The notes: generated by a model from the letters alone, not told the origin. A stretch of 64,000 nt of DNA from Macrostomum hystrix (GCA_950097015.1 CATNEN010000003.1:1426001-1490000); one strand, 5' to 3'. Counted from the stretch's first letter, positions 1 to 64,000 are shown. Program-made: numbers and translations.

Positions 1-74
1 TAGTTCATTGCTTTGGGCTCGCAATACAGCTTAATCTAGTTTTTACCAAGTCGCTTGTCGATTGAAAATTTCAG

Positions 75-1860
75 ATGGCCGCACAGTCGGTTTCTCTTGT
101 CGTTCTACTAACTCTTGCGTTGGTGAATGGGTAGGTGGACCAAATTATATAGACTCAAAAATTTTAGCAACGTTGATACAAACTGTAGTTAGTATATTTC
201 TGCTGGCTTGGATATGATCTAAAAACGTTTTTTAACACTTATCTATACTACAGAGTTGAGTCGGACAAACGTTACTGTCTTAACGAGCTCACGGTCACCT
301 TAGAGCTGGATGACTTCTATCACAGAGACGAGACAATCATTCCTCACGTTGTTGACGAACCTTCAAGCGAGAATCGGGAGCGCATGAGCTGTCGCTGGGA
401 TGTGAGGTTGAGATCGGTCCAACCTGACCTGCAGCTGGTTCTGGAGATGCGTGATCGTAACCATGGAAACGAAGAAACAGAAGAGCAGGGCAGCGGACAG
501 TCAGAAGGACTCATGCTGCTCGACTCAAATACTGTGCTCCGTCACGGGATGTTTCTGGTCCAACCAATGAGAGATCGGTGAGACAAGGTTTTGTGTCTGA
601 AACTGGTTCTTTTAATGTTTTTGTTTGCTTAAAATTAGTTTTTTAATTCGGCTTGGCAATTTCAGAATGCAATTTACAGTGCAAGCGAACTGGGACAGGA
701 AAGCACAGAAGCCCATTGCTCAGAGCCTGAGGATTGTGATACCTCTCCCGGGAGTGTGCAGCAGAGACATGCTCAGCTTCCGCGGCAACTGCTACGCCGT
801 GACCACCGCTCTCCAGACGACCAGTCAGGTGGTGTCCAGCGTCGGAGGCAGCGCACAGCTCGCCAGTTTCAGCAGCATGGTTGAGATCGCAGACTTCATC
901 AGAGCTAGTGAGTGAGCAATGTCAGACACAACTCAAGCCTTCAAGTCCATTGCTAAAGCCTGATCTTTATCTGTTTCAGACACTGACAAAATGAGAGACT
1001 TTCCGTACACGCGCCCGCTGCACCTCAACCAGCCAGTCCGTCTCGGAATTTTCCTGAGCGCAGCCGCAGTGCTTTCGGCTGTTAGTGACAAGAGCGGCTG
1101 CAAGCTGGTGCCGGTTGGAAATGCGTCTGATTTCAGGTGAGAATTTCGCCTCGCTTAGGAGGTTACGCAATGCTGAAGTGGTGACTCGAGCATTTCACTC
1201 CTGAGGTGACGAAGTGGTGACTCATGATGCGGCTGTCTGAATTGCAGAGCTCAAGCCACACTTACTGGCCAGTGCGCCTCACTCAGAGTGACCGATCGAG
1301 ACGAAGCGGTGATCGAGTTCGACGACTGCAGCAGGCCGATGCTGTCGCTGCTGAGCTTCCCGGAGACGGCAACTCGCTCTGTTCGAAGGTCCGCGCAATG
1401 CAACGGCGCCCAGCTGGCGCGACTGGTGGAGCAACTGCGACTGCCCGAAATTCCAGAAGGCCCCTCAACGAGTCCGCTGTCCTCCGGCTTTGAGACTCAC
1501 AAGGGCTCAGATGTGAGTTTTAGGTCTGTCAGCCCTTCAGCAGTCGGTTTTGCTCTTGCTGGCGCAGTCGTTTGCCTACTCACCGCGGCATTAGCTGCTG
1601 TGCTGATCGGACGGCGACGGAAAAGAAGATTTGACTGCGAGGGCACGGCTGCTTCTGCAGTCCGTTCGCGCCGCGGCGGCGTGTGCGAGCAAATTGGTCA
1701 GACTAAGGGTGAGTCTGTCCTGATGCTTAATGAGAAAGGCCAGTATCAGTCTACAGCCGAGCAAGCAGCTACTTCTCAGGCTGTAGGAAAGCAAGACAGT
1801 GAACATGATCCTGCTGGTAATTTGATGTTCGACACGAAAAGAAATTCGATCTATGTATAA
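75..1860 (+). CDS. Type-I membrane receptor type A, copy A1 (signal peptide, CUB-like, degenerate C-type-lectin-like, TM, ~80-aa tail), 5 exons, ~463 aa
   Basis: Exons 75-130, 254-577, 666-907, 980-1136 and 1248-1860, all GT..AG with matching phases (2,2,1,2), total 1392 nt. N-terminus MAAQSVSLVVLLTLALVNGVES is signal-like. MSCRWDVRL..LQLVLEM resembles the CUB CxWxI..IxLxF motif. CSRDMLSFRGNCYAV..LASFSSMVEIADF and GQCASLRV..DCSRPML resemble the two ends of a CTLD. TM AVGFALAGAVVCLLTAALAAVLIG is followed by RRRKRR. Domain calls are by eye. Confidence 0.8.
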
Positions 1861-2680
1861 CTGAGTAATTACTTCGACTTAATTTTCTGAAGCCTTTTTG
1901 TGGTACATTGTCTAGCTGCAGACGATCACGCATTATTTAGCTGCAGCCTATGTCTGTTTTTGTGGAAAGAAATACAACTGCTGTAAATTAGCCTGTAAAA
2001 CTTAGTGCACTTAGTCCCCTGTATCATAGTATCCTACTACCCTCGTTAGTATACGTATGGTGCAAGTGAAATATGCATTTCCATGACTCTGTTAAGTCCG
2101 TTGGTGCTATTGACGAGCATGCAGATATCCATGACAGATAAATTGGCTTGTTTGTGATTTTTTGCTTGAGTTTTCAGAATTTTCTATTTAAATCGGATTC
2201 CCTGTACAAAAGTTACAAAAAAAACAATAGTTGATATTTACTCATCTGAGGAAAGAGTACTCATCTATTTTCGGTCTAATGCATGTGAGCGAATTATAAA
2301 TTTAGTTTCTGTTCTTTACTTTCGAGTTCCTTGTTCGCTGTCGCGTCAGAAAAGCTTGTACAGTGTCTAAATATATACCTGACCTAACATTTGGTATATG
2401 CAGCCAAATACTCGCGTGCTTGGACCGCAAATCCATGTCACAGTCAAAGCACATACCACCCGTAACTGACGCATTTACAGAATAATTCGTATGAATGTAG
2501 ATAGCATAAGTTGCTTAATTAGAACAGAAAATAAAATATCTGAACGCGTCAGTCAATTATGAATCACGTGTGTAACCAAGACACTGTCGTGTTCAAATTG
2601 CTGTAATTGCATTCTGTAAATTTACTGTTTTTGTTGAAATCATTCTATCTACAGGCATTTAGTTAGTAAGCATTCTAAAA

Positions 2681-2920
2681 GAGCCTATTGTTTAGAGCGT
2701 CGATCGCATGACTCGAAGGTCGAGGGTTCGATTCCAGGTACCACTGGAACAATTTGTGTCCTTTAACACGACACTTGAGTCAGCATTGCTTCAGTTCAGC
2801 TAAATGGGTACCAGCATCAGATGGGTAATTGAGGGTGGGTGGAGCGTCCCCCAGTCCATGGACTGAACAGCTGTACGCAGACTTCAAGTGCGCCGCGCAG
2901 TAGCTGCAGCTGTGCTGTCG
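2681..2920 (+). mobile_element. tRNA-derived SINE
   Basis: A-box-like AGCCTATTGTTTAGAGCG and B-box GGTTCGATTCC, then a SINE-core-like GTGTCCTTTAACACGACACTT..AAATGGGTACC. 3' end approximate. Confidence 0.6.
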
Positions 2921-3887
2921 GCTGCACATCTGTACTTGTTGGGGCAGGTGTAATTAATACTTCCTTCTTATAAATATTGCTATATTGGGAATCATTTAGT
3001 GAATATTTCATAGTCTGCAGTTTTAACCACTTTAAGCGCGTTCAGATTTCGCACAGCAAAAAGTACATTTAGACGAAAAGCATCGTGTCGGGGCACTGCA
3101 TGGCACTTTTCAGCCAATTTGAATTTTTTTGTTTAAATCTCCTTATTTTGTGTTGGTCCAGCTAAGCATGAAACTAATTTTATGATAGATACTCAAGATA
3201 ACTACGAGTACCTAGAGGTTCCGTCAGCGTTTATTTTTACCTATGCCATAAAAATATCCGAGAGTATTCCATAGATTTCTCACATTCGCTGTCTTAGTCG
3301 TATGTGCGTCAAAATTGATGTACTTTACAGCCAACGGCTTGTCCAAGCCTTTTCCCTGGATTTTCCCTGGATTATCCCTGGATTATTCCTTGGTGGCCTG
3401 CGTATAGTTCCATGTTCCAGTCAAGGCTAAATATAGAGCTGCAGTCAAAAGCACTGGAGCAGTTGTGCAAAACAGTTTCAGCCCGTACATTCAACTACTG
3501 TACTTTGTAGTGCAAAATGAACAGTGACCATGTTTTGCCATATTTGCATTATAATATATATTATCCATATACTAGTATAGTATGAAGTTTTTGCATTTTT
3601 AGCTTTACTTTTTCTTATTTAAAGATCATACAAAAACGTTACACTGCTAAAGTCGAGAAAGTCCATTATTTGAGGTACAAAAATGACATGAGGATGACAT
3701 AAAAAAGGTGGAACTTCATAAAAGTAAATGTACGCTAGTGAGCGATAAAAATAGCAATACGTACGAAAGAGTACAGTCAAACTTGTTATGGCAGCTAGTA
3801 ACACCAATTTATAAGCTCAGATTTTATCAGAGCTTCAAGGGCCAGCATCAGAAAGTGTCAGTAATACTAGGGAATACTGCATTCCTG

Positions 3888-5442
3888 ATGTGTTTCTACA
3901 TAATTATTTGGACATCGTGTGTGACGCTTGCGTTCGCCTTGCTCATGTAGGTGGGGAGCTTTCGACGATTTTCTGCTAGCGGACAAAATGCTACAGCAAA
4001 ATTTTTTCCCTCACTCCTGTGCCTTTCAGAGTTGAGTCGGCAAATCATTACTGCGTTAAAAAGCTCACACTTATCTTAGAGCTGGATGACTTCTATCACA
4101 GAGACGAGACAATCATTCCTCACGTTGTGGACGAACCTTCTAGCGAGAATCGGGAGCGCATGAGCTGTCGCTGGGATGTGAGGTTGAGATCGGTCCAACC
4201 TGACCTGCAGCTGGTTCTGGAGATGCGTGATCGTAACCATGGAAACGAAGAAACAGAAGAGCAGGGCAGCGGACAGTCAGAAGGACTCATGATGCTCGAC
4301 TCAAATACTGTGCTCCGTCACGGGATGTTTCTGGTCCAACCAATGAGAGATCGGTGAGACAAGGTTTTGTGTCTGAAACTGGTTCTTTTAATGTTTTTGT
4401 TTGCTTAAAATTAGTTTTTTAATTCGGCTTGGCAATTTCAGAATGCAATTTACAGTGCAAGCGAACTGGGACAGGAAAGCACAGAAGCCCATTGCTCAGA
4501 GCCTGAGGATTGTGATACCTCTCCCGGGAGTGTGCAGCAGAGACATGCTCAGCTTCCGCGGCAACTGCTACGCCGTGACCACCGCTCTCCAGACGACCAG
4601 TCAGGTGGTGTCCAGCGTCGGAGGCAGCGCACAGCTCGCCAGTTTCAGCAGCATGGTTGAGATCGCAGACTTCATCAGAGCTAGTGAGTGAGCGCTAATC
4701 ATTCAGGTTGATGGGATTCCATATTCTCCCTCAATGAAAATATTTCAAACATTGACTTTCAGACAACGCCAGGCTGAACTCGTTTCGGTACCGGCAGCCG
4801 CTGAGTTTGAATCTGCCGGTCCGACTCGGTCTGTTCCTCGCGTCAGTCGATGGCGCAGTCCTGTCCATCGGCAGGAGTAATGGAAGCTGCGCGCTGCTGC
4901 AACAAGTCCCGGCGCTCACGCAGTTTAGGTAGGCCATGCGGTCCGCTTAGTTCTTAGTTGGGTTCTAATGCCTGGAGGCTTCTGACCAAAATCACTCCTG
5001 ACATTTCAGGACTATCGACGGTCCGTGCGCTTCTCTTCGATTTTTAACAGATTCGAACCAGCCGAACGAAGCCGTAGTCGAGTTCGTCAGCTGTAACAGG
5101 TCGATGCTGTCGCTTTTGAACTTCCGGGAGACTTCCCTGGAGAGTACCCAGCACTGTACCGATTTAAATGGGAGCCATTTTGATAACCAGCTTGCAGAGC
5201 TTGAGAAAATATTTCTAGAATTAAATTTCAACGGAAGTAATGCCAGTTCCAATTCTACGAGTACAGACTACTGGAATTTACACAGTGACGCTTCTCTCCT
5301 GAAATCGCACTTCTCTATGATAGCCTACATTCTTCTCGCTTACGCTGCAATAGCTGCTGCTTTAGTGATTTTACTAAGGGTTTGCAGCCATAAAAACAAT
5401 AGTTACTCGAGTGTGCATCAGGCTGCTATGCAGACAGTTTGA
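3888..5442 (+). CDS. Type-I membrane receptor type B, copy B1 (CUB-like + CTLD-like, short tail), 5 exons, ~407 aa
   Basis: Exons 3888-3946, 4030-4353, 4442-4683, 4763-4928 and 5010-5442, total 1224 nt, same phases as type A. Signal-like MCFYIIIWTSCVTLAFALLIVES. TM MIAYILLAYAAIAAALVILL; tail SHKNNSYSSVHQAAMQTV. Confidence 0.78.
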
Positions 5443-5704
5443 CATTTTCCTATTCGTATCCTAAATAGTTCACTTGGCACAAGCCTCAGTAGGGTCGCTA
5501 GGAACCTGACTTCTCACAAAAAATAATATATGATTATATTTTGCTAATACTATAATTATTTTTTTAAATATTGTTATTATTATATTTATTATTATTTTAC
5601 TATTATTATTATTACTTTTTTATTATTTTTATTGTTATTATAAAGTGCGCACTCAAAAGAGGTGCTGATTTTCTTTATTTTTTCAATCGCAACTGCGAGA
5701 AGGC

Positions 5705-6162
5705 ACTTAACAATCGGATCTAATTTCACTTAACAACCGGATCTAATTTCACTTAACAACCGGATCTAATTTCACTTAACAATGGAATCTAATTTCACTT
5801 AACAACCGGATCTAATTTCACTTAACAACCGAATCTAATTTCACTTAAGAACCGAATCTAATTTCACTTAACAATCGAATCTAATTTCACTTAACAACGG
5901 AATCTAATTTCACTTAACAACCGGATCTAATTTCACTTAACAACCGAATCTAATTTCACTTAACAACCGAATCTAATTTCACTTAACAACCGAATCTAAT
6001 TTCACTTAACAACCGAATCTAATTTCACTTAACAACCGGATCTAATTTCACTTAACAACCGGATCTAATTTCACTTAACAACCGGATCTAATTTCACTTA
6101 ACAACGGAATCTAATTTCACTTAACAATTCCGGATCTAATTTCACTTAACAACCGAATCTAA
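5705..6162. repeat. 23-bp minisatellite (ACTTAACAACCGGATCTAATTTC), ~20 units
   Basis: Seen directly. Confidence 0.95.
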
Positions 6163-7909
6163 AAGGCGAAAAAACGAAAGCAAAAGCGAACGCAGAAAAG
6201 ACACGCAGAACGAAAAGTTTTTCTTGGTGAAAAAATATGTTGTTAAATATTGAATTAATTTTTAGGCATAAAATCACATTTTTTGTATTGTCACTTATAT
6301 TGTTTTCTAGATTTCTCTACCTTTTGTGTCCAGAATCTTGTAAATTCAGCTTCAAATTTCACCCTGTGTCGAATTATGGATTCTGTTTTTGTTGTCAGGA
6401 GACTGTTTTGCATCACGTTGCTGTTCATGTTTGCCTCGATACCGCAGCCAGTGTTATTCGGATCGGTTACTAATTTCCAGATAATAGAGTCTTGTCGATT
6501 AGAATTAGAGTGAAGCCTAATTCTAATTAGAGTGATAATTATGTTTATCATTGAATTAGTGGAAGTGTAAAATGGTTCAAATATTCGTTAGACTTTTGAA
6601 GACTTATAGATTGCGCAATCGAGGTGGAACGACATTTTCATCAGACATTATTGCTAAGAAAACAAGAAGTATTAGAATCTGCCGCAGATTTTCCGGCTTT
6701 GCTAACGTAAATCGTTCGGCTTTTTAAAGAACTTTGAAATCATTCGAGAACGATAGTAACGGTGTGGCCCATGCGGCGCAGACTGTTAGCATTATGCTTG
6801 AAACATAGTGATGTGTCAACAGAGCAGTTTATCGTTTCTTAGGCACTGATTTGTCTAGGCACTGAAATGTCTGAGCAAGTTGGACAAACATGGGCGACTT
6901 GCTGCTGCTGCTGTGACTCCTAAACAATGAGCGGTCCAGAGGATGCGGCCGTGTCTATAGTTCTATTTGGGTAGGCATTGCTGTTCGCAGTGTATTTGCA
7001 GCTATAAATGGTTGGGTAATCGTAGGTTTCGCATCCCTGGGCTGGCGCTGTCGGAGTAGGATACGGTCGTACTTCAATGAATTTCTTCTTCTCACAGGCT
7101 TTGCAGCAGGTGAACAGCCTGAAGCCGTGGCTAGTCCATACCTGCCGGCGCGATGAAGAATAGCCCTGCGTTTGAGAATGACAAAAAATGTTTATCTCAG
7201 GACTGAGAATCGAACTCTCGACCTCAGGTGAAAAGTCTGAAAGTCTAACGACTATATAGGCTTGTTTTCGCCTAAAAATACACAATGGAGATAGGAATTT
7301 TTTCAGTTTTTGCACTTTTAAAAGGCGATAGTTTTTTGGAAGCAGACCCAAAGATCTTATGATTTAACTTTCCTAACATGTTGTTCCTAGGAATTTGACA
7401 AAACATTTTTTCCTTTAAAATTTGAATATCTAACTATTAATTAGTCAATAAGTCGTAAGGTTTAGAGACTAATCTTATAATATTCATAAATAAATTCATT
7501 TAAGCATATATAGAAAAGGAAGGAAAAAACCCTTATTGTTCATAAATCAAGCCTGACAGAAACGATGAAGAATTATTTTTTGCTGAGAATTAAAACTTCC
7601 ACAAACGTAGTTTCCCTTCATACTACTCCTATCGGTCTTTGAGTAGTATTGCAATTCAAAACGGTAATACACATCTGTGCAGCTTACCAGTGTGACTTTT
7701 ATGGTAACGAGGGCTGTTATCGAAATTAGCAGAATAACAATGGTACTGCCGGCTACAGATAAGAAGACTTTGTTGCTATGTGTCAGGAAACCGTTGTAAC
7801 TAGCTGGAATAATTAACATTCATTTATAATCAATGCACGAGTCACCCACATTAAAGTTAATTCAACTCACGACATACTACTTACACTTGACACATTGGTA
7901 GAATCGTTC

Positions 7910-8717
7910 GCCTGACACCTCACCCTTGCAAACACCACTGGCCTGACACCTCACCCCATGCAAACACCACTGGCCTGACACCTCACCCCTTGCAAACAGC
8001 ACTGGCCTGACACCTCACCCCTTGCAAACACCACTGGCCTGACACCTCACCCCTTGCAAACACCACTGGCCTGACACCTCACCCTTGCAAACACCACTGG
8101 CCTGACACCTCACCCCATGCAAACACCACTGGCCTGACACCTCACCCCTTGCAAACAGCACTGGCCTGACACCTCACCCCTTGCAAACACCACTGGCCTG
8201 ACACCTCACCCCTTGCAAACACCACTGGCCTGACACCTCACCCCTTGCAAACACCACTGGCCTGACACCTCACCCCTTGCAAACACCACTGGCCTGACAC
8301 ATCATCCCTTGCAAACACCAGTCGGCTGACACATCACCCCATGCAAACACCAGTCGGCTGACACATCACCCCATGCAAACACTAGTCGCCTGACACATCA
8401 CCCCATGCAAACACCAGTCGGCTGACACATCACCCCATGCAAACACCAGTCGGCTGACACATCACCCCATGCAAACACCAGTCGGCTGACACATCACCCC
8501 ATGCAAACACTAGTCGCCTGACACATCACCCCATGCAAACACCAGTCGGCTGACACATCACCCCTTGCAAACACCAGTCGGCTGACACATCACCCCATGC
8601 AAACACTAGTCGGCTGACACATCACCCCATGCAAACACCAGTCGGCTGACACATCACCCCATGCAAACACCAGTCGGCTGACACATCACCCCTTGCAAAC
8701 ACCAGTGGCCTGACACC
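7910..8717. repeat. 32-bp intronic minisatellite (CCTGACACCTCACCCCTTGCAAACACCACTGG), ~25 units
   Basis: Seen directly; the second half uses a variant unit. Confidence 0.95.
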
Positions 8718-9521
8718 CATTGAAACACCACCAAAAAGTCAGTAAAAGCATTCTACTCAGAAAAAAGCAGTTTAAAGCTTGCCATGTTCACTGCCTTCAA
8801 ACAATTGAAAATCGATGACGCGACTTTCAACAGCCGGGTAAGGCACTCCAGTTTGTTCAACTGAACAGCGAACCAGCCAAGGATTATGACGCATCCACTG
8901 ACGAAAGTGCAACTGATGAATGCTGATAAACTGGTCTTGCTGAAATGTTAGACAACGAGCCCTAAATTTAATTGATTTGCTAGTGAGCAGTACAAAGACT
9001 ATGGGGATAATTAGAATTGCCAAATCTTTTTTCGGTGTCTCTCAAAACACCGCTGGCTGCGGGTCTAGTGTCACCAAATGATGTGTCATTTCCTGCAGCC
9101 CTCCAGCAATTAAAAAAACTAATGTCTGCTTTTATTGCTGATTATACTGTATCGATGATATTGTTAACGGCTAATGTGATAAGAGCCATTGAATTATATA
9201 GTTCGTAATCTAACCTTTGTCTTGTCGAGTAATTCCTCAGTTCGGTTATCTGTGGCGTTGACGAGCCAGCAGCTGTGAAGCACGCCCCAATGACTGCAGC
9301 TGTGCGATGTAACATATATGGATCTAGAGATTCCCTCACGGTCACGATTATGGCTAAACCAGCCAAGGTCTACTTTTGTTGCGCAAGGAGCTGAAATTTT
9401 AATAACATTATCCTAATCATATCCCAGATTTAGACAAATTTATGCTCATATAGAGTGCTCAACAGACAAAACGATTGTGACAAGCACTAGGTAATAGAGG
9501 ACAGAATTGGGTGGACGGAGG

Positions 9522-10312
9522 TGAGATGAGACCTGGAAGAGATGAGATAGGGAGAGAGGAGAAAAGGGGAAGAGTTGAGACGGGAGAGATAAGACGGGAG
9601 AAAGATAAGACGGGAGAGAGATAAGACGGGAGAGAGATAAGACAGGAGAGAGATGAGAAAGGGGAGAGATGAGACAGGGGAGAGATGAGACAGGGGAGAT
9701 ATGAGACAGGAGAGAGATAAGACAGGGAGAGAGATGAGACAGGAGAGAGATGAGACATGGGAGAGATGAGACAGGAGAGAGATGAGACATGGGAGAGATG
9801 AGACAGGAGAGAGATGAGACACGGGAGAGATGAGGCAGGGCAGAGATGAGACGGGGGAATGAGACAGGAGAGAAATGAAACAGGAGAGAGATGAGACATG
9901 GGAGAGATGAGGCAGGAGAGAGATGAGACATGGGAGAGATGAGACAGGAGAGAGATGAGACATGGGAGAGATGAGACAGGAGAGAGATGAGACATGGGAG
10001 AGATGAGACAGGAGAGAGATGAGACATGAGAGAGATGAGACAGGAGAGAGATGAGACATGGGAGAGATGAGACAGGAGAGAGATGAGACATGGGAGAGAT
10101 GAGACAGGAGAGAGATGAGACAGGGGAGAGATGAGACAGGAGAGAGATGAGACATGGGAGAGATGAGACAGGAGAGAGATGAGACATGGGAGAGATGAGA
10201 CAGGAGAGAGATGAGACATGGGAGAGATGAGACAGGAGAGAGATGAGACGGGGGAATGAGACAGGAGAGAAATGAGACACGAGAGAGATGAGACAGGGGG
10301 GAGATAAGACAG
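9522..10312. repeat. Purine-rich ~16-bp intronic minisatellite (GAGAGATGAGACAGGA / GAGAGATGAGACATGG)
   Basis: Seen directly. Confidence 0.93.
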
Positions 10313-10895
10313 AGCTGATTTACAGAAATCAACTATTTGAAGACCCCTGTAAAACATCGGTTTACCAGAAATCCTGTTGACAGTGAACGTTTCACCGATT
10401 TTCTTGATAAACTGATTCTGCTGAATAGCATGGCACTTGATGGAGGCTTCCATTAGCGAGTTCGTCACCAAAATTTCGTAGATTGAAGTCAGGCTTAACG
10501 CTGTGCGATTTCGTTTCGATTTAGTCGATTCTCTGATCTGAAATTGGGAGAAATCCACAAAAATGTATAGACAGGGGCACAACAAGATAAATAAGGCGGA
10601 TAGGCCCGTAATTGAGTTAAGGTAATAATTTATCTTTCTTTTCATTTTTTTTTCTCATTTAGAGCGCACAACTCGTGTATAATTATTTCAGTTTTTTTTT
10701 AGACTAATTTTGTCAAATTTGTATTTAATTTTGAATTTGAATCTAATTTGCGTCAATTTTTTACTGACAGCTCAATTGACCAAAAAAACTTTTAGTACAA
10801 CCTGCAACTTGTTATCTAATAAACAAAAATATGCGTGCATTTAACTGCGTGAGGCTCCGTGATTTAATACGCAGATGTACGAGTAATCACTGATT

Positions 10896-11946
10896 GTGTG
10901 ACTGAATTATCGATTAGTGTGACTGAATTATCGACTAGTGTGACTGAATTATCGACAAGTGTGACTGAATTATCGATTACTGTGACTGAATTATCGATTA
11001 CTGTAACTGAATTATCGATTAGTGTGACTGAATTATCGATTAGTGTGGGTGAATTATCGATTAGTGTGGCTGAATTATCGATTAGTGTGACTGAATTATC
11101 GACAAGTGTGACTGAATTATCGATTACTGTGACTGAAATATCGACTAGTGTGGCTGAATTATCGATTAGTGTGACTGAATTATCGATTAATGTGGCTGAA
11201 TTATCGATTAGTGTGACTGAAATATCGACTAGTGTGGCTGAATTATCGATTAGTGTGGCTGAATTATCGATTAGTGTGGGTGAATTATCAATTAGTGTGG
11301 GTGAATTATCGATTAGTGTGACTGAATTATCGATTAATGTGGCTGAATTATCGATTAGTGTGACTGAAATATCGACTAGTGTGACTGAATTATCGATTAG
11401 TGTGGCTGAATTATCGATTAGTGTGACTGAATTATCGATTAATGTGGCTGAATTATCGATTAGTGTGACTGAAATATCGACTAGTGTGGCTGAATTATCG
11501 ATTAGTGTGGCTGAATTATCGATTAGTGTGGGTGAATTATCAATTAGTGTGGGTGAATTATCGATTAGTGTGGGTGAATTATCGATTAGTGTGGCTGAAT
11601 TATCGATTAGTGTGGGTGAATTATCGATTAGTGTGGCTGAATTATCGATTAGTGTGGCTGAATTATCGATTAGTGTGACTGAATAATCGATTAGTGTGGG
11701 TGAATTATCGATTAGTGTGACTGAATAATCGATTAGTGTGACTGAATAATCGATTAGTGTGACTGAATTATCGATTAGTGTGACTGAATAATCGATTAGT
11801 GTGACTGAATAATCGATTAGTGTGACTGAATAATCGATTAGTGTGACTGAATTATCGATTAGTGTGACTGAATTATCGATTAGTGTGGGTGCATTTTCGA
11901 TTAGTGTGGGTGCATTTTCGATTAGTGTGGGTGAATTATCGATTAG
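10896..11946. repeat. 21-bp minisatellite (GTGACTGAATTATCGATTAGT), ~50 units
   Basis: Seen directly. Confidence 0.95.
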
Positions 11947-12221
11947 ATTGACTAAAACATGCACCATACAGTTTTTTGTCAGCAAAATCCAGCCTCTTTA
12001 AAGTTTTCTAAGAAACGCAGTTTCCCGTCCTTAAACTACTAGAAGCCATTGTGCTGACTTTGCTGCTGCCATTGATACGTCAGTGTGAAGTATTTGTTCT
12101 CCTGCTTTTTGTGACACACTTCTTCTAATGGCAAAGACTTTCTCACTCCAATCATGACCACGATTTACAAAGAAAGGATGCAAAAATTACTGTTTTAATA
12201 GTCGTTTAAATATGTGGAGGT

Positions 12222-12227
12222 TTTATT
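12222..12227 (-). terminator. Polyadenylation signal of peptide gene copy 1
   Basis: AATAAA about 147 nt after the stop codon; the same signal is at 39004-39009 in copy 2. Confidence 0.6.
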
Positions 12228-12373
12228 CTACGCTCGAAAATCCAGGGTCAAATACATGCTAACTGCTGCAATAACTATGATCAGTAATTGTTATTCTGTT
12301 GAGTGCTGTAGGAACAAATCGTGGGCGAGTCCAGGTCAGTTGTCACGTGTGCTCAGACAGTGTTGAGAAGGGC

Positions 12374-12646
12374 CTACTTGCCAGGGATCGGCAGCATGCG
12401 GTAGATCCTGTAGGCGGTCTTGGCGACGCGCCACACGCGCCCCCACCTGATGCGGATGCGGCGCAGACGGATGAACTTCTTCTGCAGCTCGGCGGCCTTC
12501 TCCTCCGACATGTCCGACTCGTCCAGGTCAGCCAGGGCCTCCAGCGCCGCCAGCGACTCGGCTTCCTCCTCCGACAGCTCCTGGCTGGGCCTGGCGACTG
12601 CCAGAGCTGCGCACAGCAGGAGTCCGAGAGCAAACTGCCACTTCAT
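12374..12646 (-). CDS. Putative antimicrobial peptide precursor, 90 aa, intronless (copy 1)
   Basis: Signal peptide MKWQFALGLLLCAALAVA; 39-aa propiece with 13 D/E ending in KK; 33-aa FIRLRRIRIRWGRVWRVAKTAYRIYRMLPIPGK (9 R, 2 K, no acidic residues). GC3-rich codons, upstream TATAAAT and downstream AATAAA. Confidence 0.9.
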   Translation of the reverse strand: MKWQFALGLLLCAALAVARPSQELSEEEAESLAALEALADLDESDMSEEKAAELQKKFIRLRRIRIRWGRVWRVAKTAYRIYRMLPIPGK

Positions 12647-12737
12647 GTCTGTGCTGCTGCTGTTGCTTGATGAAGCAGGTAGAGAAACTGAGAGTTAGCT
12701 TTGGCTTGGAGCTCTACTCAGCATTTAGAGACCTCTG

Positions 12738-12744
12738 ATTTATA
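12738..12744 (-). promoter_or_regulatory. TATA box of peptide gene copy 1
   Basis: TATAAAT about 92 nt upstream of the ATG; conserved in copy 2. Confidence 0.65.
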
Positions 12745-13399
12745 CACTCGGAATCGGCACGTTTTTCCGGTCAGCGGAATGCAGGCTCCGAAATGCCGTC
12801 TTCCACGCGCCCTTGGCCTTTTTAAGTGCTGACCTCACAGTAATACAGTGGTCTAAACCTAAATTAATTTTCAATTGTTATCATTGAACTTGAGAACTGT
12901 TTAGAATTTGCTTTTCTGCTCACTGCATATTAGATGAGGCTCTTTGGTACTGAGAGTTGGCGAGTTCAAAAGCAGCCAAATTGAATGAGAAATTCTCTTA
13001 TTGTCCTCTAACCCAGAAGAGAGCATTGTATTTTCGGTGGCAGATGAGCTGCGCCTCAAGTTTTAGCTGTCTCTGCCAAGGCTAGCTTATTTGTTTCGTT
13101 AATTATTTGTTGGCTCTGACTGAGAAATAAAGAATGGGCTGGCTGTGCCGCTCACTTTTCAAAGCATCTCAGTAACATTTAGAGATTAGATGGGTGACGT
13201 GCGCCGTAGAATAGTTTTTATGATGGTCAACCAGTGCGACACAAATTCAAGCTTAAGCTGATTGTACAGGGGCTCATGGCTCAAGACTGAATCCAAACCT
13301 GATCACTAGGTCTTTACAATATTACTGCATCGTTGAGTGTGCTTAACAAAAATGATAGGAGTACCATAACCATAATTGGTGGCACCCGATTGGGCCAGA

Positions 13400-13510
13400 T
13401 GTGCAGCCAACAGCACTGTCGATACTCATCTGAGGGCTGCGTACGGCTGTTCAGTCAATGGACTGGGGGGAATGCCACAACCACCCTCAATTACCCCAGC
13501 TAATGCTGAT
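13400..13510 (-). mobile_element. Diverged body fragment of the same SINE family
   Basis: GTACGGCTGTTCAGTCAATGGACTGGGG..CACCCTCAATTACCCC resembles 17117-17171. Confidence 0.5.
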
Positions 13511-14075
13511 AAATAAGGCAGTTTACGCAGATTGAAATAATTAGGCAGATAGATTCATTAAGCAAATACGGCAGGTTAAAAAATAAAGGAAAAATATAGC
13601 AATTAGATAGATTACGCAGGTAGATAAATAAGGGGTAGATAAATAAGGCAGGTATATAGATAACGCAGGTAGATAAATAAGGCAGGTAGATAGACTACGC
13701 AGGTAGATAAATTAGGTAGGTAGAAAGATTAGGCAGGTAGATAGATAAAACAAGTAGATAAATAACGCAGGTAGATAGATAAGGCAGGTAGATTGATAAG
13801 GCAGGTAGATAGACTACGTAGGTAGATAAATAAGGCAGGTAGATAGATAACGCAGGTAGATAAATAAGGCAGGTAGATAGATAACGCAGGTAGATAAATA
13901 AGGCAGGTAGATAGATAACGCAGGTAGATAAATTAGGTAGGTAGAAAGATTAGGCAGGTAGATAGATAAAACAAGTAGATAAATAACGCAGGTAGATTGA
14001 TAAGGCAGGTAGATAGACTACGCAGGTAGATTAATAAGACAGGTAGATAGATACTGTAGGAAGATAGATAAGGCA
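13510..14075. repeat. Degenerate GCAGGTAGATA(A/G)ATAA repeat
   Basis: Seen directly; a short copy lies at 15938-16020. Confidence 0.85.
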
Positions 14076-14770
14076 ATTTAGAAAGATCAAACATGTTAAA
14101 ATACAACCAGGTCATTGCTAAAGAATTCATTTTCATCCTTTACTTTCAGCTAAAATTAACTAATATAATTTTTTATTTTCAATATAAAATCTACACTTTG
14201 AAGCACTTATTCATTTTTTATAGCGAGCAATAACAATAATATCGAAGTTCTAGTTAAAACTAACGCAGCGCTCGATTATTTTATCGCTGAAATAAGAAAC
14301 GACTAAATTTTATAAAAGTTAGTCCTTAAGTTCTTGTTGCTGTCCTAGATTTGATATTTTTGTGCTTTTTTATAACAATACAAAAGTGTCGTTTCTAAGA
14401 AACATTTTTGGTATTCTAGTTAGAATCTTAGTTTTTTTGCTAATCTACTTTTGTTCTTGGGAATTTGAAATATCCACATTTTTCTGTCTCCTAAAATATC
14501 TGTCTCCGAAAACCACAAAAATAGTTTAAAATTTCCTGCTCACAAAATTTTATCACGTAATCCTATCGGCTACTATTTTTTACTATTTTGAATTGAATAT
14601 ACGATCGTATTGTCTATTTATACAACTTTGAACCGATATGGATTCGCCAAATAGGTTTCTACTGAGCAATGTTATTTGCCCTTGGCACCTTAAGGGCGCA
14701 AAATTTAGATTCAGATGGTGGACTTTCACAAAAATCGGTTTACGAGCTATCGTGAAGTAGGCAGTGCAGT

Positions 14771-15430
14771 GACTAATTGAGGTTCGTTCTATAAAGACTA
14801 CTAGAGGTTCGTTTAACAAAGACTACTCGAGGTTCGTTCGTTTAACAAAGACTAATTGAGGTTCGTTCTATAAAGACTACTAGAGGTTCGTTTAACAAAG
14901 ACTAATTGAGGTTCGTTCTATAAAGACTACTAGAGGTTCGTTTTAACAAAGACTACTCGAGGTTCGTTCGTTTAACAAAGACTAATTGAGGTTCGTTCTA
15001 TAAAGACTACTAGAGGTTCGTTTAACAAAGACTACTCGAGGTTCGTTCGTTTAACAAAGACTACTCGAGGTTCGTTCGTTTAACAAAGACTAATTGAGGT
15101 TCGTTCTATAAAGACTACTTGAGGTTCGTTTAACAAAGACTACTCGAGGTTCGTTCGTTTAACAAAGACTAATTGAGGTTCGTTCTATAAAGACTACTTG
15201 AGGTTCGTTTAATAAAGACTAATTGAGGTTCGTTCTATAAAGACTACTAGACGTTCGTTTAACAAAGACTACTCGAGGTTCGTTCGTTTAACAAAGACTA
15301 ATTGAGGTTCGTTCTATAAAGACTACTTGAGGTTCGTTTAATAAAGACTAATTGAGATTCGTTCTATAAAGACTACTTGAGTTTCGCTCAACAAAGACTA
15401 ATTGAGGTTCGTTCTACAAAGTCTAATTGA
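14771..15430. repeat. ~25-bp minisatellite (GACTAATTGAGGTTCGTTCTATAAA)
   Basis: Seen directly. Confidence 0.92.
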
Positions 15431-16740
15431 AGCTTGAAGCTGCACTAATGTATATAAAAGATAATAAAATCCACAAGCTTCAATACCATGTGACGATTCA
15501 ATCTACAATGGTGGATTGAGTGGCATGTCTTAGCCATGAATAATGATCGCCGCCATGGTGGAGCGGCAAGCTATTCATGACTACACACGCGTATTATTCT
15601 ATGGCCTAAACGAGTCCCGGAATTTCATCTCTTTTGGGCTTATATCAAACACTGAAACTTCGTCTATGGCCAATCTTTGTAGATAACTTTGAACGGAACG
15701 CAATAATCGTGACACAGTGATTAGGCCATAGAATAATATACATTGTGTACACTCGTATAGATTCATCGTATACCTCAGAGCTGAGCATTCGTTCTCTTGC
15801 TTCTTGTGACTCACCTATTCGAATAGTAAAGACTGTCCGGTTCAAACCGTGATAACTATTCACGAAAAATATCTCGAGAAGAACTTTATCAGTTTGAATA
15901 ACTGTTTTTATTTGCGTAGGTTTTATTTTACTAGCTAAATAAGGCAGGTAGATAAATTAGGTAGGTAGAAAGATTAGGCAGGTAGATAGATAAAACAAGT
16001 AGATAAATAACGCAGGTAGATTCATGCTGGTGCAAATTTTCATCTAGATAATTGAAATACAGCACTATTTTAATTCATTATATAATCTTTTTTGTACCTC
16101 AAATAATGCACTCTCTCAACTTATAGCAGTGTAACGTTTTTGTTTGATCTTTAAATCAGTAAAAGTAAAGCTAAAAATGCAAAAACTTCATACTATACTA
16201 GTATATGGATAATATATATTATAATGCTAATATGGCAAAACAGAGTGTTCACTGTTCATTTTGCACTACAAAGTACAGTAGTTGAATGTACGGGCTGAAA
16301 CTGTTTAGCACAACTGCTCCAGTGCTTTTGACTGCAGCTCTATATTTAGCCTTGACTGGAACATGGAACTATACGCAGGCCACCAAGGAATAATCCAGGG
16401 ATAATCCAGGGAAAATCCAGGGAAAAGGCTTGGACAAGCCGTTGGCTGTAAAGTACATCAATTTTGACGAACATACGACCAAGACAGCAAATGTGAGGAA
16501 TCTATGGAATACTCTCGGATATTTTTATGGCATAGGCAACCCTTTTAATTAACCTGCAAAATACTTTTTTGTTCGTCGCTTGTAGACATTGGTTTAAAAA
16601 CATGTTGCATGTACCAGGACTTGAATGCTTCGCATTTTATCTTTGGGTGCCCCCTTACTAGACATTGTTAAGAACTACAGAAGTTTGGTCCAAATTAAAA
16701 GTAGTTTACTAATTTAACCGCTAATACAGGAGTGGTAAAT

Positions 16741-16783
16741 CTGACTGACTGGCTGACTGACTGACTGACTGACTGACTGACTG
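16741..16783. repeat. (CTGA)n microsatellite
   Basis: Seen directly. Confidence 0.9.
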
Positions 16784-17064
16784 TACTCGTAGTTATCTTG
16801 AGTATCTATCATAAAATTAGTTTCATGCTTAGCTGGACCAACACAAAATAAGGAGATTTAAACAAAAAAATTCAAATTGGCTGAAAAGTGCCATGCAGTG
16901 CCCGACACGATGCTTTTCGTCTAAATGTACTTTTTGCTGTGCGAAATCTGAACGCGCTTAAAGTGGTTAAAACTGCAGACTATGAGATATTCACTAAATG
17001 ATTCCCAATATAGCAATATTTATAAGAAGGAAGTATTAATTACACCTGCCCCAACAAGGACAGA

Positions 17065-17312
17065 TGTGCAGCCGACAGCACAGCTGCAGCTACTGCGCGG
17101 CGCACTTGAAGTCTGCGTACAGCTGTTCAGTCCATGGACTGGGGGACGCTCCACCCACCCTCAATTACCCATCTGATGCTGGTACCCATTTAGCTGAACT
17201 GAAGCAATGCTGACTCAAGTGTCGTGTTAAAGGACACAAATTGTTCCAGTGGTACCTGGAATCGAACCCTCGACCTTCGAGTCATGCGATCGACGCTCTA
17301 AACAATAGGCTC
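17065..17312 (-). mobile_element. tRNA-derived SINE (inverted-duplicate copy)
   Basis: Reverse complement of the element at 2681. Confidence 0.6.
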
Positions 17313-18134
17313 TTTTAGAATGCTTACTAACTAAATGTCTGTAGATAGAATGATTTCAACAAAAACAGTAAATTTACAGAATGCAATTGCAGCAATTTGA
17401 ACACGACAGTGTCTTGGTTACACACGTGATTCATAATTGACTGACGCATTCAGATATTTTATTTTCTGTTCTAATTAAGCAACTTATGCTATCTACATTC
17501 ATACGAATTATTCTGTAAATGCGTCAGTTACGCGTGGTATGTGCTTTGACTGTGACATGGATTTGCGGTCCAAGCACGCGAGTATTTGGCTGGTATATAC
17601 CAAATGTACAGTTAGGTCAGGTATATATTTAGACACTGTACAAGCTTTTCTGACGCGACAGTGAACAAGGAACTCGAAAGTAAAGAACAGAAACTAAATT
17701 TATAATTCGCTCACATGCATTAGACCGAAAATAGATGAGTACTCTTTCCTCAGATGAGTAAATATCAACTATTGTATATTTTGTATATATTGTACAGGGA
17801 ATCCGATTTAAATAGAAAATTGTGAAAACTCAAGAAAAAAATCACAAACAAGCCAATTTATCTGTCATGGATATCTGCATGTCAATAGCACCAACGGACT
17901 TAACAGAGTCATGGAAATGCATATTTCATTTGCACCATACGTATACTAACGAGGGTAGTAGGATACGATGATTCGGGGGACTAAGTGCACTAAGTTTTAC
18001 AGGCTAATTTACAGCAGTTGTATTTCTTTCCACAAAAACAGACATAGGCTGCAGCTAAATAATGCGTGATCGCCTGCAGCTAGACAATGTACCACAAAAA
18101 GGCTTCAGAAAATTAAGTCGAAGTAATTACTCAG

Positions 18135-19929
18135 TTATACATAGATCGAATTTCTTTTCGTGTCGAACATAAACTTACCAGCAGGATTATGTTCACTGTC
18201 TTGCTTTCCTACAGCCTGAGAAGTAGCTGCTTGCTCGGCTGTAGACTGATACTGGCCTTTCTCATTAAGCATCAGGACAGACTCACCCTTAGTCTGACCA
18301 ATCTGCTCGCACACGCCGCCGCGGCTCGAACGGACTGCAGAAGCAGCCGTGCCCTCGCAGTCAAATCTTCTTTTCCGTCGCCGTCCGATCAGCACAGCAG
18401 CTACCGCCAATGCCGCGGCGAGTAGGCAAACGACTGTGCCAGCAAGAGCAAAACCGACTGCTGAATGGCTGTCAGACCTAAAACTCACATCTGAGCCCAT
18501 GTGAGTCTCAAAGCTGGAGGACAGCGGACTCGTTGAGGGGCCTTCTGGAATTTCGGGCAGTCGCAGTTGCTCCACCAAACGCGCCAGCTGGTCGCCGTTG
18601 CATTGCGCGGACCTTCGAACAGAGCGAGTTGCCGTCTCCGGGAAGCTCAGCAGCGACAGCATCGGCCTGCTGCAGCCGTCGAACTCGATCACCGCTTCGT
18701 CTCGATCGGTCACTCTGAGTGAGGCGCACTGGCCAGTAAGTGTGGCTTGAGCTCTGCAATTCAGACAGCCGCATCATCATGAGTCATCACTTCGTCACCT
18801 CAGGAGTGAAATGCTCGAGTCACCACTTCAGCATTGCGTAACCTCCTAAGCGAGGCGAAATTCTCACCTGAAATCAGACGCATTTCCAACCGGCACCAGC
18901 TTGCAGCCGCTCTTGTCACTAACAGCCGAAAGCACTGCGGCTGCGCTCAGGAAAATTCCGAGACGGACTGATTGGTTGAGGTGCAGCGGGCGCGTGTACG
19001 GAAAGTCTCTCATTTTGTCAGTGTCTGAAACAGATAAAGATCAGGCTTTAGCAATGGACTTGAAGGCTTGAGTTGTGTCTGACAATGCTCACTCACTAGC
19101 TCTGATGAAGTCTGCGATCTCAACCATGCTGCTGAAACTGGCGAGCTGTGCGCTGCCTCCGACGCTGGACACCACCTGACTGGTCGTCTGGAGAGCGGTG
19201 GTCACGGCGTAGCAGTTGCCGCGGAAGCTGAGCATGTCTCTGCTGCACACTCCCGGGAGAGGTATCACAATCCTCAGGCTCTGAGCAATGGTCTTCTGTG
19301 CTTTCCTGTCCCAGTTCGCTTGCACTGTAAATTGCATTCTGAAATTGCCAAGCCGAATTACGAGTAAAAAACTAATTTTAAGCAAACAAAAACATGAAAA
19401 GAACCAGTTTCAGACACAAAACCTTGTCTCACCGATCTCTCATTGGTTGGACCAGAAACATCCCGTGACGGAGCACAGTATTTGAGTCGAGCATCATGAG
19501 TCCTTCTGACTGTCCGCTGCCCTGCTCTTCTGTTTCTTCGTTTCCATGGTTACGATCACGCATCTCCAGAACCAGCTGCAGGTCAGGTTGGACCGATCTC
19601 AACCTCACATCCCAGTGACAGCTCATGCGCTCCCGATTCTCGCTTGAAGGTTCGTCAACAACGTGAGGAATGATTGTCTCGTCTCTGTGATAGAAGTCAT
19701 CCAGCTCTAAGGTGACCGTGAGCTCGTTAAGACAGTAACGTTTGTCCGACTTAACTCTGTAATATAGATAAGTGTTAAAAAACGTTTTTAGATCATATCC
19801 AAGCCAGCAGAAATATACTAACTACAGTTTGTATCAACGTTGCTAAAATTTTTGAGTCTATATAATTTGGTCCACCTACCCATTCATCAACGTTAGTAGA
19901 ACGACAAGAGAAACCGACTGTGCGACCAT
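18135..19929 (-). CDS. Type A receptor, copy A2 (inverted duplicate), ~463 aa
   Basis: Exons 19929-19880, 19756-19433, 19338-19097, 19024-18868 and 18753-18135, with the same splice phases as A1. A possible upstream in-frame exon 20070-20038 (MLDIIYFNRAK|GTGAGT) may be coding or UTR. Confidence 0.78.
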
Positions 19930-20626
19930 CTGAAATTTTCAAGCGACAAGCGACTTGGTAAAAACTAGCGTAAGCTGTATTGCGAACCCAAAGCAAAAAA
20001 TGAACTAAGGAACAGCACAGCACACCAATCCACTCACCTTAGCGCGGTTAAAGTAAATAATATCCAGCATGTCGACACAATTTGGATTCTGGCTGCTTTT
20101 AGACAGCTTTCGTTTACGTGTTTGTCATTGTCAGATCTAAATATATACTCTCGAGTGTCTCGACCACGCACACGTATCGTAATGGACGCATAATCCTATT
20201 CGTTTAACTAGGCCGAGAACAATGCGAGTGTTCACTTACCAGGTAAGAAATTTTTGTTCCACATTAATGTTTCCGTCTTGAATAGTTTGTGTATTCCTAA
20301 CAAACAAGAATGGAAATATAAAGAAACGAATTTTCTGCTCTGACTCGTTTACCTTAATTATAGTCGAAAATGAAATTTCATTATCCCGTTATTTATCCCA
20401 AAATGATCCCATCGCTCTTCCAACGAAAAAGTATGATGTTTTTCTCTCGCTTCTCGCCTGATCCTTTGCTCTAATTCAGGACACCTACGACGTCCTTCTC
20501 CGACCTTGGACTCCTTGTTCCCCTGCGACTCTTCCCGATATAATATCTTCTCCCTTCCCAAAACGAATCTCCGCGTGTCAAGCTCCAATCCCAGCTAACA
20601 TTAACATCACCATCCCCTCGAGTCAA

Positions 20627-21088
20627 GGGGGGTCGGTGGCAGAGCGGTTATCGCGTTTGCCTCTCTCACCACGGTAACTAAGTTCGATTCCACGGCGAGG
20701 CCACATTTATTCGGGGCGCAGCCGCGGAGAGAAGGCTTGGGGGCTTGTCGTGCAATTTACGCCCCTGTGGGTCAACCTCCAAGGCACAGTGAAATGTACA
20801 CTGCCTGACGATGAGAAAGTCAGGTACACACCCGTGTGAGCATATGCCTGCGTACGGTATCTGTATGTGTGTGTGCTCAGGAGTCAGCGAAATGGGCAGA
20901 ATTGCCTCCTCGCTGGCTGCGGTTCTAGTTGCACTAAATTGTGTGCCACTGCCCGCAGCCCTCCTGCAATTATTATTATCAATAGTATTATCCCTTCGAG
21001 TCATCACCGCATGCCTTCGGCTCTTAAGACCGTTGGTCAGCATCGCGCCCAGCCGCCTGACGGGAGCTGACGGAACCGCCTGACTACA
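20627..21088 (+). mobile_element. tRNA-derived SINE, second family
   Basis: GGTGGCAGAGCGG A-box and GTTCGATTCC B-box, followed by a GC-rich body that ends at the duplication breakpoint. Confidence 0.55.
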
Positions 21089-22136
21089 AGTGCAAGTGAA
21101 ATATGTATTTCCATGACTCTGTTAAGTCCGTTGGTGCTATTGACGAGCATGCAGATATCCATGACAGATAAATTGGCTTGTTTGTGATTTTTTGCTTGAG
21201 TTTTCAGAATTTTCTATTTAAATCGGATTCCCTGTACAAAAGTTACAAAATAAACTATAGTTGATATTTACTCATCTGAGGAAAGAGTACTCATCTATTT
21301 TCGGTCTAATGCATGTGAGCGAATTATAAATTTAGTTTCTGTTCTTTACTTTCGAGTTCCTTGTTCACTGTCGCGTCAAAAAAGCTTGTACAGTGTCTAA
21401 ATATATACCTGACCTAACTGTACATTTGGTATATGCAGCCAAATACTCGCGTGCTTGGACAGCAAATCCATGTCACAGTCAAAGCACATACCACATACCA
21501 AAAATATCCGAGAGTATTCCATAGATTCCTCACATTCGCTGTCTTAGTCGTATGTGCGTCAAAATTGATGTACTTTACAGCCAACGGCTTGTCCAAGCCT
21601 TTCCCTGGATTTTCCCTGGATTATCCCTGGATTATTCCTTGGTGGCCTGCGTATAGTTCCATGTTCCAGTCAAGGCTAAATATAGAGGTGCAGTCAAAAG
21701 CACTGGAGCAGTTGTGCTAAACAGTTTCAGCCCGTACATTCAACTACTGTACTTTGTAGTGCAAAATGAACAGTGAACATGTTTTGCCATATTTGCATTA
21801 TAATATATATTATCCATATACTAGTATAGTATGAAGTTTTTGCATTTTTAGCTTTACTTTTACTGATTTAAAGATCATACAAAAATGTTACACTGCTAAA
21901 GTTGAGAAAGTCCATTATTTGAGGTACAAAAATGACATGAGGATGACATAAAAAAGGTGGAACTTCATAAAAGTAAATATACGCTAGTGAGCGATAAAAA
22001 TAGCAATACGTACGAAAGAGTACAGTCAAACTTGTAATGGCAGCTAGTAACACCAATTTATAAGCTCAGATTTTATCAGAGCTTCAAGGGCCAGCATCAG
22101 AAAGTGTCAGTAATACTAGGGAATACTGCATTCCTG

Positions 22137-23714
22137 ATGTGTTTCTACATAATTATTTGGACATCGTGTGTGACGCTTGCGTTCGCCTTGCTCATGTAGG
22201 TGGGGAGCTTTCGACGATTTTCTGCTAGCAGACAGAATGCTACAGCAATATTTTTTCCCTCACTCCTGTGCCTTTCAGAGTTGAGTCGGCAAATCATTAC
22301 TGCGTTAAAAAGCTCACAGTCACCTTAGAGCTGGATGACTTCTATCACAGAGACGAGACAATCATTCCTCACGTTGTTGACGAACCTTCAAGCGAGAATC
22401 GGGAGCGCATGAGCTGTCGATGGGATGTGAGGTTGAGATCGGTCCAACCTGACCTGCAGCTGGTTCTGGAGATGCGTGATCGTAACCATGGAAACGAAGA
22501 AACAGAAGAGCAGGGCAGCGGACAGTCAGAAGGACTCATGCTGCTCGACTCAAATACTGTGCTCCGTCATGGGATGTTTCTGGTCCAACCAATGAGAGAT
22601 CGGTGAGACAAGGTTTTGTGTCTGAAACACAATGTGTTCTTTTGTGTTTTGTGTTCTTTTAATGTTTTTGTTTGCTTAAAATTAGTTTTTTAATTCAGCT
22701 TGGCAATTTTAGCATGCACTTTACAGTGCAAGCGAACTGGGACAGGAAAGCACAGAAGCCCATTGCTCAGAGCCTGAGGATTGTGATACCTCTCCCGGGA
22801 GTGTGCAGCAGAGACATGCTCAGCTTCCGCGGCAACTGCTACGCCGTGACCACCGCTCTCCAGACGACCAGTCAGGTGGTGTCCAGCGTCGGAGGCAGCG
22901 CACAGCTCGCCAGTTTCAGCAGCATGGTTGAGATCGCAGACTTCATCAGAGCTAGTGAGTGAGCGATAATCATTCAGGTTGATGGGATTCCATATTCTCC
23001 CTCAATGAAAATATTTCAAACATTGACTTTCAGACAACGCCAGGCTGAACTCTTTTTGCGTACCGGCAGCCGCTGAGTTTGAATCTGCCGGTCCGACTCG
23101 GTCTGTTCCTCGCGTCAGTCGATGGCGCAGTCCTGTCCATCGGCAGGAGTAATGGAAGCTGCGCGCTGCTGCAACAAGTCCCGGCGCTCACGCAGTTTAG
23201 GTAGGCCATGCGGTCCGCTTAGTTCTTAGTTGGGTTCTAATGCCTGGAGGCTTCTGACCAAAATCACTCCTGACATTTCAGGACTATCGACGGTCCGTGC
23301 GCTTCTCTTCGATTTTTAACAGATTCGAACCAGCCGAACGAAGCCGTAGTCGAGTTCGTCAGCTGTAACAGGTCGATGCTGTCGCTTTTGAACTTCCGGG
23401 AGACTTCCCTGGAGAGTACCCAGCACTGTACCGATGTAAATGGGAGCCATTTTGATAACCAGCTTGCAGAGCTTGAGAAAATATTTCTAGAATTCAATTT
23501 CAACGGAAGTAATGCCAGTTCCAATTCTACGAGTACAGACTACTGGAATTTACACAGTGACGCTTCTGTCCTGAAATCGCACTTCTCTATGATGGCATAC
23601 ATTCTTCTCGCTTACGCTGCAATAGCTGCTGCTTTAGTGATTTTACGAAGGGTTTGCAGCCATAAAAACAATAGTTACTCGAGTGTGCATCAGGCTGCTA
23701 TGCAGACAGTTTGA
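22137..23714 (+). pseudogene. Type B receptor copy B2 with +1 frameshift in exon 4
   Basis: Exons 22137-22195, 22279-22602, 22713-22954, 23034-23200 and 23282-23714. At ~23051 AAC TCTTTTTGCG TAC replaces B1 AAC TCGTTTCGG TAC (10 vs 9 nt). The offset to B1 changes from 18271 to 18272 and the frame ends at TAA 23150-23152. Confidence 0.65.
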
Positions 23715-23976
23715 CATTTTCCTATTTGTATCCTAAATAGTTCACTTGGCACAAGCCTCAGTAGGGTCGCTAGGAACCTGACTTCTCACAAAAAATAATA
23801 TATGATTATATTTTGCTAATTATTATTATTATTTTAAATATTATTCTTATTATATTTATTATTATTTTTATTATTATTATTATTATTATTATTACTTTTT
23901 TATTATTTTTATTGTTATTATAAAGTGCGCACTCAAAAGATTTTCTTTATTTTTTCAATCGCAACTGCGAGAAGGC

Positions 23977-25627
23977 ACTTACAACCGGATCTAATTTCAC
24001 TTAACAACCGGATCTAATTTCACTTAACAACCGGATCTCATTTCACTTAACAACCGGATCTAATTTCACTTAACAACCGGATCTAATTTCACTTAACAAC
24101 CGGATCTAATTTCACTTAACAACCGGATCTAATTTCACTTAAAAACCGAATCTAATTTCACTTAACAACCGGATCTAATTTCACTTAACAACCGGATCTA
24201 ATTTCACTTAAAAACCGAATCTAATTTCACTTAACAACCGGATCTAATTTCACTTAACAACCGGATCTAACTTCACTTAACAGCGGAATCTAATTTCACT
24301 TAACAACCGAATCTAATTTCACTTAACAACCGAATCTAATTTCACTTAACAACCGAATCTAATTTCATTTAACAACGGAATCTAATTTCACTTAACAACC
24401 GGATCTAATTTCACTTAACAGCGGAATCTAATTTCACTTAACAACCGGATCTAATTTCACTTAACAACCGGATCTAATTTCACTTAATTACCGGATCTAA
24501 TTTCACTTAAGAACCGAATCTAATTTCACTTAACAACGGAATCTAATTTCACTTAACAACCGGATCTAATTTCACTTAACAACCGGATCTAATTTCACTT
24601 AACAACCGGATCTAATTTCACTTAAAAACCGAATTTAATTTCACTTAACAACCGAATCTAATTTCACTTAACAACCGGATCTAATTTCACTTAACAATGG
24701 AATCTAATTTCACTTAACAACCGAATCTAATTTCACTTAACAATCGAATCTAATTTCACTTAACAACCGGATCTAATTTCACTTAACAACCGAATCTAAT
24801 TTCACTTAACAACCGAATCTAATTTCACTTAACAACCGAATCTGATTTCACTTAACAACCGGATCTAATTTCCCTTAACAACCGGATCTAATTTCACTTA
24901 ACAACCGGATCTAATTTCACTTAACAACCGAATCTAATTTCACTTAACAACCGGATCTAATTTCCCTTAACAACCGGATCTAATTTCACTTAACAACCGG
25001 ATCTAATTTCACTTAACAACCGAATCTAATTTCACTTAACAACCGGATCTCATTTCACTTAACAACCGGATCTAATTTCACTTAACAACCGGATCTAATT
25101 TCACTTAACAACCGGATCTAATTTCACTTAACAACCAGATCTAATTTCCCTTAACAACCGGATCTAATTTCACTTAACAACCGGATCTAATTTCACTTAA
25201 CAACCGAATCTAATTTCACTTAACAACCGGATCTAATTTCACTTAACAACCGGATCTAATTCACTTAATAACCGAATCTAATTTCACTTAACCACCGGAT
25301 CTAATTTCACTTAACAACGGAATCTAATTTCACTTAACAACCGAATCTAATTTCACTTAACAACGGAATCTAATTTCACTTAACAACCGGATCTAATTTC
25401 ACTTAACAACCGGATCTAATTTCACTTAACAACCGGATCTAATTTCACTTAACAACCGAATCTAATTTCACTTAACAACGGAATCTAATTTCACTTAACA
25501 ACCGGATCTAATTTCACTTAACAACCGGATCTAATTTCACTTAACAACCGGATCTAATTTCACTTAACAACGGAATCTAATTTCACTTAACAATTCCGGA
25601 TCTAATTTCACTTAACAACCGAATCTA
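23977..25627. repeat. 23-bp minisatellite, ~72 units
   Basis: Seen directly; same unit as 5705. Confidence 0.95.
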
Positions 25628-25840
25628 AAAGGCGAAAAACGAAAGCAAAAGCGAACGCAGAAAAGACACGCAGAACGAAAAGTTTTTCTTGGTGAAAAAA
25701 TATGTTGTTAAATATTGAATTAATTTTTAGGCATAAAATCACATTTTTTGTATTGTCACTTATATTGTTTTCTAGATTTCTCTACCTTTTGTGTCCAGAA
25801 TCTTGTAAATTCAGCTTCAAATTTCAAATTCTTGTAAATT

Positions 25841-26383
25841 CAACAAGTCCCGGCGCTCACGCAGTTTAGGTAGGCCATGCGGTCCGCTTAGTTCTTAGTT
25901 GGGTTCTAATGCCTGGAGGCTTCTGACCAAAATCACTCCTGACATTTCAGGACTATCGACGGTCCGTGCGCTTCTCTTCGATTTTTAACAGATTCGAACC
26001 AGCCGAACGAAGCCGTAGTCGAGTTCGTCAGCTGTAACAGGTCGATGCTGTCGCTTTTGAACTTCCGGGAGACTTCCCTGGAGAGTACCCAGCACTGTAC
26101 CGATGTAAATGGGAGCCATTTTGATAACCAGCTTGCAGAGCTTGAGAAAATATTTCTAGAATTCAATTTCAACGGAAGTAATGCCAGTTCCAATTCTACG
26201 AGTACAGACTACTGGAATTTACACAGTGACGCTTCTGTCCTGAAATCGCACTTCTCTATGATGGCATACATTCTTCTCGCTTACGCTGCAATAGCTGCTG
26301 CTTTAGTGATTTTACGAAGGGTTTGCAGCCATAAAAACAATAGTTACTCGAGTGTGCATCAGGCTGCTATGCAGACAGTTTGA
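25841..26383 (+). pseudogene. 3' fragment of type B receptor (end of exon 4, intron 4, exon 5)
   Basis: Matches 23172-23714 at offset 2669. It begins mid-exon at a tandem-duplication junction. Confidence 0.8.
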
Positions 26384-26647
26384 CATTTTCCTATTCGTAT
26401 CCTAAATAGTTCACTAGGCACAATTGCCTCAATAGGGTCGCTAGGAACCTGACTTCTCACAAAAAAATAATATATGATTATATTTTGCTAATTATTATTA
26501 TTATTTTAAATATTATTCTTATTATATTTATTATTATTTTTATTATTATTATTATTATTATTATTACTTTTTTATTATTTTTATTGTTATTATAAAGTGC
26601 GCACTCAAAAGATTTTCTTTATTTTTTCAATCGCAACTGCGAGAAGG

Positions 26648-28347
26648 CACTTACAACCGGATCTAATTTCACTTAACAACCGGATCTAATTTCACTTAAC
26701 AACCGGATCTAATTTCACTTAACAACCGGATCTCATTTCACTTAACAACCGGATCTAATTTCACTTAACAACCGGATCTAATTTCACTTAACAACCGGAT
26801 CTAATTTCACTTAACAACCGGATCTAATTTCACTTAACAACCGGATCTAATTTCACTTAACAACCGGATCTAATTTCACTTAACAACCGGATCTAATTTC
26901 ACTTAACAACCGGATCTAATTTCACTTAACAACCGGATCTAATTTCACTTAAAAACCGAATCTAATTTCACTTAAAAACCGAATCTAATTTCACTTAACA
27001 ACCGGATCTAATTTCACTTAACAACCGGATCTAATTTCACTTAAAAACCAAATCTAATTTCACTTAACAACCGGATCTAATTTCACTTAACAACCGGATC
27101 TAATTTCACTTAACAGCGGAATCTAATTTCACTTAACAACCGAATCTAATTTCACTTAACAACCGAATCTAATTTCACTTAACAACCGAATCTAATTTCA
27201 TTTAACAACGGAATCTAATTTCACTTAACAACCGGATCTAATTTCACTTAACAGCGGAATCTAATTTCACTTAACAACCGGATCTAATTTCACTTAACAA
27301 CCGGATCTAATTTCACTTAATTACCGGATCTAATTTCACTTAAGAATCGAATCTAATTTCACTTAACAACGGAATCTAATTTCACTTAACAACCGGATCT
27401 AATTTCACTTATCAACCGGATCTAATTTCACTTAACAACCGGATCTAATTTCACTTAAAAACCGAATCTAATTTCCCTTAACAACCGGATCTAATTTCAC
27501 TTAACAACCGGATCTAATTTCACTTAACAACCGAATCTAATTTCACTTAACAACCGGATCTAATTTCCCTTAACAACCGGATCTCATTTCACTTAACAAC
27601 CGGATCTAATTTCACTTAACAACCGAATCTAATTTCACTTAACAACCGGATCTAATTTCACTTAACAACCGGATCTAATTCACTTAATAACCGGATCTAA
27701 TTTCACTTAACAACGGAATCTAATTTCACTTAACAACCGGATCTAATTTCACTTAACAACCGGATCTAATTTCACTTAACAACCGGATCTAATTTCACTT
27801 AACAACCGAATCTAATTTCACTTAACAACCGGATCTAATTTCCCTTAACAACCGGATCTAATTTCACTTAACAACCGGATCTAATTTCACTTAACAACCG
27901 AATCTAATTTCACTTAACAACCGGATCTAATTTCACTTAACAACCGGATCTAATTTCACTTAACAACCGGATCTAATTTCACTTAACAACCGGATCTAAT
28001 TTCACTTAACAACCAGATCTAATTTCCCTTAACAACCGGATCTAATTTCACTTAACAACCGGATCTAATTTCACTTAACAACCGAATCTAATTTCACTTA
28101 ACAACCGGATCTAATTTCACTTAACAACCGGATCTAATTCACTTAATAACCGGATGTAATTTCACTTAAGAACCGAATCTAATTTCACTTAACAACGGAA
28201 TCTAATTTCACTTAACAACCGAATCTAATTTCACTTAACAACGGAATCTAATTTCACTTAACAATTCCGGATCTAATTTCACTTAACAACGGAATCTAAT
28301 TTCACTTAACAATTCCGGATCTAATTTCACTTAACAACCGAATCTAA
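26648..28347. repeat. 23-bp minisatellite, ~74 units
   Basis: Seen directly; same unit as 5705. Confidence 0.95.
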
Positions 28348-29103
28348 AAGGCGAAAAACGAAAGCAAAAGCGAACGCAGAAAAGACACGCAGAACGAAAA
28401 GTTTTTCTTGGTGAAAAAATATGTTGTTAAATATTGAATTAATTTTTAGGCATAAAATCACATTTTTTGTATTGTCACTTATATTGTTTTCTAGATTTCT
28501 CTACCTTTTGTGTCCAGAATCTTGTAAATTCAGCTTCAAATTTCACCCTGTGTCGAATTATGGATTCTGTTTTTGTAGTCAGGAGACTGTTTTGCATCAC
28601 GTTGCTGTTCATGTTTGCCTCGATACCGCAGCCAGTGTTATTCGGATCGGTTACTAATTTCCAGATAATAGAGTCTTGTCGATTAGAATTAGAGTGAAGC
28701 CTAATTCTAATTAGAGTGATAATTATGTTTATCATTGAATTAGTGGAAGTGTAAAATGGTTCAAATATTCGTTAGACTTTTGAAGACCTATAGATTGCGC
28801 AATCGAGGTGGAACGACATTTTCATCAGACATTATTGCTAAGAAAACAAGAAGTATTAGAATCTGCCGCAGATTTTCCGGCTTTGCTAACGTAAATCGTT
28901 CGGCTTTTTAAAGAACTTTGAAATCATTCGAGAACGATAGTGACGGTGTGGCCCATGCGGCGCAGACTGTTAGCATTATGCTTGAAACATAGTGATCTGT
29001 CAACTGAGCAGTTTATCGTTTCTTAGGCACTGATTTGTCTAGGCACTGAAATGTCTGAGCAAGTTGGACAAACATGGGTGACTTGCTGCTGCTGCTGTGA
29101 CTC

Positions 29104-32100
29104 CTAAACAATGAGCGGTCCAGAGGATGCGGCCGTGTCTATAGTTCTATTTGGGTAGGCATTGCTGTTCGCAGTGTATTTGCAGCTATAAATGGTTGGG
29201 TAATCGTAGGTTTCGCATCCCTGGGCTGGCGCTGTCGGAGTAGGATACGGTCGTACTTCAATGAATTTCTTCTTCTCACAGGCTTTGCAGCAGGTGAACA
29301 GCCTGAAGCCGTGGCTAGTCCATACCTGCCGGCGCGATGAAGAATAGCCCTGCGTTTGAGAATGACAAAAAATGTTTATCTCAGGACTGAGAATCGAACT
29401 CTCGACCTCAGGTGAAAAGTCTGAAAGTCTAACGACTATATAGGCTGGTTTTCGCCTAAAAATACACAATGGAGATAGGAATTTTTCAGTTTTTGCACTT
29501 TTAAAAGGCGATAGTTTTTTTGGAAGCAGACCCAAAGATCCTCTTATGATTTAACTTTCCTAACATGTTGTTCCTAGGAATTTGACGAAACATTTTTTCC
29601 TTTAAAATTTGAATATCTAACTATTTAAAAGTCAATAAATCATAAGGTTTAGAGACTAATCTTATAATATTCATAAATAAATTCATTTAAGCACATATAG
29701 AAAAGGAAGGAAAAAACCCTTATTGTTCATAAATCAAGCCTGACAGAAACGATGAAGAATTATTTTTTGCTGAGAATTAAAACTTCCACAAACGTAGTTT
29801 CCCTTCATACTACTCCTATCGGTCTTTGAGTAGTATTGCAATTCAAAACGGTAATACACATCTGTGCAGCTTACCAGTGTGACTTTTATGGTAACGAGGG
29901 CTGTTATCGAAATTAGCAGAATAACAATGGTACTGCCGGCTACAGATAAGAAGACTTTGTTGCTATGTGTCAGGAAACCGTTGTAACTAGCTGGAATAAT
30001 TAACATTCATTTATAATCAATGCACGAGTCACCCACATTAAAGTTAATTCAACTCACGACATACTACTTACACTTGACACATTGGTAGAATCGTTCGCCT
30101 GACACCTCACCCTTGCAAACACCGCTGGCCTGACACCTCACCCCTTGCAAACACCACTGGCCTGACAACTCACCCCATGCAAACACCACTGGCCTGACAC
30201 CTCACCCCTTGCAAACACCGCTGGCCTGACACCTCACCCCTTGCAAACACCACTGGCCTGACACCTCACCCCATGCAAAAACCACTGGCCTGACACCTCA
30301 CCCCTTGCAAACACCACTGGCCTGACACCTCACCCCTTGCAAACACCACTGGCCTGACAACTCACCCCATGCAAACACCACTGGCCTGACACCTCACCCC
30401 ATGCAAACACCACTGGCCTGACACCTCACCCCATGCAAACACCACTGGCCTGACACCTCACCCCTTGCAAACACCACTGGCCTGACACCTCACCCCTTGC
30501 AAACACCACTGGCCTGACACCTCACCCCTTGCAAACACCACTGGCCTGACACCTCACCCCTTGCAAACACCACTGGCCTGACACCCATTGAAACACCACC
30601 AAAAAGTCAGTAAAAGCATTCTACTCAGAAAAAAGCAGTTTAAAGCTTGCCATGTTCACTGCCTTCAAACAATTGAAAATCGATGACGCGACTTTCAACA
30701 GCCGGGTAAGGCACTCCAGTTTGTTCAACTGAACAGCGAACCAGCCAAGGATTATGACGCATCCACTGACGAAAGTGCAACTGATGAATGCTGATAAACT
30801 GGTCTTGCTGAAATGTTAGACAACGAGCCCTAAATTTAATTGATTTGCTAGTGAGCAGTACAAAGACTATGGGGATAATTAGAATTGCCAAATCTTTTTT
30901 CGGTGTCTCTCAAAACACCGCTGGCTGCGGGTCTAGTGTCACCAAATGATGTGTCATTTCCTGCAGCCCTCCAGCAATTAAAAAAACTAATGTCTGCTTT
31001 TATTGCTGATTATACTGTATCGATGATATTGTTAACGGCTAATGTGATAAGAACCATTGAATTATATAGTTCGTAATCTAACCTTTGTCTTGTCGAGTAA
31101 TTCCTCAGTTCGGTTATCTGTGGCGTTGACGAGCCAGCAGCGGTGAAGCACGCCCCAATGACTGCAGCTGTGCGATGTAACATATATGGATCTAGAGATT
31201 CCCTCACGGTCACGATTATGGCTAAACCAGCCAAGGTCTACTTTTGTTGCGCAAGGAGCTGAAATTTTAATAACATTATCCTAATCATATCCCAGATTTA
31301 GACAAACTTATGCTCATATAGAGTGCTCAACAGACAAAACGATTGTGACAAGCAATAGGTAATAGAGGACAGAATTGGGTGGACGGAGGTGAGATGAGAC
31401 CTGGAAGAGATGAGATAGGGGAGAGAGGAGAAAAGGGGAAGAGTTGAGACGGGAGAGATAAGACAGGAGAGAGATGAGACAGGGAGAGAGATGAGACAAG
31501 AGAGAGATGAGACATGGGAGAGATAAGACAGAAGAGAGATGTGACAGGGGAGAGATGAGACAGGGGAGAGATGAGACAGGAGAGAGATGAGACAGGGAGA
31601 GAGATGAGACAGGAGAGAGATGAGACAGGGAGAGAGATGAGACAAGAGAGAGATGAGACATGGGAGAGATAAGACAGAAGAGAGATGTGACAGGGGAGAG
31701 ATGAGACAGGGGAGAGATGAGACAGGAGAGAGATGAGACATGGGAGAGATGAGACAGGAGAGAGATGAGACATGGGAGAGATGAGACAGGAGGGAGATGA
31801 GACACGGGAGAGATGAGGCAGGGGAGAGATGAGACGGGGGAATGAGACAGGAGAGAAATGAGACACGAGAGAGATGAGACAGGGGGGAGATAAGACAGAG
31901 CTGATTTACAGAAATCAACTATTTGAAGACCCCTGTAAAACATCGGTTTACCAGAAATCCTGTTGACAGTGAACGTTTCACCGATTTTCTTGATAAACTG
32001 ATTCTGCTGAATAGCATGGCACTTGATGGAGGCTTCCATTAGCGAGTTCGTCACCAAAATTTCGTAGATTGAAGTCAGGCTTAACGCTGTGCGATTTCGT

Positions 32101-35100
32101 TTCGACTTAGTCGATTCTCTGATCTAAAATTGGGAGAAATCCACAAAAATGTATAGACCGGGGCACAACAAGATAAATAAGGCGGATAGGCCCGTAATTG
32201 AGTTAAGGTAATAATTTATCTTTCTTTTCATTTTTTCATTATTTCTCATTTAGAGCGCACAACTCGTGTATAATTATTTCAGTTTTTTTTAAAGATTAAT
32301 TTTGTCAAATTTGTATTTAACTAGCTTTTTTTGCCCGTTGTTTTTGGGGCAGAAATTTAAAGCAAAGCAGTAAGCAATTCACGTCTCTGTATTAACTTTA
32401 TAGTGAAGGTCACCATTTATTTATTTACTGCATTAATGAAAAGTGAAGAGTTTGTTTAAGGGCGTTTTAAGTAAAAAATAAGTGAAAAGTTTGTCCAAAC
32501 AGCCCCCTCTTGATTACTTCTTTAGAAACATGTTTCTTAGCCACTCCTCTATACAGTCAGTGGCAGATCCAGGAATTTTGTTTTGGGGCGGTCTGTCAGG
32601 GGAGCGCCATGAGAATCACAGAGGGGGTGCCAGCGGCCGAAAAAGGGCGCCAGGAGCCAAGAAAGGGCGCCAGCGGCTGAAAAACGGGAGCCAGCGGCTG
32701 AAAAAGGGGCGCCAGCGGCCGAAAAGGGGCGCCAGTGCTGCGACTGGCGCCCCTGGTGGGGGCATCTTATTCCCATGATTAAAATTTAGGGGGGCGACTG
32801 CCCCCCCCGCCCCCCCCCTAAATCTGCCTCTGTATACAGTATGCATGTGCACGCGTATACATAAGGAAAATAGCCATGGCTGCATGGCATAACAATAACA
32901 ATGTCAAAGAAACAAAATTAAACTGTTTCAGAGTTCAGAGTTAGACAGGTCAAGGTTAATTCGTGACTACTTTTCTATTAATTGCTTGCGAGTCACCTCA
33001 AGGCCTGGGGATACACCACATTCTTCGTTCTTCCCCTTGGTGCGAAAATGAATAGGCCAGCTGGAGTTCCGACACGGGAGCAGGCGACATAAAGCTGCCC
33101 ATGCGAGAAGCAAGGAGTCTCCAGGTTGATGCCAGCCACCTTCAGCGACTGTCCCTGAGCCTTGTTAATAGTCATCGCAAAGCACACTCTCACAGGGAAC
33201 TGCAGTCGCTTGAACTGAAATGGCAGGTCCGTGGGGATAATTGGAATCCGGGGAACGAACACAGACTCTCCTCTGCCAGATCCAGTCATTATCGTGGCCT
33301 CAATCACGTGTGGGAAGAGCCGCCTGACTATCAGTCTGGTGCCGTTACACAGCCTTGGCGCATTCAGGTTGCGGAGGAGCATAATTGGTGCCCCAACTTT
33401 CAGCTGCAAGTTGTGCGATGGAGTTCCAGGAGGATCTAGAGAGTTCAGAAACTCAACAGGATACTCCACAGCGGTGTCATCAGTCAACGTTGTATCAATT
33501 GACTTGTAGGTGAAAACTGCACCTGGCAACTCCTGAAGCAGTTGGTAGTTAATTTCGTTGGCGGCATCATTTCTAGGACACAGAATTGCCCTCTCTGACA
33601 GCCAGTCAACGTCAGCATATCGAACCATCAGGTTCGGTTAAACTTTTGCCTTGAGCTCCTGCACTGACTGCACAATGGTTCCGATTGTAGCGATCGATGA
33701 CTGCCCATCCTCGGTGCTAATCTCCAGCAGACCATTGCCGATTCGCAATAGATTGGCAGAGAACTCATGAGCTGTTTCGTCTCCTTGAATTGTAGCTCTC
33801 ATGTTTGTTCGTAGGTGCAACTTCACAACCGATGGCCACAGGTGAGATGATTTTAGGCAAGCATTAATCTCATCAGCAGGAGTGCCACGCGGAATCACAG
33901 GCAGCGTCTGTCTAAAGTCTCCAGACAGCAGCAGAGTGACACCACCCATCAGTTGATCGCCAGCCTCTCTCTTTCTTCTATCCCAGGCTGGCTGGAGAGA
34001 AATATCGACCGGAGAGCCCTGCGCACTGGGACGCCACCGCACTCACCGCACTCAGTCTCAGTGCTGCTTGGGGGCCAGTAGACAGTCTAGGGGTTTGGGC
34101 TGTGCACATTCACGGCTTGAAATACAATGTACAGTCTGGGGCTTCGGCGCCCGGGGAAGGGAGGGGGTGGCTGTAATAAAATTTGGCCCGCAGAGTGGCG
34201 GAGGGGAGTTGGGGTGGCTGTCCTCGGAAAACAAAAAGTGACTCACTTTGAGATGATGCAGCTTTGCTCTGGATTGAGTAGAGATGTTCAAAATTGTCAG
34301 CATTGTCGGAAAACATGTAAAGTGTAAGTGGATCAAATTTGGAGAAAATCTGACAAAGTGGGGCGACGATATGTCGAATTGAGTGATTTTTTGACGATTT
34401 TTGAGCAGTTTTTTGCACTTTTGAGCAGGAAGGAAATGATTTTTCGGGAATTTGAGTAGCCTATTGCACTCAGCGTAGGTGGTTTTAGGTATGTGCAAAG
34501 TTTGGTGCGATTTGGTTGAGCGGTTTCGGCGTCTATAAAGACAAAAGGTTGCACACACACAGACAGACACACACACACACAGACAGAGTTTTCACTTTTA
34601 TATATATAGATTTTGAATTTGAATCTAATTTGCGTCAATTTTTTACTGACAGCTCAATTGACCCAAAAAAACTTTTTAGTACAACCTGCAACTTGTTATC
34701 TAATAAACGAAAATATGCGTGCATTTAACTGCGTGAGGCTCCGTGATTTAATACGCAAATGTACGAGTAATCACTGATTGTGTGACTGAATTATCGATTA
34801 GTGTGACTGAATTATCGATTAGTGTGACTGAATTATCGATTAGTGTGACTGAATTATCAATTAGTGTGGGTGAATTATTGATTAGTGTGGGTGAATTATT
34901 GATTAGTGTGGGTCAATTATTGATTAGTGTGGGTGAATTATCGACTAGTGTGACTGAATTATCTATTAGTGTTGGTGAATTATGGATTAGAGTCGGTTAA
35001 TTATCGATTATTGTGGCTGAATTATCGATTAGTGTGGCTGAATTATCGACTAGTGTGACTGAATTATCTATTAGTGTGACTGAATCATCGATTAGTGTGA

Positions 35101-38100
35101 CTGAATTATCGATTAGTGTGACTGAATAATCGATTAGTGTGGGTGAATGATCGATTAGTGTGACTGAATTATCGATTAGTGTGACTGAATTATCGATTAG
35201 TGTGACTGAATTATCTATTAGTGTGACTGAATCATCGATTAGTGTGACTGAATTATCGATTAGTGTGACTGAATAATCGATTAGTGTGGGTGAATGATCG
35301 ATTAGTGTGACTGAATTATCGATTAGTGTGACTGAATAATCGATTAGTGAGGGTGAATTATCGATTAGTGTGACTGAATTATCGATTAGTGTGGCTGAAT
35401 TATCGATTAGTGTGACTTAATTATCGACTAGTGTGACTGAATTATAGATTAGTGCGACTAAATTATCGACTAGTGTGACTGAATCATCGACTAGTGTGAC
35501 TGAATTATCGACTAGTGTGACTGAATTATCGATTAGTGTGACTGAATTATCGACTAGTGTGACTGAATTATCGATTAGTGCGACTGAATTGTCGATTAGT
35601 GTGACTGAATTATCGATTAGTGTGACTGAATTATCGATTAGTGTGACTGAATTATCGATTAGTGTGACTGAATTATCGATTAGTGTGACTGAATTATCGA
35701 TTAGTGTGACTGAATTATCGATTAGTGTGACTGAATTATCGATTAGTGTGACTGAATTGTCGATTAGTGTGACTGAATTATCGATTAGTGTGACTGAATT
35801 ATCGACTAGTGTGACTGAATTGTCGATTAGTGTGACTGAATTATCGATTAGTGTGACTGAATCATCGATTAGTGTGACTGAATTATCGATTAGTGTGACT
35901 GAATAATCGATTAGTGTGGGTGAATGATCGATTAGTGTGACTGAATTATCGATTAGTGTGACTGAATAATCGATTAGTGTGGGTGAATTATCGATTAGTG
36001 TGACTGAATTATCGATTAGTGTGGCTGAATTATCAATTTGTGTGGGTGAATTATTGATTAGTGTGACTGAATAATCGATTAGTGAGGGTGAATTATCGAT
36101 TAGTGTGACTGAATTATCGATTAGTGTGACTGAATTATCGATTAGTGTGACTTAATTATCGACTAGTGTGACTGAATTATAGATTAGTGCGACTAAATTA
36201 TCGACTAGTGTGACTGAATCATCGACTAGTGTGACTGAATTGTCGATTAGTGTGACTGAATTATCGATTAGTGTGACTGAATTATCGACTAGTGTGACTG
36301 AATTATCGATTAGTGCGACTGAATTGTCGATTAGTGTGACTGAATTATCGATTAGTGTGACTGAATTATCGATTAGTGTGACTGAATTATCGATTAGTGT
36401 GACTGAATTATCGATTAGTGTGACTGAATTATCGATTAGTGTGACTGAATTATCGATTAGTGTGACTGAATTATCGATTAGTGTGACTGAATTGTCGATT
36501 AGTGTGACTGAATTATCGATTAGTGTGACTGAATTATCGACTAGTGTGACTGAATTGTCGATTAGTGTGACTGAATTATCTATTAGTGTGACTGAATCAT
36601 CGATTAGTGTGACTGAATTATCGATTAGTGTGACTGAATAATCGATTAGTGTGGGTGAATGATCGATTAGTGTGACTGAATTATCGATTAGTGTGACTGA
36701 ATAATCGATTAGTGTGGGTGAATTATCGATTAGTGTGACTGAATTATCGATTAGTGTGGCTGAATTATCAATTTGTGTGGGTGAATTATTGATTAGTGTG
36801 GGTGAATTATCGATTAGTGTGGCTGAATTATCGATTAGTGTGGGTGAGTTATGGATTAGTGTGGGTGCATTTTCGAATAGTGTCGCTGAATTATCGATTA
36901 GTGTGCCCGAATTATCGATTAGTGTTGGTGAGTTATCGATTAGTGTGCGTGCATTTTCGATTTGTGTGGGTGCATTTTCGATTAGTGTGGGTGAATTATC
37001 GATTAGTGTGACTGAATTATCGATTAGTGTGACTGAATTATCGATTAGTGTGACTGAATTATCTATTAGTGTGGGTGAATTATTGGTTAGTGTGGGTGAA
37101 TTATCGATTAGTGTGGGTGAATTATCGATTAGTGTGGCTGAATTATCGACTAGTGTGACTGAATTATCTATTAGTGTGACTGAATCATCGATTAGTGTGA
37201 CTGAATTATTGATTAGTGTGGGTGAATTATCGATTAGTGTGGCTGAATTATCGACTAGTGTGACTGAATTATCTATTAGTGTGACTGAATCATCGATTAG
37301 TGTGACTGAATTATTGATTAGTGTGGGTGAATTATCGATTAGTGTGGCTGAATTATCGACTAGTGTGACTGAATTATCTATTAGTGTGACTGAATCATCG
37401 ATTAGTGTGACTGAATTATTGATTAGTGTGGGTGAATTATTGATTAGTGTGGGTCAATTATTGATTATTGTGGCTGAATTATCGATTAGTGTGGCTGAAT
37501 TATCGACTAGTGTGACTGAATTATCTATTAGTGTGACTGAATCATCGATTAGTGTGACTGAATTATCGATTAGTGTGACTGAATCATCGATTAGTGTGAC
37601 TGAATAATCGATTAGTGTGGGTGAATGATCGATTAGTGTGACTGAATTATCGATTAGTGTGACTGAATAATCGATTAGTGTGGGTGAATGATCGATTAGT
37701 GTGACTGAATTATCGATTAGTGTGGCTGAATTATCAATTTGTGTGGGTGAATTATTGATTAGTGTGGGTGAATTATCGATTAGTGTGGCTGAATTATCGA
37801 TTAGTGTGACTTAATTATCGACTAGTGTGACTGAATTATAGATTAGTGCGACTAAATTATCGACTAGTGTGACTTAATCATCGACTAGTCTGACTGAATT
37901 GTCGATTAGTGTGACTGAATTATCGATTAGTGTGACTGAATTATCGACTAGTGTGACTGAATTATCGATTAGTGTGACTTAATTATCGATTAGTGTGACT
38001 GAATTATCGACTAGTGTGACTGAATTATCGATTAGTGCGACTGAATTGTCGATTAGTGTGACTGAATTATCGATTAGTGTGACTGAATTATCGATTAGTG

Positions 38101-41100
38101 TGACTGAATTATCGATTAGTGTGACTGAATTATCGATTAGTGTGACTGAATTATCGATTAGTGTGACTGAATTATCGATTAGTGTGACTGAATTATCGAT
38201 TAGTGTGACTGAATTGTCGATTAGTGTGACTGAATTGTCGATTAGTGTGACTGAATTATCGACTAGTGTGACTGAATTGTCGATTAGTGTGACTGAATTA
38301 TCTATTAGTGTGACTGAATCATCGATTAGTGTGACTGAATTATCGATTAGTGTGACTGAATAATCGATTAGTGTGGGTGAATGATCGATTAGTGTGACTG
38401 AATTATCGATTAGTGTGACTGAATAATCGATTAGTGTGGGTGAATTATCGATTAGTGTGACTGAATTATCGATTAGTGTGGCTGAATTATCAATTTGTGT
38501 GGGTGAATTATTGATTAGTGTGGGTGAATTATCGATTAGTGTGGCTGAATTATCGATTAGTGTGGGTGAGTTATGGATTAGTGTGGGTGCATTTTCGAAT
38601 AGTGTCGCTGAATTATCGATTAGTGTGCCCGAATTATCGATTAGTGTTGGTGAATTATCGATTAGTGTGCGTGCATTTTCGATTAGTGTGGGTGCATTTT
38701 CGATTAGTGTGGGTGAATTATCGATTAGATTGACTAAAACATGCACCATACAGTTTTTTGTCAGCAAAATCCAGCCTCTTTAAATTTTTCTAAGAAACGC
38801 AGTTTCCCGTCCTTAAACTACTAGAAGCCATTGTGCTGACTTTGCTGCTGCCATTAATACGTCAGTGTGAAGTATTTGTTCTCCTGCTCTTTGTGACTCA
38901 CTTCTTCTAATGGCAAAGACTTTCTCACTCCAATCATGACCACGATTTACAAAGAAAGGATGCAAAAATTACTATTTTAATAGTCGTTTAAATATGTGGA
39001 GGTTTTATTCTACGCTCGAAAATCCAGGGTCAAATACATGCTAACTGCTGCAATAACCATGATCAGTAATTGTTATTCTGTTGGGTGCCGTAGGAGCAAA
39101 TCGTGGGCGAGTCCAGGTCAGTTGTCACGTGTGCTCAGACAGTGTTGAGAAGGGCCTACTTGCCAGGGATCGGCAGCATGCGGTAGATCCTGTAGGCGGT
39201 CTTGGCGACGCGCCACACGCGCCCCCACCTGATGCGGATGCGGCGCAGACGGATGAACTTCTTCTGCAGCTCGGCGGCCTTCTCCTCCGACATGTCCGAC
39301 TCGTCCAGGTCAGCCAGGGCCTCCAGCGCCGCCAGCGACTCGGCTTCCTCCTCCGACAGCTCCTGGCTGGGCCTGGCGACTGCCAGAGCTGCGCACAGCA
39401 GGAGTCCGAGAGCAAACTGCCACTTCATGTCTGTGCTGCTGCTGTTGCTTGATGAAGCAGGTAGAGAAGCTGAGAGTTAGCTTTGGCTTGGAGCTCTACT
39501 CAGCATTTAGAGACCTCTGATTTATACACTCGGAATCGGCACGTTTTTCCGGTCAGCGGAATGCAGGCTCCGAAATGCCGTCTTCCACGCGCCCTTGGCC
39601 TTTTTAAGTGCTCACCTCACAGTAATACAGTGGTCTAAACCTAAATTAATTTTCAATTGTTATCATTGAACTTGAGAACTGTTTAGAATTTGCTTTTCTG
39701 CTCACTGCATATTAGATGAGGCTCTTTGGTACTGAAAGTTGGCGAGTTCAACAGCAGCCAAATTGAATGAGAAATTCTCTTATTGTCCTATAAACCTAAT
39801 ACAAAAGAGAGCATTGTATTTTTAGGGGCAGATGAGCTGCGCCTCACGCTGCAGGTGTCTCTGCTAATGCTAGTCTATTTGTTTTCTTAGTTAGTTTTGC
39901 AGCCAATGCTGGCCAAAGTAATTAAGTTTGCAATCCCAAAATGTTCCTCCAAGTTTGAGCCTGATCCCAATAAGTACTTCATCGATGAATGTGTGTATGC
40001 TCAATAATAATAATAATTTTTTATTTAATTAATTATAACACGAATTGTTTCAGTAGAGTCGCGAATCGAACCCCGACCTTCAAGTCGTGAGTGCGACGCC
40101 CTAATCACTAGGCTAAAACTATGGTCCCTGGTCTACGGTTCGTCTAAGGTTGGTCGAAGGTTCAAGTGGCCTGTTGCAGCACCATTTCCCATTGTCTAGC
40201 ATTTTAACGATCATTGTCTTGCATTTTAACGATCATTGTCTAGCATTTTAACGACCATTGTCTAGCATTTTAACGATAATTGTCTAGCATTTTAACAATC
40301 ATTATCTAGCATTTTAACGATCATTGTCTAGCATTTTAACGATCATTGTCTAGCATTTTAACGATCATTGTCTAGCATTTTAACGATCATTGTCTAGCAT
40401 TTTAACGATCGTCGTCTAGCATTTTAACGATCATTGTCTAGCATTTTAACGATCATTGTCTAGCATTTTAACGATCATTGTCTAGCATTTTAACGATCAT
40501 TGTCTAGCATTTTAACGATCATTGTCTAGCATTTTAACGATCATTGTCTAGCATTTTAACGATCATTGTCTAGCATTTTAACGATCATTGTCTAGCATTT
40601 TAACGATCATTGTTCGTAGTTTTTATGCAAGGCTTCTGGCTTTACCATGGACTCTTCTTAAATGGTTAATATCTCTCTGTTAATATCTGTTTTGGCGTGC
40701 CAGGTGCTATAAAAATAATGTTTATATTTAGGAACTTCATTGCTGCACACACATCCAGTCTCATTTGTTTTATTCGACATCTGGACACAGCCAGGTCTAT
40801 GGGAGAAACCTCTAATCATACGGGGGTTCCTTGAAAGTGTGCAGTTTCACCAAACGCTTCGCGCACTGGTTTCTTGGTCCTGACTGCGTTCAACAGCCAA
40901 GCATCATCTCTCCATTGTACCGTAGTAAATTGATAATCGAGCTCGGATGGCAACACACTCACCAATCTGACCAGAGTCAAATTAGTAACCCGGTCGCGAG
41001 CTGACCGTAAATAGCACAGGTGCTCAGGTTCCGGGTAGGAGTCCTTCGACGTGAAATTGACAGTAACACGACGGCCTAGCACCCACACTGGGTATACGGA

Positions 41101-43397
41101 CAGGCTGACATTGTTGGGGTCAGCTAAAATGAAACAAATTTACAATTGGCGTGCTTTTATGTGTAAAAATAGCTTGAGTCAATTAGCCCAACTCACTAAT
41201 GATTCCCAGATTTTTTTCTAGTCGAAAATTTCCGTAGCGGCAGACCAGCAGTCGGTCGTGATGGCTCTGCTCGGCGTTAAGTTGAAACTCGGCCTCGGCT
41301 GATCCGTCCGGCTGGTTGGTGACTCGAAGCTGTGCAAATTGTTAGGAGAAGGTTCACCAGGACAAGGCTTCAAGATACTATAAAGACTAATTGAGGTTAG
41401 TTCTACAAAGTCTAACTGAGATTCTTTCTATAAAGAAAAATTGAGGTTCGTTCAACAAAGACTAATTGAGTTTCGTTCTATAAACACTAATTAAGGCTCG
41501 TTTAACAAAGACGAATTGAGGTACGTTCTATAAAGACTATACTTGAGGTTCGTTCAACAAAGACTAATTGAGGTTCGTTCAACAAAGTCTAATTGAGGTT
41601 CGTTCAACAAAGACTAAAGACTAATTGAGATTCGTTCAACAAAGACTAATTGAGATTCGTTCAACAAAGACTAATTGAGATTCGTTCAACAAAGACTAAT
41701 AGAGATTCGTTCTATAAAGACTAATTGAGGCTCGTTCAACAAAGACTACTTGAGGTTCGTTCTACAAAGACTAATTGAGGTTCACTTAACAATACTAATT
41801 GAGTTCGTTCTACAAAGACTAATTGAGGTTCGCTTAACCAATACCAATTGAGTTCGTTCTACAAAGACTAATTGAGGTGTGCTTAACCAATACTAATTGA
41901 GTTCGTTCTACAAAGACTAATTGAGGTTCGCTTAACCAATACTAATTGAGTTCGTTCTACAAAGACTAATTGAGGTGCGCTTAACAAATACTAATTGAGT
42001 TCGTTCTACAAAGACTAACGGAGGTTCGTTCTACAAAGTTCATCCTACAAAGACCAATAAAGGTAGTTCAAAAAAGAATTAAGGTCCTTTTAAAAAAGAC
42101 TAACTGACGTTGATTCTATAGAGACTTTGAACTGAGTTTTCAAACGCAGACTCGAGTTTTTTGAAAAGCCATTGAATTCACCTGGTTTAGTGTTTCATTA
42201 CGAGTGTCCAAGCTATTGCCAGCGATGACGCAACCGAGTGCCAGGTGCCGCTGTTCGTCGTCGATCAACGAGCAACGGCTGATGAGGATCGAGAAACAGA
42301 CGCTAGCGCCGTCGCCCATGACACGGAGGCTGCGCAGTGGACAGGTTCTGGTGTTGATCATCGACAGTTGAATCGGTGGCGTCTCAAGGCCTAGAAATGA
42401 ACCGAAAATGATAATTAGTTCTCATGTGAGCCGATCATCTTCATATAATCTCTGTCGCAAACCTACCAGTCAAATTGATCGCCGAATAACTCAATTGGTT
42501 GAAGCTTTGCAGCATGAGAAATCCAACAAGAATCTGAAGTGTGTCAAATTTAGACCATGTCGATTTCGCGACTTATCAAAACTATCTTTATGCTCAACGA
42601 CGCGAACAGTTTACCATGAACGCTTTAGTACCTTTTCAGTCTCATCCAGCAACTTTCCGAGCTGCCTCCACCGGTCGCTGCTGCCGAAGGCCTCCCAGCT
42701 GGCGCGGCACGGATCCTCCAGCTGCAGCTCCAGCGGGAGGCTCGCGGCTCCGAGCGCCGACACGAGCGAGCCGCCCGCACCTGCTGCCTGCCACTGGCCA
42801 TCTGCAACACGAGTGCCATGCTGACAGACTGACTGTCTCAGACTGACTGTCTCAGACTGACTGTCTCAGACTGACTGTCTCAGACTGACTGTCTCAGACT
42901 GACTGTCTCAGACTGACTGTCTCAGACTGACTGTCTCAGAATGACTGTCTCAGACTGACTGTCTCAGCATCTGTCATGAGAACAAATGAAGGTCGGCGTC
43001 ACTCACCCCAGCCTCGCACGCTCACCCGATCCAGCACCATCGGCTGCCTCAGCTGCATCACAAGCCACCGAGGCCCGGACCGCACAGCAGCTGGGAATTG
43101 GTTTGTCTCCGACCGGCCGTTCTGCCACCACTGGCAGTCACCGTCCGGCTGCCAGGTGCGCACAATGTCCGATCGGCTCAGCTGCACTAGAAAGTGTTAG
43201 GCAATATCAGGTCATTGATCTCAATGATGCATTTCAATATGACAAGCTGAAAATTTGATCAGCATACCTGTACGAAGAGCACTGGGGCATTCCTGCTCAG
43301 CTGATGCGTTGAGCAAACCTGACAGCTGTAGAAGCAGCAGCTGCAGCAGCAGGTGCGACAGGCCCGGAGTCAAAGGCAGGCAATTGTTCAGCTTCAT
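29104..43397 (-). CDS. 12-exon type-I receptor: signal peptide, discoidin/FA58C-like region, three Ig-like domains, TM, Tyr-rich tail (~635-638 aa)
   Basis: Exons 43397-43268, 43186-43007, 42801-42632, 42533-42467, 42390-42182, 41329-41197, 41123-40963, 32123-31952, 31258-31083, 30807-30651 (GC donor; alternative GT donor ends at 30660), 29990-29875 and 29349-29104. Every junction is phase-compatible, giving a 1917-nt open frame. Signal: MKLNN..LLLQLLLLQLSGLLNASA. PRWLVMQLRQPMVLDRVSVRGW resembles the FA58C WLxVDLG..IxxVxxQG motif. Ig F-strand-like motifs: HHDRLLVCRY, EASIKCHA, WLVRCSVEQ. TM: VFLSVAGSTIVILLISITALVTI. Confidence 0.75.
30098..30585. repeat. 32-bp intronic minisatellite, ~15 units
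   Basis: Seen directly. Confidence 0.95.
31392..31900. repeat. Purine-rich ~16-bp intronic minisatellite
   Basis: Paralog of 9522-10312. Confidence 0.93.
32558..32832. mobile_element. hAT-type MITE (275 bp) nested in the Helitron
   Basis: 8-bp TSD TATACAGT at 32550-32557 and 32833-32840. TIRs CAGTGGCAGAT / ATCTGCCTCTG match at 10 of 11 positions. Internal GGCGCCAGCGG repeats. Confidence 0.85.
32993..33950 (-). pseudogene. C-terminal half of Helitron PIF1-family helicase with an in-frame stop
   Basis: Motifs GGVTLLLSGDFRQTLPV, LRTNMR, AILCPRN, LLRNL..LCNGTRL, QFPVRVCFAMTINKAQGQSL and HGQLYVACSRV. ORFs 33638-34042 and 32993-33628 are in the same frame, separated by TAA 33640-33638. No Rep domain is visible. 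Confidence 0.92.
34780..38728. repeat. 21-bp minisatellite, ~188 units
   Basis: Seen directly; contains an internal 735-bp block duplication (35475 vs 36210). Confidence 0.95.
39156..39428 (-). CDS. Putative antimicrobial peptide precursor (copy 2), nested in intron 7 of the Ig-like receptor gene
   Basis: Protein identical to copy 1. Lies between receptor exons 41123-40963 and 32123-31952. Confidence 0.9.
   Translation of the reverse strand: MKWQFALGLLLCAALAVARPSQELSEEEAESLAALEALADLDESDMSEEKAAELQKKFIRLRRIRIRWGRVWRVAKTAYRIYRMLPIPGK
39520..39526 (-). promoter_or_regulatory. TATA box of peptide gene copy 2
   Basis: TATAAAT at the same spacing as in copy 1. Confidence 0.65.
40055..40115 (-). 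mobile_element. tRNA-like SINE head
   Basis: TAGCCTAGTGATTAGGGCGTCG..GGGGTTCGATTCG is related to the head at 2681. No proper acceptor stem. Confidence 0.5.
40190..40613. repeat. 22-bp minisatellite (CATTGTCTAGCATTTTAACGAT), ~19 units
   Basis: Seen directly. Confidence 0.95.
41378..42060. repeat. ~25-bp minisatellite, same family as 14771, in receptor intron 5
   Basis: Seen directly. Confidence 0.9.
42826..42967. repeat. 14-bp tandem repeat (GACTGACTGTCTCA) x~10 in receptor intron 2
   Basis: Seen directly. Confidence 0.95.
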
Positions 43398-43780
43398 GTT
43401 TAGCAAATGGTCGACAAAACCGGCGCAGATTTGTAGCGGTTGGCGAATTTTGCCAAAACCCCATCGCTATATAATAGCCTCTTCGCCTAAGATACGAATT
43501 AGATTGTCATCAGCTAATATGCTGCTAGCTATGAAAACAGGAGGGCGAACAGATCAGTTTACATGATTTAAATCTACATCAATGCTAGCACAGAGCCATC
43601 CGCTTTGCTGGCTTCAAATTTAATCTAACATCGGCCTATGAACGATGTGCTAAGGAGTTTTAAAATGCATAACGAGCGTAAACATTTTAAGGATATGAAA
43701 CCTGCTGAAATAAATTACTGCATTGAAGACTGAGAGGTAATGAAATAAATATATCAGGCTGATATTGAACATACAAATTA

Positions 43781-46700
43781 GTAGGAGAGAACCTTCAGGG
43801 ACTCAGATGGTAGGAGAGAACCTTCAGGGACTCAGATGGTAGGAATAAATCTTCAGGGACTCAGATGGTAGGAGAAAACCTTCAGGGACTCAGATGGTAG
43901 GAGAGAATATCCAGGGACTCAGATGGTAGGACAATCTTCCGGGACTCAGATGGTAGGAGAGAATCTTCAGGGACTCAGATGGTAAGAGAGAATCTTCAGG
44001 GACTCAGATGGTAGGAGAAAACCTTCAGGGACTCAGATGGTAGGAGAGAATATCCAGGGACTCAGATGGTAGGACAATCTTCCGGGACTCAGATGGTAGG
44101 AGAGAATATTCAGGGACTCAGATGGTAGGAGAGAATCTTCAGGGACTCACATGGTAACAGAGAATCTTCAGGGACTCAGATGGTAGGAGAATATTCAGGG
44201 ACTCAGATGGTAGGAAAGAATGTTCAGGGACTCAGATGGTAGGAGAATATTCAGGGACTCAGATGGTAGGAGAGAATATTCAGGGACTCAGATTGTAGGA
44301 GAGAATATTCAGGGACTCAGATGGTAGGAGAGAACCTTCAGGGACTCAGATGGTAGGAGAGAATATTCAGGGACTCAGATGGTAGGAGATAATATTCAGG
44401 GACTCAGATGGTAGGAGAGAACCTTCAGGGACTCAGATGGTAGGAGAGAATATTCAGGGACTCAGATGGTAGGAGAGAATATTCAGGGACTCAGATGGTA
44501 GGAGAATCTTCCGGGACTCAGATGGTAGGAGAATCTTCCAGGACACAGATGGTAGGAGAGAATATTCAGGGACATAGATGGTAGGAGAGAATATTCAGGG
44601 ACTCAGATGGTAGGAGAGAACCTTCAGGGACTCAGATGGTAGGAGAGAATATTCAGGGACTCAGATGGTAGGAGAGAATATTCAGGGACTCAGATGGTAG
44701 GAGAGAATATCCAGGGACTCAGATGGCAAGAGAGAATCTTCAGGACTCAGATGGTAGGAGAATCTTCCGGGACTCAGATGGTAGGAGAGAATATTCAGGA
44801 ACTCAGATGGTAGTAGAGAATATTCAGGGACTCAGATGGTAGGAGAGAACCTTCAGGGACTCAGATGGTAGGAGAGAATATTCAGGGACTCAGATGGTAG
44901 GAGAATCTTCCGGGACTCAGATGGTAGGAGAGAATATTCAGGGACTCAGATGGTAGGAGAGAATATTCAGGGACTCAGATGGTAGGAGAGAATATCCAGG
45001 GACTCAGATGGTAGGAGAGAATCTTCAGGGACTCAGATGGTAGGAGAGAACCTTCAGGGACTCAGATGGTAGGAGAGAATATTCAGGGACTCAGATGGTA
45101 GGAGAGAATATTCAGGGACTCAGATGGTAGGAGAGAATATCCAGGGACTCAGATGGCAGGAGAGAATCTTCAGGGACTCAGATGGTAGGAGAATCTTCCG
45201 GGACTCAGATGGAAGGAGAGAATATTCAGGGACTCAGATGGTAGGAGAGAATATTCAGGGACTCAGATGGTAGGAGAGAATATTCAGGGACTCAGATGGT
45301 AGGAGAATATTCAGGGACTCAGATGGTAGGAGAATCTTCCGGGACTCAGATGGTAGGAGAGAACCTTCAGGGACTCAGATGGTAGGAGAGAATATTCAGG
45401 GACTCAGATGGTAGGAGAATCTTCCGGGACTCAGATGGTAGGAGAATCTTCCGGGACTCAGATGGTAGGAGAGAATATTCAGGGACTCAGATGGTAGGAG
45501 AGAATATTCAGGGACTCAGATGGTAGGAGAGAACCTTCAGGGACTCAGATGGTAGGAGAGAACCTTCAGGGACTCAAATGATAGGAGAGAACCTTCAGGG
45601 ACTCAGATGGTAGGAGAGAATATTCAGGGACTCAGATGGTAGGAGAGAATATTCAGGGACTCAGATGGTAGGAGAGAATATTCAGGGACTCAGATGGTAG
45701 GAGAGAATATCCAGGGACTCAGATGGCAGGAGAGAATCTTCAGGGACTCAGATGGTAGGAGAATCTTCCGGGACTCAGATGGTAGGAGAGAATATTCAGG
45801 GACTCAGATGGTAGGAGAGAATATTCAGGGACTCAGATGGTAGGAGAGAATCTTCAGGGACTCAGATGGTAGGAGAATATTCAGGGACTCAGATGGTAGG
45901 AGAATCTTCCGGGACTCAGATGGTAGGAGAGAATATTCAGGGACATAGATGGTAGGAGAGAATATCCAGGGACTCAGATGGTAGGAGAGAACCTTCAGGG
46001 ACTCAGATGGTAGGAGAATCTTCCGGGACTCAGATGGAAGGAGAGAACCTTCAGGGACTCAGATGGTAGGAGAGAATATTCAGGGACTCAGATGGTAGGA
46101 GAGAATATTCAGGGACTCAGATGGTAGGAGAGAATATCCAGGGACTCAGATGGCAGGAGAGAATCTTCAGGGACTCAGATGGTAGGAGAATCTTCCGGGA
46201 CTCAGATGGTAGGAGAGAATATTCAGGGACTCAGATGGTAGGAGAGAATATTCAGGGACTCAGATGGTAGGAGAGAATATTCAGGGACTCAGATGGTAGG
46301 AGAGAACCTTCAGGGACTCAGATGGTAGGAGAGAATATTCAGGGACTCAGATGGTAGGAGAGAATATTCAGGGACTCAGATGGTAGGAGAGAACCTTCAG
46401 GGACTCAGATGGTAGGAGAATCTTCCGGGACTCAGATGGTAGGAGAGAACCTTCAGGGACTCAGATGGTAGGAGAGAATATTCAGGGACTCAGATGGTAG
46501 GAGAATCTTCCGGGACTCAGATGGTAGGAGAGAATATTCAGGGACATAGATGGTAGGAGAGAATATTCAGGGACTCAGATGGTAGGAGAGAACCTTCAGG
46601 GACTCAAATGATAGGAGAGAACCTTCAGGGACTCAGATGGTAGGAGAGAATATTCAGGGACTCAGATGGTAGGAGAGAATCTTCAGGGACTCAGATGGCA

Positions 46701-49700
46701 GGAGAGAATCTTCAGGAACTCAGATGGTAGGAGAATATTCAGGGACTCAGATGGTAGGAGAATCTTCCGGGACTCAGATGGTAGGAGAGAATATTCAGGG
46801 ACTCAGATGGTAGGAGAGAATATTCAGGGACTCAGATGGTAGGAGAGAATATCCAGGGACTCAGATAGTAGGAGAGAATCTTCAGGGACTCAGATGGTAG
46901 GAGAGAACCTTCAGGGACTCAGATGGTAGGAGAGAATATTCAGGGACTCAGATGGTAGGAGAGAATATTCAGGGACTCAGATGGTAGGAGAGAATATCCA
47001 GGGACTCAGATGGCAGGAGAGAATCTTCAGGGACTCAGATGGTAGGAGAATCTTCCGGGACTCAGATGGTAGGAGAGAATATTCAGGGACTCAGATGGTA
47101 GGAGAGAATATTCAGGGACTCAGATGGTAGGAGAGAATATTCAGGGACTCAGATGGTAGGAGAGAATATTCAGGGACTCAGATGGTAGGAGAATATTCAG
47201 GGACTCAGATGGTAGGAGAATCTTCCGGGACTCAGATGGTAGGAGAGAACCTTCAGGGACTCAGATGGTAGGAGAGAATCTTCAGGGACTCAGATGGTAG
47301 GAGAGAATATTCAGGGACTCAGATGGTAGGAGAGAACCTTCAGGGACTCAGATGGTAGGAGAATCTTCCGGGACTCAGATGGTAGGAGAGAACCTTCAGG
47401 GACTCAGATGGTAGGAGAGAATATTCAGGGACTCAGATGGTAGGAGAATCTTCCGGGACTCAGATGGTAGGAGAATCTTCCGGGACTCAGATGGTAGGAG
47501 AGAATATTCAGGGACATAGATGGTAGGAGAGAATATTCAGGGACTCAGATGGTAGGAGAGAACCTTCAGGGACTCAAATGATAGGAGAGAACCTTCAGGG
47601 ACTCAGATGGTAGGAGAGAATATTCAGGGACTCAGATGGTAGGAGAGAATCTTCAGGGACTCAGATGGCAGGAGAGAATCTTCAGGGACTCAGATGGTAG
47701 GAGAATATTCAGGGACTCAGATGGTAGGAGAATCTTCCGGGACTCAGATGGTAGGAGAGAATATTCAGGGACTCAGATGGTAGGAGAGAATATTCAGGGA
47801 CTCAGATGGTAGGAGAGAATATCCAGGGACTCAGATAGTAGGAGAGAATCTTCAGGGACTCAGATGGTAGGAGAGAACCTTCAGGGACTCAGATGTTAGG
47901 AGAGAATCTTCAGGGACTCAGATGGTAGGAGAGAATATTCAGGGACTCAGATGGTAGGAGAGAATATCCAGGGACTCAGATGGCAGGAGAGAATCTTCAG
48001 GGACTCAGATGGTAGGAGAATCTTCCGGGACTCAGATGGTAGGAGAGAATATTCAGGGACTCAGATGGTAGGAGAGAATATTCAGGGACTCAGATGGTAG
48101 GAGAGAATATTCAGGGACTCAGATGGTAGGAGAATATTCAGGTACTCAGATGGTAGGAGAATCTTCCGGGACTCAGATGGTAGGAGAGAACCTTCAGGGA
48201 CTCAGATGGTAGGAGAGAATATTCAGGGACTCAGATGGTAGGAGAGAATATTCAGGGACTCAGATGGTAGGAGAGAATATTCAGGGACTCAGATGGTAGG
48301 AGAGAACCTTCAGGGACTCAGATGGTAGGAGAATCTTCCGGGACTCAGATGGTAGGAGAATCTTCCGGGACTCAGATGGTAGGAGAGAATATTCAGGGAC
48401 ATAGATGGTAGGAGAGAATATTCAGGGACTCAGATGCTAGGAGAGAACCTTCAGGGACTCAAATGATAGGAGAGAACCTTCAGGGACTCAGATGGTAGGA
48501 GAGAATATTCAGGGACTCAGATGGTAGGAGAGAATCTTCAGGGACTCAAATGATAGGAGAGAACCTTCAGGGACTCAGATGGTAGGAGAGAATCTTCAGG
48601 GACTCAAATGATAGGAGAGAACCTTCAGGGACTCAGATGGTAGGAGAGAATATTCAGGGACTCAGATGGTAGGAGAGAATATTCAGGGACTCAGATGGTA
48701 GGAGAGAATATCCAGGGACTCAGATGGCAGGAGAGAATCTTCAGGGACTCAGATGGTAGGAGAATCTTCCGGGACTCAGATGGTAGGAGAGAATATTCAG
48801 GGACTCAGATGGTAGGAGAGAACCTTCAGGGACTCAGATGGTAGGAGAGAATCTTCAGGGACTCAAATGATAGGAGAGAACCTTCAGGGACTCAGATGGT
48901 AGGAGAGAATATTCAGGGACTCAGATGGTAGGAGAGAATATTCAGGGACTCAGATGGTAGGAGAGAATATCCAGGGACTCAGATGGCAGGAGAGAATCTT
49001 CAGGGACTCAGATGGTAGGAGAATCTTCCGGGACTCAGATGGTAGGAGAGAATATTCAGGGACTCAGATGGTAGGAGAGAATATTCAGGGACTCAGATGG
49101 TAGGAGAGAACCTTCAGGGACTCAGATGGTAGGAGAATCTTCCGGGACTCAGATAGTAGGAGAGAACCTTCAGGGACTCAGATGGTAGGAGAGAATATTC
49201 AGGGACTCAGATGGTAGGAGAATCTTCCGGGACTCAGATGGTAGGAGAATCTTCCGGGACTCAGATGGTAGGAGAGAATATTCAGGGACATAGATGGTAG
49301 GAGAGAATATTCAGGGACTCAGATGGTAGGAGAGAACCTTCAGGGACTCAAATGATAGGAGAGAACCTTCAGGGACTCAGATGGTAGGAGAGAATATTCA
49401 GGGACTCAGATGGTAGGAGAGAATCTTCAGGGACTCAGATGGCAGGAGAGAATCTTCAGGGACTCAGATGGTAGGAGAATATTCAGGGACTCAGATGGTA
49501 GGAGAATCTTCCGGGACTCAGATGGTAGGAGAGAATATTCAGGGACTCAGATGGTAGGAGAGAATATTCAGGGACTCAGATGGTAGGAGAGAATATCCAG
49601 GGACTCAGATAGTAGGAGAGAATCTTCAGGGACTCAGATGGTAGGAGAGAACCTTCAGGGACTCAGATGGTAGGAGAGAATATTCAGGGACTCAGATGGT

Positions 49701-52700
49701 AGGAGAGAATATTCAGGGACTCAGATGGTAGGAGAGAATATCCAGGGACTCAGATGGCAGGAGAGAATCTTCAGGGACTCAGATGGTAGGAGAATCTTCC
49801 GGGACTCAGATGGTAGGAGAGAATATTCAGGGACTCAGATGGTAGGAGAGAATATTCAGGGACTCAGATGGTAGGAGAGAATATTCAGGGACTCAGATGG
49901 TAGGAGAATATTCAGGGACTCAGATGGTAGGAGAATCTTCCGGGACTCAGATGGTAGGAGAGAACCTTCAGGGACTCAGATGGTAGGAGAGAATATTCAG
50001 GGACTCAGATGGTAGGAGAGAATATTCAGGGACTCAGATGGTAGGAGAGAATATCCAGGGACTCAGATGGCAGGAGAGAATCTTCAGGGACTCAGATGGT
50101 AGGAGAATCTTCCGGGACTCAGATGGTAGGAGAGAATATTCAGGGACTAAGATGGTAGGAGAGAATATTCAGGGACTCAGATGGTAGGAGAGAACCTTCA
50201 GGGACTCAGATGGTAGGAGAGAATCTTCAGGGACTCAAATGATAGGAGAGAACCTTCAGGGACTCAGATGGTAGGAGAGAATATTCAGGGACTCAGATGG
50301 TAGGAGAGAATATTCAGGGACTCAGATGGTAGGAGAGAATATCCAGGGACTCAGATGGCAGGAGAGAATCTTCAGGGACTCAGATGGTAGGAGAATCTTC
50401 CGGGACTCAGATGGTAGGAGAGAATATTCAGGGACTCAGATGGTAGGAGAGAATATTCAGGGACTCAGATGGTAGGAGAGAATCTTCAGGGACTCAGATG
50501 GTAGGAGAATATTCAGGGGCTCAGATGGTAGGAGAATCTTCCGGGACTCAGATGGTAGGAGAGAATATTCAGGGACATAGATGGTAGGAGAGAATATCCA
50601 GGGACTCAGATGGTAGGAGAGAACCTTCAGGGACTCAGATGGTAGGAGAATCTTCCGGGACTCAGATGGTAGGAGAGAACCTTCAGGGACTCAGATGGTA
50701 GGAGAGAATATTCAGGGACTCAGATGGTAGGAGAGAATATTCAGGGACTCAGATGGTAGGAGAGAATCTTCAGGGACTCAGATGGCAGGAGAGAATCTTC
50801 AGGGACTCATATGGTAGGAGAATCTTCCGGGACTCAGATGGTAGGAGAGAATATTCAGGGACTCAGATGGTAGGAGAGAATATTCAGGGACTCAGATGGT
50901 AGGAGATAATATTCAGGGACTCAGATGGTAGGAGAGAACCTTCAGGGACTCAGATGGTAGGAGAGAATATTCAGGGACTCAGATGGTAGGAGAGAATATT
51001 CAGGGACTCACATGGTAGGAGAGAACCTTCAGGGACTCAGATGGTAGGAGAATCTTCCGGGACTCAGATGGTAGGAGAATCTTCCGGGACTCAGATGGTA
51101 GGAGAGAATATTCAGGGACATAGATGGTAGGAGAGAATATTCAGGGACTCAGATGCTAGGAGAGAACCTTCAGGGACTCAAATGATAGGAGAGAACCTTC
51201 AGGGACTCAGATGGTAGGAGAGAATATTCAGGGACTCAGATGGTAGGAGAGAATCTTCAGGGACTCAAATGATAGGAGAGAACCTTCAGGGACTCAGATG
51301 GTAGGAGAGAATCTTCAGGGACTCAAATGATAGGAGAGAACCTTCAGGGACTCAGATGGTAGGAGAGAATATTCAGGGACTCAGATGGTAGGAGAGAATA
51401 TTCAGGGACTCAGATGGTAGGAGAGAATATCCAGGGACTCAGATGGCAGGAGAGAATCTTCAGGGACTCAGATGGTAGGAGAATCTTCCGGGACTCAGAT
51501 GGTAGGAGAGAATATTCAGGGACTCAGATGGTAGGAGAGAACCTTCAGGGACTCAGATGGTAGGAGAGAATCTTCAGGGACTCAAATGATAGGAGAGAAC
51601 CTTCAGGGACTCAGATGGTAGGAGAGAATATTCAGGGACTCAGATGGTAGGAGAGAATATTCAGGGACTCAGATGGTAGGAGAGAATATCCAGGGACTCA
51701 GATGGCAGGAGAGAATCTTCAGGGACTCAGATGGTAGGAGAATCTTCCGGGACTCAGATGGTAGGAGAGAATATTCAGGGACTCAGATGGTAGGAGAGAA
51801 CCTTCAGGGACTCAGATGGCAGGAGAGAATCTTCAGGGACTCAGATGGTAGGAGAATCTTCCGGGACTCAGATGGTAGGAGAGAATATTCAGGGACTCAG
51901 ATGGTAGGAGAGAATATTCAGGGACTCAGATGGTAGGAGAGAATATTCAGGGACTCAGATGGTAGGAGAGAATATTCAGGGACTCAGATGGTAGGAGAGA
52001 ACCTTCAGGGACTCAGATGGTAGGAGAGAATATTCAGGGACTCAGATGGTAGGAGAGAATATTCAGGGACTCACATGGTAGGAGAGAACCTTCAGGGACT
52101 CAGATGGTAGGAGAATCTTCCGGGACTCAGATGGTAGGAGAATCTTCCGGGACTCAGATGGTAGGAGAGAATATTCAGGGACATAGATGGTAGGAGAGAA
52201 TATTCAGGGACTCAGATGCTAGGAGAGAACCTTCAGGGACTCAAATGATAGGAGAGAACCTTCAGGGACTCAGATGGTAGGAGAGAATATTCAGGGACTC
52301 AGATGGTAGGAGAGAATCTTCAGGGACTCAAATGATAGGAGAGAACCTTCAGGGACTCAGATGGTAGGAGAGAATCTTCAGGGACTCAAATGATAGGAGA
52401 GAACCTTCAGGGACTCAGATGGTAGGAGAGAATATTCAGGGACTCAGATGGTAGGAGAGAATATTCAGGGACTCAGATGGTAGGAGAGAATATCCAGGGA
52501 CTCAGATGGCAGGAGAGAATCTTCAGGGACTCAGATGGTAGGAGAATCTTCCGGGACTCAGATGGTAGGAGAGAATATTCAGGGACTCAGATGGTAGGAG
52601 AGAACCTTCAGGGACTCAGATGGTAGGAGAGAATCTTCAGGGACTCAAATGATAGGAGAGAACCTTCAGGGACTCAGATGGTAGGAGAGAATATTCAGGG

Positions 52701-55700
52701 ACTCAGATGGTAGGAGAGAATATTCAGGGACTCAGATGGTAGGAGAGAATATCCAGGGACTCAGATGGCAGGAGAGAATCTTCAGGGACTCAGATGGTAG
52801 GAGAATCTTCCGGGACTCAGATGGTAGGAGAGAATATTCAGGGACTCAGATGGTAGGAGAGAACCTTCAGGGACTCAGATGGCAGGAGAGAATCTTCAGG
52901 GACTCAGATGGTAGGAGAATCTTCCGGGACTCAGATGGTAGGAGAGAATATTCAGGGACTCAGATGGTAGGAGAGAATATTCAGGGACTCAGATGGTAGG
53001 AGAGAATATTCAGGGACTCAGATGGTAGGAGAGAATATTCAGGGACTCAGATGGTAGGAGAGAACCTTCAGGGACTCAGATGGTAGGAGAGAATATTCAG
53101 GGACTCAGATGGTAGGAGAGAATATTCAGGGACTCAGATGGTAGGAGAGAACCTTCAGGGACTCAGATGGTAGGAGAGAATATTCAGGGACTCAGATGGT
53201 AGGAGAATCTTCCGGGACTCAGATGGTAGGAGAGAACCTTCAGGGACTCAGATGGTAGGAGAGAATATTCAGGGACTCAGATGGTAGGAGAATCTTCCGG
53301 GACCCAGATGGTAGGAGAATCTTCCGGGACTCAGATGGTAGGAGAGAATATTCAGGGACTCAGATGGTAGGAGAGAATATTCAGGGACTCAGATGGTAGG
53401 AGAGAACCTTCAGGGACTCAGATGGTAGGAGAGAACCTTCAGGGACTCAAATGATAGGAGAGAACCTTCAGGGACTCAGATGGTAGGAGAGAATATTCAG
53501 GGACTCAGATGGTAGGAGAGAATATTCAGGGACTCAGATGGTAGGAGAGAATATTCAGGGACTCAGATGGTAGGAGAGAATATCCAGGGACTCAGATGGC
53601 AGGAGAGAATCTTCAGGGACTCAGATGGTAGGAGAGAATATTCAGGGACTCAGATGGTAGGAGAATATTCAGGGACTCAGATGGTAGGAGAGAACCTTCA
53701 GGGACTCAGATGGTAGGAGAATCTTCCGGGACTCAGATAGTAGGAGAGAACCTTCAGGGACTCAGATGGTAGGAGAGAATATTCAGGGACTCAGATGGTA
53801 GGAGAATCTTCCGGGACTCAGATGGTAGGAGAATCTTCCGGGACTCAGATGGTAGGAGAGAATATTCAGGGACATAGATGGTAGGAGAGAATATTCAGGG
53901 ACTCAGATGGTAGGAGAGAACCTTCAGGGACTCAAATGATAGGAGAGAACCTTCAGGGACTCAGATGGTAGGAGAGAATATTCAGGGACTCAGATGGTAG
54001 GAGAGAATCTTCAGGGACTCAGATGGCAGGAGAGAATCTTCAGGGACTCAGATGGTAGGAGAATATTCAGGGACTCAGATGGTAGGAGAATCTTCCGGGA
54101 CTCAGATGGTAGGAGAGAATATTCAGGGACTCAGATGGTAGGAGAGAATATTCAGGGACTCAGATGGTAGGAGAGAATATCCAGGGACTCAGATAGTAGG
54201 AGAGAATCTTCAGGGACTCAGATGGTAGGAGAGAACCTTCAGGGACTCAGATGGTAGGAGAGAATATTCAGGGACTCAGATGGTAGGAGAGAATATTCAG
54301 GGACTCAGATGGTAGGAGAGAATATCCAGGGACTCAGATGGCAGGAGAGAATCTTCAGGGACTCAGATGGTAGGAGAATCTTCCGGGACTCAGATGGTAG
54401 GAGAGAATATTCAGGGACTCAGATGGTAGGAGAGAATATTCAGGGACTCAGATGGTAGGAGAGAATATTCAGGGACTCAGATGGTAGGAGAATATTCAGG
54501 GACTCAGATGGTAGGAGAATCTTCCGGGACTCAGATGGTAGGAGAGAACCTTCAGGGACTCAGATGGTAGGAGAGAATATTCAGGGACTCAGATGGTAGG
54601 AGAGAATATTCAGGGACTCAGATGGTAGGAGAGAATATCCAGGGACTCAGATGGCAGGAGAGAATCTTCAGGGACTCAGATGGTAGGAGAATCTTCCGGG
54701 ACTCAGATGGTAGGAGAGAACCTTCAGGGACTCAGATGGTAGGAGAGAATATTCAGGGACTCAGATGGTAGGAGAGAACCTTCAGGGACTCAGATGGTAG
54801 GAGAGAATCTTCAGGGACTCAAATGATAGGAGAGAACCTTCAGGGACTCAGATGGTAGGAGAGAATATTCAGGGACTCAGATGGTAGGAGAGAATATTCA
54901 GGGACTCAGATGGTAGGAGAGAATATCCAGGGACTCAGATGGCAGGAGAGAATCTTCAGGGACTCAGATGGTAGGAGAATCTTCCGGGACTCAGATGGTA
55001 GGAGAGAATATTCAGGGACTCAGATGGTAGGAGAGAATATTCAGGGACTCAGATGGTAGGAGAGAATCTTCAGGGACTCAGATGGTAGGAGAATATTCAG
55101 GGGCTCAGATGGTAGGAGAATCTTCCGGGACTCAGATGGTAGGAGAGAATATTCAGGGACATAGATGGTAGGAGAGAATATCCAGGGACTCAGATGGTAG
55201 GAGAGAACCTTCAGGGACTCAGATGGTAGGAGAATCTTCCGGGACTCAGATGGTAGGAGAGAACCTTCAGGGACTCAGATGGTAGGAGAGAATATTCAGG
55301 GACTCAGATGGTAGGAGAGAATATTCAGGGACTCAGATGGTAGGAGAGAATCTTCAGGGACTCAGATGGCAGGAGAGAATCTTCAGGGACTCATATGGTA
55401 GGAGAATCTTCCGGGACTCAGATGGTAGGAGAGAATATTCAGGGACTCAGATGGTAGGAGAGAATATTCAGGGACTCAGATGGTAGGAGATAATATTCAG
55501 GGACTCAGATGGTAGGAGAGAACCTTCAGGGACTCAGATGGTAGGAGAGAATATTCAGGGACTCAGATGGTAGGAGAGAATATTCAGGGACTCACATGGT
55601 AGGAGAGAACCTTCAGGGACTCAGATGGTAGGAGAATCTTCCGGGACTCAGATGGTAGGAGAATCTTCCGGGACTCAGATGGTAGGAGAGAATATTCAGG

Positions 55701-58700
55701 GACATAGATGGTAGGAGAGAATATTCAGGGACTCAGATGCTAGGAGAGAACCTTCAGGGACTCAAATGATAGGAGAGAACCTTCAGGGACTCAGATGGTA
55801 GGAGAGAACCTTCAGGGACTCAGATGGTAGGAGAGAATCTTCAGGGACTCAAATGATAGGAGAGAACCTTCAGGGACTCAGATGGTAGGAGAGAATATTC
55901 AGGGACTCAGATGGTAGGAGAGAATATTCAGGGACTCAGATGGTAGGAGAGAATATCCAGGGACTCAGATGGCAGGAGAGAATCTTCAGGGACTCAGATG
56001 GTAGGAGAATCTTCCGGGACTCAGATGGTAGGAGAGAATATTCAGGGACTCAGATGGTAGGAGAGAATATCCAGGGACTCAGATGGCAGGAGAGAATCTT
56101 CAGGGACTCATATGGTAGGAGAATCTTCCGGGACTCAGATGGTAGGAGAGAATATTCAGGGACTCAGATGGTAGGAGAGAATATTCAGGGACTCAGATGG
56201 TAGGAGATAATATTCAGGGACTCAGATGGTAGGAGAGAACCTTCAGGGACTCAGATGGTAGGAGAGAATATTCAGGGACTCAGATGGTAGGAGAGAATAT
56301 TCAGGGACTCAGATGGTAGGAGAGAACCTTCAGGGACTCAGATGGTAGGAGAATCTTCCGGGACTCAGATGGTAGGAGAATCTTCCGGGACTCAGATGGT
56401 AGGAGAGAATATTCAGGGACATAGATGGTAGGAGAGAATATTCAGGGACTCAGATGCTAGGAGAGAACCTTCAGGGACTCAAATGATAGGAGAGAACCTT
56501 CAGGGACTCAGATGGTAGGAGAGAATATTCAGGGACTCAGATGGTAGGAGAGAATCTTCAGGGACTCAAATGATAGGAGAGAACCTTCAGGGACTCAGAT
56601 GGTAGGAGAGAATCTTCAGGGACTCAAATGATAGGAGAGAACCTTCAGGGACTCAGATGGTAGGAGAGAATATTCAGGGACTCAGATGGTAGGAGAGAAT
56701 ATTCAGGGACTCAGATGGTAGGAGAGAATATCCAGGGACTCAGATGGCAGGAGAGAATCTTCAGGGACTCAGATGGTAGGAGAATCTTCCGGGACTCAGA
56801 TGGTAGGAGAGAATATTCAGGGACTCAGATGGTAGGAGAGAACCTTCAGGGACTCAGATGGTAGGAGAGAATCTTCAGGGACTCAAATGATAGGAGAGAA
56901 CCTTCAGGGACTCAGATGGTAGGAGAGAATATTCAGGGACTCAGATGGTAGGAGAGAATATTCAGGGACTCAGATGGTAGGAGAGAATATCCAGGGACTC
57001 AGATGGCAGGAGAGAATCTTCAGGGACTCAGATGGTAGGAGAATCTTCCGGGACTCAGATGGTAGGAGAGAATATTCAGGGACTCAGATGGTAGGAGAGA
57101 ATATTCAGGGACTCAGATGGTAGGAGAGAACCTTCAGGGACTCAGATGGTAGGAGAATCTTCCGGGACTCAGATAGTAGGAGAGAACCTTCAGGGACTCA
57201 GATGGTAGGAGAGAATATTCAGGGACTCAGATGGTAGGAGAATCTTCCGGGACTCAGATGGTAGGAGAATCTTCCGGGACTCAGATGGTAGGAGAGAATA
57301 TTCAGGGACATAGATGGTAGGAGAGAATATTCAGGGACTCAGATGGTAGGAGAGAACCTTCAGGGACTCAAATGATAGGAGAGAACCTTCAGGGACTCAG
57401 ATGGTAGGAGAGAATATTCAGGGACTCAGATGGTAGGAGAGAATCTTCAGGGACTCAGATGGCAGGAGAGAATCTTCAGGGACTCAGATGGTAGGAGAAT
57501 ATTCAGGGACTCAGATGGTAGGAGAATCTTCCGGGACTCAGATGGTAGGAGAGAATATTCAGGGACTCAGATGGTAGGAGAGAATATTCAGGGACTCAGA
57601 TGGTAGGAGAGAATATCCAGGGACTCAGATAGTAGGAGAGAATCTTCAGGGACTCAGATGGTAGGAGAGAACCTTCAGGGACTCAGATGGTAGGAGAGAA
57701 TATTCAGGGACTCAGATGGTAGGAGAGAATATTCAGGGACTCAGATGGTAGGAGAGAATATCCAGGGACTCAGATGGTAGGAGAGAATATTCAGGGACTC
57801 AGATGGTAGGAGAGAATATTCAGGGACTCAGATGGTAGGAGAGAATATTCAGGGACTCAGATGGTAGGAGAATATTCAGGGACTCAGATGGTAGGAGAAT
57901 CTTCCGGGACTCAGATGGTAGGAGAGAACCTTCAGGGACTCAGATGGTAGGAGAGAATATTCAGGGACTCAGATGGTAGGAGAGAATATTCAGGGACTCA
58001 GATGGTAGGAGAGAATATCCAGGGACTCAGATGGCAGGAGAGAATCTTCAGGGACTCAGATGGTAGGAGAATCTTCCGGGACTCAGATGGTAGGAGAGAA
58101 TATTCAGGGACTAAGATGGTAGGAGAGAATATTCAGGGACTCAGATGGTAGGAGAGAACCTTCAGGGACTCAGATGGTAGGAGAGAATCTTCAGGGACTC
58201 AAATGATAGGAGAGAACCTTCAGGGACTCAGATGGTAGGAGAGAATATTCAGGGACTCAGATGGTAGGAGAGAATATTCAGGGACTCAGATGGTAGGAGA
58301 GAATATCCAGGGACTCAGATGGCAGGAGAGAATCTTCAGGGACTCAGATGGTAGGAGAATCTTCCGGGACTCAGATGGTAGGAGAGAATATTCAGGGACT
58401 CAGATGGTAGGAGAGAATATTCAGGGACTCAGATGGTAGGAGAGAATCTTCAGGGACTCAGATGGTAGGAGAATATTCAGGGGCTCAGATGGTAGGAGAA
58501 TCTTCCGGGACTCAGATGGTAGGAGAGAATATTCAGGGACATAGATGGTAGGAGAGAATATCCAGGGACTCAGATGGTAGGAGAGAACCTTCAGGGACTC
58601 AGATGGTAGGAGAATCTTCCGGGACTCAGATGGTAGGAGAGAACCTTCAGGGACTCAGATGGTAGGAGAGAATATTCAGGGACTCAGATGGTAGGAGAGA

Positions 58701-61700
58701 ATATTCAGGGACTCAGATGGTAGGAGAGAATCTTCAGGGACTCAGATGGCAGGAGAGAATCTTCAGGGACTCATATGGTAGGAGAATCTTCCGGGACTCA
58801 GATGGTAGGAGAGAATATTCAGGGACTCAGATGGTAGGAGAGAATATTCAGGGACTCAGATGGTAGGAGATAATATTCAGGGACTCAGATGGTAGGAGAG
58901 AACCTTCAGGGACTCAGATGGTAGGAGAGAATATTCAGGGACTCAGATGGTAGGAGAGAATATTCAGGGACTCACATGGTAGGAGAGAACCTTCAGGGAC
59001 TCAGATGGTAGGAGAATCTTCCGGGACTCAGATGGTAGGAGAATCTTCCGGGACTCAGATGGTAGGAGAGAATATTCAGGGACATAGATGGTAGGAGAGA
59101 ATATTCAGGGACTCAGATGCTAGGAGAGAACCTTCAGGGACTCAAATGATAGGAGAGAACCTTCAGGGACTCAGATGGTAGGAGAGAATATTCAGGGACT
59201 CAGATGGTAGGAGAGAATCTTCAGGGACTCAAATGATAGGAGAGAACCTTCAGGGACTCAGATGGTAGGAGAGAATCTTCAGGGACTCAAATGATAGGAG
59301 AGAACCTTCAGGGACTCAGATGGTAGGAGAGAATATTCAGGGACTCAGATGGTAGGAGAGAATATTCAGGGACTCAGATGGTAGGAGAGAATATCCAGGG
59401 ACTCAGATGGCAGGAGAGAATCTTCAGGGACTCAGATGGTAGGAGAATCTTCCGGGACTCAGATGGTAGGAGAGAATATTCAGGGACTCAGATGGTAGGA
59501 GAGAACCTTCAGGGACTCAGATGGTAGGAGAGAATCTTCAGGGACTCAAATGATAGGAGAGAACCTTCAGGGACTCAGATGGTAGGAGAGAATATTCAGG
59601 GACTCAGATGGTAGGAGAGAATATTCAGGGACTCAGATGGTAGGAGAGAATATCCAGGGACTCAGATGGCAGGAGAGAATCTTCAGGGACTCAGATGGTA
59701 GGAGAATCTTCCGGGACTCAGATGGTAGGAGAGAATATTCAGGGACTCAGATGGTAGGAGAGAATATTCAGGGACTCAGATGGTAGGAGAGAATATTCAG
59801 GGACTCAGATGGTAGGAGAGAATATTCAGGGACTCAGATGGTAGGAGAGAACCTTCAGGGACTCAGATGGTAGGAGAGAATATTCAGGGACTCAGATGGT
59901 AGGAGAGAATATTCAGGGACTCAGATGGCAGGAGAGAATCTTCAGGGACTCAGATGGTAGGAGAATCTTCCGGGACTCAGATGGTAGGAGAGAATATTCA
60001 GGGACTCAGATGGTAGGAGAGAACCTTCAGGGACTCAGATGGTAGGAGAGAATCTTCAGGGACTCAAATGATAGGAGAGAACCTTCAGGGACTCAGATGG
60101 TAGGAGAGAATATTCAGGGACTCAGATGGTAGGAGAGAATATTCAGGGACTCAGATGGTAGGAGAGAATATCCAGGGACTCAGATGGCAGGAGAGAATCT
60201 TCAGGGACTCAGATGGTAGGAGAATCTTCCGGGACTCAGATGGTAGGAGAGAATATTCAGGGACTCAGATGGTAGGAGAGAATATTCAGGGACTCAGATG
60301 GTAGGAGAGAATATTCAGGGACTCAGATGGTAGGAGAGAATATTCAGGGACTCAGATGGTAGGAGAGAACCTTCAGGGACTCAGATGGTAGGAGAGAATA
60401 TTCAGGGACTCAGATGGTAGGAGAGAATATTCAGGGACTCAGATGGTAGGAGAGAACCTTCAGGGACTCAGATGGTAGGAGAGAATATTCAGGGACTCAG
60501 ATGGTAGGAGAATCTTCCGGGACTCAGATGGTAGGAGAGAACCTTCAGGGACTCAGATGGTAGGAGAGAATATTCAGGGACTCAGATGGTAGGAGAATCT
60601 TCCGGGACCCAGATGGTAGGAGAATCTTCCGGGACTCAGATGGTAGGAGAGAATATTCAGGGACTCAGATGGTAGGAGAGAATATTCAGGGACTCAGATG
60701 GTAGGAGAGAACCTTCAGGGACTCAGATGGTAGGAGAGAACCTTCAGGGACTCAAATGATAGGAGAGAACCTTCAGGGACTCAGATGGTAGGAGAGAATA
60801 TTCAGGGACTCAGATGGTAGGAGAGAATATTCAGGGACTCAGATGGTAGGAGAGAATATTCAGGGACTCAGATGGTAGGAGAGAATATCCAGGGACTCAG
60901 ATGGCAGGAGAGAATCTTCAGGGACTCAGATGGTAGGAGAGAATATTCAGGGACTCAGATGGTAGGAGAATATTCAGGGACTCAGATGGTAGGAGAGAAC
61001 CTTCAGGGACTCAGATGGTAGGAGAATCTTCCGGGACTCAGATAGTAGGAGAGAACCTTCAGGGACTCAGATGGTAGGAGAGAATATTCAGGGACTCAGA
61101 TGGTAGGAGAATCTTCCGGGACTCAGATGGTAGGAGAATCTTCCGGGACTCAGATGGTAGGAGAGAATATTCAGGGACATAGATGGTAGGAGAGAATATT
61201 CAGGGACTCAGATGGTAGGAGAGAACCTTCAGGGACTCAAATGATAGGAGAGAACCTTCAGGGACTCAGATGGTAGGAGAGAATATTCAGGGACTCAGAT
61301 GGTAGGAGAGAATATCCAGGGACTCAGATGGCAGGAGAGAATCTTCAGGGACTCAGATGGTAGGAGAATCTTCCGGGACTCAGATGGTAGGAGAGAATAT
61401 TCAGGGACTCAGATGGTAGGAGAGAACCTTCAGGGACTCAGATGGTAGGAGAGAATCTTCAGGGACTCAAATGATAGGAGAGAACCTTCAGGGACTCAGA
61501 TGGTAGGAGAGAATATTCAGGGACTCAGATGGTAGGAGAGAATATTCAGGGACTCAGATGGTAGGAGAGAATATCCAGGGACTCAGATGGCAGGAGAGAA
61601 TCTTCAGGGACTCAGATGGTAGGAGAATCTTCCGGGACTCAGATGGTAGGAGAGAATATTCAGGGACTCAGATGGTAGGAGAGAATATTCAGGGACTCAG

Positions 61701-64000
61701 ATGGTAGGAGAGAATATTCAGGGACTCAGATGGTAGGAGAGAATATTCAGGGACTCAGATGGTAGGAGAGAACCTTCAGGGACTCAGATGGTAGGAGAGA
61801 ATATTCAGGGACTCAGATGGTAGGAGAGAATATTCAGGGACTCAGATGGCAGGAGAGAATCTTCAGGGACTCAGATGGTAGGAGAATCTTCCGGGACTCA
61901 GATGGTAGGAGAGAATATTCAGGGACTCAGATGGTAGGAGAGAACCTTCAGGGACTCAGATGGTAGGAGAGAATCTTCAGGGACTCAAATGATAGGAGAG
62001 AACCTTCAGGGACTCAGATGGTAGGAGAGAATATTCAGGGACTCAGATGGTAGGAGAGAATATCCAGGGACTCAGATGGCAGGAGAGAATCTTCAGGGAC
62101 TCAGATGGTAGGAGAATCTTCCGGGACTCAGATGGTAGGAGAGAATATTCAGGGACTCAGATGGTAGGAGAGAATATTCAGGGACTCAGATGGTAGGAGA
62201 GAATATTCAGGGACTCAGATGGTAGGAGAGAATATTCAGGGACTCAGATGGTAGGAGAGAACCTTCAGGGACTCAGATGGTAGGAGAGAATATTCAGGGA
62301 CTCAGATGGTAGGAGAGAATATTCAGGGACTCAGATGGTAGGAGAGAACCTTCAGGGACTCAGATGGTAGGAGAGAATATTCAGGGACTCAGATGGTAGG
62401 AGAATCTTCCGGGACTCAGATGGTAGGAGAGAACCTTCAGGGACTCAGATGGTAGGAGAGAATATTCAGGGACTCAGATGGTAGGAGAATCTTCCGGGAC
62501 CCAGATGGTAGGAGAATCTTCCGGGACTCAGATGGTAGGAGAGAATATTCAGGGACTCAGATGGTAGGAGAGAATATTCAGGGACTCAGATGGTAGGAGA
62601 GAACCTTCAGGGACTCAGATGGTAGGAGAGAACCTTCAGGGACTCAAATGATAGGAGAGAACCTTCAGGGACTCAGATGGTAGGAGAGAATATTCAGGGA
62701 CTCAGATGGTAGGAGAGAATATTCAGGGACTCAGATGGTAGGAGAGAATATTCAGGGACTCAGATGGTAGGAGAGAATATCCAGGGACTCAGATGGCAGG
62801 AGAGAATCTTCAGGGACTCAGATGGTAGGAGAGAATATTCAGGGACTCAGATGGTAGGAGAATATTCAGGGACTCAGATGGTAGGAGAGAACCTTCAGGG
62901 ACTCAGATGGTAGGAGAATCTTCCGGGACTCAGATAGTAGGAGAGAACCTTCAGGGACTCAGATGGTAGGAGAGAATATTCAGGGACTCAGATGGTAGGA
63001 GAATCTTCCGGGACTCAGATGGTAGGAGAATCTTCCGGGACTCAGATGGTAGGAGAGAATATTCAGGGACATAGATGGTAGGAGAGAATATTCAGGGACT
63101 CAGATGGTAGGAGAGAACCTTCAGGGACTCAAATGATAGGAGAGAACCTTCAGGGACTCAGATGGTAGGAGAGAATATTCAGGGACTCAGATGGTAGGAG
63201 AGAATCTTCAGGGACTCAGATGGCAGGAGAGAATCTTCAGGGACTCAGATGGTAGGAGAATATTCAGGGACTCAGATGGTAGGAGAATCTTCCGGGACTC
63301 AGATGGTAGGAGAGAATATTCAGGGACTCAGATGGTAGGAGAGAATATTCAGGGACTCAGATGGTAGGAGAGAATATCCAGGGACTCAGATAGTAGGAGA
63401 GAATCTTCAGGGACTCAGATGGTAGGAGAGAACCTTCAGGGACTCAGATGGTAGGAGAGAATATTCAGGGACTCAGATGGTAGGAGAGAATATTCAGGGA
63501 CTCAGATGGTAGGAGAGAATATCCAGGGACTCAGATGGCAGGAGAGAATCTTCAGGGACTCAGATGGTAGGAGAATCTTCCGGGACTCAGATGGTAGGAG
63601 AGAATATTCAGGGACTCAGATGGTAGGAGAGAATATTCAGGGACTCAGATGGTAGGAGAGAATATTCAGGGACTCAGATGGTAGGAGAATATTCAGGGAC
63701 TCAGATGGTAGGAGAATCTTCCGGGACTCAGATGGTAGGAGAGAACCTTCAGGGACTCAGATGGTAGGAGAGAATATTCAGGGACTCAGATGGTAGGAGA
63801 GAATATTCAGGGACTCAGATGGTAGGAGAGAATATCCAGGGACTCAGATGGCAGGAGAGAATCTTCAGGGACTCAGATGGTAGGAGAATCTTCCGGGACT
63901 CAGATGGTAGGAGAGAACCTTCAGGGACTCAGATGGTAGGAGAGAATATTCAGGGACTCAGATGGTAGGAGAGAATATTCAGGGACTCAGATGGTAGGAG
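43781..64000. repeat. Satellite array >20 kb; 29-bp unit GGGACTCAGATGGTAGGAGAGAATATTCA with a 27-bp variant, ~700 units, runs off the window
   Basis: Seen directly. Confidence 0.98.

Follow-up and report, generated by a model that had tools for sequence, protein, structure and literature searches.

The precursors of the frog dermaseptin superfamily (PF03032) are composed of a signal, an acidic propiece, a dibasic site and a linear, cationic peptide of variable sequence, which in many cases is amidated. Within their large multigene family, a conserved prepro part is combined with a hypervariable mature part. The arminins of Hydra have a signal, an anionic N-terminal part and a cationic C-terminal peptide, and this charge-balanced, two-part precursor belongs to a taxon-restricted, multi-copy family of an aquatic invertebrate. 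The myticalins of mussels are also multigenic, linear, cationic and Cys-free, and their precursors combine a conserved signal with an anionic pro-region, but the order is reversed, with the cationic peptide first and the anionic extension at the C-terminus. [quoted passage not shown] The classical lophotrochozoan AMP families, as well as the myticalins, have been reported absent from flatworms (Irvine et al. 2023, PMC10414684), and AMP research in free-living flatworms has been described as early-stage.

In the present study, a window of 64,000 nucleotides of the Macrostomum hystrix genome (GCA_950097015.1, CATNEN010000003.1:1426001-1490000) was analysed, in which a 90-aa ORF had been predicted to encode the precursor of a novel antimicrobial peptide. 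The parts of this protein follow one another in the order of the frog precursors, and the family to which it belongs has the same conserved prepro part and hypervariable mature part. The likeness to the dermaseptin superfamily is one of layout only: PF03032 was not among the weak Pfam hits of the protein or of 37 family members, so no sequence relationship was detected. Furthermore, the Macrostomum precursors have KK and not KR at the dibasic site, their genes are intronless, and the host is a flatworm. Frog AMP clusters were among the nearest neighbours in a language-model atlas at 0.75-0.77, below the level of evidence, and the scores of both protein-atlas searches did not exceed 0.80 and were taken as leads only. 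The arminins were compared by description only, and no homology to them appeared in the profile search, which returned only Macrostomum sequences and one Logan-assembly protein. The resemblance to the myticalins extends to a similar use of genome mining. The mesco and fAMP-LP peptides that have been tested originate from parasitic cestodes and have sequences other than those of the Macrostomum family.

The gene was located on the minus strand (Table 1). The original prediction of an intronless ORF with a TATA box and an AATAAA signal of its own was borne out, and no earlier start codon was present between the upstream stop and the ATG. Contigs of public sequencing runs were compared with 1,021 bases around the gene. 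The contigs of four runs were confined to the transcribed unit given in Table 1; the depth of the flanks was zero in every bin, adapters directly abutted both ends, and no joints were found. This indicates an unspliced mRNA of about 491 nt, consisting of a 48-nt 5'UTR that contains no ATG, a 273-nt CDS with its stop codon and a 170-nt 3'UTR. The 5' end of the contigs lay about 45-50 nt past the TATA box, a position from which the contigs cannot fix the exact start. Only run X5, a sediment metatranscriptome, is recorded as RNA; for X1, X3 and X16 the type of run was guessed or unrecorded. The contigs were taken as RNA because their coverage was sharply restricted to the predicted unit. The absence of a transcript would have counted against the original prediction; one is present, represented by the contigs of the four runs over 38986-39476.

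The runs also contained variants of the gene. X5 contained a diverged relative, which differs by 12 substitutions and by indels that keep the frame, and a 6-nt deletion at 39231, corresponding to the loss of one Arg-Ile repeat unit, was found in X1 and X3, which were made from other organisms. The word depth of the contigs was in the thousands, which is a poor measure of expression. The CDS had a GC content of 66% and a GC3 of 89%, and the flanks had 37-44% GC; the ORFs that overlap on the antisense strand were regarded as by-products of this high-GC composition. It is nearly certain that the 90-aa ORF is a real, functional, transcribed and intronless gene.

Table 1. Features of the 90-aa gene, its precursor protein and the second gene copy, in positions of the 64,000-nt window
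Feature	Position	Strand	Remark
CDS, 90 codons plus TAG	39156..39428	minus	ATG at 39428, TAG at 39156-39158
Upstream motif AAAAACGTG	39540..39548	minus	about 22 nt 5' of the TATA box
TATA box TATAAA	39521..39526	minus	98 nt 5' of the ATG
Transcribed unit, about 491 nt, intronless	38986..39476	minus	contigs of four public runs confined to this span
Polyadenylation signal AATAAA	39004..39009	minus	run contigs stop 18 nt 3' of AATAAA, at 38986
Signal peptide, residues 1-18	39375..39428	minus	predicted cleavage after A-V-A, -3/-1 rule
Acidic propiece, residues 19-55, and KK site, residues 56-57	39258..39374	minus	13 acidic residues in 19-57
Predicted mature peptide, residues 58-88	39165..39257	minus	31 aa, net +10, Cys-free
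C-terminal Gly-Lys	39159..39164	minus	putative carboxypeptidase and amidation signal
Second whole-gene copy	12204..12766	minus	CDS 12374-12646, identical protein
Signals of the second copy	TATA 12739-12744; motif 12758-12766; AATAAA 12222-12227	minus	

The layout proposed for the protein, with an 18-aa signal, a propiece with 13 acidic residues, a KK site, a Cys-free cationic tail and a Gly-Lys end, was recovered with the same counts. The predicted signal cleavage site is followed by R-P. Acidic residues and Cys are absent from the 31-mer (residues 58-88), in which 9 Arg, 1 Lys, 2 Trp and 2 Tyr were counted, so that the numbers given earlier for the aromatic and acidic residues were correct, and the earlier figure of 11 basic residues is reached only when the terminal Lys of the Gly-Lys end is counted. 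In the AlphaFold2 model, obtained with the family alignment, helices were predicted at residues 3-18, 27-45 and 47-84, with a mean pLDDT of 66 and a pTM of 0.28; in the last helix, the block-mean pLDDT was 70-85 over residues 51-80 and lower beyond. The helical hydrophobic moment of residues 12-27 of the 31-mer was 0.62 at 100 degrees, compared with 0.33 +/- 0.16 for shuffled sequences (p about 0.05), and the moment of the N-terminal R-I repeat peaked at 150 degrees. These values support the amphipathic helix of the original prediction only modestly. The search of the PDB with the 31-mer gave no match at E <= 10. The Pfam scan of the 90-aa protein and the 37 family members (E <= 1) gave nothing near a curated cut-off and only sub-threshold noise.

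A six-frame search of the genome yielded 61 matches, the E-values of the paralogues ranging from 1.8e-52 to 1e-13. At least 55 intact paralogue ORFs are present in the genome, in clusters on at least ten contigs, and 44 of the 55 recovered were unique. In the alignment of 37 sequences, M1, Q4, L9, C12 and Lys57 were invariant, and a hydrophobic N-terminal signal ending in A-x-A was kept in all aligned members. The cleavage site was KK in 45 of the 55 paralogues and AK, EK or SK in the others. Tails ending in G, GK, GR, GKK or GKR were found in 39 of 55, and tails without Cys in 52 of 55. The median tail had about 25 residues and a charge of +8, and the median charge of the propiece was -10. 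Amino acid identity was 0.81 in the signal, 0.50 in the propiece and 0.25 in the tail, and the corresponding pooled dN/dS values were 0.22, 0.68 and 0.89. Positive selection on the tail was not demonstrated, as its pooled dN/dS stayed below 1; this value, together with the modest helical amphipathicity and the model pTM of 0.28, speaks against a host-defence function. The charges of propiece and tail were correlated with r = -0.75 among 41 unique sequences, a coefficient calculated without correction for kinship among the paralogues, and the mean net charge of the precursors was +0.6 +/- 2.6. This covariation suggests that the secreted precursor is kept near neutral. The precursor layout of the original prediction is considerably strengthened at the level of the family, namely by the invariant Lys57, the Gly-containing C-termini, the contrast between conserved prepro part and hypervariable tail, and the covarying charges.

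The tails of the paralogues were of several types. The 90-aa gene has the R-I-R-I-R-W type, and G-I-R-V-R-K, Arg/Tyr-rich and short amidated tails were also found; in one subfamily on contig 2, the tails are extremely rich in Arg and Tyr. Tails rich in Pro/Arg or in His occurred in M. lignano. Judged from the sequences, a family with a conserved prepro part and a hypervariable tail resembles an AMP or toxin superfamily. A chance ORF was ruled out by the GC3 of 89%, the 55 intact paralogues, the signal-region dN/dS of 0.2 and the coverage by run contigs. The reading of the ORF as a pseudogene was likewise rejected.

In addition to the precursor layout, the paralogues share a promoter module. 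The motif AAA[AC]ACGTG was found in 43 of the 55 paralogues, 116-135 nt 5' of the ATG and typically 22 nt before a TATA-like box, and it occurred only 49 times when both strands of 439 kb were scanned. A TATA-like box precedes the ATG in 42 of 55 paralogues, by 83-119 nt in 41 of them and by 67 nt in the remaining one. The upstream regions of distant subfamilies aligned on the same module. The 90-aa gene itself carries both elements, at the positions listed in Table 1.

To assess the distribution of the family, 1.84 billion representative proteins were searched with its profile, which gave 12 hits, namely 11 proteins of M. lignano (ten annotated as hypothetical and one as a Sushi-domain model) and one unnamed protein of the Logan assembly. 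The nearest database proteins to the 90-aa protein were hypothetical proteins of M. lignano with 65-79% identity, and the M. lignano homologues terminate in GK or G. The searches therefore show a multigene family that is so far restricted to Macrostomum. No name for the family and no antimicrobial assay of any member were found in the literature searched, and a full-text search with four M. lignano gene IDs and RNA815_1838 found no paper. The family IDs did not occur in the supplements of PMC12732829, which concern intestine genes, and a second set of family IDs did not occur in PMC7336406. Members of the family had nevertheless been collected before. Irvine et al. 2023 (PMC10414684) entered Mlig001477g4, the nearest homologue from M. 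lignano, as 'Ungrouped' and Mlig024774g1/g2 as 'Same genome' in their supplement S5. In that AMP-prediction pipeline, the Macrostomum entries were treated as AMP-like, cut at internal basic pairs and not at the conserved KK, and then discarded; one M. lignano family fragment was scored as positive by 100% of the tools (PMC10414684). The original prediction that the peptide belongs to no named family therefore stands, but M. lignano members were already among the AMP-like candidates of Irvine et al.

From a TATA promoter with the family-specific upstream motif, the gene yields an mRNA of about 491 nt that encodes a 90-aa prepropeptide. According to the model that we favour, signal peptidase would cleave after Ala18, and the acidic propiece (residues 19-55, net -11) would neutralise the cationic tail in transit. 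A subtilisin-like convertase could then cleave after the invariant Lys57, a carboxypeptidase would trim Lys90, and Gly89 would be converted to a C-terminal amide. The product would be a 31-residue, Cys-free, Arg/Trp/Tyr-rich peptide with a net charge of about +10. Proprotein-convertase P-domains were found to be encoded in the genome, as were copper type II monooxygenase domains; the monooxygenase match is compatible with either the amidating enzyme or dopamine-beta-hydroxylase-like enzymes. The gene probably yields a processed, secreted, cationic peptide.

As for the function of this peptide, secreted, membrane-active host defence, either antimicrobial or cytolytic, is the best single reading, because the combination of features described above is a hallmark of AMP and cytolysin superfamilies. 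The shared promoter module, the predicted helical tail and the selection of two M. lignano members by an independent AMP-prediction pipeline lend further support. We assign this putative function a probability of about 50%. The many paralogues would then provide a diversified arsenal of secreted membrane-active peptides. It is possible, though we propose it tentatively, that the family represents a Macrostomum-restricted candidate arsenal of at least 55 genes, which arose independently of the frog, Hydra and insect systems that it resembles, and the first large, gene-encoded, linear host-defence superfamily of free-living flatworms. With equal caution, the same candidate arsenal may be described as the combination of one secretion and neutralisation cassette and one dedicated promoter module with hypervariable, amidated, cationic peptides.

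The main rival explanation is that the peptides are reproductive secretions produced in or around the gonads, with gametes, eggs or the mating partner as their targets. They might, for example, protect eggs or sperm, take part in sperm-egg interaction or serve as effectors of sexual conflict, and the family would have diversified rapidly through sexual selection and not through contact with microbes. Table S11 of Brand et al. 2020 gives 'gonads' as the in situ pattern of RNA815_1838.3, an M. lignano transcript of 501 nt that was detected with a probe of 364 nt. This is the only published localisation of the M. lignano counterpart, and it is a second-hand entry for which Ramm et al. 2019, on socially sensitive transcripts, is given as the reference. 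The best blastn hit of RNA815_1838.3 in the same table is Mlig001477.g4. When the forward probe primer was translated by hand, 7 of 8 codons agreed with the part of the 5'UTR that immediately precedes the ATG of P0001, and it follows that the RNA815_1838.3 probe represents a family member. However, the 364-nt probe consists mostly of the conserved prepro cassette and may for this reason cross-hybridise across the family. The positional RNA-seq data of Arbore et al. 2015 place RNA815_1838.3 in class 0,0,0, without regional enrichment. It made up about 2^-11.5 of reads, at a level about equal between whole worms and the head piece, which contains no gonads. The two data sets disagree, and neither the 'gonads' pattern nor the flat positional profile points to barrier tissue. 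In addition, six family IDs were not listed in the part searched of the germline/neoblast table of PMC5816591, in which the sole match was an unrelated gene.

Reproductive proteins, too, typically evolve fast, are restricted to a lineage and expand in tandem, a theme that has been discussed for Macrostomum; together with the in situ entry, these traits argue for a reproductive secretion. The equal level in the gonad-free fragment, the part of the germline table searched and the possible cross-hybridisation weigh on the other side. Moreover, expression in the gonads would also be compatible with an antimicrobial role. Ceratotoxins, andropin and Hydra periculin, for instance, are reproductive-tract or maternal AMPs. 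We consider a reproductive secretion unlikely, while keeping it as the leading alternative. As an observation on host defence, a 'gonads' pattern in situ is not that of a barrier epithelium, and this counts against that reading.

A second alternative is a cytolytic toxin that gland cells or cells of the rhabdite type would release against prey or predators and not for the control of microbes. Many venom cytolysins have the same layout of a conserved prepro part and a hypervariable, cationic, linear, amidated peptide, the expression extends body-wide along the axis, and the transcript appears abundant, as far as the word depth of the contigs, a poor measure, can tell. Nevertheless, no similarity to any toxin family was found in the Pfam, PDB or 1.84-billion-protein profile searches, and a role as a toxin is quite improbable.

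The Arg/Tyr/Trp-rich tails, with or without the acidic propiece, could also serve as a structural polycation, forming a coacervate or a cross-linked matrix in eggshell, adhesive or granules. The extreme Arg/Tyr tails of the contig 2 subfamily would suit this role, as would the near-neutral precursor, in which a poly-acid half is matched with a poly-base half, and the gonads, which are the in situ site given in Table S11, are where eggshell material is produced. In contrast, strict conservation of the dibasic site and of the amidation signal indicates that a small peptide is released, the tails are short (median 25 aa), extremely variable and in some cases poor in aromatic residues, and expression in the head fragment does not fit. 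A structural function thus appears even less probable than a toxin.

The dibasic cleavage site and the C-terminal Gly-Lys, with the processing-enzyme domains encoded in the genome, would also be expected of a neuropeptide or hormone precursor that releases an amidated signalling peptide. However, the predicted bioactive tail is the least conserved part (identity 0.25, compared with 0.81 for the signal), which is the opposite of neuropeptides constrained by their receptors. For a neuropeptide, a net charge of +10 on a peptide of 31 residues is unusual, and at least 55 paralogues and an apparently abundant transcript also speak against this reading. A signalling function is therefore very improbable. 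Lastly, a protamine-like sperm nuclear basic protein was ruled out by the secretory signal conserved in all aligned members.

If host defence, the preferred reading, is correct, the family would represent a taxon-restricted case of convergence, in which dozens of sequence variants are naturally available. The transgenesis, RNAi and in situ tools of Macrostomum would make its function, its regulation through the promoter motif and its evolution directly testable. If the peptides are reproductive instead, they would form an unusually large, fast-diversifying family in a genus that serves as a model of sexual selection in hermaphrodites.

A second whole-gene copy encoding the identical protein was found in the window (Table 1). 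The two copies aligned over 800 bp without gaps and with 7 mismatches, none of them in the CDS and four in the 3'UTR. In run X16, the four 3'UTR variants of the second copy formed a separate contig, with a depth similar to that of the contig that matched exactly, which indicates that both copies of the window are represented in that run. The second copy belongs to a segmental duplication that spans about 26.8 kb and in which the lengths of the minisatellite arrays differ greatly.

Paralogues of the prepropeptide family on contigs C1, C5 and C3 of the Macrostomum hystrix assembly form inverted pairs, which suggests growth of the family by palindromic duplication. The proteins of the C1 and C5 pairs were identical or near-identical (e.g., L006/L007 and L012/L013), while the C3 pair was also inverted but more diverged. 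Furthermore, four partial members retained the signal peptide and the first part of the propiece before continuing into unrelated sequence; these copies have probably undergone a frameshift or are decaying.

The tails varied in the alternating Arg-Ile segment. The contigs of the sequencing runs X1 and X3, from two other organisms, had a 6-nt deletion at window position 39231, corresponding to the loss of one Arg-Ile unit, and the number of units also varied among the paralogues. Accordingly, the length of the repeat seems to change by codon-pair slippage. In the C2 cluster, the tails were extreme Arg/Tyr-rich strings with a charge of up to +18, and the cleavage site was AK or EK. Tails of this chemistry might be suited both to membrane attack and to condensation driven by cation-pi interactions. 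In addition, the sediment metatranscriptome X5 contained a 342-nt contig matching window positions 39152-39469; this close relative differed by 12 substitutions and by indels that keep the reading frame. Therefore, the family appears to be expressed in nature by related worms.

Features of the window and of the Macrostomum hystrix genome assembly (G000)
Feature	Location	Strand	Details
Segmental duplication	window 3752-13112 vs 22001-39899		~26.8 kb
Pif1 helicase-domain ORFs	window 32993-34576	-	PIF1, E 4e-18; Pif1 2B domain, E 2e-19
29-bp satellite	window 43781-64000		~706 copies, 91% match
Inverted paralogue pairs	C1:16871834-16879243; C5:2871874-2875783; C3:1724044-1729681
Arg/Tyr-tail paralogue cluster	C2:2230258-2253969		L028-L030
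Partial family members	L013:2292-2576; L032:772-1056; L028:6263-6679; L029:7219-7413

Within the window, the two duplication units carried the same minisatellites in very unlike copy numbers. The first and second units had 20 and 189 copies of the 23-bp minisatellite and 51 and 189 copies of the 21-bp minisatellite, respectively, and the 32-bp and 16-bp arrays were also unequal. The Pif1-domain ORFs, probably a Helitron-type remnant, lay inside a stretch of about 2.3 kb found only in the second unit. The 29-bp satellite was at least 20 kb long, reached the end of the window, and showed strong GC and AT skew.
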